From an uncultured bacterium (lineage in GTDB: Bacteria; Zhuqueibacterota; QNDG01; DSAB01), in the NCBI GenBank assembly GCA_964617625.1, contig CAZTZL010000004.1:11009-75008 (forward strand): 64,000 bases of DNA, written 5' to 3'. Below, piece by piece: positions 1 to 64,000 of the stretch (positions are counted from its first letter, which is position 1; the number at the start of each line of letters is the position of its first letter). A program made the position numbers and the translations under genes. Below the pieces are notes generated by a model. The model saw nothing but the letters and a program-made list of their open reading frames with translations, was not told the origin of the DNA and made no database searches.

Positions 1-474
1 ACCGGTCGTATCCAGAAAAATAAAATATGAATCTCGCAGTTGAAAAGAGAAATAATACGAACCAAAATGGTGATAAAATCTTTCATCTCCCTCATCGGAT
101 TTTTCATTTTTCCCAAAACCTATAATAAAGTGTTTTGCTATTTTTTTCAGCTTTTTATTTAGACTACTGAACTTGAACTCGTTTCCGTTAATGACGGCAT
201 TCCCATTTGAAACGATAAAAGCAGCATTATCATTATTCAAGTTTGTGCTATTTGCATTATTAAAGATTAAAAGTGAATTTTTGATGTTCCCTAAAACGAT
301 AAAAGAGAAGCTGTTATTCTGAATGGTGTTTTTAATTTTATCGATATTTTTGGGATTCAGGGAATCAAATTTCGTTTCCTTCGATAAAATGAAAATCCTG
401 AGCAAAGATAAAATCAGGATGAAAACAAATAGATAAAGCAGAAGCTTTTTATGAGATTTATTTGTTTTTAACAT
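1..474 (-). CDS. Hypothetical membrane-anchored protein; partial, C-terminus lies beyond the window start
   Basis: The minus-strand frame is open from the ATG at 472-474 (MLKTNKSHKKLLLYLFVFILILSLL...) through to position 1 without a stop. There is an N-terminal hydrophobic signal-anchor. It overlaps the upstream gene by 17 nt in a different frame. It is absent from the ORF track because no stop codon falls inside the window. Confidence 0.4.
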   Translation of the reverse strand, partial: MLKTNKSHKKLLLYLFVFILILSLLRIFILSKETKFDSLNPKNIDKIKNTIQNNSFSFIVLGNIKNSLLIFNNANSTNLNNDNAAFIVSNGNAVINGNEFKFSSLNKKLKKIAKHFIIGFGKNEKSDEGDERFYHHFGSYYFSFQLRDSYFIFLDTTG

Positions 475-1555
475 GATCGAAATAAAATTCCAGATAGAAA
501 ACGACTAAACCGCTAATTATTCCTATATAGATAGTAAAAAATCTCCAGAAAAAGAGCAGTGGCACAATATCTGTTTTAGATACGAATTGAGAAAAAAGTA
601 ATGCGTAGCCACCTTCCGCCAAACCTGTAGCTCCGGGAGTGGGAGTGAAATACATGAAAAATGTGATGACGATCTGATAAAACATCACTGTGAAAAAGGA
701 AATCTGATAACCTAACCCGTGAAGCAGAATCAATGAAAATGAAAAAAGTGAAATCAGGAACAACAAAGTAAACAACACCGATAAAACCATATATAGTTTA
801 TTCCCATTTACAAAAACTTTGAAACTAATGGCAAAAGTATTTATTTCTTTGATAATTTTTCTGGTAATTTTACTGAATGTTTTTGGGGAAATAAGGCCGT
901 TTCGTTTGAGAAGATTAAACGTTTGGAAACCAACCCTTTTCAGGAAAGCATTTTTTTTGATAAGAATATAGTAAAATGAGAAATAAACTATAATCAGCAA
1001 AATAACATAGATATCGGTTTTGCCGGAAGAAAATCCCGGGATATTCCAAAATATTAAAATTAAGGGAGTTACAATGAAGAGAAACAAAGAGGCCAACGTC
1101 GTGCGAATCGTGGTTGCGGCAGTTGCCGTTCCGATAGAAATATTCTTCTTATTCAAAAAATAAATCTGTACAAACCCGCCTCCAGTAGCTAAAGGTGTGA
1201 TGTTTGAAAAGAGAATATTTATAAAAACCAGTTTCATGATCTCTTTAAAAATAATTGTTTGCTTCATCGATTTCAGCACAAAATAAAGCCGCAAGCCGTC
1301 AAATGAAAAGTATAAAATCAGCAGTAAAATGAGCAGGATAATTATGGGCAGAGAAAAGAAATCGAATTTTAACAAGTATGTTTTTCCTCCGAAATGATGA
1401 TAGACATATACAATTGAAAGCACCGAGATTATCAGAAATATTGTTCCGGAGATAATATAAGAAAAAATTCTCTTTCTTGTTAAACCTATCTTTTCGGAAG
1501 CGATACCGAGATTTTTCAAAATCAATGTCCTTTCTTGATGCCCAGGATCCGCCAT
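458..1555 (-). CDS. Polytopic membrane protein of the flippase-like / lysyl-phosphatidylglycerol-synthase transmembrane-domain family (UPF0104-like)
   Basis: 365 aa with about 8 predicted TM helices. The sequence pattern resembles the LPG_synthase_TM / flippase-like domain. Confidence 0.55.
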   Translation of the reverse strand: MADPGHQERTLILKNLGIASEKIGLTRKRIFSYIISGTIFLIISVLSIVYVYHHFGGKTYLLKFDFFSLPIIILLILLLILYFSFDGLRLYFVLKSMKQTIIFKEIMKLVFINILFSNITPLATGGGFVQIYFLNKKNISIGTATAATTIRTTLASLFLFIVTPLILIFWNIPGFSSGKTDIYVILLIIVYFSFYYILIKKNAFLKRVGFQTFNLLKRNGLISPKTFSKITRKIIKEINTFAISFKVFVNGNKLYMVLSVLFTLLFLISLFSFSLILLHGLGYQISFFTVMFYQIVITFFMYFTPTPGATGLAEGGYALLFSQFVSKTDIVPLLFFWRFFTIYIGIISGLVVFYLEFYFDHVKNK

Positions 1556-1598
1556 TTCTTTTTCAGAAAGATTAGATAAATGTACTGGACATGGCCCC

Positions 1599-2161
1599 TC
1601 AGTTCAATCTTGAATTGTCGTAACTGAGAAACCAACTATGCAATGTATTTCTGTTGAGCCTGCGAGTCGACAAGAATAAAGCGTAAAAACCCATATAGTA
1701 AAATTTGCCGTCTTCGTAGTTACAGAAACCACTTAGAAGTTCTGTAAATCCGCTTTTATTGGTCGCGCCAGTCTCCCTCATTTTACTGCCGACATCAAGA
1801 GCAAGGTAATTCAGCAATTCCAACCAATCATCATATGTGGGCACATGCCAGCCGGCAGGGGCAATACCATGGCTATTGTCAACTGCATTCCAGTTGTATA
1901 AATAGCCGTATATATCTGCATATTTTTTATAATTATTGTATGCGCAATAGGCACCCCTGAGTAGTCATCATTATAACCATTAGAGAGATATACTCATTCC
2001 GTGTCTCCGGTTACATTGGGTATTTTTTCTCCATTCAGGCAATAAATTACTTTTAGGTTTTCGACAATCCATACCTGGCTGCCAATTATTACAGAATGCC
2101 AAACATTTCCGTTAACATCTTTTATTTCGCCACTTAAGGAGGTATTCTTTATTATACAAAA
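1599..2161 (-). pseudogene. Decayed Fibrobacter succinogenes major paralogous (FISUMP) domain protein
   Basis: Two frame-separated minus-strand segments together reconstruct the FISUMP domain. Segment 1 (2161 down to 1997) reads ...KDVNGNVWHSVIIGSQVWIVENLKV...GDTE then TGA. Segment 2 (1925 down to 1599) reads ...YGYLYNWNAVDNSHGIAPAGWHVPTYDDWLELLNYL...GFTELLSGF...GFYALFLSTR. There is no start codon, signal peptide or lipobox, and the reading frame is broken between 1926 and 1996. Confidence 0.55.
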
Positions 2162-2283
2162 TTATTTCATCACTCACCTATCCGCAAAGCATAACTTGGA
2201 CCTTCAGCATAGCTGATGGTTTAAAAAGGGCAATTAAATTTTAAATAAGCAATATGAATTAAAAGTCAAGCATTTAAAAACTA

Positions 2284-2736
2284 TCAAGATCCATATTTAA
2301 TAATTTCGATCCGGACATTGATGACGCCGGATTGAAGACCATCCAGCATCTTCATGGCCTGATAAGATAAATCCAGAATGCGGTTTCGGACAAAAGGCCC
2401 CCGATCATTGATACGGACGATGACACTCTTTTTATTGGCACGGTTGGTGACTTTGCACATCGTTCCGAAAGGTAAACTCCTGTGAGCAGCAGTCAAAGCA
2501 TTTTGATCGAATATCTCTCCGTTGGCTGTTTTTCTGCCGTGAAATTTCGGGCCGTAATACGAGGCTTTTCCGTAAATGATATTTCGTCTGGAATAATGGG
2601 TTGTTGTTTCGGGGTAGGAACATCGAGACAGCCAAGCAAAAATAAAGACAAAAGCACAGATTGACAAATAATGTAGGACAGATGATTCAATACGATTATT
2701 GTATTGTGATCTTCTCATCTTTCTTTGATCAAACAA
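2284..2736 (-). CDS. rlpA: Septal-ring lytic transglycosylase RlpA-family protein (double-psi beta-barrel)
   Basis: GKASYYGPKFHGRKTANGEIFD...LTAAHRSLPFGTMCKVTN...IVRINDRGPF is the RlpA DPBB signature. Confidence 0.85.
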   Translation of the reverse strand: MFDQRKMRRSQYNNRIESSVLHYLSICAFVFIFAWLSRCSYPETTTHYSRRNIIYGKASYYGPKFHGRKTANGEIFDQNALTAAHRSLPFGTMCKVTNRANKKSVIVRINDRGPFVRNRILDLSYQAMKMLDGLQSGVINVRIEIIKYGS

Positions 2737-2881
2737 TATTGGCTAAAAAAACAATGGCTCACTGATAACAAGCTCTAAAAAATAATTAAACAGAATGTCT
2801 GGGCTGTATCAAAAGTTACTTTGTCAAGTCTTCGTCATGCTGAACTTGTTTTAGCTTCTTTTTATTAGGAAATACTTAGAG

Positions 2882-2901
2882 ATTCCGGCATTCGCCGGAA
2901 T
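2882..2901 (-). terminator. GC-rich hairpin downstream of the PPIase gene; a possible weak intrinsic terminator
   Basis: Perfect inverted repeat attccggc-attc-gccggaat (8 bp stem, 6 GC pairs) 89 bp after the PPIase stop. There is no clear U-tract, so confidence is low. Confidence 0.3.
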
Positions 2902-2989
2902 GACATAAACATTTGACTTTTAATACAACTCCCTCAGAATATGAGACCTTGAAACAAGTTCAGGGAAATAAGTTTTTTATTATTAAAAT

Positions 2990-3589
2990 TTATTTTTTAT
3001 CTTGTGCAACGACTTTTGCTGTTATAATAACAACCGGTTTCTGGGGAACATCCTGCATGCCGCCCTGGATACCTGTTTTCACCTTTTTGATTTTGTCCAC
3101 CACATCCATACCTTCAACCACTTTGCCGAATACAGCATACCCATATCCCTGTTGTGTTTCATCCCGATTATCCAAAAAATGGTTATCCACGACATTGATA
3201 AAAAACTGAGACGTAGCGCTGTTGATGATATTGGTTCGGGCATATGCGATTGTACCGCGGTAGTTCTTAAGCCCATTGGTGGCTTCATTGACAATCGGCT
3301 CACGCGTTTCTTTGCGATTTAAATCCTTGTCAAAACCTCCGCCCTGAATCATGAAATTGTCAATCACCCTGTGAAAAATGGTCCCGTCATAAAATCCGCT
3401 GTCCACATAGGTAATAAAATTCTCTACGGAGACAGGAGCTTTGTCGGGATACAATTCCACAACGATATTGCCCATGGTTGTCTCGAAAATAACTTTGGGA
3501 TTGGCATTCACTTTCCCGAATCCTGGAACGGTAAAAACGAACAATACGATGAACAGAATGATGAACCGACCGCATATCGAATACATCAT
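2990..3589 (-). CDS. Peptidyl-prolyl cis-trans isomerase, cyclophilin type, secreted
   Basis: Cyclophilin motifs are present: [45 protein letters not shown]. There is an N-terminal signal peptide. Confidence 0.9.
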
Positions 3590-3595
3590 ATCCTC

Positions 3596-4132
3596 CTATT
3601 TTTTTTCTTTCCGACTTAAATTTAAAAAGGTACAATTTAACTTTTTCCATGTTTCTTCCAATCCTTCTGACAGGACCTTAGTGTGCCCCACGACCGGCAT
3701 AAAATTGGTGTCTCCATCCCATCTTGGCACGATATGAAAATGAAGATGATCCGCAATCCCCGCTCCTGCGACCCGTTCCAGATTCATCCCGATGTTAAAT
3801 CCGTGAGGCTGCATAACTTCATGGAGTGCTTTCTTCGACAATATTAGCAGATCAAACAGTTCCAGTTTTTCATCGTTCGACAGGGAGATCAATTCATTCG
3901 TATGACGAAACGGAATGGCCATGAGATGGCCGTTATTGTACGGATAACGGTTCATCATGACGAAAGCCCATTTTCCCCGATACACGATCAGATTGATTTT
4001 GTCATTGGATTCCTTCGGTTTATCACAGAAAATGCATCCGGATGGGTTATCCGTAGTTTGTATATATTCCATGCGCCAGGGAGCCCAAAGAATGTTTTTC
4101 TTCCCGTGAATATTTTTATCGTGCTGATCCAC
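3596..4132 (-). CDS. HIT-family (histidine triad) hydrolase
   Basis: HLHFHIVPRW histidine-triad motif in a HIT fold. Confidence 0.8.
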   Translation of the reverse strand: MDQHDKNIHGKKNILWAPWRMEYIQTTDNPSGCIFCDKPKESNDKINLIVYRGKWAFVMMNRYPYNNGHLMAIPFRHTNELISLSNDEKLELFDLLILSKKALHEVMQPHGFNIGMNLERVAGAGIADHLHFHIVPRWDGDTNFMPVVGHTKVLSEGLEETWKKLNCTFLNLSRKEKK

Positions 4133-6228
4133 TATTTCTCTGCTTCCTTTTCCTTCTGGGCCTTGGCTTCCTCGACAATTCGTGCTTCCAATTCTTTGGG
4201 AACCGGTTCGTAGTGCGAAAATTTACGTGAATGAATACCTCTTCCCGAAGTGATCGATCTTAATGTGGTCGCATAACGGTCCAGTTCGGCAAGCGGAACT
4301 TTTGCCTTGATAATCTGAAAATTCCCCTTGGCTTCCATTCCCATGATTTTGCCTCGTTTTCCGGAGAGGTCTCCCATGACATCGCCCATACACTCTTCAG
4401 GGATTTTCACTTCGATATCATAGATCGGTTCGAGAAGTATCGGCTTGGCGTTGAGTACACATTGCTTGAATACTTCTCTTCCGGCAACCTGGAAAGCAAT
4501 GTCTTTGGAATCCACCGGATGCTCTTTTCCGTCATACACAGTCGCTTTCACATCGACAACCTGACAACCGGCTACAGGTCCTTTCTCCAAGACCTGTTTG
4601 ACGCCTTTTTCGACGGAAGCAATATAAACAGATGAAATGTGACCGCCGACCACTGCATTCGCAAATTCAAATCCTCCGCCTCTGGGCATCGGTTCCACAC
4701 GCAGCCATACTTCGGCGAACTGGCCTGCGCCTCCGGTTTGTTTTTTATGACGGTATTTTTCATCCGCCTTGCCCGTAATTGTTTCCCGATAGGGTATTTT
4801 CGGCCTTTCTTCCTCGACTTCCACACCAAATTTATCTTTCAGCCTCTTGATAATGACCTTCAAATGAAGTTCACCCTGGCCTGAAATAATGGTTTGATGA
4901 AGTTCCGGATCGATAAACACGTTAAAGCTTGGATCTTCATCGTGAAGAAAATGCAGGCCGCTTGAAATTTTCTCTTCATCCCCCCGGCTCTTCGGTTCGA
5001 CTGCTACGCTGACCACAGGTTCGGGAAATTGAATTGGGTTCAAAATAATTGGATTTTTCTTGTCACATAATGTATTGCCTGTGCGCGTTTCCTTTAATTT
5101 GACCAATGCGCCTATATCACCTGCTGAAAGATGGCCGATTTCCTTCCTCGTCTTTCCGTTCAATAAATAGATTTGGCCGATCTTCTCTCCTTTTTTATTC
5201 GTGCTGTTGAGTATTTCCATTCCGGAATCGAGTACTCCGGAATAAATACGTATCAGGGAAAGCTCTCCGACGTGGGCTTCCGAAATCGTTTTAAATACAA
5301 GTCCGCACATCGATTCGCTGTCATCGATCTTTCTCTCTATTTCTTTCCCGCCATCGGTCTCTTTTCCTTTAATACTGATAAAATCCTTTGGAGAGGGTCC
5401 ATAACGCGCGATAATATCGAGAAGAGGGTGTGTACCAATATTTTTGCCCGCAGAACCACAGAGAACCGGTATTAAAGTCTTTTGTAAAATACCCTTTCTG
5501 AGACCGATTTGAAACTGCTCTTCGGTAAGCATGCCGGCATCAAAATAGGATTCAAGCAATGCGTCATCACTTTCCGCTGCGGATTCCATAATTTTTTCTC
5601 TCAGCTCTTCGGCCTTTTTCTTATATTCTTCGGGAATTTCGGAAAGTGTGCATTTTCCGCTGAGATTGGTTTCGAAGGTCATTAACTTCATAGATAAAAC
5701 ATCGACAATCCTGTTAAATCCTTCGCCCTGATTGAGCGGGAATTGAAAAGCAACTACTTTATTCCCATAACGTTTTTGCGCTGATAAAAGGGACTTATCA
5801 AAATTGGCATGCTCGTTATCCATCCGATTGATGAAGAACATTCTTGGAATATTATACTCATTAACGAATTCAAGCACCTGTTCTGTTCCAACTTCGATTC
5901 CTTCCACAGCACTGATTACCGTTACAGCAAGATCCGTAACCCGCAAGGCACTTTTGGATTCTCCGATAAAATCGGAATAACCGGGAGTATCGATTATGTT
6001 GATTTTCGAATCCTTCCATTCACCATGCAATGGAGAAATACTGATAGAGAATTTCCGCTCAATTTCATCCGGATGACAATCGGAAACAGTTGTTCCATCA
6101 TCAATTTTCCCGATCCGATTGGTCTCGCCCATCGAAAAAACCATCACTTCAGCCAGAGAAGTTTTTCCAACTCCACCATGGCCTATCAAAGCCAGATTTC
6201 TAATTTGATCTGAGGCATATTGCTTCAC
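4132..6228 (-). CDS. Elongation factor G family translational GTPase (EF-G paralogue, outside the str operon)
   Basis: G-domain motifs GHGGVGKT, DTPGYSDF and NRMD, followed by EF-G domains II to V across 698 aa. Confidence 0.85.
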   Translation of the reverse strand: MKQYASDQIRNLALIGHGGVGKTSLAEVMVFSMGETNRIGKIDDGTTVSDCHPDEIERKFSISISPLHGEWKDSKINIIDTPGYSDFIGESKSALRVTDLAVTVISAVEGIEVGTEQVLEFVNEYNIPRMFFINRMDNEHANFDKSLLSAQKRYGNKVVAFQFPLNQGEGFNRIVDVLSMKLMTFETNLSGKCTLSEIPEEYKKKAEELREKIMESAAESDDALLESYFDAGMLTEEQFQIGLRKGILQKTLIPVLCGSAGKNIGTHPLLDIIARYGPSPKDFISIKGKETDGGKEIERKIDDSESMCGLVFKTISEAHVGELSLIRIYSGVLDSGMEILNSTNKKGEKIGQIYLLNGKTRKEIGHLSAGDIGALVKLKETRTGNTLCDKKNPIILNPIQFPEPVVSVAVEPKSRGDEEKISSGLHFLHDEDPSFNVFIDPELHQTIISGQGELHLKVIIKRLKDKFGVEVEEERPKIPYRETITGKADEKYRHKKQTGGAGQFAEVWLRVEPMPRGGGFEFANAVVGGHISSVYIASVEKGVKQVLEKGPVAGCQVVDVKATVYDGKEHPVDSKDIAFQVAGREVFKQCVLNAKPILLEPIYDIEVKIPEECMGDVMGDLSGKRGKIMGMEAKGNFQIIKAKVPLAELDRYATTLRSITSGRGIHSRKFSHYEPVPKELEARIVEEAKAQKEKEAEK

Positions 6229-7793
6229 AAAGACCCTCCTTTATTTATCGATTTTGCCAATTCAGCTTTTTCATCTTTGTTTAGATATTGTCTTTTTATT
6301 TTATCTCTTTGTATGCGTCCAGCGATATCTCTTGGAAATGAGGAAACAAAATGGATTTCTTTCGGACATTTATAATTCGCCATTCGTTCTTTGATATATG
6401 TCAATATCTCTTCTTCCGTCGCCTGTTCATCTTTCTTCAAAACAACAAATGCATGTATTTCTTCACCGTGTACTCTATCCTCAATCCCAACAACCACTGC
6501 TTCCTCGATTTTTGGAAAACCGGTTAAAAACCGTTCGACCTCTTTCGGATAAATACTGAAACCTCCCTTCATGATTACATTTTTCTTCCTCGCTTCGATA
6601 AAAGCGAATCCACTCTCATCTACGCGTGCGAGATCACCTGTTCGTAGCCAGCCATCCCTGATGACCTCTTTAGTCGCTTCGGGCCGATTGAGATACCCTT
6701 TCATCACATTCGGGCCGCGAACCAGAATTTCTCCCACCTCTCCTGTTCGAACTTCCCTGTCATTTTCATCCACAATCCTGATTTCAACTCCGGGAAGCGG
6801 TAATCCAATCGATCCTGCATGCCGGTTCTGAGTCGAATCATTGAACGAAACCATCGGGGAAGCCTCGGTCAATCCATATCCCTCAATTATTGTCGTTTTA
6901 AATTTTGATTCAAACCTTTCGATGATCTCCTGTTTCAATGAATCTCCGTTGGACAAACAATATTTAAGAGAACTCGTGTCTATTTCATCCATGGATTCAA
7001 CTTCCAATAAGGCTCTTATCATTGAAGGAACACAGATTATATAAGTCGGTTTATTGGCATGAATACAATGGAGAATGTGGCCGGCCTCATAATTTAATTC
7101 GAGAATGATTTTCGCTCCCACATACATGAATGTCGAAAGAGAAAGTGTAAAACCGAGAGGATGATACAGAGGAATCGAGCTTAACACACTGTCGTGAGAA
7201 TCGAGTTTGAGCAACTGTGAACAGGCTGTGATATTGGAACTGATGTTCTGATGGGTCAATTCGGCCCCTTTTGGCCTTCCCGTCGTACCGGCTGTATATA
7301 CAATGAGTGCCGTATCGTCCTGGGATAAATCTGCCGATTCCAAAAGAGGCTCGTTGTTTTCGATTAAATAATTGAGCCTGACTTCACCGGGTTGTGCTTT
7401 ATCGCCCAAGACAATGAGATTTCTGCAATGTTCCAGATTCTGAACAGCCTGCGCGACGTTTGAGCGGAATCCCTCCCAATATATGATTCCCTTAACTTCA
7501 GAATCCTCGAGCTGATGATGTATTTCCTCGGTTTTATAGAGTGTTGACACCGGGATCATAGAAATCCCCAGTTTGAGGAGTGCAAAATAACTGATCGGGA
7601 AATGAGGTACATTGGGCAGCATCACAGCAACACGGTCACCGGCTTTCAATCCCAGATTCTTGATTCCTGAAGCCAGTCTATCCGCCGCATTTTTTAATTT
7701 TTGATAAGATATTTGATGTGACTGAAAAACCAACGCAATATCATCGGGATAATGATTAGCAGCATCTTCTAAAATTTGATATAATAAACTCAC
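6225..7793 (-). CDS. AMP-dependent synthetase / long-chain fatty-acid--CoA ligase
   Basis: AMP-binding motif YTAGTTGRPKGAELTH and an adenylate-forming domain architecture. Confidence 0.85.
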   Translation of the reverse strand: MSLLYQILEDAANHYPDDIALVFQSHQISYQKLKNAADRLASGIKNLGLKAGDRVAVMLPNVPHFPISYFALLKLGISMIPVSTLYKTEEIHHQLEDSEVKGIIYWEGFRSNVAQAVQNLEHCRNLIVLGDKAQPGEVRLNYLIENNEPLLESADLSQDDTALIVYTAGTTGRPKGAELTHQNISSNITACSQLLKLDSHDSVLSSIPLYHPLGFTLSLSTFMYVGAKIILELNYEAGHILHCIHANKPTYIICVPSMIRALLEVESMDEIDTSSLKYCLSNGDSLKQEIIERFESKFKTTIIEGYGLTEASPMVSFNDSTQNRHAGSIGLPLPGVEIRIVDENDREVRTGEVGEILVRGPNVMKGYLNRPEATKEVIRDGWLRTGDLARVDESGFAFIEARKKNVIMKGGFSIYPKEVERFLTGFPKIEEAVVVGIEDRVHGEEIHAFVVLKKDEQATEEEILTYIKERMANYKCPKEIHFVSSFPRDIAGRIQRDKIKRQYLNKDEKAELAKSINKGGSL

Positions 7794-8692
7794 CGGAGCG
7801 CTCCTTTACATTTCGCCGCCATATCCTCTGCATGATACGAACTTCGCACCCTTGGTCCCGATTGAACCTGCTGAAATCCCATACGAATCGCTACTTCACG
7901 ATATGATTCAAATACTTCAGGATGAATGTATTCCTGAACGGGAGGGCTTGTTCTGCTCGGAGCAAGATATTGACCAATCGTCAGCGCATCACAATCAGCT
8001 TCCCTTAATTTCTCAAAAACACATAATACTTCATCCCAGGTTTCACCCAGACCCACCATCAGTCCTGATTTGGTTATGATTTGCGGTTTAATCGATTTAG
8101 CAATTTTCAACACCGATAGAGAGCGATTAAATTCTGCTTGAGGACGTATGAATGAATAGAGGCTGGGAACCGTTTCCACATTATGATTCAGCACATAGAC
8201 ACCGGATGCGATAACCGTTCTTAAACTCTCTTCGTTTCCCTGAAAATCCGGTACAAGTGTTTCGACGGTAGCTTTTGGAATTTTGCTTTTAATCTGCCGA
8301 ACTGTTTTCGCAAATTGATCGGCACCCCCATCTTTCAGATCATCCCTTGTAACCGAAGTGATAACAATGTGAATCAAATCAAGCACTTTTACAATTTCTC
8401 CGATTCTCCTGGGTTCATCCGTATCAACAGGAAGAGGAACTCCCTGCGAAACATTGCAGAACCTGCAGCCTCGCGTACAAACATCACCTAAAATCATTAA
8501 AGTGGCAGTCTGTTTTTTAAAACATTCCGTTATATTCGGACAGGATGCGGATTGACATACGGTATGAAGGCGATATGTCTGTAATATTTTTTTAAACTGA
8601 AGAATAGATTCATCCTCTCGTTTTTGAGTTCGCAGCCATTCCGGCAAGCGAAGTCTTTGATTTGAGGATCTTTCTGTTTTAAATTCGACCAT
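7790..8692 (-). CDS. lipA: Lipoyl synthase
   Basis: CPNITEC plus the CTRGCRFCNV radical-SAM cysteine motifs, over a LipA-length protein. Confidence 0.9.
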   Translation of the reverse strand: MVEFKTERSSNQRLRLPEWLRTQKREDESILQFKKILQTYRLHTVCQSASCPNITECFKKQTATLMILGDVCTRGCRFCNVSQGVPLPVDTDEPRRIGEIVKVLDLIHIVITSVTRDDLKDGGADQFAKTVRQIKSKIPKATVETLVPDFQGNEESLRTVIASGVYVLNHNVETVPSLYSFIRPQAEFNRSLSVLKIAKSIKPQIITKSGLMVGLGETWDEVLCVFEKLREADCDALTIGQYLAPSRTSPPVQEYIHPEVFESYREVAIRMGFQQVQSGPRVRSSYHAEDMAAKCKGALR

Positions 8693-8784
8693 AAGCTAAT
8701 TATTTTAACAAAACTTTTTTATATAATCAAGCGCTTTTTAGTTAAATATTTTATCAGTTTTCATAACAAGGGATTGAAATTAAG

Positions 8785-8807
8785 AAAGCCCCCGATACGG
8801 GGGCTTT
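8785..8807 (-). terminator. Intrinsic terminator hairpin after the ferritin-like gene
   Basis: aaagcccccg-ata-cgggggcttt forms a 10 bp GC-rich stem, followed on the minus strand by a T-rich tract. It lies 53 bp after the stop at 8860. Confidence 0.55.
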
Positions 8808-8859
8808 CAACCAGCAGGAATAACAAATGATTTCTTTAATTTCCAATGGACCGCTTTAT

Positions 8860-9366
8860 TCAGGGACCGACATGAATCATATCATACTGAAAGTCATCCC
8901 GGTCATAATACATTTCATCTCTTTGGCACAACTCCAATTCTCCCTTTAAAAGAAAGTAATGCCCATGTTCCATGCTCGCCAGATATTGTAAGATTTCCTG
9001 GACACCGCGATCTTCGATCTCTTCAGAAAGGGTGTCATAAAACTCTTCTGACACTTTTTCCAATTCAACTGCCATTTCAAGCAGATCAGGAACCAATGTT
9101 TCCTCAGACAAAGCCAAATCCAGTCTCGGAACAAGGGATTTTTCTGCCGGAGATATTTCTTTCCCGTTAAACATTTTCTTATACATTGCTTCCAGCAATT
9201 TTTGATGTTTCTTTTCTTCATTAATTAAAAATTGAAGTTTGTCCTTTAATACAAAATTTTTCACCTGCTTTTTTAATTTCTTATAAGTCTCTTCTGCTTC
9301 AATCTCTGACTTATATGCAACAGATAAAGCTTTTTCGTTCGTCAAAGAAGAAACATCTACTGACAT
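8860..9366 (-). CDS. Ferritin-like / erythrin-type diiron four-helix-bundle protein (rubrerythrin-family, no rubredoxin domain)
   Basis: Two E...ExxH half-sites (EIEAEE...EEKKHQK, and ELEKVSEE...MEHGH). 168 aa and predicted helical. Confidence 0.55.
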   Translation of the reverse strand: MSVDVSSLTNEKALSVAYKSEIEAEETYKKLKKQVKNFVLKDKLQFLINEEKKHQKLLEAMYKKMFNGKEISPAEKSLVPRLDLALSEETLVPDLLEMAVELEKVSEEFYDTLSEEIEDRGVQEILQYLASMEHGHYFLLKGELELCQRDEMYYDRDDFQYDMIHVGP

Positions 9367-9685
9367 TTTTTTATCCTCCTATCTTAGTTTCTATCATTTT
9401 GTGAATTTCAATTTGTATCACAAAAACACAAAATCCAAATTGCACATAAATGTCGAATCATAAAATTCAAATTAAATGTTGTGATGATAGCTGTCAGTGT
9501 ATACAAATATTCTCTTTTCCTTAAATATCTATTCATAGTTAAGATAACGCATCAAATAGAATATCATCTAAACTACGCCAATGGATAGTTTTGATATTTG
9601 GCATTTGTGCTTTATTTGGATTTTGGTTTTTATTATATGAAATTTCAAAAAAACGTTACCTATTTCAATCTTTACAAAACTGTTA

Positions 9686-10177
9686 TTAGATATTCATTTC
9701 AGATTTTAGTCGGTTGATTCTCCGGATATGGTCGCGTTCCTCTTCGATAATCTGCTCAATAACACCATGGTCTTTCTTTTGAGTTACGTGAATCATTTCA
9801 TGGTAAAACAGGATGGAATCTTTTTCCATACTCATTGCGATTCGGACAGCAACGGAAGGATCGCTTAATTCAGTCTTCATATGTTTTCCTTCATGCCTGG
9901 ATGGAAATATTTTTTGTCCGATGAGTGATCGGAAATAACGTGTGACTTCGCTGTCATCAAAAGGAGTCCCCTCGCCAACCGATTCGATTTCCTGAAGCAT
10001 TTTCCGAAATGTCTTTTCGTGTTTCACTTCTTCATCTGATAAAAATTGAAAGACAGATTTTGTTTTTCCATCTTTGACGGCCTGGACAACCTCGTCATAA
10101 AACGCTTTTCCAGTTTTTTCAATTTCAATCGCCATTTTTAAAATTTCTCCTCCGGCGTATTTTAGTTCCATAAACAT
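9686..10177 (-). CDS. Rubrerythrin-family diiron protein (erythrin domain only)
   Basis: Diiron ligand motifs EIEKTGKAFYDE...EEVKHEK and MEKDSILFYHEM...EEERDH. Confidence 0.6.
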   Translation of the reverse strand: MFMELKYAGGEILKMAIEIEKTGKAFYDEVVQAVKDGKTKSVFQFLSDEEVKHEKTFRKMLQEIESVGEGTPFDDSEVTRYFRSLIGQKIFPSRHEGKHMKTELSDPSVAVRIAMSMEKDSILFYHEMIHVTQKKDHGVIEQIIEEERDHIRRINRLKSEMNI

Positions 10178-10185
10178 CTCCTTTT

Positions 10186-11034
10186 TTATTTCCCGTTTTT
10201 CAGTGAATGCAATAAATTCAAATTATTTTTATAAGATTCCATATCGCCGGGTGTTTCGAGAACCATTGGATGGTTTTCGAACCGGATATCGTTAATCAGC
10301 AGATGAAAAGCTTCAAGACCGAGGAATCCCTTTCCGATATGCTCATGCCGGTCAAGACGGCTGCTCAGGCTGCTTTTCGAATCGTTTAAATGAAATACTT
10401 TCAGTTTCTCCAAACCGATTGTTTTATCAAATTGTTTAAAAGTCGCTTGATAGCTTTTTAAATCCCTGAAATCGTATCCCGATGCAAATACATGGGCCGT
10501 ATCAAAACAGACGCCCAATTGGTCCTTTTTTTCTACTTGCGAAATAATCGTTCCCAATTGTTCAAACTGATAACCGATGTGACTGCCCTGTCCTGATGTG
10601 GTTTCCAATAACAATTGGACCTGTTTACCTGTTACTTTTTCAAGAATCCGGTTCAGACTTTCTGAGATTCTCAGAATACCTTCCCGCTCCCCTGTTCCCT
10701 TGTGTGATCCGGGATGAAATACGAGATAAGGAACGCCTAAAAGCTCTGAGCGATTTATTTCATCTATAAACGCTTCCCTGGACTTTTTCAATCCTTCCCG
10801 ATCCGGGCTGGCCAGATTAATCAGGTAAGAATCGTGAATGATAACCTGCCGTACTGAAGATTGCCTGTATCTTTGCTGAAAAATTCGGCATTTTTCTTTC
10901 GAAATAGGAGCGCTTTTCCACTGTTTTTGATTTCTGCTGAATATCTGAACTGCTTCGCATTGCAGCTCTTCTCCTCTTTGAAAACACGTTTCCAGTCCGC
11001 CGCCAATGGAAATGTGTGCGCCCAGCAGTCCCAT
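10186..11034 (-). CDS. nfo: Deoxyribonuclease IV (endonuclease IV, AP endonuclease)
   Basis: Xylose-isomerase-like TIM barrel with the Nfo motifs GAHISIGGG, HDSYLINLASPD, LVFHPGSH, CFDTAHVFASGYD and HLNDSK. Confidence 0.9.
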   Translation of the reverse strand: MGLLGAHISIGGGLETCFQRGEELQCEAVQIFSRNQKQWKSAPISKEKCRIFQQRYRQSSVRQVIIHDSYLINLASPDREGLKKSREAFIDEINRSELLGVPYLVFHPGSHKGTGEREGILRISESLNRILEKVTGKQVQLLLETTSGQGSHIGYQFEQLGTIISQVEKKDQLGVCFDTAHVFASGYDFRDLKSYQATFKQFDKTIGLEKLKVFHLNDSKSSLSSRLDRHEHIGKGFLGLEAFHLLINDIRFENHPMVLETPGDMESYKNNLNLLHSLKNGK

Positions 11035-11057
11035 TCCAGTCCCGCTTTTGTCAGTAT

Positions 11058-11453
11058 TTAGATGACTTTTATTACTTTTTCAGACTGCCACAGACCATGA
11101 ATATTACATAAAGAAAGCGCCTGCAACGTGCCAGATTTTCCCAATTTTACTGACGCCGCAATTTCATGATGGGTATACACAGATCCTTTATTGGGACCTT
11201 CGACGGACTCTCCATGTGATGTAAACTCAAAATGACCAACCTGAAATGGAAATTTGTCTCCGTCCGCATGGAAATATAATGAAATCCAACGGATGTGATG
11301 TTCTGTCGTATTGGGATGTGCAATTTCTTTTCCAATACCTACTTTGACCTGAAATAATTCTCCATTTTTGACTTGATCCGGGCATTCAATAACAGGAACA
11401 TGTTTTTCTTCTTTCCAATTTGCCTCATGAACAAGTTCTGTAATCTTGGACAT
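11058..11453 (-). CDS. Superoxide reductase (desulfoferrodoxin / neelaredoxin family)
   Basis: EKHVPVIE, HPNTTEHHIRWI, and a C-terminal CNIHGLW iron-site motif. Confidence 0.85.
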   Translation of the reverse strand: MSKITELVHEANWKEEKHVPVIECPDQVKNGELFQVKVGIGKEIAHPNTTEHHIRWISLYFHADGDKFPFQVGHFEFTSHGESVEGPNKGSVYTHHEIAASVKLGKSGTLQALSLCNIHGLWQSEKVIKVI

Positions 11454-11471
11454 GATATATCCTCCTCTTTT

Positions 11472-13004
11472 CTATGCATTTTCATTGGGCAATGTAAAAT
11501 AAAATGTGGACCCCTTGCCCAATTCTGACTCGGTCCATATATTTCCATCGTGAAATTCCACAATTTTTTTGCACATGGCAAGACCTATACCCGTTCCCGG
11601 ATATTGTTCCCAGTTGTGCAGTCGTTTAAAAATCATAAAGATACGGTCTGCATATTTATTGTCAAAACCAATACCATTATCTTTTATTGAAAAAAGCCAT
11701 TCTCCATCTTTTTGTTGTACCTGTATATCGATTACCAAATCTTCTTCGCCTCTGAACTTGATTGCATTATCGATTAAATTACCGAACAAGCGCATTAATT
11801 GCTGTGCGTCTCCAGTGACTTTCGGAATCGTATTACAGCAATGAATCCTGGCTTTACTCGCGGAAATCTCTTCTTTCAAATTGCCGAGAACCACATTTAG
11901 AATATATTGACAGTCCACTTCTTCAAAAATTTTATTATGACTGCCCAGTCTTGAATATACCAGCAGATCATTGAGTAATCGTTTCATCCGTTTTGCAGCG
12001 CTGACAGCATAATGAATAAACTCATTGGCATCTGCATCCAGTTTTCCCTGATATCGTTTTTCCAGCATCTGAACATAACTCGCCACGATGCGAAGCGGTT
12101 CCTGTAAATCATGAAAGGCAACATAGGCAAACTGTTCCTGTTCAGCGTTGGTATGTTTTAGCTGGTTTGCAGTCTCTTCCAGTTCTTTTGCCGTTTTTTC
12201 CAGTCGTTCCTGAGCTAGTTTTTCTTCCGTGATATCTCTTGAAACACCAATAATACCCATGACCTGATTGTTCTGGTCCCTCATAGGGACCTTGGTGGCC
12301 GTAACCCATCGTATTCGGCCGTCCGCCCTTTCTATTTGTTCTAATTTCGATATAAGAGGCTGATCCGTTTTGATCAAATTTTGTTCATCATCAAATGCTT
12401 TCTGGGCCTGTTCTTTCGGGAAATAATCAAAATCGGTTTTCCCAATAGCCTCATCAGGATTGGCAATGCCCAATACTTCTGCCTGGGCCATATTGATGCG
12501 AATGAAACGGGATTGTTTGTCCTTGAAATAGATCGTATCCGGAATGTTTTTCATCAGGGCATTGATGAGATCCCGTTCATGTTGAGATATATCTACAATT
12601 TGCTTCCGTTCAATCGCATACCGGATGGATCGCAAGAGCAGATATCCGCTGACTTCCCCTTTGAACAGGTAATCCTGAGCGCCTTCCCGAACCGCCTGAA
12701 CGGCAACACCCTCATCCCTGAGACCGCTTAATACAATGATCGGAATATGAGGTGCCGCCTGATAGGCCTTATAAAACGTATCCAATCCTGTACTATCGGG
12801 TAAAGAGAGATCGAGTAATAGAATATCAATACTCTTTTCCCGCAGTTTTTCCAAACCTGTGGATAATTGCTCAGCCCAGATCAGTTCAATTCTTTTTACC
12901 GAAGAATCATTGGAGGCCCCTTCTTTCAACAATTCCTCCAATAATCGTGCGTCTCCGGGATTATCTTCGATGAGAAGAATATTCAGAATTTCATCCTGAT
13001 TCAT
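11472..13004 (-). CDS. Receiver-PAS-histidine kinase (N-terminal REC domain fused to a sensor kinase)
   Basis: REC domain (LLIEDNPGDARLL...LLDLSLPD), a PAS domain, an H-box AFHDLQEPLR, and a HATPase_c domain (NLIDNAIKF, DNGIGF, GTGIGLAM). Confidence 0.85.
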   Translation of the reverse strand: MNQDEILNILLIEDNPGDARLLEELLKEGASNDSSVKRIELIWAEQLSTGLEKLREKSIDILLLDLSLPDSTGLDTFYKAYQAAPHIPIIVLSGLRDEGVAVQAVREGAQDYLFKGEVSGYLLLRSIRYAIERKQIVDISQHERDLINALMKNIPDTIYFKDKQSRFIRINMAQAEVLGIANPDEAIGKTDFDYFPKEQAQKAFDDEQNLIKTDQPLISKLEQIERADGRIRWVTATKVPMRDQNNQVMGIIGVSRDITEEKLAQERLEKTAKELEETANQLKHTNAEQEQFAYVAFHDLQEPLRIVASYVQMLEKRYQGKLDADANEFIHYAVSAAKRMKRLLNDLLVYSRLGSHNKIFEEVDCQYILNVVLGNLKEEISASKARIHCCNTIPKVTGDAQQLMRLFGNLIDNAIKFRGEEDLVIDIQVQQKDGEWLFSIKDNGIGFDNKYADRIFMIFKRLHNWEQYPGTGIGLAMCKKIVEFHDGNIWTESELGKGSTFYFTLPNENA

Positions 13005-13045
13005 GACCCGCTCTGACTCCTCTTGATATATGTCTTTCAGAAAAA

Positions 13046-13062
13046 TTATCTTTAAAAGATAA
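13046..13062. promoter_or_regulatory. Perfect 17 bp palindrome TTATCTTT-a-AAAGATAA; candidate Fur/PerR-type operator
   Basis: 8-1-8 inverted repeat with GATAA / TTATC terminal hexamers. It sits about 42 bp upstream of the REC-HK start (13004) and about 135 bp after the bcp stop. Confidence 0.3.
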
Positions 13063-13197
13063 CAAAGACAGTAGGTCCAATAATATTTTTAATTTCAGAC
13101 CGCATTTTCGCACTACAACCACTCAGGTTTCAAAACATGTGATCAAACTTGTGAGTAAAATCGAAAGCCTGATTGTTCTGATATTCGTTTCAACTAT

Positions 13198-13680
13198 TTA
13201 CAGTCGATTGTTTTGTATTGCCTTGATTTTCTCCAGCACGATATCAATATGTCCGGGAACATTAACTTTTCTCCAAACAGACACAATCTTTCCACTCGGA
13301 TCAATCAAAAATGTACTTCTTTCAACACCAAAGTATTCCTTGCCATACATTTTCTTTTTGATCCAAACAGCGTATTTATCCATTACTTCGTGGTTTTCAT
13401 CGCTGAGAAGCTTCACTTTAAGATTGTGCCTATCCCGAAAATTACAATGGCTCTTCGGTGAGTCAGGGCTGACACCGATAACAACTGCTTTCAATTTTAT
13501 AAAAGCATCAATTGATTTCGAAAAATCAATGGCTTCGAGTGTACATCCGCTGGTATTGTCTTTCGGATAGAAATAGAGGACGACCCATTGGCCTTTAAAA
13601 TCTTTTAGGCAAACCCGCTTTTCGTTGGCATCCGGCAGACAAAAGGAGAAAGCGGCTTCTCCTTTTTTTGGCAGAGTCAT
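13198..13680 (-). CDS. bcp: Thiol peroxidase / peroxiredoxin of the Bcp type
   Basis: FYPKDNTSGCTLEA peroxidatic-cysteine motif in a thioredoxin fold. Confidence 0.85.
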   Translation of the reverse strand: MTLPKKGEAAFSFCLPDANEKRVCLKDFKGQWVVLYFYPKDNTSGCTLEAIDFSKSIDAFIKLKAVVIGVSPDSPKSHCNFRDRHNLKVKLLSDENHEVMDKYAVWIKKKMYGKEYFGVERSTFLIDPSGKIVSVWRKVNVPGHIDIVLEKIKAIQNNRL

Positions 13681-13691
13681 AACGACACCTC

Positions 13692-14207
13692 TTATTCTTC
13701 ACCTTTTAATTCGGAATGAAATGCTCTTTTCCCAAGTTCCCTGTCCAGCATAAACAATCCGCCTCCTGATTCGCCGACCATCTTGAGCTTGTCCAAAATT
13801 TCATGATCGTTGGCTTCTTCTTCAACCTGTTCGGTCACAAACCACTGAAGAAATATTTGCGTGGCATGATCGTTTTCTTTTAAAGATAGATCAACAAGAT
13901 CATTGATGCTCTTGGTGACAAATTGTTCATGAGCAAGGGTTTTCTCGAACATATCAACAGGCGATTTGTAATCGGTTTGCGGCTTTTCGATTGCCTGAAG
14001 TTTCACTTGCGCACCCTGTCCATGCAAATATTTGTAAATCCGCATGGCGTGTTCATTCTCTTCCTGATATTGGACCATAAACCAGTTGGCAAATCCACTC
14101 AGACCTGTATGTTCGCTATAGGCAGCCATCGAAAGATAAATATAAGCAGAATACATTTCTTTATTAATTTGAACATTTAAGGCTTCTGCAATTTTTTTAC
14201 TCAGCAT
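13692..14207 (-). CDS. ftnA: Non-haem ferritin
   Basis: Ferritin ferroxidase-centre residues (E..Y, EENEHA, QWFVTEQVEEE) in a 171 aa protein. Confidence 0.85.
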   Translation of the reverse strand: MLSKKIAEALNVQINKEMYSAYIYLSMAAYSEHTGLSGFANWFMVQYQEENEHAMRIYKYLHGQGAQVKLQAIEKPQTDYKSPVDMFEKTLAHEQFVTKSINDLVDLSLKENDHATQIFLQWFVTEQVEEEANDHEILDKLKMVGESGGGLFMLDRELGKRAFHSELKGEE

Positions 14208-14271
14208 ATATTATTCTCCTTTTCTAATTTGTTTTAACACAAAAAAGATGTCCCATCCTTAACTTTTTGAT

Positions 14272-14430
14272 TTACTGCTTTTCAAATTCATCCTTGCCAG
14301 CACCGCATTCCGGGCATACCCAGTCATCGGGAATTTTTTCAAACGGTGTCCCCGGAGCCACATCGTTATCGGGATCGCCCACAGCAGGATCATACACATA
14401 ACCGCATATTTTACAAACCCACTTTTCCAT
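14272..14430 (-). CDS. Rubredoxin (52 aa); below the ORF-track size cutoff
   Basis: Reverse-complement translation gives [52 protein letters not shown], which is canonical rubredoxin with two CxxCG knuckles. A GGAGGTG ribosome-binding site lies upstream. Confidence 0.8.
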
Positions 14431-14509
14431 AGTACGCACCTCCTTCTGTTAGTTGTAAATTAATTGTATTTTTAAATCAACTGTTTATGAAGAATCGATC
14501 GTCCACCCT

Positions 14510-15727
14510 TTATGGATTTAATTTTTCCGGTGTATATCCGACATTTCTAATTGCTTTTTCAACAGATTCGGCAGACACATTTCCGTTTACACCAACTATT
14601 TTTTTACCAAGATCCACGACCACTTTTTCTACTCCTGGAATAGATTCAACAGCATTTTTTACAGTCATTTGGCAATGCTTACAGGTCATATCTTTTACGG
14701 ACAATTCCAGTTTCATATCCGCCACTTCCTTTCTTGTATGAATCAAACCGCGAAGAATGAGAACCAACAGAACCGCTCCTGAAGTAATCGTCACAACAGG
14801 TGGAATCATTTTCGAATGATGATGAACAAACGCAATATCTCCGCCCAGACGGAACCACAACAGATTAAACAGCCACCCAACAACAAGGGAGACAATTATG
14901 ATTGAGCTTAAATAAAAATAAAATGCTTTTTTCCCAAGTTTGGACCATACAAACGATAATGTGACTGTGTTTGTGGCCGGTCCTGCAATGAGGAAGACCA
15001 GAGCGGCTCCTGGAGCAAATCCTTTCTGGATGAGTGCGGCCGCAATAGGAATCGAACCCGTCGCACAGACATAGAGCGGAATAGCAATAACGAGCATGAT
15101 AATAAAATGAATCCAGGGATTTGAAAAATGGCTCAGAATCAAATCCTCGGGGATAACCGCTGTCAAAATTCCACCGATGACCACACCGAAGAGAAGCCAT
15201 TTACCAATATCACCTGCCAGTTCAATGAAACCATACTGAAAGACTTCCCTGAATCTGAACTTTGTCGATAATTTTTCATGGGTATGCGTATGATGTATAA
15301 CTGTTTTTTCCGGATTGAAAACAGCATCAAGGAATCCGATCAGAAGACCGGATAAAAACGCTGCAATGGGCCTGAAAACAGCAAACAAAGGACCCATTAA
15401 TGAATAGGTAGCAGCAATGGAGTCCACACCCGTGGTCGGTGTTGAAATGAGGAATGCGAGCGTAGCACTTCGGTTTGCTCCTTCCCTTCGTAATGAAGCC
15501 GCAACCGGAATCACGCCGCAGGAGCACAGCGGCAACGGAATGCCAAGAATGGTGGCTTTCAGGATTGATGAAAATCTCCCTCCACCGAGATGATGCGCTA
15601 TAAAATCCGATCCTAAAAAAGCATGCAATATCCCGGCGACAAATAACCCGAGCAATAGATAGGGTGCCACTGCAAGCCAGAGATCGACGGAAGCTTTCAG
15701 GATATTGTACAATAAATCGATTATCAT
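14510..15727 (-). CDS. Metal permease of the PF03773 / ArsP-like family with a C-terminal heavy-metal-associated (HMA) domain; resembles SO_0444-type Cu/Zn transporters
   Basis: Polytopic membrane protein with a conserved PLCSCG motif, a His-rich loop (HHTHTH) and a C-terminal MTCKHCQMTVKNAVESIPGV HMA fold. Confidence 0.7.
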   Translation of the reverse strand: MIIDLLYNILKASVDLWLAVAPYLLLGLFVAGILHAFLGSDFIAHHLGGGRFSSILKATILGIPLPLCSCGVIPVAASLRREGANRSATLAFLISTPTTGVDSIAATYSLMGPLFAVFRPIAAFLSGLLIGFLDAVFNPEKTVIHHTHTHEKLSTKFRFREVFQYGFIELAGDIGKWLLFGVVIGGILTAVIPEDLILSHFSNPWIHFIIMLVIAIPLYVCATGSIPIAAALIQKGFAPGAALVFLIAGPATNTVTLSFVWSKLGKKAFYFYLSSIIIVSLVVGWLFNLLWFRLGGDIAFVHHHSKMIPPVVTITSGAVLLVLILRGLIHTRKEVADMKLELSVKDMTCKHCQMTVKNAVESIPGVEKVVVDLGKKIVGVNGNVSAESVEKAIRNVGYTPEKLNP

Positions 15728-15736
15728 TGAAAACCT

Positions 15737-16240
15737 TTAGAATTTTACAAATTTATCTTTTGAAACACCGCAAACCGGACAATTATCGGGAACATCGCCT
15801 GATACCGTATATCCACAGACAGGACAAATATAAATATCGTTCATTTCGATATCTTTCCCCTGTTTTACGAATTCTCTGGCTTCCGAATACATGGCCGAAT
15901 GAATTTTCTCCGCTTCGATGGCGTAGTGAATCGAACGGATGGCCTCTTTTTCTGTCTGAAGTTTCGCCACGGCATCATAGGCCGGGTACATCTCTTCCAC
16001 CTCAAAATTCTCTCCGTCTATGGCGGATTGAAGGTTTTCGCTTGTATCTCCCAGATCTCCGAGTGCTTTCAAATGATTGGTTGCATGCACCTGTTCGGCA
16101 AATGATATGGCTTTGAACAACCGGGCAATATTGGATTTACCCTCACTTTCCGCTTTTTTGGAAAAAGCAAAATATTTCATATGAGCTTGACTTTCGCCTG
16201 CGAATGCGTCTTTTAAGTTCTTTTCTGTCATTTTCTTCAT
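15737..16240 (-). CDS. rbr: Rubrerythrin (erythrin domain plus C-terminal rubredoxin-like domain)
   Basis: Diiron motifs (ESQAHMKY, EQVHA, EAEKIHSAMY) and a C-terminal CPVCG...CPVCG domain. Confidence 0.9.
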   Translation of the reverse strand: MKKMTEKNLKDAFAGESQAHMKYFAFSKKAESEGKSNIARLFKAISFAEQVHATNHLKALGDLGDTSENLQSAIDGENFEVEEMYPAYDAVAKLQTEKEAIRSIHYAIEAEKIHSAMYSEAREFVKQGKDIEMNDIYICPVCGYTVSGDVPDNCPVCGVSKDKFVKF

Positions 16241-16275
16241 TCTTTATACCTCCTGAATTGATTTCGTATAAAAAA

Positions 16276-17040
16276 TCAAAATTCAAAAAACCGGTGTATT
16301 GTAAACCCAAAATGTAAATCATTCGAATCTGCACCCTGCATTAATATCCGATTGCCGAGTCCATAACTATTACTCAGAAGAAAATGAAACTGATGGCCAT
16401 ACGTCAGCATTTTGAGTCCAAATGCAAAAATATTATTGCGATCTTTTAGATCCGAATTGAGTATAGGATAGTATTCACCTATAAAATGCAGGTTTTTAGT
16501 TAACTGAATATCCCCTCCAAGACCCAATCCAAGATTTTCATTATAACCATCATAACCCAAATTAATTACAGGCGTTAAGCGGTTGAACAAAGGTTCTATA
16601 CGGGATACCATTTGGAAAAACATATGATACTTCCGACAATTGATCGCCTGCTCGAAAGAAAAATACTCGGCTTCGACTTGAAACTGGAAAATCCGAATAG
16701 GAAATGGAATTTTATACTGAATGCCCAGAGAATACGCCTTCAATGGAGAATTAAAAACGTAGGATCCCGAAATACCGATTCCGCTTCCCACGAAAACTCG
16801 CAGCCCAAGTCCCGGATTAGCGCCTCCCTGCATTCCGAAAAATGTTTCGAGTGGCTTTTCAGTTGCTACACCATAAAAACGATGTACAATGGTAAATTGC
16901 ATCTGACGTGCCTCAAGATCCGAAGGCACACTCAGATTCAGCATGGCGTATTTTTCATAAGCAAAAATGAAACCAGGCAAAGCTGTTAATACAATTAAAA
17001 GAAAATTACTTTTTTTCCGTATCATCCCAAACTCCCACAA
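16276..17040 (-). CDS. Outer-membrane beta-barrel protein, DUF5777-like
   Basis: N-terminal signal peptide, alternating amphipathic beta-strand pattern, and a C-terminal aromatic residue (...HRFFEF). The family assignment is from memory. Confidence 0.45.
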   Translation of the reverse strand: MWEFGMIRKKSNFLLIVLTALPGFIFAYEKYAMLNLSVPSDLEARQMQFTIVHRFYGVATEKPLETFFGMQGGANPGLGLRVFVGSGIGISGSYVFNSPLKAYSLGIQYKIPFPIRIFQFQVEAEYFSFEQAINCRKYHMFFQMVSRIEPLFNRLTPVINLGYDGYNENLGLGLGGDIQLTKNLHFIGEYYPILNSDLKDRNNIFAFGLKMLTYGHQFHFLLSNSYGLGNRILMQGADSNDLHFGFTIHRFFEF

Positions 17041-17048
17041 TTAGTGGA

Positions 17049-17471
17049 TTACTCCGACTGAACTGTGATTTTGACTTTTTTCTTTCCATATATACTGCAT
17101 TGCGCAGTCACAGTAATCTCGTCCCCCGTCTTTGCGCCAGGAATTAAATAGGTAGCTTTCTGCTCATCCGGATTCAATTGGATTGCAAACGTCTGCTGAA
17201 TGATCTCATTGCCATTGAGCTGAACGACAATCTTACCAATCCGATGCTTCACCACATCTTTTGTGTTATGTACAGCTACAACAGTCAAAATATGATCCTG
17301 CAGATTAAAATTGAGATCGACTTTACTTGGTGGATGAGCAAAAGCAATTTGGACAAACAAGAATGAAAAAAGCATAACGGATAAAATTGATTTTATTTTC
17401 AACGGAAGGGCCCTCCATTTGTTAGATGCATAAAATATTAACGAAATTAAAATAAAAAGTTTCCAATTCAT
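17049..17471 (-). CDS. Small secreted protein whose predicted mature N-terminus is a histidine (AFA|HPPSK); possible CopC-like metal-binding beta-sandwich
   Basis: Long N-terminal hydrophobic leader with an AXA cleavage site, leaving a mature chain of about 105 aa that starts HPPSKVDLNF. Its start overlaps the Rieske gene stop by 4 nt (ATGA coupling). Confidence 0.4.
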   Translation of the reverse strand: MNWKLFILISLIFYASNKWRALPLKIKSILSVMLFSFLFVQIAFAHPPSKVDLNFNLQDHILTVVAVHNTKDVVKHRIGKIVVQLNGNEIIQQTFAIQLNPDEQKATYLIPGAKTGDEITVTAQCSIYGKKKVKITVQSE

Positions 17472-17932
17472 GAATCGAGATGGAGTATAATCTGATTACT
17501 TTCTAAAGTCGCCAGGATTTCTTCCAGCGGAAAAGGAGCCGGACCGCTTACATTATCACCAGATAGATTGTATCGAGAGCCATGCCCGCAGGGACCGGAA
17601 CAGACCATGATGCCATTCACAGGCAGATCGATTTCACAGCCGGCATGCGTACAGCGGCTCGAAAAAGCAACCGTTTCTGTTTCGGAAATTCGAATAACGA
17701 TAACAGGCAGTGCATATCCCGGCACGTCATCAAATTTTAAAGCACCATTTACCGAATTTAATACTTGATTGTCCGATTGATTCAGATCGATAACATAATT
17801 GTTTTCATTTTGATTTGATTGCATGGGACATGTTTTATCTTTACTGCAGGACGATATCAACTGCCCTATCCCGGTTATACCGATGGCCACCGAGCACGAT
17901 TGTTTTAAAAATCTTCTTCTTTCCATAATCAT
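17468..17932 (-). CDS. Tat-exported Rieske [2Fe-2S] lipoprotein
   Basis: Twin-arginine motif RRRFLK, lipobox LISSC, Rieske box I CTHAGC and box II CSGPCGHGS. Confidence 0.75.
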   Translation of the reverse strand: MIMERRRFLKQSCSVAIGITGIGQLISSCSKDKTCPMQSNQNENNYVIDLNQSDNQVLNSVNGALKFDDVPGYALPVIVIRISETETVAFSSRCTHAGCEIDLPVNGIMVCSGPCGHGSRYNLSGDNVSGPAPFPLEEILATLESNQIILHLDS

Positions 17933-17960
17933 TCCTTAAAAAAGGATAATGACGAATATG

Positions 17961-18365
17961 TTATTTGGAGTGATCGCATTCCGAACAAATGCCCTGAAAT
18001 TCAAGAAAATGATTATGAATGCGATATCCTGTTAATTTCTCGATTTCATCGATCGATACACGCGGTGAAATATGAGGCACATCTTCTACTTTTCCACAGA
18101 CCGTGCAGCGCACATGATAATGATCCCGCAGATCGCCGTCGTAACATCTTAATCCCTTGCCAATGTTCAATTCCTGAATCTTGCCTTCATCCCGTAATAA
18201 ACTCAGATTCCGGTAAACGGTACCGAGACTGATATTGGCCATTTGCTTTCGGGCCATTTCGAAAATACGATCAGCCGTAGGGTGGCAGTGTGTCGACCGA
18301 ATGACACGAAGCACAAGATTACGCTGGCGGCTTGATTTCAATTTTCTCTCTTGTTTGATCGACAT
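17961..18365 (-). CDS. Fur-family transcriptional regulator (PerR-like by genomic context)
   Basis: Fur fold with a winged HTH, metal-site HHH-type residues (DHYHVRCTVCG) and a C-terminal CSEC. It sits at the head of the oxidative-stress cluster. Confidence 0.85.
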   Translation of the reverse strand: MSIKQERKLKSSRQRNLVLRVIRSTHCHPTADRIFEMARKQMANISLGTVYRNLSLLRDEGKIQELNIGKGLRCYDGDLRDHYHVRCTVCGKVEDVPHISPRVSIDEIEKLTGYRIHNHFLEFQGICSECDHSK

Positions 18366-18385
18366 TTATAAGCCATAATAATAAT

Positions 18386-18400
18386 AGGAACTATTCCTAA
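18386..18400. promoter_or_regulatory. Inverted repeat TAGGAA-cta-TTCCTA immediately upstream of the fur-family gene; candidate autoregulatory operator (or a weak terminator for the symporter)
   Basis: Perfect 6-3-6 inverted repeat, 21 to 35 bp upstream of the start at 18365, inside an 80 bp AT-rich intergenic region. Confidence 0.3.
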
Positions 18401-18445
18401 TATAAATGATTTATTGTGAATGTCAAGTGTTTTCCATTTAGCCGG

Positions 18446-19924
18446 CTATTTATTATTTGTTTTAAAAATCTTTTCCAGGCTCTCCTTGCTCTGTTTTTTG
18501 GTCAGCAGACTGACAACGATAAGCATAAATACAGAAACAATTAATGCAGGATAAATACTTGGAATTCCCCATGGGTCCCCTCCTTTTAACACGCCTGGCC
18601 ACAAAGCTGGTATTAATATTTCTAAAATTAATGCCAGTAATGCTCCTGATAAAATGGAAGCCAGGCCTCCCGCTTTTGTTGCTCTCTTCCAGGCAAGCGC
18701 TGCAATGAGTGCCGGCGTAATCGAAACACCGTACATTGTATAGGCAAAATAACTGTATCTTAATACGGATATTGGTTTTTTTAATATTGTTGGTATAAAT
18801 ATCATTAAAAAAGCACATATCCCCAAAAGAATCACAACAACTTTCTGAATGATAACTAATTGTTTATCTTTTATTTCCTTCTTCCGGAATGCCTGGATAA
18901 TATCTCTGACCACATTCGTACTCGGAGACAATAAATAATTCATTCCTGTTGAAATAACGACGGCACAGGCAGCTGCCAATAAAAGAATTCCGACTGGCGC
19001 AGGAACCATATACCTTGCTGCAACAAGCACCATAGAGGCTGGATCATATCCCTGATTCCAGAATTTCGATGCGGCAAACACGGCAATCACCACAACGACA
19101 GTTTCTACAAAAATTGTTCCGACAATCCACAAAGCAACTGCCTGTTTTGCATCTTTGGGCGTCTTGGCGCTGTAAAACTTCTGATACATCGATTGAACAC
19201 CCATGAGAAGCATCATGGTTGCCAGAAAATATCCGAAAGCTTTTAATGCAGGATGCGCACCGAAATCTTCACTGAATACCTGGAAATGCCCGGCAGGCAG
19301 TGCCTTAACGGCCTGCGACAATCCACCCGCATTGATGATTACAAACGGCGTTGCCAGAATACATGCTGCTACTATTATGATGCCGTTCGGTAGATCCGTA
19401 TAAGCTACCGCCATCATTCCCGCAAGCGCAGTGAAAGTAATTACAAAAAACGCGCTGAGCGCCTGTCCCAATTCGACTGATATTCTCCCATCCGTAATCA
19501 CATTAAGAATATAACCGCCAGCTCTGAACTGATAACTGACAATAGTTACAAATGCAATAATCAATGCGATCGCCCCAAAAACTCTCGCAAATTTTCCGTA
19601 TCGTACTTCTAAAATATCTCCAATAGTGTACTGACCGAATGTTCTTATTTTCCCGGCAAGAAAATATATAATGATGATTCCAACCCATGCTCCTGCAGGC
19701 ATCCAAATCGAACTGAATCCTGCTTTGTAAGCGTATTCCGCACCGGCAATGAATGTTCCGGAACCGATCCATGTGCATATCAAAGTAAAAACCATGACAC
19801 GGATCGATAACGATCGTCCCGCCACCATAAAGTCGTCGTGGCTTTTGACCCGCCTGGATCGAATAATATTGAATGCCATCAGGACAAGGACATAGGCTAA
19901 AATGATATAAAGATACCAGTGCAT
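18446..19924 (-). CDS. Sodium:solute symporter family transporter
   Basis: About 13 TM helices and an SSF signature region (GRSLSIRVMVFTLICTWIGSGTFIAGAEYAY). Confidence 0.85.
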   Translation of the reverse strand: MHWYLYIILAYVLVLMAFNIIRSRRVKSHDDFMVAGRSLSIRVMVFTLICTWIGSGTFIAGAEYAYKAGFSSIWMPAGAWVGIIIIYFLAGKIRTFGQYTIGDILEVRYGKFARVFGAIALIIAFVTIVSYQFRAGGYILNVITDGRISVELGQALSAFFVITFTALAGMMAVAYTDLPNGIIIVAACILATPFVIINAGGLSQAVKALPAGHFQVFSEDFGAHPALKAFGYFLATMMLLMGVQSMYQKFYSAKTPKDAKQAVALWIVGTIFVETVVVVIAVFAASKFWNQGYDPASMVLVAARYMVPAPVGILLLAAACAVVISTGMNYLLSPSTNVVRDIIQAFRKKEIKDKQLVIIQKVVVILLGICAFLMIFIPTILKKPISVLRYSYFAYTMYGVSITPALIAALAWKRATKAGGLASILSGALLALILEILIPALWPGVLKGGDPWGIPSIYPALIVSVFMLIVVSLLTKKQSKESLEKIFKTNNK

Positions 19925-19959
19925 CTTTCCTCCTCTTCTTGCATTATTTTTTTAGATGA

Positions 19960-21144
19960 TCAGTCAATTAAAATGAGTTCTTCCTGTTCTTTCCCCGCAA
20001 CAATGATCTTTTTGTCTAATGTGATAAAGACATCGATCTCCGTCCGGACAGCCATCTCCCCTTCTAAATAAATTCCCGGCTCTATGGAAAAACAAATTCC
20101 GGGAATGAGCTGCCGTTCCTCTTTTGTTTCCAAATTGTCGATGTGAACGCCGTTGCCGTGCACCTCCTCCCCGATGGAATGTCCGGTGCGGTGGATAAAA
20201 TAATTTCCGTACCCTGCATTCTTGATGACATCCCGGCAGGCTTTGTCCACTTCCCATCCATAGCACACTTCATTTTTTTCAAATCGATTTTTGACGAATT
20301 CCAGGGCCGCTTTCCGCGCATCTCTGGCAATTTCGAATATCTTCACATATTTTTCAGGAGGGGAATCGCCTACAAAACCGCACCAGGTAATGTCCGAAAA
20401 AATGGCCCCTGGTTGATTCAGCTTGGCCCAGAGATCAATTAAAACCATATCCTCTTTTTTAATGACATAGGCATTCTCCTTCGTCGGTTCGAAATGGGGA
20501 TTGGCGGGATGACCATTCACGCCTACAATCGGCCACTCATTCATACAGGTCAATTTTTGCTCTTCGAATCGTCTGACAATAAACTGCTGAATATCGTATT
20601 CTGTGATTTTTCGATTCTCTCGTATTGCTTTTCCGATTTCCTGAAATGCTTCATCTTTAATTTGATAGATTTTCTTACTTGCTTCAATATGGGACTGATA
20701 TCCCGCTTCATCGATGACTGCTTCGAATATCTGCACCAGATCCGCTGACGAGACAATCTCATATCCAAATTTTTTAATAAGCTCTATCGTACCGCCATCA
20801 ACCATGGAAACATAAGGAATGTTGTTCAACGGGGAATACTGCATGGCAATCTTTTTGGGTACGGGACCGAGTATCTGCTTCAATGACGAATGAAGTTCTT
20901 CCCAGGCCAGATAGAACTGTTTCCTTCCGGGAAGTGCATCCAATTTCGTAGGCTCTACTTTATGAATTAGACGAACGGGCTCCCCTTCAGCCGGTATATA
21001 ATAGAACCACCTCCGGCTGGTGAATTTACCGAAATCCATGCCCAGAATCCGATATGCAATCGGATCCCGGTTGTGAAAATCGTAAAAAAGCCATCCGTCG
21101 AACCCGGATGCTCTGATCGCTTCTTGAATTTTATGAAGTTTCAT
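19960..21144 (-). CDS. M24-family metallopeptidase (Xaa-Pro aminopeptidase / prolidase-like)
   Basis: Creatinase-like N-terminal domain plus a pita-bread catalytic domain carrying HRTGHSIG and E..E metal ligands. Confidence 0.85.
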   Translation of the reverse strand: MKLHKIQEAIRASGFDGWLFYDFHNRDPIAYRILGMDFGKFTSRRWFYYIPAEGEPVRLIHKVEPTKLDALPGRKQFYLAWEELHSSLKQILGPVPKKIAMQYSPLNNIPYVSMVDGGTIELIKKFGYEIVSSADLVQIFEAVIDEAGYQSHIEASKKIYQIKDEAFQEIGKAIRENRKITEYDIQQFIVRRFEEQKLTCMNEWPIVGVNGHPANPHFEPTKENAYVIKKEDMVLIDLWAKLNQPGAIFSDITWCGFVGDSPPEKYVKIFEIARDARKAALEFVKNRFEKNEVCYGWEVDKACRDVIKNAGYGNYFIHRTGHSIGEEVHGNGVHIDNLETKEERQLIPGICFSIEPGIYLEGEMAVRTEIDVFITLDKKIIVAGKEQEELILID

Positions 21145-21173
21145 TATCGTTCTCCCGTTTATTTTGTGAAAAT

Positions 21174-23210
21174 TTATTCTCGAAATAATTCAAAAATCCA
21201 TTCCGGAGGAATGAGTTGTTTCAGACTTATCTTGTACGCATCCGGAAGCAAATCGAGCCCGACCTGATACGAAGCATTCATCCATCCGAATCCTTCTCTG
21301 GCGATATAATCGAACTCGCTTCCCACATTGCCGTATTCGGCAAATACTTCGTGGGAACGCTTCACCACATCGAACTTTTCCGGAATCATGCCGTTATAAT
21401 CCGCTGCATTTCTCAGGATCGTATAGAGCCACTTGTAAATCAAACGCTTGTCAATTGAATCAAATCCGTAATTGATCAGCCCCTGCCAGATCAACATCTG
21501 ATGGGGCGCCCATCCGTACGGATAATCCCACTGCCTCTGCGGCCGATCTTTGGATAATTTCCCCCGCGATGCTTCGGCAGAAGCGGCCACACCACCCGCC
21601 ATTTCCAGTGATTTCAATGCGATGGAAACTAATTTTTCAGCCTGATATTTTGTTAATATCCGTGTTGTTGAATTATCGGGATCACAGGCCCAGAGCGGAT
21701 AGAGGGCCGTTGCACTAATGTACGGATGCTGCCTTTTATGGATAAAATCGTAATCGAAAAACAAATGTTTGTCTTCATTCCACAAATAGCGCAGCATTCT
21801 CTTTTTTCTCTTTTCAGCCCGTTCAAACCATTCATAACTGATTTCGACTGTGCCGTTATCTTGAACAAACCGGTCTTGAAAAACATCACGGATCGTTGAG
21901 CCAATATCGATTTCGATTTTGTAAAGAAGTGCATTCAGATCCACGGTCACAAAATCCGCGCACCAGTTGCCGTTGAGATCCCATCGGTAGGTCGTATCGT
22001 GACCCGATTCCCGGACGCTTCGGTCATTCACAAAAAATATGTCCAGTTCGGGAACTTTAATCAAACCGTTCCGAAATTGCCGTTCGAATTCACGGATATC
22101 AAGTCCCATCCGATTCGCAAAAGAACGGTAAATCACATCAAAATGTCCCTGTTCCACTTCAACGGGTGGACCAATCCCGCTGCCAAAATAACGGCTCAAT
22201 CCGGTCCAGGTCAATCGATCCGGCCCCATCCACACGTACCAGTATTCCTGGATGGCTGCCTGAATCACTTTTTTTAACCATTTATTTGTTTCCACATTTT
22301 TGGACAATCTATCGTAAACGGCCAATGCCATCGAAGTCAAAAACGGTGGCTGGGATCGCGTCAGATAGTAAGTTCGATTCGCATTGAGGATTTTTCCGTA
22401 ATGCTGAATTTCATACACGAAATGATCCACCATGTCCCTGGCCAGTTTGATGCGGTTATCCTGAATCAATCCCAAAACGATGAAATAACTGTCCCATCCG
22501 TACATCTCATTGAATCGGCCTCCGGGGACCACATAGGGCAATGGCACGGGTTCTCCATTCGCATTGACATCGAGAGCAAGGGACAACAATCCATGCTTGC
22601 CTTCCAGTCCATTCACATATTCCGGTGTAATCTCTTTAGGTAGTCGAACCACTGTGAATGGTTTCTCTGGATGATTTTTTGCCATATCCGAATAATAATG
22701 CAACGCCAGTGAATCTGAATGGGGCACATACAAATAAAAAACCGAATCCGATTTTACTTTCTCATCAGCCAAAACCTGATCGATATGTTCGCTATCAATC
22801 CGTCTTGTCAATCCGTCCCAGTAATAATCCCGGATCATTCGAGATGTACGATACATCGGATTTTCAAATATTTTATCGGAATGAATAAAAGCAGTATCCA
22901 GACCAGTCTGTTTGTCGAGCCACAATTCCTGAAGCAGATTGGAAAGAAAATAAGTGCCGACGATTTCAAATTGTCTGTGATCGATCGATTCGAGAAAAAA
23001 AAGTCCGTCTCCGTTCGGTGTTTTTTTTCCGCAAAGATCCTTCACCGTGATTGTAGTGTCCCCGTCCGTATCTTCTTCCTGCAGCAAATTTTCCATATTT
23101 TTTCGAACATCGGCCTTGACAGAAATCTCCCGCCCGGATATGGAACGGCCATATCCAAAAATCACAAACAGAATCATGATGAGGAAAAAATGGTTAAATC
23201 GGTAATTCAT
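21174..23210 (-). CDS. treA: Alpha,alpha-trehalase (GH37) with an N-terminal calcium-binding domain, secreted
   Basis: Trehalase signature 1 PGGRFNEMYGWDSYF and signature 2 QWDYPYGWAP. The N-terminal EEDTDGDTTITVKD segment resembles an EF-hand-like trehalase calcium-binding motif. A signal peptide is present. Confidence 0.9.
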   Translation of the reverse strand: MNYRFNHFFLIMILFVIFGYGRSISGREISVKADVRKNMENLLQEEDTDGDTTITVKDLCGKKTPNGDGLFFLESIDHRQFEIVGTYFLSNLLQELWLDKQTGLDTAFIHSDKIFENPMYRTSRMIRDYYWDGLTRRIDSEHIDQVLADEKVKSDSVFYLYVPHSDSLALHYYSDMAKNHPEKPFTVVRLPKEITPEYVNGLEGKHGLLSLALDVNANGEPVPLPYVVPGGRFNEMYGWDSYFIVLGLIQDNRIKLARDMVDHFVYEIQHYGKILNANRTYYLTRSQPPFLTSMALAVYDRLSKNVETNKWLKKVIQAAIQEYWYVWMGPDRLTWTGLSRYFGSGIGPPVEVEQGHFDVIYRSFANRMGLDIREFERQFRNGLIKVPELDIFFVNDRSVRESGHDTTYRWDLNGNWCADFVTVDLNALLYKIEIDIGSTIRDVFQDRFVQDNGTVEISYEWFERAEKRKKRMLRYLWNEDKHLFFDYDFIHKRQHPYISATALYPLWACDPDNSTTRILTKYQAEKLVSIALKSLEMAGGVAASAEASRGKLSKDRPQRQWDYPYGWAPHQMLIWQGLINYGFDSIDKRLIYKWLYTILRNAADYNGMIPEKFDVVKRSHEVFAEYGNVGSEFDYIAREGFGWMNASYQVGLDLLPDAYKISLKQLIPPEWIFELFRE

Positions 23211-23256
23211 TGTTTATCAAAGAATATTTGGTTTACAATTCAACAATAAAAGAAGA

Positions 23257-24714
23257 CTACTTCACACTTAACAATTTCTTTTTTAATAATGTTTTCTCTT
23301 CTACAGTTAAAAAACGGAACATCCACAGCAACGGAAAATAACCTATGGTTAGAATAATTCGGATTGTCAAATGACTATCAAGGTGGAACCACTGGTTACT
23401 AAAAAATACAAGAGTGGAAACAAAAATAATTTTAAGTATTCTTGTTAATTCATAACGAATCGGATAAAGATGCTGATTCACAATATAAAGAACAGCCGCC
23501 ATCACAAAATAAGCTAAAAATGTGGCCCAGGCTGCTCCCATAATATCAAAACGGGGTACCAGAAGAAAATTCATCAGAACACAGACCACAGCGCCGGCCC
23601 CTGTAGCAATCGGAAGATAGAACGTTTTCTTTTTTAAATAAATTCCGACAATGAAATGAATGTACAGACCATAAAAAATATACGCAAGTAAAACAATAGG
23701 AACAATCGACAGACCGACGGTAAATCCTTCCCCGAACAGTCTTATTCCAAACAGCTGAATATGAGCGATTTCACTGATAAAAAGTGAAATAACAATGAAA
23801 ACCCAACCTGTCACCACAAGAAAGTAAGTGAGCACACGGGCAAAAATCTGCTGTGCATTTTTTTCCTTGGATGTGGCCAGGAAAAAGGGATGCCAGGCAA
23901 AACGAAACGCCGCCACGATCAGCGCCATGAACATGCCTAGTTTGTAACTGGCACTGAAAAGTCCTGTCGCCTCCTTGCCGATCATCCGGTCTAAGAAAAA
24001 CCGGCCGATTTGATCCATTACCAGAAGCGCAAGGCCTGCCGGAATATAAGGCAGACCGAATTGCAGGGATTCAATGAGTCTAAATTTTTTAAATTGAAAA
24101 CGCAGCCACCTCAAAATAACCGGCAGAAGAATAATTAAAGTAGCGACGGAGGCATATAAATTCGCCCAAAAAATCCCATATACTCCACGGCGCAAATGAA
24201 TAACGAACAGAATATTCAGTCCAAGATTAAGGCCGATATTGAGAAATTTAAAAACGACAAATTGAACCGACTTTTCTTCGCACCGAAGTACAAGAAAGGG
24301 AATCAGTGCCAGGGCATCGGCCAACAGAATTCCACCGGCCAGACGGATCAACTGAACATAATGAACGGAGCGGAAGATGATATCCGAAAAAGTCTCCGGG
24401 AATAAAAACAGAACGGCCGAAAAACAGAAACCGGCTGCCAATACGGTCCAAAAAATAGTGCTGAATATGTTTTTTTTTCCATTCCTGTCTTCTTCAAGGA
24501 TAAAAAATCGAAGAAAAGACACATCCATGCCGAAAGTAAAAATAATATTCAAAATCGCAAGAGAAGAAAACAAAAGCGCTGCGGTTCCGTATTCTTCCGG
24601 AGAAAGATAATTGGTATGAATCGGCAGGAGAAGAAACCCGATAAATCGGCTGAGAATATGGCCGATGCCGTAAACAATGGAATGTTTGGTCAGCCTTTTA
24701 ATATTGTGCAGCAT
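23257..24714 (-). CDS. Polysaccharide biosynthesis / oligosaccharide flippase (Wzx/MOP superfamily)
   Basis: 485 aa with about 14 TM helices and a polysacc_synt-like topology. Confidence 0.65.
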   Translation of the reverse strand: MLHNIKRLTKHSIVYGIGHILSRFIGFLLLPIHTNYLSPEEYGTAALLFSSLAILNIIFTFGMDVSFLRFFILEEDRNGKKNIFSTIFWTVLAAGFCFSAVLFLFPETFSDIIFRSVHYVQLIRLAGGILLADALALIPFLVLRCEEKSVQFVVFKFLNIGLNLGLNILFVIHLRRGVYGIFWANLYASVATLIILLPVILRWLRFQFKKFRLIESLQFGLPYIPAGLALLVMDQIGRFFLDRMIGKEATGLFSASYKLGMFMALIVAAFRFAWHPFFLATSKEKNAQQIFARVLTYFLVVTGWVFIVISLFISEIAHIQLFGIRLFGEGFTVGLSIVPIVLLAYIFYGLYIHFIVGIYLKKKTFYLPIATGAGAVVCVLMNFLLVPRFDIMGAAWATFLAYFVMAAVLYIVNQHLYPIRYELTRILKIIFVSTLVFFSNQWFHLDSHLTIRIILTIGYFPLLWMFRFLTVEEKTLLKKKLLSVK

Positions 24715-24776
24715 AGAGATTTCACTTGTTCTTTATTATCATCAAACGTAAATAAAAAAGTTATAAATCGTTTGAT

Positions 24777-25388
24777 CTATCGCATTTTATTCTTCACTAC
24801 AGATTTATAGGTAAAATGAATTCGTTTATCGGATAAATCCCACATGGATGTTTCCTTTTCGACAAGTTCAGGATGTCTTTTAGAAATATCCCGTAATGAA
24901 TTACCTACCGATTTTCTAAGATAGTCACTCTCATTTGCCTTGTGCTGGCTAATCAATTGAATTGCAATTTCCGGATTGATCTTGAAATATGGCCGGCTTG
25001 TCCAAATTCGCAATCCCTCTGTGACTGCCCGGCAAACATTCGGATTGCTGTCTTTTAACCAATCGATGATTACCGGCAATGAATTTTCATAGCCGTTGTC
25101 TTTGCAAAATTGATCGAAGGATTTGGCCAATATCTCCTGAACCTGCCAGCTTGGGTCTGCAGCGATTGTTGTCCTCAAAATTTTCAAAACACTCAAATCC
25201 GCAAAAGCACAGAATCCCAGTAAAAAAACAGCCAGACAACGAACCTGGTATACCTCATTCTCCAATAACTCAGTCGCCAATCTTATATTATCCTTGATCG
25301 AATGTGAATCAAACCACTTTTTTGCTTCGAACTCAATCGGCTTGAAACCATTCTCAATTTTTGATATTTTGTCGATTATCTCTTGCAT
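24777..25388 (-). CDS. DNA alkylation repair protein (AlkD-like HEAT-repeat glycosylase family)
   Basis: All-helical HEAT-like repeats. The N-terminal IDKISKIENGFKPIE and W...Q residues resemble the AlkC/AlkD family. Confidence 0.6.
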   Translation of the reverse strand: MQEIIDKISKIENGFKPIEFEAKKWFDSHSIKDNIRLATELLENEVYQVRCLAVFLLGFCAFADLSVLKILRTTIAADPSWQVQEILAKSFDQFCKDNGYENSLPVIIDWLKDSNPNVCRAVTEGLRIWTSRPYFKINPEIAIQLISQHKANESDYLRKSVGNSLRDISKRHPELVEKETSMWDLSDKRIHFTYKSVVKNKMR

Positions 25389-25502
25389 TTTTATTGCTTT
25401 TACACTTGCAGTCAGCAGATGAACAAAATCAGAATCTATCTTAATCCGTTGTGCATAATATAAATATCATTGATTGTGATTCTTTGTAAATAAAAGAAAA
25501 AC

Positions 25503-25584
25503 TGTCATTTCGACCGGAGGGAAAAATCTAATAGCTATGTATTAAAGGATTTCTCATCCCGAAGTATCGGGATTCGAAATGACA
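25503..25584 (-). other. Nested inverted-repeat structured element (an 11 bp outer stem enclosing a 7 bp inner hairpin); a compound terminator or a structured RNA
   Basis: tgtcatttcga (25503-25513) pairs perfectly with tcgaaatgaca (25574-25584). The inner hairpin is atcccga-agta-tcgggat (25556-25573). On the minus strand the element is followed by GTTTTTCTTTTATTT. It lies between the S8 peptidase stop and the AlkD-like gene start. Confidence 0.35.
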
Positions 25585-25645
25585 TGTTCACAGACATTTA
25601 CAAATATTTTCATTAATGCCTTCAGTTTTAATTATACACAACGGG

Positions 25646-27958
25646 TCATCTTAATAAAATCATTTTACGGCTGTATGAACCAGGTCCGATTTCTAATCGA
25701 TAGATATAAATACCAGAGGAACAAATACGGCTGTTTGAATCCTGACCTGACCATTCCACCCTGTACTGCCCCGGAGCTTGCACTTCCTTTTCAATTTTTT
25801 GAACCACACGTCCCTGGATGTCATAGATTTGAATGACTGCTTTTCTGTTTAAACGTCCTGTTTTTTCAGGGACATTGAATCGAATAACCGTTGTTTGATT
25901 GAATGGATTGGGATAATTTTGCCACAGATCAAACGATTCCGGGATAAATTCACTCGCTTCTTCTTCTTCAACATCAGTTTTTAAAACCGCACGGTAGATA
26001 TCGAGTTTGCCGTATCCCCACTGATCATCCCAGTAATATTGCTCGCCGGCGTGCCCGGTATTCGCATCTCTTTTTGCGGATGAGATAATCCAGTTTTTAA
26101 CGATTGAAATCGATGTATCCGGAAAAGACTCAAAAAGAAGCGCCACTGCACCAGTCACATGAGGCGCAGCCATGCTCGTTCCATGCAATGCCCAGTGGAC
26201 GCTGTCCGTGGCAATATATTGATTACCAGGCCATGATGTCTGATCCGACAAAGAAGATAGAATGTATTCTCCCGGTGCGGTAATTTCCGGTTTACTGGGA
26301 GGATTCGATTGGGTGGAATTAGGACGTGTCGGACCCTGGCTGGAAAATGAAGAACGCTGTCCTGCAGTAAGCCCGCCGGGACCCCATGGATTTTGAGACA
26401 GACTCGGCCAATTGATGCGCGAGACATAGGATCCAACTGTAAGAACGCGATTCGCATTTCCGGGCTCTGCGATGAGTGTCGAATAATCCACGCCCTGTGT
26501 GATTCTGGCCGTAACGGATCTATCATACATCCATCCGTCAAAACGTCCCCACTTGCCTACAAAGATCAGCTTCCAGATACCTGTCTCGAAATTCTGGATC
26601 GCACCGCCGTTCTGGGTATCGGATAAATGGATATAAATTTCTTTATCACCATTGGAATGCTCGGTATCTTCATCATCGTTTTGCACATGAATCATGGGCA
26701 TTCCGGCCTGCGGCCAAAAAAGAATCTCCCCTGCATCGACCGTATCGAGACGCGTGTGACTTGGCGTTTCAACAATCAATTTCAAACCCAGTGCGGAAGT
26801 GTACCAGATATCGAAATAGAGATCGTTCCTTGTTTCCGATTCATTGGTTTCGACTTCGAATTCAATGACAACCGAATCCCATACCGTCGAATACATTTCT
26901 CCTTTAAAATGGATCGGATCATCCCCTTCGTTGCCGGCCGCCGTGACAATGGCCCGTCCATCTTCATTCAAGAAATTGGTTAAGCTTCTTTCGTACAAAC
27001 TCGTCCCGTCGTGAGACCCGTGATGCGTTCCTCCGACGCTCAGATTGATTGCCACCGGACGAGATGGATCAAATGCTTCCGCTTTTTGAAAAATATAGTT
27101 GATGCCGTCAACAATACGATCATTGTCATAAACACCATCCCCACCCTTAACGATAATCAGATCCGCTCTGGGAGCTACGCCGACATAAACCTCAGAAGGT
27201 TTGTCATTGCCTGCCCCCCTGCCGTTCCCCGCAGCAATTCCGGCAACGTGTGTGCCGTGTCCCGTCCTGTCCCTGCCCTGGACCAATCCTGCGGGCGTAC
27301 CGTCGATTTCGTTATTGATCTGTTCCTGCGTGTATTCAGTGCCGTATCCAAAAGATGTCGTTCCGGTGTCTGTATTATCAGTCTGGTCCCAAAGAAAGAG
27401 AATTCTCGAATCATTCGAGTTATCGATAAAATCGGGATGGGTCCAGTCGATCCCCGAATCATAAATCCCAATAATGACGCCTTCTCCCTGCCGGGGAACA
27501 CCCAAATAGCCGGCCCAAACAGAATCCGCGCCAATTTCGTGAATACTGACATCCAGAGCAGCCTTGCACCTTGAGACCGATTCGATCCGAATCACAGAAG
27601 GCAACGCCGCAACTGTCCACAATTGAACCGGTGTTAATGTTGCTGTGACCACATCTCCAATTTCAGAATGAGTCCGGACACCGGCTGATTTCAGTTCTGC
27701 AATATCGGTCGTCTGAATAAACACATCAATATAAATCCGGTTCCCCTCTTCTTTAAGATCCGGATTATAAAACTGTTCAGGATATTTTTCGGACAATGTG
27801 ACCAGTTCGCTTAAAACAGGATCAAGTTTTTGAAACAAATACCGCTCTTGGCCATATCCATCATTCAAACTGAAAATGAAAACAGCGAATAATAAAAACC
27901 GGTATTGTTTTTTTCTCACCTGCTTCATAATCCTCTCAATCGATTCTGCTCTGTTCAC
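25646..27958 (-). CDS. S8-family subtilisin-like serine peptidase with a T9SS C-terminal sorting domain
   Basis: Catalytic triad motifs D(YDSGID), HGTHVAG and GTSMAAPHV. The C-terminal LWQNYPNPFN...IYDIQGR...GIYIYR is the Por secretion tail. The likely true start is the Met at 27928 (MKQVRKK... signal peptide), which removes the apparent overlap with xerD. Confidence 0.85.
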   Translation of the reverse strand: MNRAESIERIMKQVRKKQYRFLLFAVFIFSLNDGYGQERYLFQKLDPVLSELVTLSEKYPEQFYNPDLKEEGNRIYIDVFIQTTDIAELKSAGVRTHSEIGDVVTATLTPVQLWTVAALPSVIRIESVSRCKAALDVSIHEIGADSVWAGYLGVPRQGEGVIIGIYDSGIDWTHPDFIDNSNDSRILFLWDQTDNTDTGTTSFGYGTEYTQEQINNEIDGTPAGLVQGRDRTGHGTHVAGIAAGNGRGAGNDKPSEVYVGVAPRADLIIVKGGDGVYDNDRIVDGINYIFQKAEAFDPSRPVAINLSVGGTHHGSHDGTSLYERSLTNFLNEDGRAIVTAAGNEGDDPIHFKGEMYSTVWDSVVIEFEVETNESETRNDLYFDIWYTSALGLKLIVETPSHTRLDTVDAGEILFWPQAGMPMIHVQNDDEDTEHSNGDKEIYIHLSDTQNGGAIQNFETGIWKLIFVGKWGRFDGWMYDRSVTARITQGVDYSTLIAEPGNANRVLTVGSYVSRINWPSLSQNPWGPGGLTAGQRSSFSSQGPTRPNSTQSNPPSKPEITAPGEYILSSLSDQTSWPGNQYIATDSVHWALHGTSMAAPHVTGAVALLFESFPDTSISIVKNWIISSAKRDANTGHAGEQYYWDDQWGYGKLDIYRAVLKTDVEEEEASEFIPESFDLWQNYPNPFNQTTVIRFNVPEKTGRLNRKAVIQIYDIQGRVVQKIEKEVQAPGQYRVEWSGQDSNSRICSSGIYIYRLEIGPGSYSRKMILLR

Positions 27959-28970
27959 GAGGATGAAATGTCTGTATCACTTCCTTGAGATATTCCCGGT
28001 CCAGATGGGTGTATATCTGAGTTGTCGAGATATCAGCATGGCCGAGCATTTCCTGGACAGAACGCAGATCGGCTCCTCCTTCCAAGAGATGTGTGGCAAA
28101 AGAATGCCGCAGCGTGTGCGGGCTGACCCGTTTTTCGATGCCTGCCTGTGCGACATAAAATTTCAGAATTTGCCACACGGCAGCCCTCGTTAACGGCCTG
28201 CCATGCATGCTGAGAAAAAGAATGTCATTTCGGCGTATCTCTTTCAGCAAATCAGGTCTCACTGAATCCTGATATTTCCGGATCCATTCCAATGCAATTG
28301 ACCCGATCGGCACCAGACGTTCCTTGGATCCTTTTCCAAAAACACGAATAAACCCTTCTTCTTCGATGATACTGGATCGGGTGATCCCGGTCAATTCGGA
28401 AACTCGTACTCCTGTTGCATATAATGTTTCCAGAATGGCTCTGTCGCGAATTCCCTTGGGCAGCTGAACATCCGGCTGAGAGAGCAGCAAATCCACTTCA
28501 GGAATTTCCAGAAATGTCGGAAGTTTTCTCCCGATTTTCGGTACTTCCAGATCATCAGTTGGATCGCAAGAGAGAATATTCTCATTCATCAAAAACCGGT
28601 GAAACATACGAATGGCTGTAATATTTCTGGCCATGCTCGAACTGGCCATTCCAAGATTTGAAAGAAGAATAATCAGACTTCTAATATGCTGAGGCGTAAT
28701 TCTCCCTATTTTCCGGACACCCTGTTCTTCAAGAAACTCCAGATACCTGTTGATATCGTTCCGGTATGCCAGACGCGTGTTGTTTGAAAGTCCCTTTTCG
28801 AGTACCAAATAATTGATAAATCGATCGAGCAGGGATTTAAACGCTGGATCGATCCTGGGAAACGAATGGATTCTTACTCCTCTCTCTTCCGATTGTGGTC
28901 TCCGGGCCGTGTCCGGGATAAACAATGAAATCATCGTCCAATATATACAATTTTTTTTGAATGGATTCAA
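27936..28970 (-). CDS. xerD: Tyrosine site-specific recombinase XerD/XerC
   Basis: RHSFATHLLEGGADLRSVQEMLGHADISTTQIYTHL includes the catalytic tyrosine, and the N-terminal core-binding domain is present (LDRFINYLVLEKGLSNNT). The 5' end is uncertain. XerD homology starts near residue 41, so the start is probably internal (Met at 28934); either choice overlaps the 3' end of the MBL gene. Confidence 0.8.
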   Translation of the reverse strand: MNPFKKNCIYWTMISLFIPDTARRPQSEERGVRIHSFPRIDPAFKSLLDRFINYLVLEKGLSNNTRLAYRNDINRYLEFLEEQGVRKIGRITPQHIRSLIILLSNLGMASSSMARNITAIRMFHRFLMNENILSCDPTDDLEVPKIGRKLPTFLEIPEVDLLLSQPDVQLPKGIRDRAILETLYATGVRVSELTGITRSSIIEEEGFIRVFGKGSKERLVPIGSIALEWIRKYQDSVRPDLLKEIRRNDILFLSMHGRPLTRAAVWQILKFYVAQAGIEKRVSPHTLRHSFATHLLEGGADLRSVQEMLGHADISTTQIYTHLDREYLKEVIQTFHPREQSRID

Positions 28971-29487
28971 TCAATTGCGTTCCGGAAGAATAAGGAAAAT
29001 CCGAACGCCCCACACTGTTCCGAAAAAGTGTATCACCAACAAACACAAAATGATCCCCGATGAAACTGACCCCGCCCGGAGTATGTCCGGGAGTGTGAAT
29101 CACTTTCAATTGACCGGATCCATATTCGATAGACTGGCCTTCTTCAAGAAATCCGTCCGCCCGGTGCGATAATCCGCCGCCTTCCATAAGAAAAGACAGA
29201 TTTTGGCCGGGGTTTTCCAACATCGGCGCATCTTTTTCATGAATCCAGATTTCCGCTCCCAATTCATTTTTTATCGTTCCGATTCCCCCGACATGATCAA
29301 AATGCCCATGCGTCAGCAGAATCTGATGAACCTCCAAGTGATGATTCCGGATAAATTGAACAATATAATCCCCATCATCCGCCGGATCGATCACAACCCC
29401 TTTTTTGGCTCGATCATCGACAGCAATATAACAGTTGGTTTGCAGAAGCCCCAGTGTTAATGTATATATTTTAAGTGTATCGGACAT
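28837..29487 (-). CDS. MBL-fold metallo-hydrolase (glyoxalase II-like)
   Basis: HxHxDH motif LTHGHFDHVGG, followed by downstream His and Asp ligands. Confidence 0.8.
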   Translation of the reverse strand: MSDTLKIYTLTLGLLQTNCYIAVDDRAKKGVVIDPADDGDYIVQFIRNHHLEVHQILLTHGHFDHVGGIGTIKNELGAEIWIHEKDAPMLENPGQNLSFLMEGGGLSHRADGFLEEGQSIEYGSGQLKVIHTPGHTPGGVSFIGDHFVFVGDTLFRNSVGRSDFPYSSGTQLIESIQKKLYILDDDFIVYPGHGPETTIGRERSKNPFVSQDRSSV

Positions 29488-29490
29488 GAT

Positions 29491-30171
29491 TTAACTGTTC
29501 TGTTTGCCGAAGCAGGCCTTGACACAAATACCGCAAATATGCATGCCGATACCCTTCAGCTTTGAGAATTGCGTGAGAAAATTGTAGCATTTATCCAAAT
29601 CATATTCTCTGGGGTCATCTCCAAGCGCACCAGCCGGGCACAAATTCACGCACCGGTGACAGCTCCCGCAATTTTGCCCGACCGGTTTGTTCAAAGCAAG
29701 CGGCAGATTGGTCAATACGGTGACGAGACGAATTTGTGAACCGTATTTTTCATTGACCAGCAAATTGTTTCGTCCCCTCCACCCCAATCCGGCCGCCTCC
29801 CCCACAAGACGGTGCGATACATGCCCCTTGTGTTTTTCCTGGTCGATCACCTGCGAAGCCGGAATAGGAATCGCCAGAAATCCTTTCTCAACAATCTGAA
29901 TTGTCAATCCGTACGCGATTTTATCCAACAGATTATTGGCCTGGCGGTAATGCCATTTATAAAGGAGCGTCGGCCTGTCCTGAATCCCGTCGAGAACAGA
30001 TTTGGATAAAATAACCCCTATTGAAATTCCGAATTTCATCCCCCTGAGCTCTTCGGGAGATAACAAAAACCGATCTTTGATCGGTTCAAGATCGGCTACT
30101 CCAAAAAGCGAACATCCCTGCGTCTGAATATACTCCCCAACCCAATCGTTATGATGCTCTGTATTTTTCAT
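29491..30171 (-). CDS. Short QueG-like 4Fe-4S double-cluster protein (epoxyqueuosine-reductase homologue lacking the N- and C-terminal extensions)
   Basis: GWRGRNNLLVNEKYGSQIRLVTVLTNLPL and CGSCHRCVNLCPAGAL plus CGICVKAC align to the QueG catalytic core, but at only 226 aa. Confidence 0.55.
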   Translation of the reverse strand: MKNTEHHNDWVGEYIQTQGCSLFGVADLEPIKDRFLLSPEELRGMKFGISIGVILSKSVLDGIQDRPTLLYKWHYRQANNLLDKIAYGLTIQIVEKGFLAIPIPASQVIDQEKHKGHVSHRLVGEAAGLGWRGRNNLLVNEKYGSQIRLVTVLTNLPLALNKPVGQNCGSCHRCVNLCPAGALGDDPREYDLDKCYNFLTQFSKLKGIGMHICGICVKACFGKQNS

Positions 30172-30172
30172 T

Positions 30173-30619
30173 TTATTCCGAAGATTTATCTGGTAAAATA
30201 TGTTCCGCCAGAGAAAGTGCGATTCCCGAAAGCATCACTTCAGGCCCAAGTTTTGTAAAATCACCGGACAAAAGATGTGTATCAACGTTTGAAAACAGCG
30301 AACACGCCGCATCCTTTTCAATAATCAAACCCGAAAGTTTGCCGCCGTGTTCTCCAATAAAAGTCACTTCTCCAAGCATCTCACTGACCACATACCCGGA
30401 ACAGAAATGAAGCTGAAGATGAGCAGACGGCGTATAAACAGAAATCAGATTTCCTCTCTTTTTGCCGATGGGGATATCGGCATAAATTTCGAGAGAGAGC
30501 CGTCGTCCTTCCTCTTCATTTATTAAAACCAGACGGTAGCAACTGTCGGATTGCTGAAACTGTTCGGACAGCACTTTCGCAATTTTATTAAAATCCTTTT
30601 TTTGAAATTTAAAATCCAT
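30173..30619 (-). CDS. Hypothetical protein
   Basis: 148 aa ORF tightly packed between its neighbours (1 bp gap). No recognisable motif. Confidence 0.35.
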   Translation of the reverse strand: MDFKFQKKDFNKIAKVLSEQFQQSDSCYRLVLINEEEGRRLSLEIYADIPIGKKRGNLISVYTPSAHLQLHFCSGYVVSEMLGEVTFIGEHGGKLSGLIIEKDAACSLFSNVDTHLLSGDFTKLGPEVMLSGIALSLAEHILPDKSSE

Positions 30620-30744
30620 AAGTTATCTTTTCTCCAAATCAACAATGATTCTACGATCCGACACCTTTTGTATATTCTACGTATAAAACCGATGCGTGTT
30701 CATGTAATCGTTGAATATTCTGAACGGATACGATTTTATTCCGA

Positions 30745-31923
30745 TTATATACTGTCTACCATTCTTTTAAGAACATTCGGCCACCAGTTCCGAATTCCTT
30801 TTCTTGTTCCAAGTCGTATGATGATACAATGCTTTCTTGGACTAATATACAAAAATTGTCCAAAAATACCCAATGCAAAATAATCGGATACATTCTGTTC
30901 AACACAGTGACCCCACCAGTGGTATTGATAATATCCTCTGCCGGTTTGAAACCAGTGAGCCAGCGGTGGCTTGATAAAATCGGAACAATATCGTTCACGA
31001 GTGTCATTCGGATCTTTTTTAGTCGATTCTGCTACCCAAGCCGGTGAAAGAATCTTCTGACCGTTCCATTTTCCGGAGTTTAAGAACAACCGTCCGAATT
31101 TAGCCAGATCGATTGGACGGATACTCAAACCGCTTTCAAATTTTGGAAGGCCGTGTTTTATGCTGTCACAATATAAGTATGCAGGATACTCCATCCCGAG
31201 AGGCTGCCACAGTTTTTCCTCAAAATAAGGGATAACGGATTGCCCGATTGCTCTTTCTATAATCTGTATCAGAATCAGAGAATGATAATCGTTATAATGA
31301 AAATATTTGCCTGCCGGATTCTTGATCCGGATTCGTGAAATCAATTTGCGGCAATCTATACTAAAATAGGTTTTGATTTGATCCTTCCATGGGGCATAGC
31401 CCTGAGTGAATTCAATTCCCGAATCCATTCGAAGCAGATTGGCAATTGTGAGTTTCTTGAAATATCCGGATTTCAGCACAGGCATATATTTTGAGACGGG
31501 TTCATGAACACTTTGAATGGCACCTTCTCTCAACGCAACACCCAGAAGAGCAGACAGAAATGATTTTGAAATGGAATAGACCCGGAACAATGAATCTCGT
31601 GAAAAACCGTTAAAATAGTTTTCATAAAGAAGTGAATCCTCCTTTATGACGATAAAGGCAGTGGTTCCCGAAAATTCCAGAGACTGCTCGAAAGAAATGT
31701 TTTGATTCCGATTTTCACTATTTATAATGAAGTTTTGGAATAAATCCGGTCGATCCCATTTCTTGAAATTAAAAATGGACTCACTGTTTCTGATCAGAAC
31801 ATGAGGCAGAAATAACTGCTCCTCAAATTTCTTCTTGAATCCGTTTTGGATAACATAGGACACATATCGCAAAAAGCCACTGCTATCAGGAAGAATCCCA
31901 TTTTTAATCTCTATCTTTTGCAT
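30745..31923 (-). CDS. Serine hydrolase of the beta-lactamase / transpeptidase superfamily (class C-like esterase)
   Basis: SxxK motif (YSISKSF) within a beta-lactamase-related fold of 392 aa. Confidence 0.75.
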   Translation of the reverse strand: MQKIEIKNGILPDSSGFLRYVSYVIQNGFKKKFEEQLFLPHVLIRNSESIFNFKKWDRPDLFQNFIINSENRNQNISFEQSLEFSGTTAFIVIKEDSLLYENYFNGFSRDSLFRVYSISKSFLSALLGVALREGAIQSVHEPVSKYMPVLKSGYFKKLTIANLLRMDSGIEFTQGYAPWKDQIKTYFSIDCRKLISRIRIKNPAGKYFHYNDYHSLILIQIIERAIGQSVIPYFEEKLWQPLGMEYPAYLYCDSIKHGLPKFESGLSIRPIDLAKFGRLFLNSGKWNGQKILSPAWVAESTKKDPNDTRERYCSDFIKPPLAHWFQTGRGYYQYHWWGHCVEQNVSDYFALGIFGQFLYISPRKHCIIIRLGTRKGIRNWWPNVLKRMVDSI

Positions 31924-31984
31924 TGTGAAGGATTTCTTAATTTAATCAAATGATGTGCATTTATTATTTTGGTCAGCAACAGAT

Positions 31985-32566
31985 TTATCCGAACAGCCAT
32001 ACGAGGCCCTGCATAACGATTCCCGCGCTTAAAGGAATTGTTAAATTGTCATTGATGTCATGAATAAAAATATCAACTGCACAGGCAGTAACAACGCCGG
32101 CCATGCCGATCAGAAAATGACTGTCAGGCACGATTAAAACATTCAAAAATGCAGAAATCAAAAACATGGCACAGCCTTCTATGCTTCTGTCTTTCCATAT
32201 TTTGTGTCTTCCCCATTTTCTTCCAACAATGGCAGCAAGCGCATCCGATACGATCAAGAATAAAAGGGAAACCATTGCGATCCATTTTATAAATAAGAAA
32301 ACTGTTAAAAAACATCCGATAAGAAGATAGGTCGATCCGGTCAATTGGGTGGTCTCGTGATCTCGCAGCAGTTTGCCAAGCAGACCATTAAATAATTCAC
32401 GAAATACATGAGAGTGAAAACGCAGCACCTCGACACAAACAGCCACAAAAACACCCAGACCGATCATGGCAAGTATGATTTTTCGGTCCAAAAAATGATA
32501 ACTGAAAGGAACAATGAGCGCAAGAATATGAATGGATTTACGTATGAATTCGCTTTTCAAGTTCAT
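31985..32566 (-). CDS. Integral membrane CTP-dependent polyprenol / diacylglycerol kinase-like protein (CdsA/dolichol-kinase superfamily)
   Basis: 6 TM helices and a conserved SDALAAIVGRKWGRHK cytidylyltransferase-family motif. Confidence 0.5.
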   Translation of the reverse strand: MNLKSEFIRKSIHILALIVPFSYHFLDRKIILAMIGLGVFVAVCVEVLRFHSHVFRELFNGLLGKLLRDHETTQLTGSTYLLIGCFLTVFLFIKWIAMVSLLFLIVSDALAAIVGRKWGRHKIWKDRSIEGCAMFLISAFLNVLIVPDSHFLIGMAGVVTACAVDIFIHDINDNLTIPLSAGIVMQGLVWLFG

Positions 32567-32586
32567 GGTGAGTGCCTCGAATGAGC

Positions 32587-33279
32587 TCAGCGAAGTCTCA
32601 AACGCGCCTGGAATACTTTGTCTGCCAACTTTCGAATTTCCTGAAGCATATGCCCCGGGTCCGGAGCATGATAAATAGAAGACCCGATTGTTAAAATATC
32701 TGCTCCGGCTTGGACCACTGAGGAAACTGTATTCAGATTGATTCCGCCGTCCACTTCAATGGAAATATCGAACCCGGATTGATCGATAAACTGCCGGATA
32801 TACCGTATTTTATCAAGCTGCCCTGTAATGAATTTCTGTCCTCCAAAACCCGGATGAACCGTCATCACAAGAATTCGTTTAATATGTTTTAAATAAGGTT
32901 GAAGCGTTTTAAAATCCGTTTCGGGATTAATGACAGCGCCGGCCTGTATCCCAAGTGCGTGTATTAAATCAAGAAGAGAGTCAAAAGAGGCCTTCACTTC
33001 CTGATGCACATAAATACCGTCTGATCCCGCATCACCGAACGCCTTAATGAATTTTTCCGGCTCTTCGATCATCAGATGCGACCAGAAGGGCAGTTTTGTT
33101 ACTTTTCGAAGTGATTCTACGACCATCGGGCCGAATGTCAGGTTGGGAACGAAATGTCCGTCCATAATATCCAGATGAATTCCGTCGGCTCCGCTCTCTT
33201 CAACAATCCTGATCTCACCGGCAAGTTTTGAAAAATCTGCAGAAAGCAGGGATGGACAAATCATAATCTTATTTTTCAA
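32587..33279 (-). CDS. rpe: Ribulose-phosphate 3-epimerase
   Basis: SLLSADF, HLDIMDGHFVPN and VMTVHPGFGGQ motifs. Confidence 0.9.
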   Translation of the reverse strand: MKNKIMICPSLLSADFSKLAGEIRIVEESGADGIHLDIMDGHFVPNLTFGPMVVESLRKVTKLPFWSHLMIEEPEKFIKAFGDAGSDGIYVHQEVKASFDSLLDLIHALGIQAGAVINPETDFKTLQPYLKHIKRILVMTVHPGFGGQKFITGQLDKIRYIRQFIDQSGFDISIEVDGGINLNTVSSVVQAGADILTIGSSIYHAPDPGHMLQEIRKLADKVFQARLRLR

Positions 33280-34049
33280 GATTTCTCCTCCATAATGCTC
33301 ACTACCAAATCGATGGATTTCCCCTGTTTGACTTTACTGCCTGGTTCAACTGCCTGGGAAATAACCGTAAACGGAATTAATTTTTCATGCAACTGATAGG
33401 TTACCGAACCTACCTTAAGCCCCGATTTCCACAACAATGTTTTTGCGGTATCAAAACTTTTGCCGACCACATTGGGCACGATAAATTCCGAAGGAATTCT
33501 TCCAAGGCTGACCGAAATATCCACAATCGATTTGTTGGTGGTGTCGATCCCAGCCGAAATCGATTGTTTGGAAACGGTTCCCTCCGGATAGTAGTTGGAA
33601 TATTCGTAGTAGGTGTTTCCGATTGTTAACCCGGCTCCTCGAAGCGTAAATATCGCATCCCTTTCGGATGTTCCGATAACATGAGGAACTTTCACAATTC
33701 GCTCTCCGCCGCTCAGTGTCACATAGATACGTCTTCCCCTTTTGACTTTTGTATAAGGCAGAGGATTTTGGGCAATAACCGTACTCTCCGGATAGGTCGC
33801 ATTGAATGTTGTCGTATCATGAACCATTTTGAAGCCTTGTGATTTTAACATTTTTTCAGCTTGATCATAGGGCATCTCGGTGACATCGACAAGATCCACT
33901 TCGGCACCCTGTTTTGTATAGAGAGGCATGACCGCATAATTCAGTATAACAATCAAAACCAGGAAAAGAACGATAGTGGAAGTTACTCCCAGCAAAACTG
34001 TATTATTTCTCTCAAACCATAATTTCAGATTATTCATTTCTTCAACCAC
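33276..34049 (-). CDS. PASTA domain-containing membrane-anchored protein
   Basis: N-terminal TM anchor followed by three PASTA-like repeats (about 65 aa each). Confidence 0.65.
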   Translation of the reverse strand: MVEEMNNLKLWFERNNTVLLGVTSTIVLFLVLIVILNYAVMPLYTKQGAEVDLVDVTEMPYDQAEKMLKSQGFKMVHDTTTFNATYPESTVIAQNPLPYTKVKRGRRIYVTLSGGERIVKVPHVIGTSERDAIFTLRGAGLTIGNTYYEYSNYYPEGTVSKQSISAGIDTTNKSIVDISVSLGRIPSEFIVPNVVGKSFDTAKTLLWKSGLKVGSVTYQLHEKLIPFTVISQAVEPGSKVKQGKSIDLVVSIMEEKS

Positions 34050-35400
34050 CTTTTTTTAACCGCACTGCGAAGGAACCATCTGTTTGATGAACATCGGGCC
34101 AAGTTTTAATCCACCCAGGCTCATCCACCACATTCTTTTTGACAAATTGGCTGGCGTGATCAATTTTATATTCCGGATGATTTTGAAGAAAAACTGTAAC
34201 AATATCATCATTTTCTTCCTGCAGAATGGAACATGTGCTGTAAATTAAAATGCCCCCTTTCCGAACATGTCGATGCGCAGCTCCCAGAAGTTCTTTTTGA
34301 ATCATCGTCAATTGTACTATTTGTTGAGGAGTTCGCTGCCATCGTATTTCAGGATGTTTCCTCATCACACCGGAACCCGAACAGGGCGCGTCCAACAGTA
34401 CTTTATCGAACAGGCCGAACGGCATTTCAAGTCCGTCCGCTGCGACAGGATAAATGGATTTCAACCCAAGCCTTTTTTGATTTTGCACCAATTTACGCAG
34501 CCGCATGGGATTAATATCGACTGCAAATAATTTTGCATGGTCTTTAGAAATTTCGGCCATGTGCGTGGTCTTGCCTCCGGGGGCCGCGGCCAGTTCCAAA
34601 ATCCGTTCCTCTGACTGCGGATCAATCAGATGCGAAACCAGACCGGCGCTGACATCCTGAACAGAAAAAAATCCATGTTCAAACGCCTCCGAACGCAACA
34701 AATCTCCCAATCGATTCACAATTAAAAACTCGTCAAGCAGATCCGAGTCTTTTGCTTCAATTCGTTCATAACTTAGTACTTTTCGAACCTGATCTTTATC
34801 GGTTTTAAGCCGATTGATGCGAATGGACAACCGGGGACGTTCATTGTTGGCCCGGCAGATTGAAACCGTTTTTTCAATTCCCCGGGTATCCAGCATCTTT
34901 TGCACGAACCATAGTGGATGCGACCATTCAACAGAAATGGATTCGCCCGGATTTTCCTCAATTGATGGAAAGAAATAACTGTGCTGCTGCCGGATGCATT
35001 CTCTCAGCACGCCATTGACCCTTCTTCCCCATATCTCGCCCCCAGCTTCCTTGGCCATATCAACAGCCTCATTCACTGCCGCATACACTGGAATTCTGTC
35101 CGTATATAAAATCTGATAAAGCGCGATTTCAAGATTCCTTTGAATGACCATAGGAATCCGCTCCCATTCTCCAGAATATGTCTGCTTCAATATCCAATCC
35201 AGACGGCCTGCCCACCGTAATGTGCCCATGACAAGTTCGGTTGTCAATGAACGGTCCTGAACAGAACAAGAATGCCGGCGGAATACATGATCCAGTATAA
35301 TTTCTGCATAACCATTCGTCTTGAAAATCCGTTCCAGAATGCGAATGGCAAGCAAACGCGGTTTCACGGATTCATTTGTTAATTGTCTTCCCATAACCAC
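34042..35400 (-). CDS. rsmB: 16S rRNA (cytosine967-C5)-methyltransferase RsmB (NusB-like plus MTase domains)
   Basis: N-terminal NusB-like domain, SAM motif LDLAAAPGGKT, and catalytic LLDAPCSGSG ... YSTCS. Confidence 0.85.
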   Translation of the reverse strand: MVMGRQLTNESVKPRLLAIRILERIFKTNGYAEIILDHVFRRHSCSVQDRSLTTELVMGTLRWAGRLDWILKQTYSGEWERIPMVIQRNLEIALYQILYTDRIPVYAAVNEAVDMAKEAGGEIWGRRVNGVLRECIRQQHSYFFPSIEENPGESISVEWSHPLWFVQKMLDTRGIEKTVSICRANNERPRLSIRINRLKTDKDQVRKVLSYERIEAKDSDLLDEFLIVNRLGDLLRSEAFEHGFFSVQDVSAGLVSHLIDPQSEERILELAAAPGGKTTHMAEISKDHAKLFAVDINPMRLRKLVQNQKRLGLKSIYPVAADGLEMPFGLFDKVLLDAPCSGSGVMRKHPEIRWQRTPQQIVQLTMIQKELLGAAHRHVRKGGILIYSTCSILQEENDDIVTVFLQNHPEYKIDHASQFVKKNVVDEPGWIKTWPDVHQTDGSFAVRLKKGG

Positions 35401-35405
35401 AATAA

Positions 35406-36335
35406 TTAATTCAACACGGTTCCTTCCGTGATGGAATATCCCCTGAGAAAAGCACTGACTTCCAGGCGCCGCTTGCCTTCAAGCTGTACTTCCGTAACTA
35501 AAACCTGACCGTTTTTAGCGGATACAACAAATCCATTTTTTTGAATCTCGCTTATCTCACCGGGAAGACCAAAGCTCTTTGAGTTCTCATTTATAACTTT
35601 TGCCTTAAATATTTTTAGCCGTTTATCCGCCAGCTGTGTAAATGCCCCCGGAAAAGGAGAAAGCCCCCGGATTAAATTGACGATTTGATCCGGGGATCGA
35701 TCCCACTGAATCCTGCAGTGTTCCGGCAATATTTTTGGAGCAGGTGACGGTTCCCCTTTTTGGGGCAACCGTCTGACATTTCCCTTTTCAATAAGGTCCA
35801 TTGCTTTGAGAACGGCATGGGCTCCGATTTTGGAGAGTTTCTCGTGCAGATCTCCTGCATCTTCATCCTTTTCAATCGGGATTTTTTTCTGGAGTATCAA
35901 TTCACCTGTATCTACATCTTTTTCGATGAAAAACACACTGACGCCCGTTTCCCTTTCGCCCTGAATCAACGCCCACTGGATAGGTGCAGCACCTCTGTAT
36001 TTTGGAAGCAGAGAGGAATGCAGATTGACTGTTCCTCTTGGCGGAAGCGTGAATACTTCAGGGGGCAAAATTCGAAATCCCACAACGACAAAACAATCGG
36101 CATGACACTCTTTTAATGCCTGTATGAATTTCGGTTCTTTAAGCCCCTCGGGCTGAAGAACCGGAAGGGCCATCTTCAATGCTTCCTCTTTCACCACGGA
36201 CCCTGCCGGCCTCTGACCCCGCCCTTTCGGACGGTCGGGCCGTGTAACAACACAGACAATTTCATGCTTGCTGTTGTATAATGTACGCAATGTGGGAAGA
36301 GCGAATTCAGGCGTTCCCATGAAAACAAGACGCAT
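35406..36335 (-). CDS. fmt: Methionyl-tRNA formyltransferase
   Basis: MRLVFMGTPEFA, HSSLLPKYRGAAPIQWAL and a C-terminal domain. Confidence 0.9.
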   Translation of the reverse strand: MRLVFMGTPEFALPTLRTLYNSKHEIVCVVTRPDRPKGRGQRPAGSVVKEEALKMALPVLQPEGLKEPKFIQALKECHADCFVVVGFRILPPEVFTLPPRGTVNLHSSLLPKYRGAAPIQWALIQGERETGVSVFFIEKDVDTGELILQKKIPIEKDEDAGDLHEKLSKIGAHAVLKAMDLIEKGNVRRLPQKGEPSPAPKILPEHCRIQWDRSPDQIVNLIRGLSPFPGAFTQLADKRLKIFKAKVINENSKSFGLPGEISEIQKNGFVVSAKNGQVLVTEVQLEGKRRLEVSAFLRGYSITEGTVLN

Positions 36336-36344
36336 GCTTCAAAA

Positions 36345-36677
36345 TTACTCCGGTTTTTTATTGAGAAGCTGCGTCACAGATTGCCGGGCCAGTTCGACTT
36401 TCACATTGTCGGCTATTTTAACAATTAAAAGCCCTTCTTTTTCCTTGATGCCCGCAACGGTTCCGATAATGCCGCCGCTCGTTAATATCTTATCTCCTTT
36501 TTGCAGATTCTTGATCATTTCCTGCTGTTGTTTTTGGCGCTTCGCCTGGGGACGAAGGAGCAGGAAATACATCACGAATATAATGAGAAGAAGGGGTAAA
36601 AAACTTAAAAACGGATTTCCGCCTTTGGCTGCTCCGCCTCCAGCGGTTGCTCCTGCAAGTAAAAGTACATTGTACAC
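36345..36677 (-). CDS. yajC: Preprotein translocase subunit YajC
   Basis: Single TM segment plus QQEMIKNLQKGDKILTSGGIIGTV. Conserved tgt-yajC adjacency. Confidence 0.85.
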   Translation of the reverse strand: MYNVLLLAGATAGGGAAKGGNPFLSFLPLLLIIFVMYFLLLRPQAKRQKQQQEMIKNLQKGDKILTSGGIIGTVAGIKEKEGLLIVKIADNVKVELARQSVTQLLNKKPE

Positions 36678-36692
36678 TGAATCCTCCTTTTG

Positions 36693-37829
36693 TTATGAAT
36701 GATTATTTTCAATATGATATTGATGGTAAAATGTTTTTCTCCATGTATCAAATGATTCGTTTAAAATAGCTTGTCTGGCCTTTCGAATTAGCTCAATGTA
36801 AAAATAAAGATTATGAATGGATGCCAGACGGAGGCCTAAAATTTCTTCTGCATGAAATAAATGTCTGAGATAGGCTCTTGAAAAATGCCGACAGGTATAA
36901 CATGAACAACCCTCACTGATAGGAGAAAAATCCCGTTCATACTGGCGGTTCTTCACGACAAGCCGTCCCTGCCATGTAAAAACGGTTCCGTTCCTGCCGT
37001 TCCGGGTTGGAATCACACAATCAAACATGTCCACGCCTAAAGAAACAGCCTCAACAATATCTTCCGGTTTGCCTACACCCATAAGATAACGCGGTTTATC
37101 CACCGGAAGCAAATCCGTGCAAAGCGCAGTCATTTCCGACATGACCGATTTCGGTTCACCGACAGCCAAGCCTCCGATGGCATATCCGTCGAGTTCCAGT
37201 TCGATCAGCCTTTCTGCACTAACCCTCCGAAGCGGTTCATACGTACTGCCCTGCACAATACCAAAAAGAGCCTGATTTTTCCCATGCGGCGGTTCCGTTT
37301 CCCGATACCGGATCAGTGAACGTTCCGCCCAGTGAAGTGTCCGATTATTGGCTTTCAATGCATCCTCATACGAACAGGGATAGGAGGCGCATTCATCCAA
37401 AACCATCATGATATCTGTGCCCAGATTTCTTTGAATATCTACCACAATTTCAGGAGTAAACAGATGATACGATCCATCCAGATGAGATTGGAATTTAACT
37501 CCCTCATTGGTGATTTTCCGGAGCTCTGCGAGACTGAAAACCTGGAACCCTCCGCTGTCTGTCAATATGGGCAGAGACCAGCCTGTAAAACGATGCAGTC
37601 CGCCTGCTTCCCGGATAATGCCATCTCCAGGGCGAAGATAAAGATGATAGGTGTTCGCAAGGATAATCTGAGTTCCTATTGCCAACAAATCTTCCGGTGA
37701 CAATGTCTTTACGGTTCCCTGGGTTCCCACCGGCATAAAGAAGGGTGTTTGAATCTTTCCATGCGGTGTGGATAAAACACCGGCTCTCGCTTTTGTCAAA
37801 GAACATGTTTTCTCAAGCTTAAATTGCAT
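36693..37829 (-). CDS. tgt: Queuine tRNA-ribosyltransferase (tRNA-guanine transglycosylase)
   Basis: LPILTDSGGFQVFSL, with zinc-site CxCxxC...H (CSCYTCRHFSRAYLRHL). Confidence 0.9.
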   Translation of the reverse strand: MQFKLEKTCSLTKARAGVLSTPHGKIQTPFFMPVGTQGTVKTLSPEDLLAIGTQIILANTYHLYLRPGDGIIREAGGLHRFTGWSLPILTDSGGFQVFSLAELRKITNEGVKFQSHLDGSYHLFTPEIVVDIQRNLGTDIMMVLDECASYPCSYEDALKANNRTLHWAERSLIRYRETEPPHGKNQALFGIVQGSTYEPLRRVSAERLIELELDGYAIGGLAVGEPKSVMSEMTALCTDLLPVDKPRYLMGVGKPEDIVEAVSLGVDMFDCVIPTRNGRNGTVFTWQGRLVVKNRQYERDFSPISEGCSCYTCRHFSRAYLRHLFHAEEILGLRLASIHNLYFYIELIRKARQAILNESFDTWRKTFYHQYHIENNHS

Positions 37830-37833
37830 CGAT

Positions 37834-39192
37834 TCAAATCAGTTTCTGAACGGCTTCCCGGACCGTATGGACACCGACCAGTTCAAGTCTTGTCTTGTTT
37901 CGCAACGCTTTCAAACCGATATCGGGCAGAACAAGTCTATTGAATCCAAGCCGTTCTACTTCTGCAATTCTTCTTTCGATTTGAGAAACACCGCGGACTT
38001 CGCCGGACAGGCCGACTTCTCCAACCATCGCAGTCTGCGGGTCGATTGGCCGGTCTTTGAGACTGGATGCAACGGCGACAGTGACCGCCAGATCCACAGC
38101 AGGTTCTGTGAGACGCAGCCCTCCGGCAGCATTGATAAATACATCCTGAGTCCCGAATTTCAGTCCGACACGTTTTTCGAGAACGGCCAAAAGCAGGGCG
38201 AGTCTCCGATGCTCGATCCCTGTGGATGTCCGCTGAGGCATACCGTAACTCGTGGGAGAAACCAGAGCCTGCACTTCAACCAAAAGCGGCCTCGTCCCTT
38301 CCAGACTGACCGTCACAACGGTTCCCGAAGCCTCTCCATGTCTTTGTGAAAGAAGATATTCCGAAGGCTGGGTAACTTCGATAATGCCTTTATCCGTCAT
38401 CTCAAAAAGCCCGACTTCATTCGTCGATCCGAAGCGGTTCTTTACAGCACGAAGAAGGCGATACGCATGCTGCTCATCCCCTTCCAAAATCAGTAAGCCA
38501 TCCACAAGGTGCTCAAGTACTCGCGGACCGGCAATACTGCCTTCTTTTGTGACGTGACCGACCAGAAAAACAGGAATTTGTTCTTCCTTGGCGACCACGC
38601 TCAATGTGTATCCGCAAATGCGCACCTGGCTTACATTGCCGGGCAGGCTTTCCATTTGAGATGCATATACCGTCTGGATTGAATCGACGACACAAAAATC
38701 CGGTTTCTCCTGTCTGAAAACGGATGCGATGGATTCGAGATCCGTCTCCGCCAAAAGACGCAATCTGTCGGAATGAATGGACAGTCTATCCGACCGTATT
38801 TTAATCTGTTGAAGCGATTCCTCGCCTGAAATGTAGAGTACATTTTTCCCCTGACTGGCGATGAGAGAACAAACCTGCAGTAAAAGAGTGGACTTTCCGA
38901 TACCCGGCGCCCCGCCAACCAGAATGACAGAACCGACAACGATTCCGCCGCCGAGCACCCGGTCAAATTCTTCTGTCCCTGTTTTGATCCGGGCAAACTT
39001 CGGATCCTGAATTTCATCCAGCAAAACAGATTTCGGAACGACCTGTGATGTTCCTGCGCGTTGCCTGGAGACAGGCTGGATTTTTTCCTCAATGAATGCA
39101 TTCCAGGCGCCGCATTCAGAACATTTTCCCATCCATTTCGGGGACGTGTATCCGCAGGACTGGCATACATATTTGGTTCGTTCTTTTTTCAT
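37834..39192 (-). CDS. radA: DNA repair protein RadA/Sms
   Basis: N-terminal zinc finger CQSCGYTSPKWMGKCSECGAWN, Walker A GAPGIGKST, KNRFG motif and a Lon-like C-terminal domain. Confidence 0.9.
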   Translation of the reverse strand: MKKERTKYVCQSCGYTSPKWMGKCSECGAWNAFIEEKIQPVSRQRAGTSQVVPKSVLLDEIQDPKFARIKTGTEEFDRVLGGGIVVGSVILVGGAPGIGKSTLLLQVCSLIASQGKNVLYISGEESLQQIKIRSDRLSIHSDRLRLLAETDLESIASVFRQEKPDFCVVDSIQTVYASQMESLPGNVSQVRICGYTLSVVAKEEQIPVFLVGHVTKEGSIAGPRVLEHLVDGLLILEGDEQHAYRLLRAVKNRFGSTNEVGLFEMTDKGIIEVTQPSEYLLSQRHGEASGTVVTVSLEGTRPLLVEVQALVSPTSYGMPQRTSTGIEHRRLALLLAVLEKRVGLKFGTQDVFINAAGGLRLTEPAVDLAVTVAVASSLKDRPIDPQTAMVGEVGLSGEVRGVSQIERRIAEVERLGFNRLVLPDIGLKALRNKTRLELVGVHTVREAVQKLI

Positions 39193-39283
39193 TTTAAATA
39201 AATCACAAAATCCTATGGAAAATTCAAATATTCAATCCTAAAGGCTCAATGCCAAATACTCAATAACTTTTTTATCAACCTAA

Positions 39284-39470
39284 ACTATTTCATCGAGCAT
39301 TGAAAATTCAACATTTAGCATAGAACAAGTTAAAACATAATCCGACAATTTACTAATTGTTGCTTTATAATATAAAATGTTCAGTGTTCATTGCTCGATG
39401 CTCAATGTTCAACGGTTTTTTCGGTTGAAATATTTCATTGAGCATTGAAGATTTAACATTTAATATGCAT
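39284..39470. repeat. Cluster of short repeated motifs (core CATYGAGCATTGAA) in direct and inverted orientation, lying between the mlaF stop and the radA start
   Basis: 39286-39322 atttcatcgagcattgaaaattcaacatttagcatag and 39431-39470 atttcattgagcattgaagatttaacatttaatatgcata are about 88 percent identical direct repeats. An inverted composite copy lies at 39385-39412 (gttcattgctcgatgctcaatgttcaac). Confidence 0.4.
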
Positions 39471-39473
39471 AAT

Positions 39474-40199
39474 TTATATATAACTCTTCATAAATGCTTT
39501 CACCATCGGGTGGTTACTCTTTCTCATTTTTGCTGGTGTATCCTCGAAAACGATCTGGCCTGAATGCAGCATCACAATCCTGTCTCCAACCTTCAACGCA
39601 CTGTACATATCGTGTGTCACAACAATCGAAGTAATGCCCAGCTCTTTGCTGGTTTTAATAATCAAATCATTGATTGTATCGGCAACGATCGGATCGAGTC
39701 CCGTTGTGGGCTCATCGAACAGAACAAATTCTGGGTCCATGATGATTGCCCGAGCAAGACCGACCCGTTTTTTCATCCCTCCGGAAAGCTCGGACGGCAT
39801 CTTGTCATTGATTCCGGAAAGGCCAACCACGGCCAGTTTTTTCTCTACACGTTTTTGAATTTCTTCAGCGGATAATTTGGTGTGCTCTTTTAGCGCCAAT
39901 CCAATGTTCTCTTCAACGGTCATGGAATCGAAAAGCGCTGAATTCTGGAACAGCATTCCAAATTTTTCTCTGTAATGGAAAAGTTTTTTTCTGTTTAATG
40001 TGGTGATTTCCACATCGTCTACAAAGATATGGCCTCCATCGGGTTGAATTAAACCGATAATCGATTTAAGCAATACGGTTTTCCCGCAACCGCTCTGCCC
40101 GATGATGACCAGGGTTTCTCCCTTGTTTATACTCAAGTTGACATTCTTTAGTACAACTTTGTCATCAAAGTATTTTTTTAATTTTTCGATTCGAATCAT
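39474..40199 (-). CDS. mlaF: ABC transporter ATP-binding protein, MlaF-like
   Basis: Walker A GQSGCGKT, the LSGGMKKRV signature, Walker B and an H-loop. Adjacent to the MlaE permease. Confidence 0.8.
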   Translation of the reverse strand: MIRIEKLKKYFDDKVVLKNVNLSINKGETLVIIGQSGCGKTVLLKSIIGLIQPDGGHIFVDDVEITTLNRKKLFHYREKFGMLFQNSALFDSMTVEENIGLALKEHTKLSAEEIQKRVEKKLAVVGLSGINDKMPSELSGGMKKRVGLARAIIMDPEFVLFDEPTTGLDPIVADTINDLIIKTSKELGITSIVVTHDMYSALKVGDRIVMLHSGQIVFEDTPAKMRKSNHPMVKAFMKSYI

Positions 40200-40201
40200 A
40201 A

Positions 40202-40990
40202 TTAAAAAAGAATCACTGCTAAAATGTAATCACTGATAAGAATAAACGCCGATGAAAAAACAAAAGCTTTAATTGTTGCATGCCCAACACCTTCCGCTCC
40301 ACCTTCGGTTCGGAATCCGATTGAACATCCAACAAGGGCAGTTCCACCTCCAAAAAACAAAGCTTTTACGATACCGGAAAAAACATTATACACTAAAAAA
40401 TAACGTTGAACACTGCTAAAAAAAGTCGTTGAGGAAACTCCCAGCAAAAGGAGCGCCACTACCCCTGCACCAATATGTGCAATCAGGTAAGAATAGATTA
40501 CCAGAATAGGAAGCATGACCCACCCTGCAGTAAAACGCGGTGCAGCGAGATAATTGATCGGATCGATTGCCAGTGTCTCAAGGGCATCAATCTGTTCAGT
40601 CACACGCATCGTTCCCAGTTCCGCAGCAATAGATGCTCCGACACGGCCTGCAATGACCAGCCCTGTCAATACCGGAGACAATTCAATGAAAATCGCATAA
40701 CTGACTGCTGCACCCAGAAAATCGTACGTAGACATTCCCGGTGCAAAACCTTCAAACTGATAGGCGGCCTGCCAGGAAGCAACTGCTCCCGTAAATATGC
40801 TGACTACGGAGACTAGCGGAAGAGAATTTACACCGATTTTCAGCATTTGCTTGAGCACCAGATGGCGATGCTGAAAAATATAAACTGTGCCGCGCAATAT
40901 CCTGAAAAGCATAATCGCCATATAGCCCATTTCTCTGAAGAAAGAGATAATTCGATCTCCAATCCAGAAAAATGGAGCGTTAATCGTCAC
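40202..40990 (-). CDS. mlaE: ABC transporter permease, MlaE family
   Basis: 5 to 6 TM helices in a MlaE/Ttg2B-like pattern, 3 bp from the ATPase gene. Confidence 0.8.
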   Translation of the reverse strand: MTINAPFFWIGDRIISFFREMGYMAIMLFRILRGTVYIFQHRHLVLKQMLKIGVNSLPLVSVVSIFTGAVASWQAAYQFEGFAPGMSTYDFLGAAVSYAIFIELSPVLTGLVIAGRVGASIAAELGTMRVTEQIDALETLAIDPINYLAAPRFTAGWVMLPILVIYSYLIAHIGAGVVALLLLGVSSTTFFSSVQRYFLVYNVFSGIVKALFFGGGTALVGCSIGFRTEGGAEGVGHATIKAFVFSSAFILISDYILAVILF

Positions 40991-41571
40991 AGATACATCC
41001 CCCTGTCATGAATAAAAGCTTCAACTTTCCGAGGCACCCAGTATCGAATTGATTTTTGTCTATATACACGTTTCCGGATTTCTGTTGAAGAAATTTCCAT
41101 TTTCGGGACAGAAACCCACTTCACCTTTTCCGAATATTTTTCTTTACTTCTTCCCTTTTCAAAACCCGGCCGTTCAATCACCAGTACTTCAATACTCGAC
41201 AATATTTCTGCGGGATTTCTCCAATTCCTGATATCGTAAAGACTGTCGGAACCCATAATCAAAAAGAAAGATCCTCCTTTCCATGTTGCCGATTCCTGAA
41301 ACCATTGAATTGTCTCAACAGTGTACGAGATCCCGCCACGCCGAATTTCAGTATCTGAAACATCAAAACGCGAGTTATTTTCAATCGCCAGTTTAATCAT
41401 TTCAAGCCGCCTGTCAGGCGGGGAAATACGGTTACTGTCTTTATGCGGCGGTACTGCAGCAGGAATAAAAAAAATACGATCTAAATGAAAATCACTGGAA
41501 ACGGTTTCGGCAATAATCAAATGGCCAACATGAATGGGATCAAATGTTCCTCCAAATAATCCGATCTTCAT
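40987..41571 (-). CDS. nadD: Nicotinate-nucleotide adenylyltransferase
   Basis: GGTFDPIHVGH motif (HxGH) plus ISSTEIR. Confidence 0.85.
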   Translation of the reverse strand: MKIGLFGGTFDPIHVGHLIIAETVSSDFHLDRIFFIPAAVPPHKDSNRISPPDRRLEMIKLAIENNSRFDVSDTEIRRGGISYTVETIQWFQESATWKGGSFFLIMGSDSLYDIRNWRNPAEILSSIEVLVIERPGFEKGRSKEKYSEKVKWVSVPKMEISSTEIRKRVYRQKSIRYWVPRKVEAFIHDRGMYL

Positions 41572-42381
41572 CTATTGATTCAATCCCTGATAATTAGCAT
41601 TCTTTTTATTTAAACTGTCTTTTATACTGTTCAACTTCAATTTCGCTTTAAATACATACGGGCTTTGTGGATGTTTTGTCAGGAGAGCATTAAATGCTTC
41701 TTTTGCCTGTTCCCACTCCCCCATCCGTCTGTACGATTCCCCTTTCCAGTACAGCGCATCATCACTAAAGGGCGTGTCATAATATTTTTCAAGAACCGAA
41801 TCAAAAGAAATGATTGCTGCGCGATAGTACCCCATTTTCCGATAGAGGTCTCCGGCTTTATATTCTTTTTTTGCCAATTTATCTCTGCATTCGGACAACA
41901 TTTTCTCAACCTGTTCTCTTAATTTGGAGTCCGGATACTCTTCAAGAAACAACTGAAATTGTGTAATTGCTTTTTGCGTATAGTCCTGATCCAGTCCATA
42001 GACAGGTGCGAGCTTGTAATAACACATTCCGATTTTGAAAAATGCATCATCCACATATTCACTGCTTGGCAGACTTTTAATTAATTTTTGATATTCACCT
42101 ACAGCCAAGATGTAATCTTTTAAATAATAATATGATTCACCCAAATAATATTGTGCTTTTCCTGTAATCCGGTGTCCCGGATTATTAAGAACGACGATTG
42201 AAAATTGCATCTTTGCATTGTAATAATCCCTGTGGTCAAAAAATTTCATGGCATAGTCAAACTGTTCTTCGGGAGTTAATCCCGACATACTGAATTTTTT
42301 CCCATAGCATCCGAATAAAGAAAAAATTAGCAACATGGATAAAATGAACGTCAAACCTGTTCCAAGACGATTGAATTTCAT
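41572..42381 (-). CDS. bamD: TPR-repeat outer-membrane lipoprotein, BamD-like
   Basis: Signal peptide with lipobox (SLFGC) and multiple TPR repeats. Size (269 aa) and architecture match BamD/YfiO. Confidence 0.55.
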   Translation of the reverse strand: MKFNRLGTGLTFILSMLLIFSLFGCYGKKFSMSGLTPEEQFDYAMKFFDHRDYYNAKMQFSIVVLNNPGHRITGKAQYYLGESYYYLKDYILAVGEYQKLIKSLPSSEYVDDAFFKIGMCYYKLAPVYGLDQDYTQKAITQFQLFLEEYPDSKLREQVEKMLSECRDKLAKKEYKAGDLYRKMGYYRAAIISFDSVLEKYYDTPFSDDALYWKGESYRRMGEWEQAKEAFNALLTKHPQSPYVFKAKLKLNSIKDSLNKKNANYQGLNQ

Positions 42382-42398
42382 GGTGACTCCTAAATGCG

Positions 42399-43055
42399 TT
42401 ACGAACTTCTGATTAAATAAAAAAGACAGGTCACAGCACCCATCACACCAAGCACAACTATCGGTTCAAACCAGCGGCGTAGTTTCTCTTCATCCGGAAG
42501 ACTGGGTTTTCCAATCACAATGCTTCCCTCTTCAACATCGCCAAGATGAACGACCGGTACCTGATCTTCAATATGATCAGTCAAATCGCCCATATAAACA
42601 AATTGCCCCGTAGAGGAATGGAGTGCTCTTAAAGATAGTTTCAATTCAGCCATCCTCTGCACCTTCCCCTGTTTAAACAAAGTCCTCCCAACATATTTGT
42701 GGTACTTCACACCGACATCCCAAACATGCAGAGAAAGACCGAGTCCGTTCCTGGACGTATCACAGGAATAAAATATTTGAACCCCGGATTCCAAAAGAAT
42801 CCGATAAAACCGATCTAAAACAAACCGTTCGACTTTACTATCTTCTTCATCATGGCCGATACAGACCGTATCTCCCTCACTTAATTCCAAACACTTTACT
42901 GCCTCTCGGGCAACACGATCAACGAGCGATGATAACAACTCTATATTCCGCGGGTAAAACTTTCCTTTCTGATCACAAAAAGAACACTGAAATAATGCGA
43001 GATTTAAAAAAACAATACATTGAATGATGATCAGCTTTTTCTTTGATACTTTCAT
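42399..43055 (-). CDS. Hypothetical protein with an N-terminal signal/anchor and a C-terminal TM helix
   Basis: The ORF runs 42399..43142, but the likely start is the internal Met at 43055 (MKVSKKKLIIIQCIVFLNLALF), which avoids a 64 nt overlap with the upstream gene. No recognisable domain. Confidence 0.3.
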   Translation of the reverse strand: MKVSKKKLIIIQCIVFLNLALFQCSFCDQKGKFYPRNIELLSSLVDRVAREAVKCLELSEGDTVCIGHDEEDSKVERFVLDRFYRILLESGVQIFYSCDTSRNGLGLSLHVWDVGVKYHKYVGRTLFKQGKVQRMAELKLSLRALHSSTGQFVYMGDLTDHIEDQVPVVHLGDVEEGSIVIGKPSLPDEEKLRRWFEPIVVLGVMGAVTCLFYLIRSS

Positions 43056-43078
43056 ATTGGTAAAGAGTTCCCTGCTTG

Positions 43079-44074
43079 TTATATCCTTATAATACAGGAC
43101 AGTAAAAACCATCTCCCTGTCAATTGATCGTTTTGCTGCCACACCATTGCTGCATTCAATCCGAAAGTTGGATGAAAAAAGGAGCGTTCACCTGGTAAAA
43201 TCGAATTCCAGTTCAAAATACCCATCCCGAATGAATAGGTATTCTCATTGTTCTCCCTGTCACGAAAATACCCACCTCTTAAAGCAATATGATTAAAAGG
43301 AATTATTTCAATACCCATATGGGGTTCACGCGTGATCCCTTTCCCTTCATCGCTCACATTCCGAACATCCAGCATCAAAGTCAACGGTTTCCAGGGTGAA
43401 TATGAAATTCCGATATTCAGCGTTTCATCAGCGATTCTTTCCAGAACCATACGGTCATTTGCATATTCATTGGGCAAATCAAAATAGCACAGTCCGAAAC
43501 TCATATTGGATCTTGGATGAAGAATGATACCATATCGATAGCCGAATTTAACCTCCTTCTTCTCGATATTTCTGAAAAATAATTCACCGGCCATTCCAAT
43601 AGAAACACGTGGGGCTAATGCCAATGAAAATCCGAAACTTGCATTGGTCTGCCATTCATAAAACGACGCGTCCAATATGTCGCTCCGTGCCAGACTTTTT
43701 TCATTGTTCAATGTTTCCTCGCCCCAGAGAAATCCAACGTTGAGTTTTCCAAAAGAAATACCTCCACCCCGGACAATCCATCCGACTGGCGTTATCCAAT
43801 CCGAATAGTTGCCCTGATTTTTGATAATTAAAAGCGAACCCAAAGGATTTAAAAACAAAGAGACCTGAGTTCTCTCCGAAATGGGAGCGATTGAGAAACC
43901 AGCTGGATTAAAATCAAGAGAAGCGAGGTCATCCTGTATTGATACAAAAGCGCCCCCCACACTCAAGGATCTCGCTCTAACGGTACTTAGTGTGACCATA
44001 TGATTATTGCCACCCAATAGATAATGGGGAAACATAAAAACAACAATAGAAAATGTGATGTACATCCTTTTCAT
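43079..44074 (-). CDS. Outer-membrane beta-barrel protein, PorV/PorQ-like (FadL-like) family
   Basis: Signal peptide, then an LSVGGAFVSIQDDLASLDFNPAG motif shared with the 53982..55052 paralogue. Beta-strand periodicity throughout. Confidence 0.4.
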   Translation of the reverse strand: MKRMYITFSIVVFMFPHYLLGGNNHMVTLSTVRARSLSVGGAFVSIQDDLASLDFNPAGFSIAPISERTQVSLFLNPLGSLLIIKNQGNYSDWITPVGWIVRGGGISFGKLNVGFLWGEETLNNEKSLARSDILDASFYEWQTNASFGFSLALAPRVSIGMAGELFFRNIEKKEVKFGYRYGIILHPRSNMSFGLCYFDLPNEYANDRMVLERIADETLNIGISYSPWKPLTLMLDVRNVSDEGKGITREPHMGIEIIPFNHIALRGGYFRDRENNENTYSFGMGILNWNSILPGERSFFHPTFGLNAAMVWQQNDQLTGRWFLLSCIIRI

Positions 44075-44116
44075 ATTGCAGCCCATAAGGTGGTTACCAA
44101 AAAAAATCGAACCTGC

Positions 44117-45640
44117 TTAATGCCGGTGAAAATATCTGTTATAAACAGTTAAAAACAATAACAAACTGCTTACAATACCAATAAACCAGGGGAATAGAAA
44201 ACCATATTTAGTGAAAAAGGTATCCTGTTTTTTTAACGAAATAAAAGAATTCACCACGGCCTCTTTATAGATATTCGATGCTTTGTGCATCCTCCCATAA
44301 GGATCGATGAAACACGAAATCCCCGTATTTGCACATCGCACAATCCAGACACGGTTTTCAATGGCACGAAAAATAGCAATGCGGGCGTGTTGAAACGGCC
44401 CGGATGTTTTTCCGAACCATCCATCATTGGTGATAATAATAAGAAATTGAGCCCCCTTCCTGATAAATTTTCTCACCAGATAGGGGAATACGGATTCATA
44501 ACAAATCACGACAGAAAAACGAACCAACTTCTTTAATGATTTCGGCATAAATTGAAATACGACGATCGAATCACCAACAGCATAATTCCCGACACTTAAA
44601 TCCAGAACCTTGTCAAGAAAATTGTACCAAACGGGTATTTGATCTGCCAGAGGCACCCGTTCGCTGAAAGGAACGGGGTGAATCTTATGATATCTATCGA
44701 CATTCCAATAATTTGGACGGATCAAAAATGCCGAATTGTATCTATTGAGTTTGTCTTTGTTTATCCACTCGAAATCCTGCGTGCCGGTCACCAGCGGCAC
44801 ATTCATTGAATCCACCTGTGATTTGATTTTTTGAAAATAAGCGATTCTGTATCGGATATAACAGGCAGTGGCCGTTTCGGGCCACACAATTAATTCCGGA
44901 TTAGATTTAAACGCCTGCCGGGTTAATCTGTCATAAACAGAAAAATTGGAATCAAGAAAACCGGCATCCCATTTCTGATAAGGATCAATATTCCCCTGAA
45001 TCAGAGAAACATTTATTTTGGGATCATTGTCCAACGGCCTGGTCAGCTTGAACTGCCCATACCCCAGAGGAACAATGACGCAAACGATAAGTAACAAAAT
45101 CCATCTTTTAACAAGTTGCCTTTCTTTCAAATTAATGATAATAAAATAGAAAATAACATTCATGGATACAACCCAGAATGAAACCGCATAAGCGCCAAAC
45201 AAATCTGCGAATTGAATCATTGTGAGATAATCGCTCTGCGTATATGCCATTAAATTCCACGGGAAACCCATTGATCCAACAGAGGAAATGATCTCAACCC
45301 CCGTCCAAACAAAAGGAGCCGCCCACAATGATTTTTCTCCCCAGTTTTGGAATAACCAGAATTGAACCAATGCAAAGAGACAAAAATAGGATGCAAAAAT
45401 AATCAAGGCACCGAATAAACCACCTATGGTTGCCCAGCCGATCCAGTATAACGTGCCGCTTCCCCATATCAATCCAATTACATACCCTCCTGCAATTACA
45501 GTTGAGATCTTCTTTCCCTGTAAAAAAAAGAAAAAAGGGATTAGCACGATCAATGCGACAAATCCAAATGGAAGAGGAGGAAAAGCTAAAATTAAACCGA
45601 TGCCCGTAATGAACATCAAAAAAATATCTTTCCGGCTCAA
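44117..45640 (-). CDS. lnt: Apolipoprotein N-acyltransferase
   Basis: N-terminal polytopic domain plus a C-terminal CN-hydrolase domain (catalytic E...K...C, ICYES). Confidence 0.85.
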   Translation of the reverse strand: MSRKDIFLMFITGIGLILAFPPLPFGFVALIVLIPFFFFLQGKKISTVIAGGYVIGLIWGSGTLYWIGWATIGGLFGALIIFASYFCLFALVQFWLFQNWGEKSLWAAPFVWTGVEIISSVGSMGFPWNLMAYTQSDYLTMIQFADLFGAYAVSFWVVSMNVIFYFIIINLKERQLVKRWILLLIVCVIVPLGYGQFKLTRPLDNDPKINVSLIQGNIDPYQKWDAGFLDSNFSVYDRLTRQAFKSNPELIVWPETATACYIRYRIAYFQKIKSQVDSMNVPLVTGTQDFEWINKDKLNRYNSAFLIRPNYWNVDRYHKIHPVPFSERVPLADQIPVWYNFLDKVLDLSVGNYAVGDSIVVFQFMPKSLKKLVRFSVVICYESVFPYLVRKFIRKGAQFLIIITNDGWFGKTSGPFQHARIAIFRAIENRVWIVRCANTGISCFIDPYGRMHKASNIYKEAVVNSFISLKKQDTFFTKYGFLFPWFIGIVSSLLLFLTVYNRYFHRH

Positions 45641-46083
45641 ATTGTTTTGTCCATAGTATTATTCATGGGCCCTTTCTGAAATTCCAGATAATTCTGTAGA
45701 AGAAGAACTGATGCAATCAAATCCACTTTTCTTTTCCTGCGGCTTGGTTTTTCCTCAGCCTGACGTAGAATCCGTTTCGCCTGCATCGATGTGAATCTTT
45801 CGTCCCATAAAATCACAGGGATTGTGATACAGCGTTTCAATTCCGTTGCGAAATGTTCGACCCTTTTGACCGATTGCCCCTTTTCGCCTTTTAATGTCAG
45901 AGGCAAACCAATAATAATTTTTTCAATTTCAATCTGGTGAACCAGCGAGCCAATCTTTTCAACAACCTGACCAAACTCCAAACCTTCCCAGGTATCAAAA
46001 GGTTGTGCTGTTACGCCCAAGGGATCGCTGACAGCGACTCCAATGCGGCGCTGTCCATAATCCAGCGATAAAATACGTCCCAC
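45637..46083 (-). CDS. ruvX: Holliday junction resolvase-like protein RuvX/YqgF
   Basis: ILSLDYGQRRIGVAVSD motif of the RNase H-like YqgF fold. Confidence 0.85.
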   Translation of the reverse strand: MGRILSLDYGQRRIGVAVSDPLGVTAQPFDTWEGLEFGQVVEKIGSLVHQIEIEKIIIGLPLTLKGEKGQSVKRVEHFATELKRCITIPVILWDERFTSMQAKRILRQAEEKPSRRKRKVDLIASVLLLQNYLEFQKGPMNNTMDKTI

Positions 46084-46094
46084 AGGATTTGTAC

Positions 46095-46409
46095 TTATTC
46101 GAGGGGCTTTTTCAACACTTCTTTTAAAAGTTTGCCTGCCTTAAAATGAGTTTTTCGACGTGCGGGTACATAAATAATTTCTCCGGTTTTGGGATTTCTC
46201 GCTTTTGGTTTGGGTTTGGTTTTCTTAACTTCAAAAACACCAAAATCTCGGATTTCGATACGCACTTCATGACTTGCCTCGGCCATAAACTGCCTCAGAG
46301 CGGTAAAAACACCGTCCACGATTTTCTCGGTGATGTATATTCTTTCACCGACCAACTTTGCAGTCCTTTTTGCAACATCTTTCTTCGTGATGGTTTCCAT
46401 TTTGCTCAT
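46095..46409 (-). CDS. hup: HU/IHF-family nucleoid-associated DNA-binding protein
   Basis: DFGVFEVKKTKPKPKARNPKTGEIIYVPARRKTHFKAGK is the HU arm and beta-ribbon signature. Confidence 0.85.
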   Translation of the reverse strand: MSKMETITKKDVAKRTAKLVGERIYITEKIVDGVFTALRQFMAEASHEVRIEIRDFGVFEVKKTKPKPKARNPKTGEIIYVPARRKTHFKAGKLLKEVLKKPLE

Positions 46410-46439
46410 CGATAACTCCTTTGGTTTGTGTTTTCCCTT

Positions 46440-48716
46440 TCATCCATGCAATTGTTCAATCGTTTTATCAATACCGCTTTCTCTCCCCACAGATAGCACT
46501 CCTCGAATACGATATAACATTTTAAGAATTCTCGTCAAATGCGAAAGATCCCTGACCTCCAAAATCATAAAAGCTGTAATGAGTGTGTTTTCCGTCCGCA
46601 TGTCGATCGTCAGAATATTTGTTTCCATAGAAGACAGCAGTTCGCTCACATCTTTCAGGAAATCCTTCCGGCCTTCTGCTAAAATCCGGATTTGGACCAT
46701 AAATGCCTTTTCACCATCGACATCCCAGGAAACATCAATTGTTTTTTCAGGCGTTTCCATTAATTTCAGAATATTCGTACAATCTCGCCTGTGTACAACA
46801 ATACCGCGTCCCTTCGTGATAAAGCCGACAATTGGATCTCCCGGTACGGGATGACAGCACTGTGCAAAACGAATCAATAAATTATCCATCCCCTGTACAC
46901 GAATGCCTCTGACAGCACCCCTGGCACGGGAAATGAATTTTTCAAATATCTTTTCTTTATTCTTAGGACCTGTCGAACCAACTTTTTCAGGAGCCAGTAT
47001 CTCAATCACTTTTTGTACTGGCAGATCTCCCTGTCCCAGTTCAGCATAGACTTGCTCCATTTTAGATTTCTGCATCTGATCGACAAGCTGCCTGAGCTGC
47101 TCTTTGGTGGTCCGGATACGGTACCGTTTGAGGCTCTTTGTAAATATTTCTTCCCCCAACTTCACTGCTTCCTGATATCTGGCCTCTTTCAGCCAGCGTT
47201 TGATCCTTGCTTTTGCTTTGGATGTCTTGACAAAGGTGATCCAGTCCTTATTCGGCCGTTGATTGGATGAAGTAATGACCTCGACAGAATCTCCGCTTTT
47301 CAGTTTCGTATTCAAGGGAACGATACGTCCGTTCACTTTGGCACCGATACATTGCAGACCGATATCGGTATGCACTGAAAACGCAAAATCAACCGGCGTG
47401 GAACCGGCGGGCAATTTGAATAAATCCCCTTTAGGTGTAAAAATAAAAACCTCGGACTGAAACAGATCGGTTTTCAAGACTTCCAGATATTCTTCGGGAT
47501 CGAGCGTATCCTTCTGCCAGTCAATCATTTCGCGGAGCCACGCGCTGTATTGATCCAACTCGTCGTCGGATTGACCACCCTCCTTATATTTCCAATGGGC
47601 TGCGATACCGATTTCTGCGATACGATGCATTTCCTCTGTCCGAAATTGGATTTCAATCATCTTGCCATCCGGGCCGATGACAGTGGTGTGCAATGATTGA
47701 TACATATTCAACTTGGGAGTGGCAATGTAATCTTTGAAGCGATCCTGAACCGGAGTAAATATGGTATGAACCACACCGAGAGCAAAATAACATTCATCGA
47801 CTTTTTCCACAACAATCCGGATGGCCAGCAAATCATAGATCTCTTCTAGAGGTCTGTTTCTCTCACTCATTTTTCTGTAAATGGAATACAGAGATTTAGC
47901 CCTTCCAGCAACCTTCGCGCGAATTCCGTTTTTTAAAAGTTCTTTTTGTATCGGTTCGGTCACTCGGTTGATATAGTGTTCCCGCGCTTCCCGTCTGTCG
48001 GATATTTGTTGAACAAGATCATAGTAGGCTTTTGGTTCAAGAAATTTAAGTGATAAGTCCTCGAGTTCCCATTTGATGCGTGCAATTCCAAAACGGTGTG
48101 CAAGAGGCGCATATACTTCCCGTGTTTCAATGGCAATGCGTTTCGCCTTTTGCGGCGGCAGGAATTCGAGAGTGCGCATATTGTGAAGACGATCCGCGAA
48201 CTTGATCATAATCACCCTTAGATCCTGAGCCATGGAAAAAATCATTTTTCTGAAATTCTCAGCCTGTTTTTCCGCCTGACTGCGAAATTTCAATTCACTG
48301 ATTTTCGTCACACCATCGACAAGCTGGGCGACTTCACCGCCGAATCGTTCACGAACTTTATCGACCGTGATTCCGGTATCTTCAACTACATCATGAATCA
48401 ATCCCGATACTATCGTAACCACATCCATACGAAGATCCGTGAGTATCTTCGCCGTTTCCAGACAATGTTCGATGTAAGGCGCACCGGATTTGCGCAATTG
48501 ATGTTTGTGTACATTATACGCAAACTGATACGCATCTTTGAGAAGTGTCAAATCCGGATTTTTGATATAGATTTGAATTTCCTTTAGAATCCGGTCAAAA
48601 ACGCGTCTGTACTGGCTCCGAACTTTCGGCTGAAGTACGTACTCTTCCTGTTTTTGAGCAGTCCGCTTTTCACGAACAGATTTTTTGGGTTCTTCTTTTA
48701 TAATAATATCTGTCAT
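46440..48716 (-). CDS. relA: Bifunctional (p)ppGpp synthetase / hydrolase RelA/SpoT
   Basis: HD hydrolase domain (HDVVEDT), synthetase domain (RAKSLYSIYRKM, DLLAIRIVV), plus TGS and ACT domains across 758 aa. Confidence 0.9.
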   Translation of the reverse strand: MTDIIIKEEPKKSVREKRTAQKQEEYVLQPKVRSQYRRVFDRILKEIQIYIKNPDLTLLKDAYQFAYNVHKHQLRKSGAPYIEHCLETAKILTDLRMDVVTIVSGLIHDVVEDTGITVDKVRERFGGEVAQLVDGVTKISELKFRSQAEKQAENFRKMIFSMAQDLRVIMIKFADRLHNMRTLEFLPPQKAKRIAIETREVYAPLAHRFGIARIKWELEDLSLKFLEPKAYYDLVQQISDRREAREHYINRVTEPIQKELLKNGIRAKVAGRAKSLYSIYRKMSERNRPLEEIYDLLAIRIVVEKVDECYFALGVVHTIFTPVQDRFKDYIATPKLNMYQSLHTTVIGPDGKMIEIQFRTEEMHRIAEIGIAAHWKYKEGGQSDDELDQYSAWLREMIDWQKDTLDPEEYLEVLKTDLFQSEVFIFTPKGDLFKLPAGSTPVDFAFSVHTDIGLQCIGAKVNGRIVPLNTKLKSGDSVEVITSSNQRPNKDWITFVKTSKAKARIKRWLKEARYQEAVKLGEEIFTKSLKRYRIRTTKEQLRQLVDQMQKSKMEQVYAELGQGDLPVQKVIEILAPEKVGSTGPKNKEKIFEKFISRARGAVRGIRVQGMDNLLIRFAQCCHPVPGDPIVGFITKGRGIVVHRRDCTNILKLMETPEKTIDVSWDVDGEKAFMVQIRILAEGRKDFLKDVSELLSSMETNILTIDMRTENTLITAFMILEVRDLSHLTRILKMLYRIRGVLSVGRESGIDKTIEQLHG

Positions 48717-48722
48717 AATGAT

Positions 48723-50138
48723 CTAAAATGGCACACCGGCGGGTTCTTGCTCAAAGGCCGGATTTTCAAAACGGGCCCATTTTTTTACAAAATTGAGGTG
48801 AATCGTACCCACCGGACCGTTTCTCTGTTTGCCGATAATCACTTCCGCTTTTCCCTCCATCGAATCTCCCTGATCACTCCTCTTGATTCCATAAAACTCA
48901 GGGCGATATATAAACAGAACGACATCGGCATCCTGTTCGATTGCTCCTGATTCTCTTAAATCTGAAAGCATCGGTCTTTTTTCACCGCCTCGGGCTTCAA
49001 CGGCGCGGGACAACTGGGAAAGAGCAACCACGGGAATATCGAGTTCTTTTGCCAGCCCTTTCAAAGACCGGGAAATCATCGAGATTTCATGCTGTCTGCT
49101 TTCGGCCTTTCTAGGCCCTTCCATGAGCTGCATATAGTCAATGATGATGAGGCCAACATCCTTTTCTTTCTTCAAACGCCGGGCTTTGGCTCGCAACTCC
49201 AGAACTCCCATGCCAGGCGTATCATCGATATAGATAGGCGCCTCTGTCAGGACACCCACACACATGCTGAGTTTCTGCCATTCATCATCAGCCAATCGAC
49301 CGGTTCGAACACCATGGGCATCGACGCGGGCTTCGGCGCATAGTAACCGAAGCGCCAATTGCCGTTTCGACATTTCAAGACTAAATATACCAACGGGTTT
49401 CTTTTCATCGACAGCCATGTTCCGTGCAATATTGAGACTGAAAGCTGTTTTTCCCATTGAAGGCCGGCCGGCTACGATGATTAATTCTCCATCCTGAAAT
49501 CCGGATGTATATTCATCCAGTTTCGAATAGCCGGTAGGAACTCCGGTTACTGTGCCTTTTCGCTCGTGAAATTTCTCGATAGTTTCAAACGCTTCATGCA
49601 TCACAGGCGAAATATGCTGGAATGTTCTGCGCAGCCTTTTTTCCGAAAGACCGAAAATGCGCTGCTCTGACCGGTCGATAATGTGAAATACATCTTCCTG
49701 GGCATCGTAACAGTCCTTGGCTATTCCAGCGGCTTCTTCAATCAGTTTTCGTAATAAATATTTTTCCTGAACAATCCTCGCGTGATGTTCGACATTTGCA
49801 GATGAAGCAACTGTTTCGGCCAGTGTTGTGAGATAATAGGTGCCGCCTAACTCTTCAAGAAGATTCTGCCGTTTGAGTTCCTCGGACAATGTAATCAGAT
49901 CCACCGGATCGTTTTTCTCGAACAAGAGAGTCGCCGCGGAAAATATTTTCTGATGGGCAGTGCGGTAAAAACTTGAGGAGGTCAATATTTCGACGATCTT
50001 CCCGATACATTCATTATCGATCAGCATCGATCCCAGAACTGCCATCTCCGCATCCAGCGCCTGCGGCGGAACAAGATCAAAGATGGCTTTCTCCGGAGTA
50101 GAAGACTTCCCGTTTATTTTCCTTTTTGAGGATTCCAT
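48723..50138 (-). CDS. dnaB: Replicative DNA helicase DnaB
   Basis: N-terminal DnaB domain and a RecA-like domain with Walker A GRPSMGKT, H-loop and arginine finger. No intein. Confidence 0.9.
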   Translation of the reverse strand: MESSKRKINGKSSTPEKAIFDLVPPQALDAEMAVLGSMLIDNECIGKIVEILTSSSFYRTAHQKIFSAATLLFEKNDPVDLITLSEELKRQNLLEELGGTYYLTTLAETVASSANVEHHARIVQEKYLLRKLIEEAAGIAKDCYDAQEDVFHIIDRSEQRIFGLSEKRLRRTFQHISPVMHEAFETIEKFHERKGTVTGVPTGYSKLDEYTSGFQDGELIIVAGRPSMGKTAFSLNIARNMAVDEKKPVGIFSLEMSKRQLALRLLCAEARVDAHGVRTGRLADDEWQKLSMCVGVLTEAPIYIDDTPGMGVLELRAKARRLKKEKDVGLIIIDYMQLMEGPRKAESRQHEISMISRSLKGLAKELDIPVVALSQLSRAVEARGGEKRPMLSDLRESGAIEQDADVVLFIYRPEFYGIKRSDQGDSMEGKAEVIIGKQRNGPVGTIHLNFVKKWARFENPAFEQEPAGVPF

Positions 50139-50833
50139 AGCGGTTTATCCCCTACTTCCTTATCATATAATTTTCTTAACATTTGAACATCTTCCCAAAC
50201 CGGTTTTTTCCAGTGCGGATTTCGAAGAAGCGCCGCCGGATGAAATGTAACAATGAGAGAAATACCCTCAAAATCATGAACCTTGCCCCGAAGCTGGCTC
50301 AACGAGGTTGAGGTCCTCAATAAATGATGCGCTGCTATCCGTCCCAGGGCTAAAATAATTTTTGGCTGAATCATTCCAATCTGCTGGAAAAGATAGGGCA
50401 TGCAGAGTGCGACTTCTTCCGGCAAGGGATCGCGGTTCTGAGGCGGTCTGCATTTCAGAATATTGGCGATAAAAACTTCCGACCTTTTGAATTCAATCGC
50501 AGCAAGAATTTTATCCAAGAGCTGTCCTGCCCTTCCCACAAAAGGTTCACCTTTTAAATCTTCATCCCGGCCGGGCGCTTCTCCAATCAGCATAAAATTT
50601 GCGTTTGGATTGCCCGCACCAAATACAAAATTCGTCCGTGTTTTTGCCAGCACACATTTTTCACAACCCTTGATGCTTTGATAAAATGTATCCAGCGAAT
50701 CGTCACCTTTATTTTGAGATTGAAAAGTCAGTACGTCTTTCCTGGGGAGATACAATTCGTTTCCAAAAAGATCGCGCTGCTGCCGCAAATACTTTTTCGT
50801 TTCATCAAATATATTTGATGTTTCCGGGGACAT
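50114..50833 (-). CDS. Uracil-DNA glycosylase family 4 (SPO1 polymerase-associated type)
   Basis: [23 protein letters not shown] motif, with [4Fe-4S] cysteines in CEKC...C. Confidence 0.8.
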
Positions 50834-50842
50834 GATTACTAA

Positions 50843-52045
50843 CTACTCGTTAATTAATTTTTCAATCTTGTCCAAAATCTTTTGCGCTGTCTCCCGTTTG
50901 GACAAAAGTGGCAGCTCTTCTTTTTGTTCGTTTTTATCGATCAAAGTCACTTTATTGTTTCCTTGCCCAAATCCCGCTCCCTCTTCAAGGACATTTAAAC
51001 AAATCAGATCCAGCTGCTTGTTTTTCAGCTTCTGTATGGCATTGTTGAGCCCGTTTTCTGTTTCAAGTGCGAAACCGACACGCAATCCCTGTTTCTTTTT
51101 TGAAGCAAGTGAGATTAAAATATCCTCTGTCTTTTCCAGATTAAGCTGCCAGCGGGAGTCCTGTTTTTTAATTTTTTTCGAAGAGGTCTTAGCCGGCCTG
51201 TAGTCGGAAACCGCAGCAGCCATAATAAGAACCTGGTGTTCCGGCCATTCCTGATGAACCGCTTCCGCCATTTCCTGTGCCGTATTCACACGGATCAGGC
51301 GAATACCCGAAAAAACTTCCAAGCTTGAGGGGCCGCTGATCAAAGTCACTTCCGCGCCCCGGAGCGCTGCAGTCTCAGCAAGTACATATCCCATAGTTCC
51401 GGTAGAAGGATTGGTTATATAACGGACAGGATCAATCCATTCTCGTGTTGGCCCGGCAGTAACAAGTATCTTTTTCCCGTATAAACACCCTTCAGTGTTT
51501 CGGCAGGACAAAACCGCATCAATGATCTTTTTCATCCCGGCCAAACGTCCTGGCCCTTCGAGACCGCTGGCAAGCTGGCCTGTTTCCGGTTCAATAAAGC
51601 GATACCCCAGTTTTTTTAATTTTTCCACATTTGAAATATAAATCGGATTTTGAACCATTTGCCTGTCCATTGCAGGAGCAAAAAGCACAGGCGACCGGGA
51701 AGCCATCACCACAGTACTGAGAAAATCATCCGCAATTCCCGATGCAATTTTCCCGATGATATTCGCAGTAGCCGGACAAACAAGTATCTTCTCCGCCCAC
51801 TCGGCGAGAGTAATATGTTCGGTCTTTAATGAACGATGCGCCGGAAACAGATCGCTGATCACTTCACAGTTTGTAAGCGTCTCAAACGTCAGCGGACAGA
51901 CGAATCTCTTTGCCGATTCAGTCATCACAACCCTGATCTCGGCACCTTCTCTTTGAAGCATCCGAAGCAATTCACAAGCTTTATAAGCTGCAATGCTTCC
52001 CGTCACTCCTAACAATATTTTTCGTCCATCCAACCTTTTATCCAC
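50843..52045 (-). CDS. coaBC: Bifunctional phosphopantothenoylcysteine decarboxylase / phosphopantothenate--cysteine ligase
   Basis: N-terminal flavoprotein domain (ILLGVTGSIAAYK) and a C-terminal DFP/CoaB domain. Confidence 0.9.
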   Translation of the reverse strand: MDKRLDGRKILLGVTGSIAAYKACELLRMLQREGAEIRVVMTESAKRFVCPLTFETLTNCEVISDLFPAHRSLKTEHITLAEWAEKILVCPATANIIGKIASGIADDFLSTVVMASRSPVLFAPAMDRQMVQNPIYISNVEKLKKLGYRFIEPETGQLASGLEGPGRLAGMKKIIDAVLSCRNTEGCLYGKKILVTAGPTREWIDPVRYITNPSTGTMGYVLAETAALRGAEVTLISGPSSLEVFSGIRLIRVNTAQEMAEAVHQEWPEHQVLIMAAAVSDYRPAKTSSKKIKKQDSRWQLNLEKTEDILISLASKKKQGLRVGFALETENGLNNAIQKLKNKQLDLICLNVLEEGAGFGQGNNKVTLIDKNEQKEELPLLSKRETAQKILDKIEKLINE

Positions 52046-52099
52046 AATGGGTTACCCGCACGACCTGATTTATTGTGTTTCTATACCATTTCGGGAACT

Positions 52100-52402
52100 T
52101 TACTTGTTCTCCTCCATTTCCTTGTAACTGAAATGAATCTCTTTTTGAGCCATTTCCTGAATGGCCACTCTTGAGGGTTTTGGAAACTTTTTATGCTCCC
52201 GCAATAAGGCCTCCCGATCTATTTCAACATCATCAAAATCTTCATTTTCTTTGTTATCCAAAACAGTGGGCGTATCCATATCCATGTCGATTTCAAGCTT
52301 CTGCTCATTGTTTACCTGCCGCGCACGCTTGGCCATAATCACTACTGATTCATAGATATTATTTGTTTCTTCCAAAAGATCTTCGATTGATATTTTTTCC
52401 AT
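52100..52402 (-). CDS. rpoZ: DNA-directed RNA polymerase subunit omega
   Basis: IEDLLEETNNIYESVVIMAKRARQVN matches the RpoZ core. Conserved gmk-rpoZ adjacency, with relA/spoT nearby. Confidence 0.75.
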   Translation of the reverse strand: MEKISIEDLLEETNNIYESVVIMAKRARQVNNEQKLEIDMDMDTPTVLDNKENEDFDDVEIDREALLREHKKFPKPSRVAIQEMAQKEIHFSYKEMEENK

Positions 52403-52429
52403 CGAGCAAATTCCTCCGATACTTCGTTT

Positions 52430-52990
52430 TTAGGTCTGACGGACAATAACTTCAATATCTTCTATCGTTTTTTCAAAACAATCATTAACTACCTGGAAAT
52501 CGTATTGCTGCGCAAACTCCAGTTCATGCTGCGCATTTTTTAATCGTTTATCAATCTCGGTCTTGCTCTCAGTTTGACGATTTCTCAACCTCCTTTCAAG
52601 CTCTTTTACAGAAGGGGGCAAAATAAAAATAAGTACTGCATCTTTTTTCTTTTTTTTGATTTGTATCCCGCCTTGTACATCGATGTCAAAAAGAACCTTT
52701 TTTCCATGACTTATTTGCTTTTCGACCTGTTCCCAGAGAGTTCCGTATAAATATCCGTACACTTCAGCCCACTCAATAAAGGCGCCCTCTTTAATTTTTT
52801 TTTTAAAATCGGATTCATCAACAAAGAAATAATCTTCCCCATGCTTTTCATTTTTGCGTTTTGGCCTTGTTGTGACGGAAACCGAATAACCAAAATCCGG
52901 ATTTCTTCTTCTCAACTCTTGTATCACAGTGCTTTTCCCGCCCCCCGACGGAGACGAGAGAACATACAGCCTGCCGCTTGATAAATCCAT
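52430..52990 (-). CDS. gmk: Guanylate kinase
   Basis: P-loop SSPSGGGKST, with the GMP-binding motifs YSVSVTTRPKR...E. Confidence 0.9.
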   Translation of the reverse strand: MDLSSGRLYVLSSPSGGGKSTVIQELRRRNPDFGYSVSVTTRPKRKNEKHGEDYFFVDESDFKKKIKEGAFIEWAEVYGYLYGTLWEQVEKQISHGKKVLFDIDVQGGIQIKKKKKDAVLIFILPPSVKELERRLRNRQTESKTEIDKRLKNAQHELEFAQQYDFQVVNDCFEKTIEDIEVIVRQT

Positions 52991-52993
52991 TTC

Positions 52994-53872
52994 CTATTCC
53001 AAATTTTGGACCTGCTCACGTATTTTTTCGATTTCTTCTTTCATCTCAACCACAGTATGGCTGATCTCAACATGGATCGCCTTGGAACTGATTGTATTCG
53101 CCTCACGATTCATCTCCTGAAGAAGAAAATTCAATTTCTTTCCGACAACTTCGTTTTTTTCCAACGTATTTAAAAAAATCTGATTATGGCTTCGCAACCG
53201 AACACACTCTTCCGTAATATCCATTTTATCGGCTAAAAGTGCAATTTCAGCATGTAGTCTGTCCTGATCGATATTGTGATCCTGAGTAAGCCGTTCAATC
53301 CTTTCTGTAAGTTTTTTATATTCTTCAGAAACATTATCACGTGCAATGCTTTCAATCGTGTCCAAATGTTTTTCCAAACTTTGAATACGTTCAGCAATGT
53401 CTTTCAGAAGGATTTCTCCTTCTTTCCACCGCATTTCCTTTAAAGCGTCCAATGCGTCCTGCAATGCTTTTTTCACGTGGCTCCAAGTCAAATCTGCATT
53501 TTCCGGTTCTGAATAGGATTCAAAAATTTCCGAAAACCGCATGTAATGATCCAATCTCAACTTTTCACGAATCCCGGCAACATTGCGAAGTCGATTCAAC
53601 AAATCATGAATGGAGCCGACTATTTTTTCGTTAATTCGTATGCCCGATATACCGCCGGGATCCCCTTTCACCGTAATTGTTGTATATATTTTCCCGCGCT
53701 CAACACCATTCCGGATAATATCACGCACCTGCTGTTCGTAATAGGATAAAAATGATGGCAACCGGCACGATACCTCAAGATATCGATTGTTAACGGATTT
53801 TAATTCCACTGTAATTGTCGTGCTGTTAAATTGTGCTTCTCCGATTCCCAGCCCTGTCATGCTTGAAGCCAT
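52994..53872 (-). CDS. yicC: YicC/YloC-family stress-induced protein
   Basis: N-terminal MTGLG...SVNNRYLE YicC-like domain plus a C-terminal DUF1732-like region. Confidence 0.8.
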   Translation of the reverse strand: MASSMTGLGIGEAQFNSTTITVELKSVNNRYLEVSCRLPSFLSYYEQQVRDIIRNGVERGKIYTTITVKGDPGGISGIRINEKIVGSIHDLLNRLRNVAGIREKLRLDHYMRFSEIFESYSEPENADLTWSHVKKALQDALDALKEMRWKEGEILLKDIAERIQSLEKHLDTIESIARDNVSEEYKKLTERIERLTQDHNIDQDRLHAEIALLADKMDITEECVRLRSHNQIFLNTLEKNEVVGKKLNFLLQEMNREANTISSKAIHVEISHTVVEMKEEIEKIREQVQNLE

Positions 53873-53981
53873 TGATCGTCCTATCTTATGTAATAGAAAA
53901 CTCTCTTAATAAGAATATGTATTTTACAAAAATAATTGTTGATAGTCAATATCTATTTTATAATTATGACACTTACGTATA

Positions 53982-55052
53982 TCAAAATTTCAATGGAATG
54001 GGTTTATTTAGAAGGATTGTCAGGGAAATGCGATGGGTATGTCCAAGATCAAAATGATTTAAAAATCCATAATCCACTTGAAAATATTTAAACCAAAAAC
54101 CTCCTCCAACTGTAAAGTTCCCCCTGTCCGTGCCAGCCCGTAAAAAAAGTCGGTCTTTGTAGGAGATTTCTCCTCCGGCGTGCAGATCGAAACCCAAAGC
54201 TCCCAGAGACATTTGGGCTACTTCGCCTCTCGATTCAAAATCCACATCAATTTCACAGACAGGAAGTACTTTGATAGAATGAAATTGAACCGGATAAACG
54301 GCTCCCAATCTCAAATGCGGCAGCAACAATTCCGTTCTCCCTGTATTCCATGCAATGAGAGTTGAAGTGCCGTCCGCAAGAACAGCTCCAATTTTCAGTT
54401 GATGAACCGGATTCCATAATACTCCGAAATCAAATCCGATTCCCCACGCACCCCATTGATCCATGCTCTTTCGAATCGTTTTAATACTTCCACCATATGA
54501 GAAAGAACGGCTCTGTCTTTTTCCAAAGGAAAACATGAAAACCATTTCACTGTCGTTGATATATTTTTCAACCTGTGGAAGATTTTCGGCTCCCAAAGGT
54601 TTCGAAGGATCGGTCAGCCGGGTCAACGGAATGTCATCCACGCCTAATCGGTATACTCCAAAACCCAAAGTCAAGCTGTCCTTTACAGAATATCCGAGTC
54701 CAAGAAAATCCCAATTGACAATGCCGCTGAATCGTTCTGCATGCATTCCGTGTATTTGAAAAGACTGCAGAAAAGCCAGTCCTGCAGGATTCCAGTAGAT
54801 TGCCGTAACATCTTCCGAAGCCGCAACATAGGCGCCTCCCATCGCTAGTGCCCGTGCACCGACACCCACTGCCAAAAACTCTCCCGCATATTTTGAAGTT
54901 GTTACCTCTCCATAAACGAGGGACAATTTGGAGATAAAGAAAAAGATGATTGCGTAAATTATTTTCAATTTCAATTGTTTTTCCTTTTTAACCTTTCCCA
55001 AGTCCCTAAAACATACATAAATAGCTACACAAAAGCAAGGTAAAATTTTCAA
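53982..55052 (-). CDS. Outer-membrane beta-barrel protein, PorV/PorQ-like (FadL-like) family; paralogue of 43079..44074
   Basis: GVGARALAMGGAYVAASEDVTAIYWNPAGLA N-terminal motif. Beta-strand periodicity ending in an aromatic C-terminus (...IPLKF). Confidence 0.4.
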   Translation of the reverse strand: MKILPCFCVAIYVCFRDLGKVKKEKQLKLKIIYAIIFFFISKLSLVYGEVTTSKYAGEFLAVGVGARALAMGGAYVAASEDVTAIYWNPAGLAFLQSFQIHGMHAERFSGIVNWDFLGLGYSVKDSLTLGFGVYRLGVDDIPLTRLTDPSKPLGAENLPQVEKYINDSEMVFMFSFGKRQSRSFSYGGSIKTIRKSMDQWGAWGIGFDFGVLWNPVHQLKIGAVLADGTSTLIAWNTGRTELLLPHLRLGAVYPVQFHSIKVLPVCEIDVDFESRGEVAQMSLGALGFDLHAGGEISYKDRLFLRAGTDRGNFTVGGGFWFKYFQVDYGFLNHFDLGHTHRISLTILLNKPIPLKF

Positions 55053-55095
55053 TAAAATATTTTAATTGATAAAACAAACTGGGATTATATATAAA

Positions 55096-55124
55096 AACCC
55101 TATTGAAATGAATTCAATAGGGTT
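55096..55124 (-). terminator. Rho-independent terminator of the REC-PAS-HisKA gene
   Basis: aaccctattgaa-atgaa-ttcaatagggtt forms a perfect 12 bp stem, followed on the minus strand by TTTTTATATAT. It lies 31 bp after the stop at 55155. Confidence 0.6.
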
Positions 55125-55154
55125 ATTATTATAATTTCTATTATGATATTGTCT

Positions 55155-56213
55155 TTATGTCGAACCGTCTATATCAAGCATCCTTGTTCCTTTTAAATAT
55201 TCTTTTGTGACGGGATGTGTAATATTGGCAAGTTTTTGAGTAATATCCCGAATGCGGAGTGCGTTTTTTATTATAGCCTTTAACCGTTTTCTGCAATCCT
55301 CATCTTCAATTTTCCCTTCATGAAGAAGATACTGGGCATTCCCTAAAATTGGAACCAGGGGATTGTTCACTTCATGATTGACTGCCACTGCTGTTTCGAC
55401 GACTGCGACCAAACGGTCCGAAGCATACGAGTCGTATTCAGAAAAATTCTTTCCTTCAATTTCTTTACTGATTCCAATGGCTCCGATCACCTTGCCACTG
55501 CCATCCTGCATTGTAGAAATGGAAAGATTTATGGGGATTCTTTTTCCTTTCTTATCAATGACAATGGTCTTATAATTTGGCAATTTTTTTCTTTTTCTAA
55601 GCAAAGCGCTAATATTTAATAATTCGGAAGGACCGTCAGCTAAAAACCGGCTGACCCGTTTTTCCACCAATTCCTCAAAACTGTATCCCAACATCTCTTC
55701 GCTGGCATGATTGCAATAGGTAATAATGCCTTTTCTGTCTGTGGTGATGATAGAATCAATTGAACTTTCGACAACCCTTTCCAGAAAATCTTTTGCTTCA
55801 TGAATGGTCGTCCAGAACTGAGTTTCCTCCATCTTGATTTGATGGGACACAAATACGTCTTCAACAAATTCAATCAGCTCTTTCACACTATAAGGTTTTC
55901 CCAAACAGGCACTAAAACCCAATCCATAATATTTAGAACGATTTAATTTCCCGTTATTGGTAAGCAAAATAAAAGGAATATGTTTGAAGGATTGATATTT
56001 AAAATCTGTCAAAAAGTGAGTATAAAATTCTTCTGCAGAAAAATCGGGTAAAGAGTAGTTAACAATGACCAGATTCGGATTCTCTTTTAATATTCCTTCA
56101 AGACCTTCTTTCCCGTTATCATAAAACAAACAACGATAACCATTATCGACAAGTACTCCATCAATTTTTTTCCTATATCTTTTGTCATTATCGATATAAA
56201 CTATTTTTTTCAT
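55155..56213 (-). CDS. Pseudo-receiver + PAS + HisKA-only signalling protein (no ATPase domain)
   Basis: REC-like fold in which the phospho-acceptor position reads N (LVIVNYSLPD) while the conserved K is kept (GKPYSVKEL). A PAS domain follows (IITTDRKGIITYCNHASEEMLGY), then an H-box NHEVNNPL. The protein ends about 60 aa later with no G1/G2 boxes. Confidence 0.6.
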   Translation of the reverse strand: MKKIVYIDNDKRYRKKIDGVLVDNGYRCLFYDNGKEGLEGILKENPNLVIVNYSLPDFSAEEFYTHFLTDFKYQSFKHIPFILLTNNGKLNRSKYYGLGFSACLGKPYSVKELIEFVEDVFVSHQIKMEETQFWTTIHEAKDFLERVVESSIDSIITTDRKGIITYCNHASEEMLGYSFEELVEKRVSRFLADGPSELLNISALLRKRKKLPNYKTIVIDKKGKRIPINLSISTMQDGSGKVIGAIGISKEIEGKNFSEYDSYASDRLVAVVETAVAVNHEVNNPLVPILGNAQYLLHEGKIEDEDCRKRLKAIIKNALRIRDITQKLANITHPVTKEYLKGTRMLDIDGST

Positions 56214-56289
56214 TTTTTTATCTGCATATGCTATATTTTATTAAAGTCCTTTTGTCGTGTACAGGAAACAAGTGTTATACAAAAGTAAA

Positions 56290-56661
56290 TTAATTTCCCA
56301 ACCGATCACTCACAAGTTGTTTCAAAATCAACAAATCCCATGGCTTTGAAAGGTAAAGCGTCCCATCCTTTTTATTTTCAGCAATACGTCCGAATTTAAG
56401 ATCAAGATATCCGGAAGTTAATACTCTCACCGAGTGTGGATTCTTTTCACGAATTTGATTGAGCAGATCCGAGCCTGAAGCATCTGGTAATTTTAAATCG
56501 GACAAGACAAAATCAATCCCATGATGTTCTACAATTTCCAATGCATCCGATGCCCGTTTCGCTGTATGCAACTGATATCCGTCATCCGAAAAAAGATCCA
56601 CCAGAATATCGAGTATTTCTTCTTCGTCATCAACAAAAAGAAGGCTTTTATCGCCGTTCAT
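56290..56661 (-). CDS. Single-domain CheY-like response regulator
   Basis: Canonical REC residues: DD (LLFVDDEEE), D (VLSDLKLPD), T (VLTSGY), K (SKPW). The start is set at ATG 56659-56661 (MNGDKS), which is preceded by a GGAGG and lies downstream of a sigma-54 promoter. The longer ORF-track start at 56733 would contain that promoter. Confidence 0.8.
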   Translation of the reverse strand: MNGDKSLLFVDDEEEILDILVDLFSDDGYQLHTAKRASDALEIVEHHGIDFVLSDLKLPDASGSDLLNQIREKNPHSVRVLTSGYLDLKFGRIAENKKDGTLYLSKPWDLLILKQLVSDRLGN

Positions 56662-56725
56662 AGAACCTCCAAATTCCCTTACATCAAAAACACTCAAATC
56701 ATTACTATATCTGTACTTACAAACA

Positions 56726-56741
56726 GGCAACATTCATGCCA
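56726..56741 (-). promoter_or_regulatory. Sigma-54 (-24/-12) promoter candidate upstream of the CheY-like regulator gene
   Basis: Minus-strand sequence TGGCAT-G-AATG-TTGCC matches TGGCAC-N5-TTGCW with correct GG-N10-GC spacing, about 65 nt upstream of the ATG at 56661. Confidence 0.5.
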
Positions 56742-56862
56742 TGTGGAATGAACATTGTTTAGTATTTAATTAATAGAATGTTATGAATAGTATTAAGGTA
56801 TGCGATAAACAGAGGATAGAAGGCAAGCTTTTCCTTTGTCAGGATCAATTTACCCATTGTTA

Positions 56863-58236
56863 TTAAACAACAATTCCTTCTTTTCTATATTCATTTAGTT
56901 TATTTCGAAGTGTACGAACACTGATTCCCAACAGGTCTGCAGTTTTGGTTCGATTATCTTCATTTTCGCGGAGTGTTCTTAGAATCAGGGTCTTTTCTAT
57001 TTCTCTCAGGGATTTCGGTTTCGATCCATCGTAAAGAGGTTCTTCTTTTGAAATATGATCACTCAGAGAAAAATGGTTCACATCCAGCATGGTCACATCA
57101 GGGCCTGACATGACAATCGCACGTTCGATACAATTCTCAATCTCCCGAACATTTCCCGGCCATTCTTTTTGCATAAGCATTTTCATTGCTTTTTCCGATA
57201 CGCCTTTTATCTTCTTTCCATTTTCGCTGTTATATCCATTAATAAAATATTGTATAAGAAGCGGTATATCCTCTCTTCGTTCAGATATCGGAGGCAAATG
57301 AATAGGAACGACATTAAAGCGATAATAAAGATCTTCCCGGAAACGCCCCTCTTCAACTTCTTTCTTAAGGTCACGGTTGGTCGTAGCGATAATGCGCACA
57401 TCCACAGGGATTGGCTTTCCCCCACCTACCCTTTCAATTTCCCTTTCCTGAAGAACCCGCAACAATTTTGCCTGAAGCCCTAAAGTAATCTCACTGACTT
57501 CATCCAAAAGCAGAGTACTTCCGTGAGCCATTTCAAACCGGCCCTTTGTGGTTTTATAAGCTCCCGTAAAAGCACCTTTTTCATGACCGAACAATTCACT
57601 TTCAACAAGGCCTTCCGGCAACGCTGCACAATTGGTTGTAATAAACGGCATTTGACGCCGATCGCTGTTATAGTGAATTGCCCTTGCTACAAGTTCTTTG
57701 CCCGTACCGCTTGGGCCTTGTATCAGTACTGTGGCCTTGCTTCGAGCGACCATCTGAATCGATTCGAAAACACGGTTCATGGGATCACTCTTTCCAACGA
57801 TGTTTTCAAAACTGAATTTCTTATCGAGCTCAGATCTCAAATAGCGATTTTCGTCGACCAAATTTTGATATTCAAAATATTTATCGACAACCAGTTCCAT
57901 TTCTTCCAAACTAAAGGGTTTTGTAATATAATCAAACGCACCCTGTTTCATCGCTTTAACCGCACTCTTGATCGAACCATAAGCAGTAATCATAATAATG
58001 CCAATACCAGGATATTTCGTTTTTACTCGAGAGAGAATTTTCATTCCACTGATATCAGGTAATCTGATATCGGTAATCAGAAGATCGTAGGGATTTTCCT
58101 CAAGCCTGGCAAGTGTTTCTTTTCCATTGGCTGTCACATCAACAGAAAAACCTTTTCTCTGAAAAGTTTCGTTCAATAGTTCGCGGATCATTTCCTCATC
58201 GTCAAGAACCAGAATACGTTTTTGTTCATCATTCAT
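56863..58236 (-). CDS. Sigma-54-dependent transcriptional activator, NtrC family (REC + AAA+ + Fis-type HTH)
   Basis: REC domain (ILVLDDEEM...LLITDIRLPD), Walker A GPSGTGKE, ESELFGHEKGAFTGA (GAFTGA), an arginine finger, and a C-terminal HTH. Confidence 0.9.
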   Translation of the reverse strand: MNDEQKRILVLDDEEMIRELLNETFQRKGFSVDVTANGKETLARLEENPYDLLITDIRLPDISGMKILSRVKTKYPGIGIIMITAYGSIKSAVKAMKQGAFDYITKPFSLEEMELVVDKYFEYQNLVDENRYLRSELDKKFSFENIVGKSDPMNRVFESIQMVARSKATVLIQGPSGTGKELVARAIHYNSDRRQMPFITTNCAALPEGLVESELFGHEKGAFTGAYKTTKGRFEMAHGSTLLLDEVSEITLGLQAKLLRVLQEREIERVGGGKPIPVDVRIIATTNRDLKKEVEEGRFREDLYYRFNVVPIHLPPISERREDIPLLIQYFINGYNSENGKKIKGVSEKAMKMLMQKEWPGNVREIENCIERAIVMSGPDVTMLDVNHFSLSDHISKEEPLYDGSKPKSLREIEKTLILRTLRENEDNRTKTADLLGISVRTLRNKLNEYRKEGIVV

Positions 58237-58239
58237 GTA

Positions 58240-58944
58240 TCAATTTCCTTCATCTAATTGAATCAACAAGGTATGGCGATCTTTTGAATTCGTCTCAAGT
58301 GAAATTCGGGCATTGTGCAAATCCGCAATCTTGTATACGACAGCAAGAGAAAGTCGTGCTTCAATGGGTTCACATTCCTCAATAAAATGAACAATGTTTT
58401 CCAATAGATCAGAGGGAATCATTCCATCATGAAAGTGAATTTCTATATCAATCTTTGAATTTTCAGGTGGGTTGAGTTTAACGGACTCAATTTGTCCGCC
58501 AACCAATTGAGTAAAACGAAATGCATGATAAAAAAGCTCACGCATTAAATACGGATCCCCTGATAATTCCATTTTTTCTTCCGGGAAGTCAGTATGAATG
58601 ACGTCTACTTGTTCTTTATCTTTATCCTCTTTTGTAAAATTATAGCAGATTTCCTTGATCAAAGACTTTATGGCGATTTTTTCAAAACTGGGTTCTGCTT
58701 TTTGCACCAATGTCATTAAATGAATGACAAATTCATTCAACCGATGGACGCCGTCGATAATTCTTTGCAGAAGTTTCTTTCTCGGATCATTTCGATCGAG
58801 ATCTCTTTCCAGAAGAGAAGCAAACCCGCCTATACCACCCAGGTTATTTTTTATTTTGTGTACAACATCGGATAAAAATTTGTCATCCCTGCTGTGTCCG
58901 ACCTGGAAATGGATAAAATTCTGGTCCTTCTCATTCAAATCCAA
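58240..58944 (-). CDS. Cytoplasmic histidine-kinase-like protein with a degenerate ATP-lid (possible pseudokinase or phosphatase), translationally coupled to the sigma-54 activator
   Basis: H-box VVHKIKNNLGGIGGFASLLERDL. The C-terminal domain aligns to HATPase_c but the G2 box is replaced (ARLSLAVVYKIADLHNARISL in place of GLGLAIV..HGG). No TM or sensor domain. TTG start. 3 bp gap to the downstream NtrC-like gene. Confidence 0.65.
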   Translation of the reverse strand: MDLNEKDQNFIHFQVGHSRDDKFLSDVVHKIKNNLGGIGGFASLLERDLDRNDPRKKLLQRIIDGVHRLNEFVIHLMTLVQKAEPSFEKIAIKSLIKEICYNFTKEDKDKEQVDVIHTDFPEEKMELSGDPYLMRELFYHAFRFTQLVGGQIESVKLNPPENSKIDIEIHFHDGMIPSDLLENIVHFIEECEPIEARLSLAVVYKIADLHNARISLETNSKDRHTLLIQLDEGN

Positions 58945-59004
58945 ATTAGTCAGTTAAACCTCCTCGGGCTTTCTGGGTTTTTGTGAAACCACCAACTATT
59001 GTTT

Positions 59005-59020
59005 TGCTTAAACCATGCCA
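59005..59020 (-). promoter_or_regulatory. Weaker sigma-54-like promoter candidate upstream of the HK-like / NtrC-like operon
   Basis: Minus-strand TGGCAT-G-GTTT-AAGCA has correct GG-N10-GC spacing but an imperfect -12 element, about 65 nt upstream of the TTG start at 58944. Confidence 0.25.
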
Positions 59021-59227
59021 AAAATATGTCATTTTCGTCTTTTTCAAGTAAAAAATGAAAAATAAATCTGTATATAAAATTCCCCTGTTTCCAAATCATT
59101 TTCTTATATCTTGATTATATAGTATAATATATTGAATACTTTATAATTAATTACATATCGATAATGGTAATTTTACAGGATATAATTTTACAATCATTTT
59201 CAATCTCAATTTCTCCATACATAAAAA

Positions 59228-59251
59228 AACCAGTATCATTAAATACTGGTT
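59228..59251 (-). terminator. Rho-independent terminator of hybrid histidine kinase 59327..61774
   Basis: aaccagtat-cattaa-atactggtt forms a 9 bp stem followed on the minus strand by TTTTTTT. It lies 76 bp after the stop. Confidence 0.6.
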
Positions 59252-59326
59252 TACAAAAAGAAAGGAACTTTACAAATTGGAACTACCAAATGATCCTCCA
59301 GATACTTCGGATAGTTGGAAAATCAA

Positions 59327-61774
59327 TCAGCCATTTAATACTGTTCGCACCTGTTGCAGTAAAGACCTCACTTGATAAGGTTTATGAATAATTCCGGAAA
59401 TATGGGATGTGATTGATTTCCCATAGGCTTCTTTTTCTCCCAAACCAGCTGCGGCAATAATTTTAATTCTTGGATTCATTTTTTTCAGCCAGACTAAAAT
59501 TTTGGAAATTTCCATTCCGCTCATAATAAGATCCAAAATAACCAGATCCACTCGATTCTTGTATTTTTTATAAATCGCAATCGCTTCAGGCCCGTTCTCC
59601 GCACAAATCACTTTATAACCGTATCGCGTAAGCATCTTTCGGGCTGTTTCTTTTAATGCCTTTTCATTATCGACCAGCAGAATGGTTTCCTTTCCCAATA
59701 TTGGTTTCGCATTGATTGCAGATTTTTTTTGCTGGGAACGGTTTTGCTTTTCACAAACAGGCAAGTGAATCTTGAATACGGTTCCCTTATCCTTTTCGCT
59801 GAACACAGAAATAAAACCACCATGTTTTTCAATGATTTCCTGAACGATCGATAATCCCAAACCTCTTCCGGTATCATTTGGCTTGGTAGTAAAATACGGT
59901 TCAAAAATTTGCTCTTTAATCTCACTGCTCATTCCAATGCCGGAATCACTGATCGTCAATTGTACATATTGGCCTGGTTTCGCCCCTGAATGTAACTGCA
60001 CATTACTCTCATCCAGCTGGATATTACTCGTTCGAAAAACAATTTTCCCTTCATTCGATATCGCATCACGGGCGTTTAAAGCAACTTCAAGAATCGCATG
60101 CTGTATTTGTCCCGTATCACCCATAATAGAGGCCAATTCAGAATTTAATTCGGCACGAATCGTAATCGTCTTACTTAATGTTCGTGATAAAATGCCGGCA
60201 ACCTCTTTTACCAGTTGATTCATATCCAAACAAATAACGCTTTCTCCTCCTGCCTGAGCATACGCTAAAAGCCTTGAAGTCAATTCCGTAGCTTTCTCCG
60301 AAGTCCTCATAATTTGGATGATATCATTATAATAGGGGCTGTTCTTGGGGACGTCTTCATGTAACAGCGAACTATATCCCAAAATCGAAGCCAGCATATT
60401 ATTGAACTCGTGTACAATCCCACCAGCCAAAATACCAAGAGATTCCATCTTTCTTGCCTGAATCAATTGTTCATGAAGCCTCTCCCGTTCCTCTTTACTG
60501 ATCCAACACCAAATAGTCATTTTATCATCATCAAAACTGATTGGATTAATTTCTATCCATCGCCGTCTTCCATCTTTGATTACTGCAATCACTTCATATT
60601 TTCGATTTTGATCCCCGTTTGACACATCCGTGTTATCCTTATTAATCATTTCATGAAAATCCGAGGCAATAAAATCTGTAACAGGCCTTCCATTGATAAG
60701 GTCACTGGAAAGCTCCAGAAAATTTTCAACCCATTTATTGACGTATTGGACAATCCCGTCTTTAATAAATAAAACCCCAAAAATGGAGATTTTCAATAAC
60801 AGATTCAAAGGATCCGTATTTGTGATGGAAACAGGCGCCGGGTTTTCTTTTTTCATGAAAACAAATGGCAAAATAGATTCTAAGAATTCAATATTATCCA
60901 GACTCCACTGATTCGAAAGAACATGCGTAATCACCAAACAGCCGTGTTTAAATCGATTTGTTTTTAACGTAACAATTCCGAGCGATTCATAATCCGTCAA
61001 AGATACCAAATAATCCTTTTCATCCTCACCGGATGATTCGAACATTAAATTTGAGAGTGATTCAATTAATACACTGCCGGAGGCGGTACCAGGACACAGT
61101 GTTTGTCGAGAACATTTATTGGCGATTTGCAGCCACCGCTCTGCCGGCCATTTTCTGAAATCATCCGGGTCATTTTCGGGGATAGTGACTAATTTGTTCC
61201 ATTTACCGAGGGTAAATTTTGTTCCGCTTTTATCTTCGAAAAATAATCCAATCCCGTCGGTTCTCATACTCTTCTGTATTTCAATTAAAACATTTTCCAA
61301 TAATTTTTCAAATATATAATTTCCGTTTAGCAATTCTAAAAAACGGATGGACAATTTTTGTTTGTTTTGTAATTGAACAACATCAGAAATATTTTTTATA
61401 TAGAGTCTAACCTCGGTTATCTTGTCGGATTCGTCTGCAACTGACAAACCATTTATCATGACAGGAATACAATATCCGTCCTGCTTTTTTAAATATGCTC
61501 TTGCATCCTTTATATAACCTTTGCTTTTACATTTTTTAACGGCTTTCTCAATTTCGTCTTGATATGGATCATCAACCAGGTCCAGGAATTTTTTTCCGGT
61601 TATTTCCTTCTTTTCATAGTCCAAAATATCCAGAACAGTCGTATTACATGAGACAATAGCTCCCTCATTATTAATAAGAAAATATAAAATATCCGCTTTT
61701 GAGTACAATTCCTCGTATATCTTTTCAGGGACACTCAAGTTGTAACTTCTTGTTTTATCAACAGTTTTATTCAT
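59327..61774 (-). CDS. Cytoplasmic hybrid sensor histidine kinase (multiple PAS/GAF domains, HisKA, HATPase_c, C-terminal REC)
   Basis: H-box GGIVHEFNNMLASILGY, N/G boxes (LNARDAI, DSGIGM, GRGLGLSIV), and a C-terminal REC (LVILDLIMSGM, HKPY). No TM segments. Confidence 0.85.
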   Translation of the reverse strand: MNKTVDKTRSYNLSVPEKIYEELYSKADILYFLINNEGAIVSCNTTVLDILDYEKKEITGKKFLDLVDDPYQDEIEKAVKKCKSKGYIKDARAYLKKQDGYCIPVMINGLSVADESDKITEVRLYIKNISDVVQLQNKQKLSIRFLELLNGNYIFEKLLENVLIEIQKSMRTDGIGLFFEDKSGTKFTLGKWNKLVTIPENDPDDFRKWPAERWLQIANKCSRQTLCPGTASGSVLIESLSNLMFESSGEDEKDYLVSLTDYESLGIVTLKTNRFKHGCLVITHVLSNQWSLDNIEFLESILPFVFMKKENPAPVSITNTDPLNLLLKISIFGVLFIKDGIVQYVNKWVENFLELSSDLINGRPVTDFIASDFHEMINKDNTDVSNGDQNRKYEVIAVIKDGRRRWIEINPISFDDDKMTIWCWISKEERERLHEQLIQARKMESLGILAGGIVHEFNNMLASILGYSSLLHEDVPKNSPYYNDIIQIMRTSEKATELTSRLLAYAQAGGESVICLDMNQLVKEVAGILSRTLSKTITIRAELNSELASIMGDTGQIQHAILEVALNARDAISNEGKIVFRTSNIQLDESNVQLHSGAKPGQYVQLTISDSGIGMSSEIKEQIFEPYFTTKPNDTGRGLGLSIVQEIIEKHGGFISVFSEKDKGTVFKIHLPVCEKQNRSQQKKSAINAKPILGKETILLVDNEKALKETARKMLTRYGYKVICAENGPEAIAIYKKYKNRVDLVILDLIMSGMEISKILVWLKKMNPRIKIIAAAGLGEKEAYGKSITSHISGIIHKPYQVRSLLQQVRTVLNG

Positions 61775-61877
61775 GAGTTCTATAAAAAGAAATTATTTTT
61801 CTCCGAATCGATGCAAGCCACTTTTTAAACCTGTATATTATGATCTTTTTCAAAAGAAATATTTTCAGATAATAATT

Positions 61878-61893
61878 TGCAAACCTTGTTCCA
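61878..61893 (-). promoter_or_regulatory. Sigma-54 (-24/-12) promoter candidate upstream of hybrid histidine kinase 59327..61774
   Basis: Minus-strand TGGAAC-AAGGT-TTGCA matches TGGCAC-N5-TTGCA with one mismatch. It lies about 105 nt upstream of the start at 61774. Confidence 0.45.
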
Positions 61894-61917
61894 AATGATG
61901 ATTTTTTTAAAAAATAT

Positions 61918-64000
61918 CTATACTATTTTTCGGACAGCTTGTAAGAGGACTTCTGTCTGGAAGGGCTTTTGTATAAATACAACATCTCCGAATTGTTCCA
62001 AATCATGATGATTGTAAGGACCATATCCGGAAGTAAATATTACCTTGATATTTGGATTCGTTTCACGAAGCTTCTTAAACGCTTCCTTACCACCCATCTC
62101 CGGCATAATCAGATCTAAAACCACAAGGCTGATATTTTCCCTGTTTTTATTATAAATCTCAAGCGCTTCTTTGCCATTGCTTGCCAATAAAACTTCATAT
62201 CCTCCTTTTTCCAGCATTCGCTTGCCAACCTGTCGAATCACCTGCTCGTCATCAACAAGGAGGACTATGTTTTTCTCAGAAGATTCTGAAACAGACACTG
62301 GATGAATTTCCTCATTGACCTCCTGAAACCTGGGCAACAATATGGACACCTTTGTCCCTTTGCCAAGTTCACTATCCACAAGAATTGCGCCTTCGTGATT
62401 TTTAATAATACCATATACCATTGCCAATCCTAAACCGGTTCCTTCTCCGGCAGGCTTTGTCGTAAAAAAAGGTTCAAAAATTCTATTTTTGGTTTTTTCG
62501 TCCATTCCGACACCCGTATCGGATATCGCAATACGAATATAATCTCCCGGCTGAACACCCAGCTGAGTTTGGGAAAATGTTTCATCCAAAATAACATTGG
62601 CAGTTCCAATTGTCAGCTTTCCTCCGCCCGACATGGCTTCAACTGAGTTGAGACAAATATTCATAATGGCCTGATATATTTGCTTTGAATCGCCTTTCAC
62701 CCACCAGAGATTTTTACCCAGCGATGTTTCGATAATAATCGATTTATCGATTGTACGATATAATGCAGTTATAATTTCTTCTATATTTTGATTTAAATCA
62801 ATAGATCGCACATGATATTTCCCGCCGCGAGCGAAAGCCAGAAGACGGTTCGTCAAATCGGCGGCCCTCTTAGCCGTCTCGGCAATGGTATGAATGTCAT
62901 TGTAATAAATATGATTGCTGGGCATATCACTCAATAACAATGAGGCATATCCCAAAATTCCGCCTAAAAGATTGTTAAAATCGTGCGCTATACCGCCGGC
63001 CAATGTGCCTATGGATTCCATTTTCTGACTTTCAAAAAGCTGTATTTCCAGTTTCTTTCTTTTTGTAATATCCACAACATTGCCGAGAACCGCCACCTCT
63101 CCTCCCATTTCTACCTGGCACGATCTGAGTTCCCCATAAAGCTTTTCATCCCCCTTTTTAATAAACCGAACTTCATAGTGATCGACAACCTCCTCGCCTT
63201 TCTCTCTTTGATTTTCACGGCTGACTACCATGCTTCGATCCTCGGGAGCAATAAATTCAAAAAAGTCTTTCTCGATAAGTTCATCTCTGTTATAACCAAG
63301 AAAATCGGCAAATTTACTATTGACAAATTGAATTTTACCTTGCCTAATAATGAATACACCGATCAGAGAGGATTCAACCAGCAAACGGTATTTTTCTTTC
63401 GATTCCCTTAAACTCTCCTCCAGAGCTTTCCTCACTTCAACATCACGAATAAAACTCTGAAATACCTCTTTTCCCTGAAACCAGACTTTTCTGCTGCTTA
63501 ATTCTGCTTCAAATACTGTATTGTCTTTTCTTTTTAGTATTGTCTCCAATGGTTTTGTCTTTTGACCATGAAATACAACTTTTAAATAATTCTCTTGTTC
63601 GGAAAAAGCTTTGTCAATTGTAATATCTTTCCAGGTCAGTTGTAATAATTCTTTTCGTTCATATCCCAATAATTGACAGGCAACACGATTAATTTCGATT
63701 AATTGCCCCGTGCTGTCATGTATGATAATACCATCATTCGTTCCTTCGAACAACACATGATATTGAAATTCTTTCTCAAGCAGGTTCTTGGTCCCTTCTT
63801 CGATACGCTCTTCAACATGTTTTACCCAGTTATTCAGTTCCGTTCTTTTCTTTTTCAGTTCGCGAAAAAGCCTTGTGTTTTGAATTGAAAGAGCCAAAAC
63901 AGACGATACGAAGGATATAAAATCCAACACCCTAGTTTCTTCTCTTAACGAAGAATAGTCGATCAGTAAGATAGCATCGATATAATTGGTGTGAATGTTT
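61918..64000 (-). CDS. Hybrid sensor histidine kinase (GAF end, 2x PAS, HisKA, HATPase_c, C-terminal REC); N-terminus extends beyond the window end
   Basis: H-box GGIAHDFNNLLGGILGY, DTGVGM / GTGLGLAMV, and REC (VLLVDDEQ...VVLDLIMPEMGG...QKPF). The minus-strand frame remains open upstream of the annotated GTG at 63930, through to base 64000 (...HTNYIDAILLIDYSSLREETRVLDFISF looks like the end of a GAF domain). Confidence 0.85.
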   Translation of the reverse strand, partial: NIHTNYIDAILLIDYSSLREETRVLDFISFVSSVLALSIQNTRLFRELKKKRTELNNWVKHVEERIEEGTKNLLEKEFQYHVLFEGTNDGIIIHDSTGQLIEINRVACQLLGYERKELLQLTWKDITIDKAFSEQENYLKVVFHGQKTKPLETILKRKDNTVFEAELSSRKVWFQGKEVFQSFIRDVEVRKALEESLRESKEKYRLLVESSLIGVFIIRQGKIQFVNSKFADFLGYNRDELIEKDFFEFIAPEDRSMVVSRENQREKGEEVVDHYEVRFIKKGDEKLYGELRSCQVEMGGEVAVLGNVVDITKRKKLEIQLFESQKMESIGTLAGGIAHDFNNLLGGILGYASLLLSDMPSNHIYYNDIHTIAETAKRAADLTNRLLAFARGGKYHVRSIDLNQNIEEIITALYRTIDKSIIIETSLGKNLWWVKGDSKQIYQAIMNICLNSVEAMSGGGKLTIGTANVILDETFSQTQLGVQPGDYIRIAISDTGVGMDEKTKNRIFEPFFTTKPAGEGTGLGLAMVYGIIKNHEGAILVDSELGKGTKVSILLPRFQEVNEEIHPVSVSESSEKNIVLLVDDEQVIRQVGKRMLEKGGYEVLLASNGKEALEIYNKNRENISLVVLDLIMPEMGGKEAFKKLRETNPNIKVIFTSGYGPYNHHDLEQFGDVVFIQKPFQTEVLLQAVRKIV

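Follow-up and report, generated by a model that had tools for sequence, protein, structure and literature searches.

A conserved six-gene phosphorelay cassette is very probably split into three activator-dependent transcription units by sigma-54 (RpoN) dependent promoters, here designated S1, S2 and S3. The cassette lies within a 64-kb stretch of DNA (hereafter the window) and contains, in order, hybrid kinase A, hybrid kinase 1, an HK-like protein, an NtrC-type activator, a CheY-like regulator and a REC-PAS-DHp protein:

61918..63930, minus strand: hybrid histidine kinase A (PAS, PAS, HisKA, HATPase_c, REC; 670 aa)
61878..61893, minus strand: S2, TGGAACAAGGTTTGCA, sigma-54-type promoter candidate for hybrid kinase 1
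59327..61774, minus strand: hybrid histidine kinase 1 (PAS, HisKA, HATPase_c, REC; 815 aa)
59227..59252, minus strand: terminator-like hairpin after hybrid kinase 1 (11-bp stem, then a T-run), between the S2 and S3 units
59005..59020, minus strand: S3, TGGCATGGTTTAAGCA, non-canonical sigma-54-type promoter candidate for the HK-like/activator operon
58240..58944, minus strand: HK-like protein, DHp plus degenerate catalytic domain (pseudo-kinase), candidate histidine phosphotransferase
56863..58236, minus strand: NtrC-type bacterial enhancer-binding protein (bEBP) with REC, sigma-54 interaction AAA+ domain and HTH_8 (457 aa)
56726..56741, minus strand: S1, TGGCATGAATGTTGCC, sigma-54-type promoter candidate for the CheY-like/REC-PAS-DHp operon
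56290..56661, minus strand: CheY-like single-domain response regulator (123 aa, short start MNGDKS)
55155..56213, minus strand: REC-PAS-DHp protein without a catalytic domain, second gene of the S1 operon
55096..55124, minus strand: terminator-like hairpin (12-bp stem, then a T-run) ending the S1 operon

In this arrangement, S2 would drive hybrid kinase 1, with transcription stopping at the terminator at 59252-59227; S3 would drive the HK-like pseudo-kinase together with the NtrC-type activator; and S1 would drive the CheY-like regulator and REC-PAS-DHp protein, stopping at the terminator at 55124-55096. Hairpins comparable to the one at 59227..59252 are found in loci L084, L164, L165 and L169.

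Sigma-54-type motifs at intergenic junctions

An earlier note on this DNA had placed the three motifs at these positions on the minus strand, the two stronger ones with exact GG-N10-GC spacing; positions and strand are as it says, and the spacing holds in 3/3 motifs. The distances it gave to the downstream genes, about 65 and 105 nt, are likewise accurate: 64 nt separate the end of S1 from the ATG at 56661, and 103 nt that of S2 from the ATG at 61774. S2 also lies 25 nt after the stop codon of hybrid kinase A. Transcription is predicted to start at ~56715 from S1 (5′ UTR of ~54 nt), at ~61867 from S2 (5′ UTR of ~93 nt) and at ~58994 from S3, and each motif faces the next gene at a 5′ UTR distance of ~50-190 nt. 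The note had further argued for the shorter of two CheY-like starts, with S1 falling inside the longer frame. A 147-aa frame from 56733 does overlap S1. The shorter start is supported: ahead of its ATG is a GGAGG ribosome-binding site, alignments of all orthologues begin at its Met, the ORF in locus L001 has the short start alone, and a gene caller also reports 123 aa.

Compared with the canonical consensus TGGCAC-N5-TTGCW, all three sites keep GG and GC 10 nt apart, and S1 and S2 agree at 14-15 of the 16 listed positions. The departures, each of them conserved, differ by site: S1 ends in TTGCC, S2 carries TGGAAY at -24, and S3 reads RGCA, lacking T at both -14 and -15, with a T-tract one step further upstream.

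A sigma-54 matrix scan, which the note had proposed for the genome, was run across the window using an approximation of a published compilation rather than the published matrix itself; on this scale S1, S2 and S3 score 15.4, 15.4 and 13.1. On both strands (128 kb) just four matches reach 13, these three among them, and S1-S3 are the only intergenic matches of at least 10 in the window, each pointing toward a gene. No Rfam families were found over the S1-S3 regions.

An alternative is that S1-S3 match a short, degenerate consensus by chance, the intergenic DNA being AT-rich. Counts over the whole window appear compatible with this, as the loose consensus TGGCAC-N5-TTGCW with at most two mismatches is not enriched (31 observed versus 25.8 expected; TGG-N8-TTGC, 14 versus 8.6). 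In first-order Markov simulations preserving dinucleotide frequencies, 1.69 matches of at least 13 occur per 128 kb. Intergenic DNA makes up just 7.6% of the window, and for intergenic sense-strand matches of at least 13 the comparison becomes 3 observed versus ~0.06 expected. It is the position of the matches, rather than their window-wide number, that carries the signal. Together with the conservation of the motifs, but not of their flanks, at matching junctions in up to 17 loci, these expected counts effectively refute chance, to which we assign a vanishingly small probability.

Conservation of the motifs across orthologous loci

We compared orthologous six-gene cassettes from related uncultured bacteria, which are considerably diverged in protein sequence (62-75% identity for the CheY-like protein, 36-47% for the HK-like protein) and range in GC content from 34% to at least 50%. 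S1 is present in 17/17 loci, its 16 nt nearly invariant between random flanks; in the loci measured, it starts 56-85 nt ahead of the ATG. S2 is present as TGGAAY-N5-TTTGCW in all 12 loci covering that junction, again with unconserved flanks, and in most of them lies 3-25 nt past the hybrid kinase A stop codon. S3 is found as TGGCATGRTTTMRGCA in 12/14 loci, missing only from L002 and L167, where the HK-like gene follows hybrid kinase 1 directly (13 and 3 nt apart). This presence with a gap and absence without one is the pattern expected of a transcription-restart promoter, and the gap holds terminator-like hairpins. Conservation falls to noise directly beyond the 16 nt. Across eight independent 12-20 kb loci, intergenic sense-strand matches of at least 11 occur only at the S1-S3 junctions. 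Ahead of hybrid kinase A, of whose upstream region ~70 nt fall within the window, the orthologues carry no sigma-54 site, with the exception of L002.

Because position, orientation and sequence type are conserved while the flanks are not, S1-S3 behave as real sigma-54 promoters. This phylogenetic footprinting is, in our view, decisive: kept in place in every relative examined, the three sites are almost certainly real sigma-54-type promoters.

Sigma-54 holoenzyme bound at these sites might instead serve chiefly as a roadblock or insulator between units, S2 foremost. In most loci S2 does lie hard against the end of the preceding gene, and enterobacteria commonly have sigma-54 sites that are intragenic or not promoters (PMC3844500). 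The uniform orientation of all three sites toward the next gene at plausible 5′ UTR distances argues against such a role, as do the activator within the cluster and, for S1, a candidate enhancer; we regard it as very improbable.

S3 as a conserved non-canonical site

S3 lacks the canonical T at -14 in 12/12 loci, reading AAGCA, AGGCA, CGGCA or CAGCA where S1 (TTGCC) and S2 (TTTGCA) have the T. Its core thereby departs from the GG and TGC elements considered essential (PMC3844500). At the same time, TGGCATG followed by GC exactly 10 nt on is invariant in S3, and this -24 half is common to S3 and S1. The earlier note described S3 as a weaker copy; it is in fact a conserved non-canonical variant in which RGCA replaces TTGCA at -12, and not a degraded copy.

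These same features bear on whether S3 is a sigma-54 promoter at all. It could be a conserved operator or a housekeeping-sigma element that resembles one, either a direct repeat GGCA-N7-RGCA read by another regulator or, in the window, the Bacteroidetes-type motif TTG-N18-TATTTTTG that overlaps it. A canonical T at -14 or -15 is never present, and a TAnnTTTG-like -7 box (TATTTTTG) overlaps the TGG in the window and in L001. This box is, however, unconserved in L081 and the remaining loci, in contrast to the invariant TGGCATG and GC; the -24 half is that of S1, and S3 occurs only where a promoter is needed. We consider this explanation distinctly unlikely.

If S3 is instead a sigma-54 promoter, as we favor, the three sites may form a graded set for one activator, each with a flavor fixed across the lineage: S1 enhancer-dependent, S2 with a T-tract and no enhancer, and S3 with a conserved defective -12 lacking T at -14. 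The defective -12 would loosen the sigma-54 closed-complex lock and allow leaky, activator-independent expression. Since the activator gene itself depends on sigma-54 in all lineages, such a leak would bootstrap a positive-feedback loop that would otherwise be self-locking. We offer this as speculation, with low odds of being correct.

An NtrC-type activator and candidate enhancers

As the earlier note recognized, the promoters flank a gene for an NtrC-type activator. Its Pfam matches are Sigma54_activat (1.6e-71), Response_reg, AAA_lid_14 and HTH_8, and its translation contains an intact GAFTGA, the Walker A motif GPSGTGKE and the receiver Asp motif LLITDIRLPD. The receiver, the AAA+ domain with its GAFTGA loop and the C-terminal Fis-type HTH that define an NtrC-family bEBP are thus all present. 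Among NCBIfam equivalogs the best match is AtoC, below its curated cut-off (509.7 versus 714), with NtrC (437 versus 559) and ZraR (409 versus 760) also below theirs. We therefore rejected assignment as an AtoC, ZraR or NtrC orthologue and treat the protein as a member of the family, to which no orthologue is assignable. No rpoN occurs among the ~60 genes of the window. Across genomes, activators of this type and sigma-54 co-occur near-perfectly (PMC3162934), from which we infer that the source genome probably encodes rpoN.

The earlier note had suggested looking for inverted repeats upstream of the promoters. Ahead of S1 we found two tandem 13-bp sites, ~90-125 bp upstream of the motif, of which only the proximal one is a dyad:

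56842..56854, minus strand: UAS-A, distal candidate enhancer site, GGTAAATTGATCC (family consensus GGYAAWTCTCTCC; aligned in all loci)
56822..56834, minus strand: UAS-B, proximal candidate enhancer site, GGAAAAGCTTGCC (dyad GGMAA-N3-TTKCC)

UAS-A starts 9 nt after the activator stop codon, and the two sites are 20 nt apart, center to center. In every locus UAS-B starts 93-105 nt ahead of the S1 motif and is the sole high-scoring copy; its 12-mer shows 2 total mismatches, compared with at least 7 in the shuffled null. In the window its center lies ~112 nt upstream of the predicted S1 start, which fits the 70-150 bp typical of enhancers (PMC3844500). From adjacency and co-conservation, UAS-A and UAS-B are most likely sites of the neighboring activator. 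Within 260 bp upstream of S2 or S3, by contrast, no conserved 12-mer rose above the shuffled null, and no copies of the S1 enhancer motif were found ahead of either. Of the three promoters, only S1 has a conserved enhancer-like element, and control of all three by the local activator is not established.

This asymmetry raises the possibility, which we take seriously but consider unlikely, that the promoters are real but that S2 and S3 (conceivably also S1) answer to one or more other enhancer-binding proteins whose genes lie elsewhere. In that case the cluster would form a lower tier of a cascade, like flagellar FlrA -> flrBC hierarchies, rather than an autoregulatory loop. Besides the missing upstream elements, the distinct sequence flavors that the three promoters keep across lineages are compatible with different inputs, and a purely sigma-54 dependent bEBP gene needs another source of first expression. 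However, no second activator gene was found in the window or in the genes called for the eight loci L164-L171 (12-20 kb each), and read-through from hybrid kinase A over S2 could give basal expression; no terminator was found in the 25-nt gap between them. The missing UAS at S2 and S3 does not exclude the local protein, since activators can also use enhancers that are far off or downstream, or act from solution (PMC3844500, PMC2709558).

Proposed regulatory wiring

In this family, sigma-54 RNA polymerase forms a closed complex on the GG (-24) and GC (-12) elements, and a phosphorylated, oligomerized activator hydrolyzes ATP, its GAFTGA loop contacting sigma-54, to open the DNA. By analogy with this family behavior, we propose that closed complexes would form at the GG and GC of S1-S3 and be opened by the phosphorylated activator oligomer through its GAFTGA-sigma-54 contact. 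At S1, the activator would most likely sit on UAS-A and UAS-B, centered ~110-130 bp upstream of the start and separated from the motif by an A/T-rich spacer. S3, or S2 in lineages without S3, would make activator synthesis sigma-54 dependent, giving positive feedback if the local activator is responsible. The earlier note had called the circuit a feed-forward cascade; with the local activator acting on S3 and S2, the apt term would instead be positive autoregulation, or feedback amplification.

Domain content suggests how the signal might reach the activator. The HK-like gene, whose stop codon lies 3 nt before the activator start codon, encodes a protein matching only HisKA in Pfam, with HATPase_c undetected and weak full-core matches to ThkA and ZraS. 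Aligned across five lineages with the two true kinases of the cluster, its H-box HKIKNxLGGI is conserved and its N, G1, F and G2 boxes are lost. A DHp His joined to a CA-like domain without ATP-binding boxes is the make-up of a pseudo-histidine-kinase of the ChpT/Spo0B type, a type assigned on domain features, as its sequence matches are to ordinary kinase cores only. The two hybrid kinases would thus pass phosphate to the HK-like pseudo-kinase acting as a His-phosphotransferase, and from there probably to the activator receiver, with the CheY-like receiver possibly a second acceptor. The REC-PAS-DHp protein, encoded a few to ~70 nt after the CheY-like gene in orthologues, has Asn in its receiver where the phospho-accepting Asp is expected. 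The wiring is a proposal read from sequence. Sigma-54 control of the cassette is an ordinary kind of bacterial gene control, here in a well-supported example.

Comparison with known systems

In the ZraSR/zraP system of E. coli and Salmonella, the activator drives a sigma-54 promoter ahead of its own kinase/regulator operon and another at an adjacent target (PMC4987338). The cassette resembles it in pairing an NtrC-family activator with sigma-54 promoters on its own operon and a neighboring target, and ZraS is among the best matches of the HK-like protein. The two Zra promoters, however, are divergent and share one enhancer region, whereas the three here are co-directional, with a recognizable enhancer only at the target promoter S1. 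The ATP-binding domain of the partner "kinase" is degenerate here, and the activator falls below the ZraR and AtoC equivalog cut-offs.

The quorum-sensing LuxQ/LuxN-LuxU-LuxO relay of Vibrio, which feeds sigma-54 promoters, would work in a similar way to judge by domain content (several hybrid sensor kinases, a phosphotransfer intermediate, in the cassette a candidate, an NtrC-type activator and sigma-54 outputs). LuxU is an HPt protein, in contrast to the DHp plus pseudo-CA protein here, and LuxO targets small RNAs rather than signaling proteins of the same cluster.

The CckA -> ChpT -> CtrA/CpdR relay of Alphaproteobacteria likewise employs a pseudo-histidine-kinase phosphotransferase with a degenerate CA domain (PMC9981736). 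Shared features are a hybrid kinase combined with such a phosphotransferase, in the cassette a candidate, and two acceptors, here putative, a transcription factor and a single-domain receiver; hybrid kinase 1 also has weak CckA-like NCBIfam matches. The likeness to ChpT is one of domain features, and the transcription factor here is a sigma-54 activator rather than an OmpR-family protein like CtrA. The lineages are also unrelated: the window has markers of type IX secretion, which are typical of the Fibrobacteres-Chlorobi-Bacteroidetes (FCB) group.

Sigma-54-like promoters at the junctions of a signalling cassette

All substantial ORFs of the window lie on the minus strand. Among them, Pfam annotation defines a six-gene signalling cassette, and three sigma-54-type (-24/-12) promoter motifs, S1, S2 and S3, were read directly from the sequence between its genes.

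Genes and predicted promoters of the cassette, in transcription order
63930-61918, minus: hybrid kinase A (Pfam PAS-PAS-HisKA-HATPase_c-REC)
61893-61878, minus: S2, TGGAACAAGGTTTGCA, preceding hybrid kinase 1
61774-59327, minus: hybrid kinase 1
59020-59005, minus: S3, TGGCATGGTTTAAGCA, preceding the HK-like/activator pair
58944-58240, minus: HK-like protein, 234 aa (HisKA is the sole Pfam domain detected)
58236-56863, minus: NtrC-type activator (Pfam REC, Sigma54_activat at 1.6e-71, HTH_8)
56741-56726, minus: S1, TGGCATGAATGTTGCC, preceding the CheY-like gene
56661-56290, minus: CheY-like receiver, 123 aa
56213-55155, minus: REC-PAS-HisKA protein without a catalytic domain (REC-PAS-DHp)

The three motifs reported in the earlier note are present at these positions, each with a GG-GC spacing of exactly 10 nt, and their placement relative to genes also holds: 64 nt separate the end of S1 from the ATG at 56661, and 103 nt the end of S2 from the ATG at 61774. 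A loose sigma-54 consensus shows no enrichment over the window taken as a whole. We ranked matches with a weight matrix approximating a published sigma-54 compilation, with scores that are good for ranking only; four positions on both strands of the whole window score ≥13, and S1, S2 and S3 are three of these. They are also the sole intergenic matches ≥10 in the window, where intergenic sequence makes up 7.6%, and each is oriented towards the next gene. First-order Markov simulated sequences yield 1.69 matches ≥13 per 128 kb, and for intergenic sense-strand matches ≥13 the same type of simulation predicts ~0.06 against the 3 observed. Placement, rather than motif count, is thus the informative feature of these sites. 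A strong sigma-54-like match (TGGCGCTCCTTTTGCT, score 13.2) also lies in the sense direction within the MlaE permease gene (40443-40458, minus), and may be a chance occurrence or an intragenic sigma-54 site.

The activator contains a GAFTGA sequence, a Walker A motif and a receiver aspartate motif. Assignment as an AtoC, ZraR or NtrC orthologue was rejected, with every score under the curated cut-off. Pfam annotation found no rpoN among the large ORFs of the window; because NtrC-type activators and sigma-54 co-occur near-perfectly across genomes (PMC3162934), we infer that rpoN lies elsewhere in the source genome. Within 54800-64000, no structured RNA in UTRs or gaps matched Rfam at E ≤1. Following the REC-PAS-DHp gene in transcription order are a gene for a PorV2/PorQ-family outer-membrane protein (53982-55052, minus) and then housekeeping genes.

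The predicted promoters are conserved across related loci

Two truly orthologous loci emerged when genomes were scanned with the activator: L001 (95% identical) and the GC-rich L002 (73%). Scanning metagenomes with aligned CheY-like proteins added L081-L088 (62-75% identity). A search with the HK-like protein yielded a narrow family, just 43 proteins, from which we drew eight further loci of 12-20 kb (L164-L171, 36-47% identity). The six-gene cassette is syntenic throughout the orthologous loci.

Of the loci that span the junction before the CheY-like gene, all 17 carry S1 there, with 56-85 nt from motif start to ATG where measured; its 16 nt are almost invariant, and the flanks are unrelated. 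S2 follows the pattern TGGAAY-N5-TTTGCW in 12 of 12 loci, usually 3-25 nt past the hybrid kinase A stop codon. S3 follows the pattern TGGCATGRTTTMRGCA in 12 of 14 loci, and is missing only from L002 and L167, in which the gap between hybrid kinase 1 and the HK-like gene shrinks to 13 and 3 nt, respectively. S3 is therefore present precisely in those loci in which transcription has to start anew. In the window and in several relatives, the gap contains terminator-like hairpins. Throughout L164-L171, intergenic sense-strand matrix matches ≥11 are confined to the S1, S2 and S3 junctions. Because the same junctions carry the motifs across loci, a chance origin is untenable.

S3, which had been regarded as a weaker copy, is without the T of the TGC core. 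Its retention across loci favors a conserved variant over a decayed copy. We also considered a Bacteroidetes-type -33/-7 promoter as the explanation for S3 and rejected it, as only the window and L001 carry the TAnnTTTG box.

Orthologues of hybrid kinase A have no sigma-54 site of their own, L002 excepted. There, an extra sigma-54-like sequence (AGGCATGAGTATTGCA, 1655-1670, plus strand, score 14.8) lies ~115 nt upstream of a longer hybrid kinase A ORF, a position at which all other loci lack it.

Conservation also bears on the start of the CheY-like gene. A longer 147-aa ORF does overlap S1, and the shorter start after GGAGG, favored in the earlier note for that reason, is upheld: every orthologue aligns from the short Met, the L001 ORF offers only this start, and an independent gene call puts the protein at 123 aa. 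In L169, the 145-aa call starts 8 nt past the first base of the 16-nt S1 motif, hence overlapping the promoter, and probably reflects the same kind of start error. For the HK-like gene the start is ambiguous (58944-58965, minus): the listed TTG at 58944 falls 14 nt after a GGAGG, and an in-frame CTG at 58953 falls 5 nt after it. L001 has TCG at the codon matching this TTG (9270-9300).

A pair of candidate enhancer sites lies upstream of S1

Upstream of S1, every locus carries two 13-bp sites with a centre-to-centre spacing of 20 nt, defined by alignment across loci.

Candidate enhancer sites
56854-56842, minus: UAS-A, distal site, GGTAAATTGATCC
56834-56822, minus: UAS-B, proximal site, GGAAAAGCTTGCC, dyad GGMAA-N3-TTKCC

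The pair starts 9 nt past the activator stop codon. Conservation of UAS-B far exceeds a shuffled null, and in all loci this site starts 93-105 nt upstream of the S1 motif, a position that fits the range of 70-150 bp usual for enhancers (PMC3844500). The dyad could instead have been an RNA hairpin or terminator; its arms are imperfect, with no compensation, and no T-run follows, which led us to reject this reading of the candidate enhancer. Between UAS-B and S1, the A/T-rich spacer (56742-56821, minus) contains in several loci AAWCAAT-like motifs ~25-35 nt upstream of the TGG, perhaps marking a site of DNA bending by IHF/HU; the window includes a gene of the HU/IHF family at 46095-46409.

For S2 and S3, scanning the loci with the S1 UAS matrix gave no consistent copy, a cross-locus 12-mer search found nothing exceeding the shuffled null, and inverted-repeat detection gave only AT-rich palindromes and the terminator. 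One UAS-like dyad within hybrid kinase 1 (GGAAAAAAATTCC, 61597-61585, minus), 270-306 nt downstream of S2, was considered for an enhancer and rejected. The sequence specifies G-K-K/N-F-L of the PAS domain. Orthologues carry it at equivalent codons, with varying synonymous positions and a dyad broken in several loci, so that its resemblance to the S1 dyad is probably a coding coincidence. The local activator is still a candidate for acting on S2 and S3, because enhancers may sit kilobases away or downstream and activators may work from solution (PMC3844500, PMC2709558).

A predicted phosphorelay and possible positive autoregulation

We compared the HK-like protein (58240-58944, minus) from five lineages with both true kinases of the cluster. 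In all five, the H-box His is kept and the N, G1, F and G2 ATP-binding boxes are lost, which identifies it, by sequence, as a pseudo-kinase. Such proteins can act as phosphotransferases between hybrid-kinase receivers and response regulators (PMC9981736), making this one a candidate ChpT/Spo0B-style phosphotransferase joining the two hybrid kinases to the activator. Signal would then flow from the hybrid kinases through the HK-like protein to the activator, and possibly the CheY-like protein, and on to the sigma-54 promoters. The receiver of REC-PAS-DHp (55155-56213, minus) has Asn at the phospho-accepting Asp position (VIVNYSLPD); the protein, encoded second in the S1 operon, resembles a fusion of a pseudo-receiver with a bare DHp.

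S3, or S2 in lineages without S3, stands ahead of the activator operon, so that activator synthesis is predicted to be sigma-54 dependent in every lineage examined. The earlier note had proposed a feed-forward cascade. If the local activator is responsible, the wiring would instead be positive autoregulation, as in zraSR (PMC4987338). Basal expression could come from read-through from hybrid kinase A across S2, since the short interval from hybrid kinase A to S2 showed no terminator.

Host lineage and genomic neighborhood

The type IX secretion system is typical of the Fibrobacteres-Chlorobi-Bacteroidetes (FCB) group. A subtilase with a type IX secretion C-terminal sorting domain (25646-27958, minus), together with the PorV2/PorQ-family protein, points to an organism of this group. 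In six of the eight loci drawn from the HK-like family (L164-L166, L168, L169 and L171; ~3000-4500 in each), the genes immediately upstream of hybrid kinase A encode a PspC-domain protein and a LiaI/LiaF-like membrane protein, which hints at a tie to envelope stress; the window stops 70 nt upstream of hybrid kinase A, leaving this region beyond its edge. Elsewhere, a dense oxidative-stress/iron island (8860-18365, minus) holds three rubrerythrins, desulfoferrodoxin, an AhpC/Tsa peroxiredoxin, ferritin, Fur, a Rieske protein and a REC-PAS histidine kinase, suggesting an anaerobe with its own stress regulon.

Comparison with known sigma-54 systems

Together, these findings provide a high-confidence predicted map of promoters, enhancer and operons for a conserved signalling cassette of an uncultured lineage with type IX secretion markers, across which the predicted sigma-54 control of the activator's own operon is retained. 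The map settles a CheY-like gene start that some gene callers misplace, the L169 call being one example. It also puts forward the UAS pair as a specific DNA site on which the activator may act, and the -12 element of S3 as a small natural system for studying the tuning of sigma-54 promoters by their -12 sequence. Present understanding of sigma-54 regulation is unchanged by these findings. A sigma-54 promoter before an NtrC-family regulator gene has been shown experimentally for zraSR (PMC4987338), and one survey predicted such promoters before 414 COG2204 genes (PMC12316311). Like zraSR and many predicted cases, the cassette places sigma-54 promoters ahead of an NtrC-family regulator gene, and is a well-supported further instance of this known arrangement. 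Mildly unusual are its three co-directional sigma-54 promoters, the lineage-fixed sequence type particular to each, an enhancer detectable at S1 only, and the conserved non-canonical -12 element of S3.
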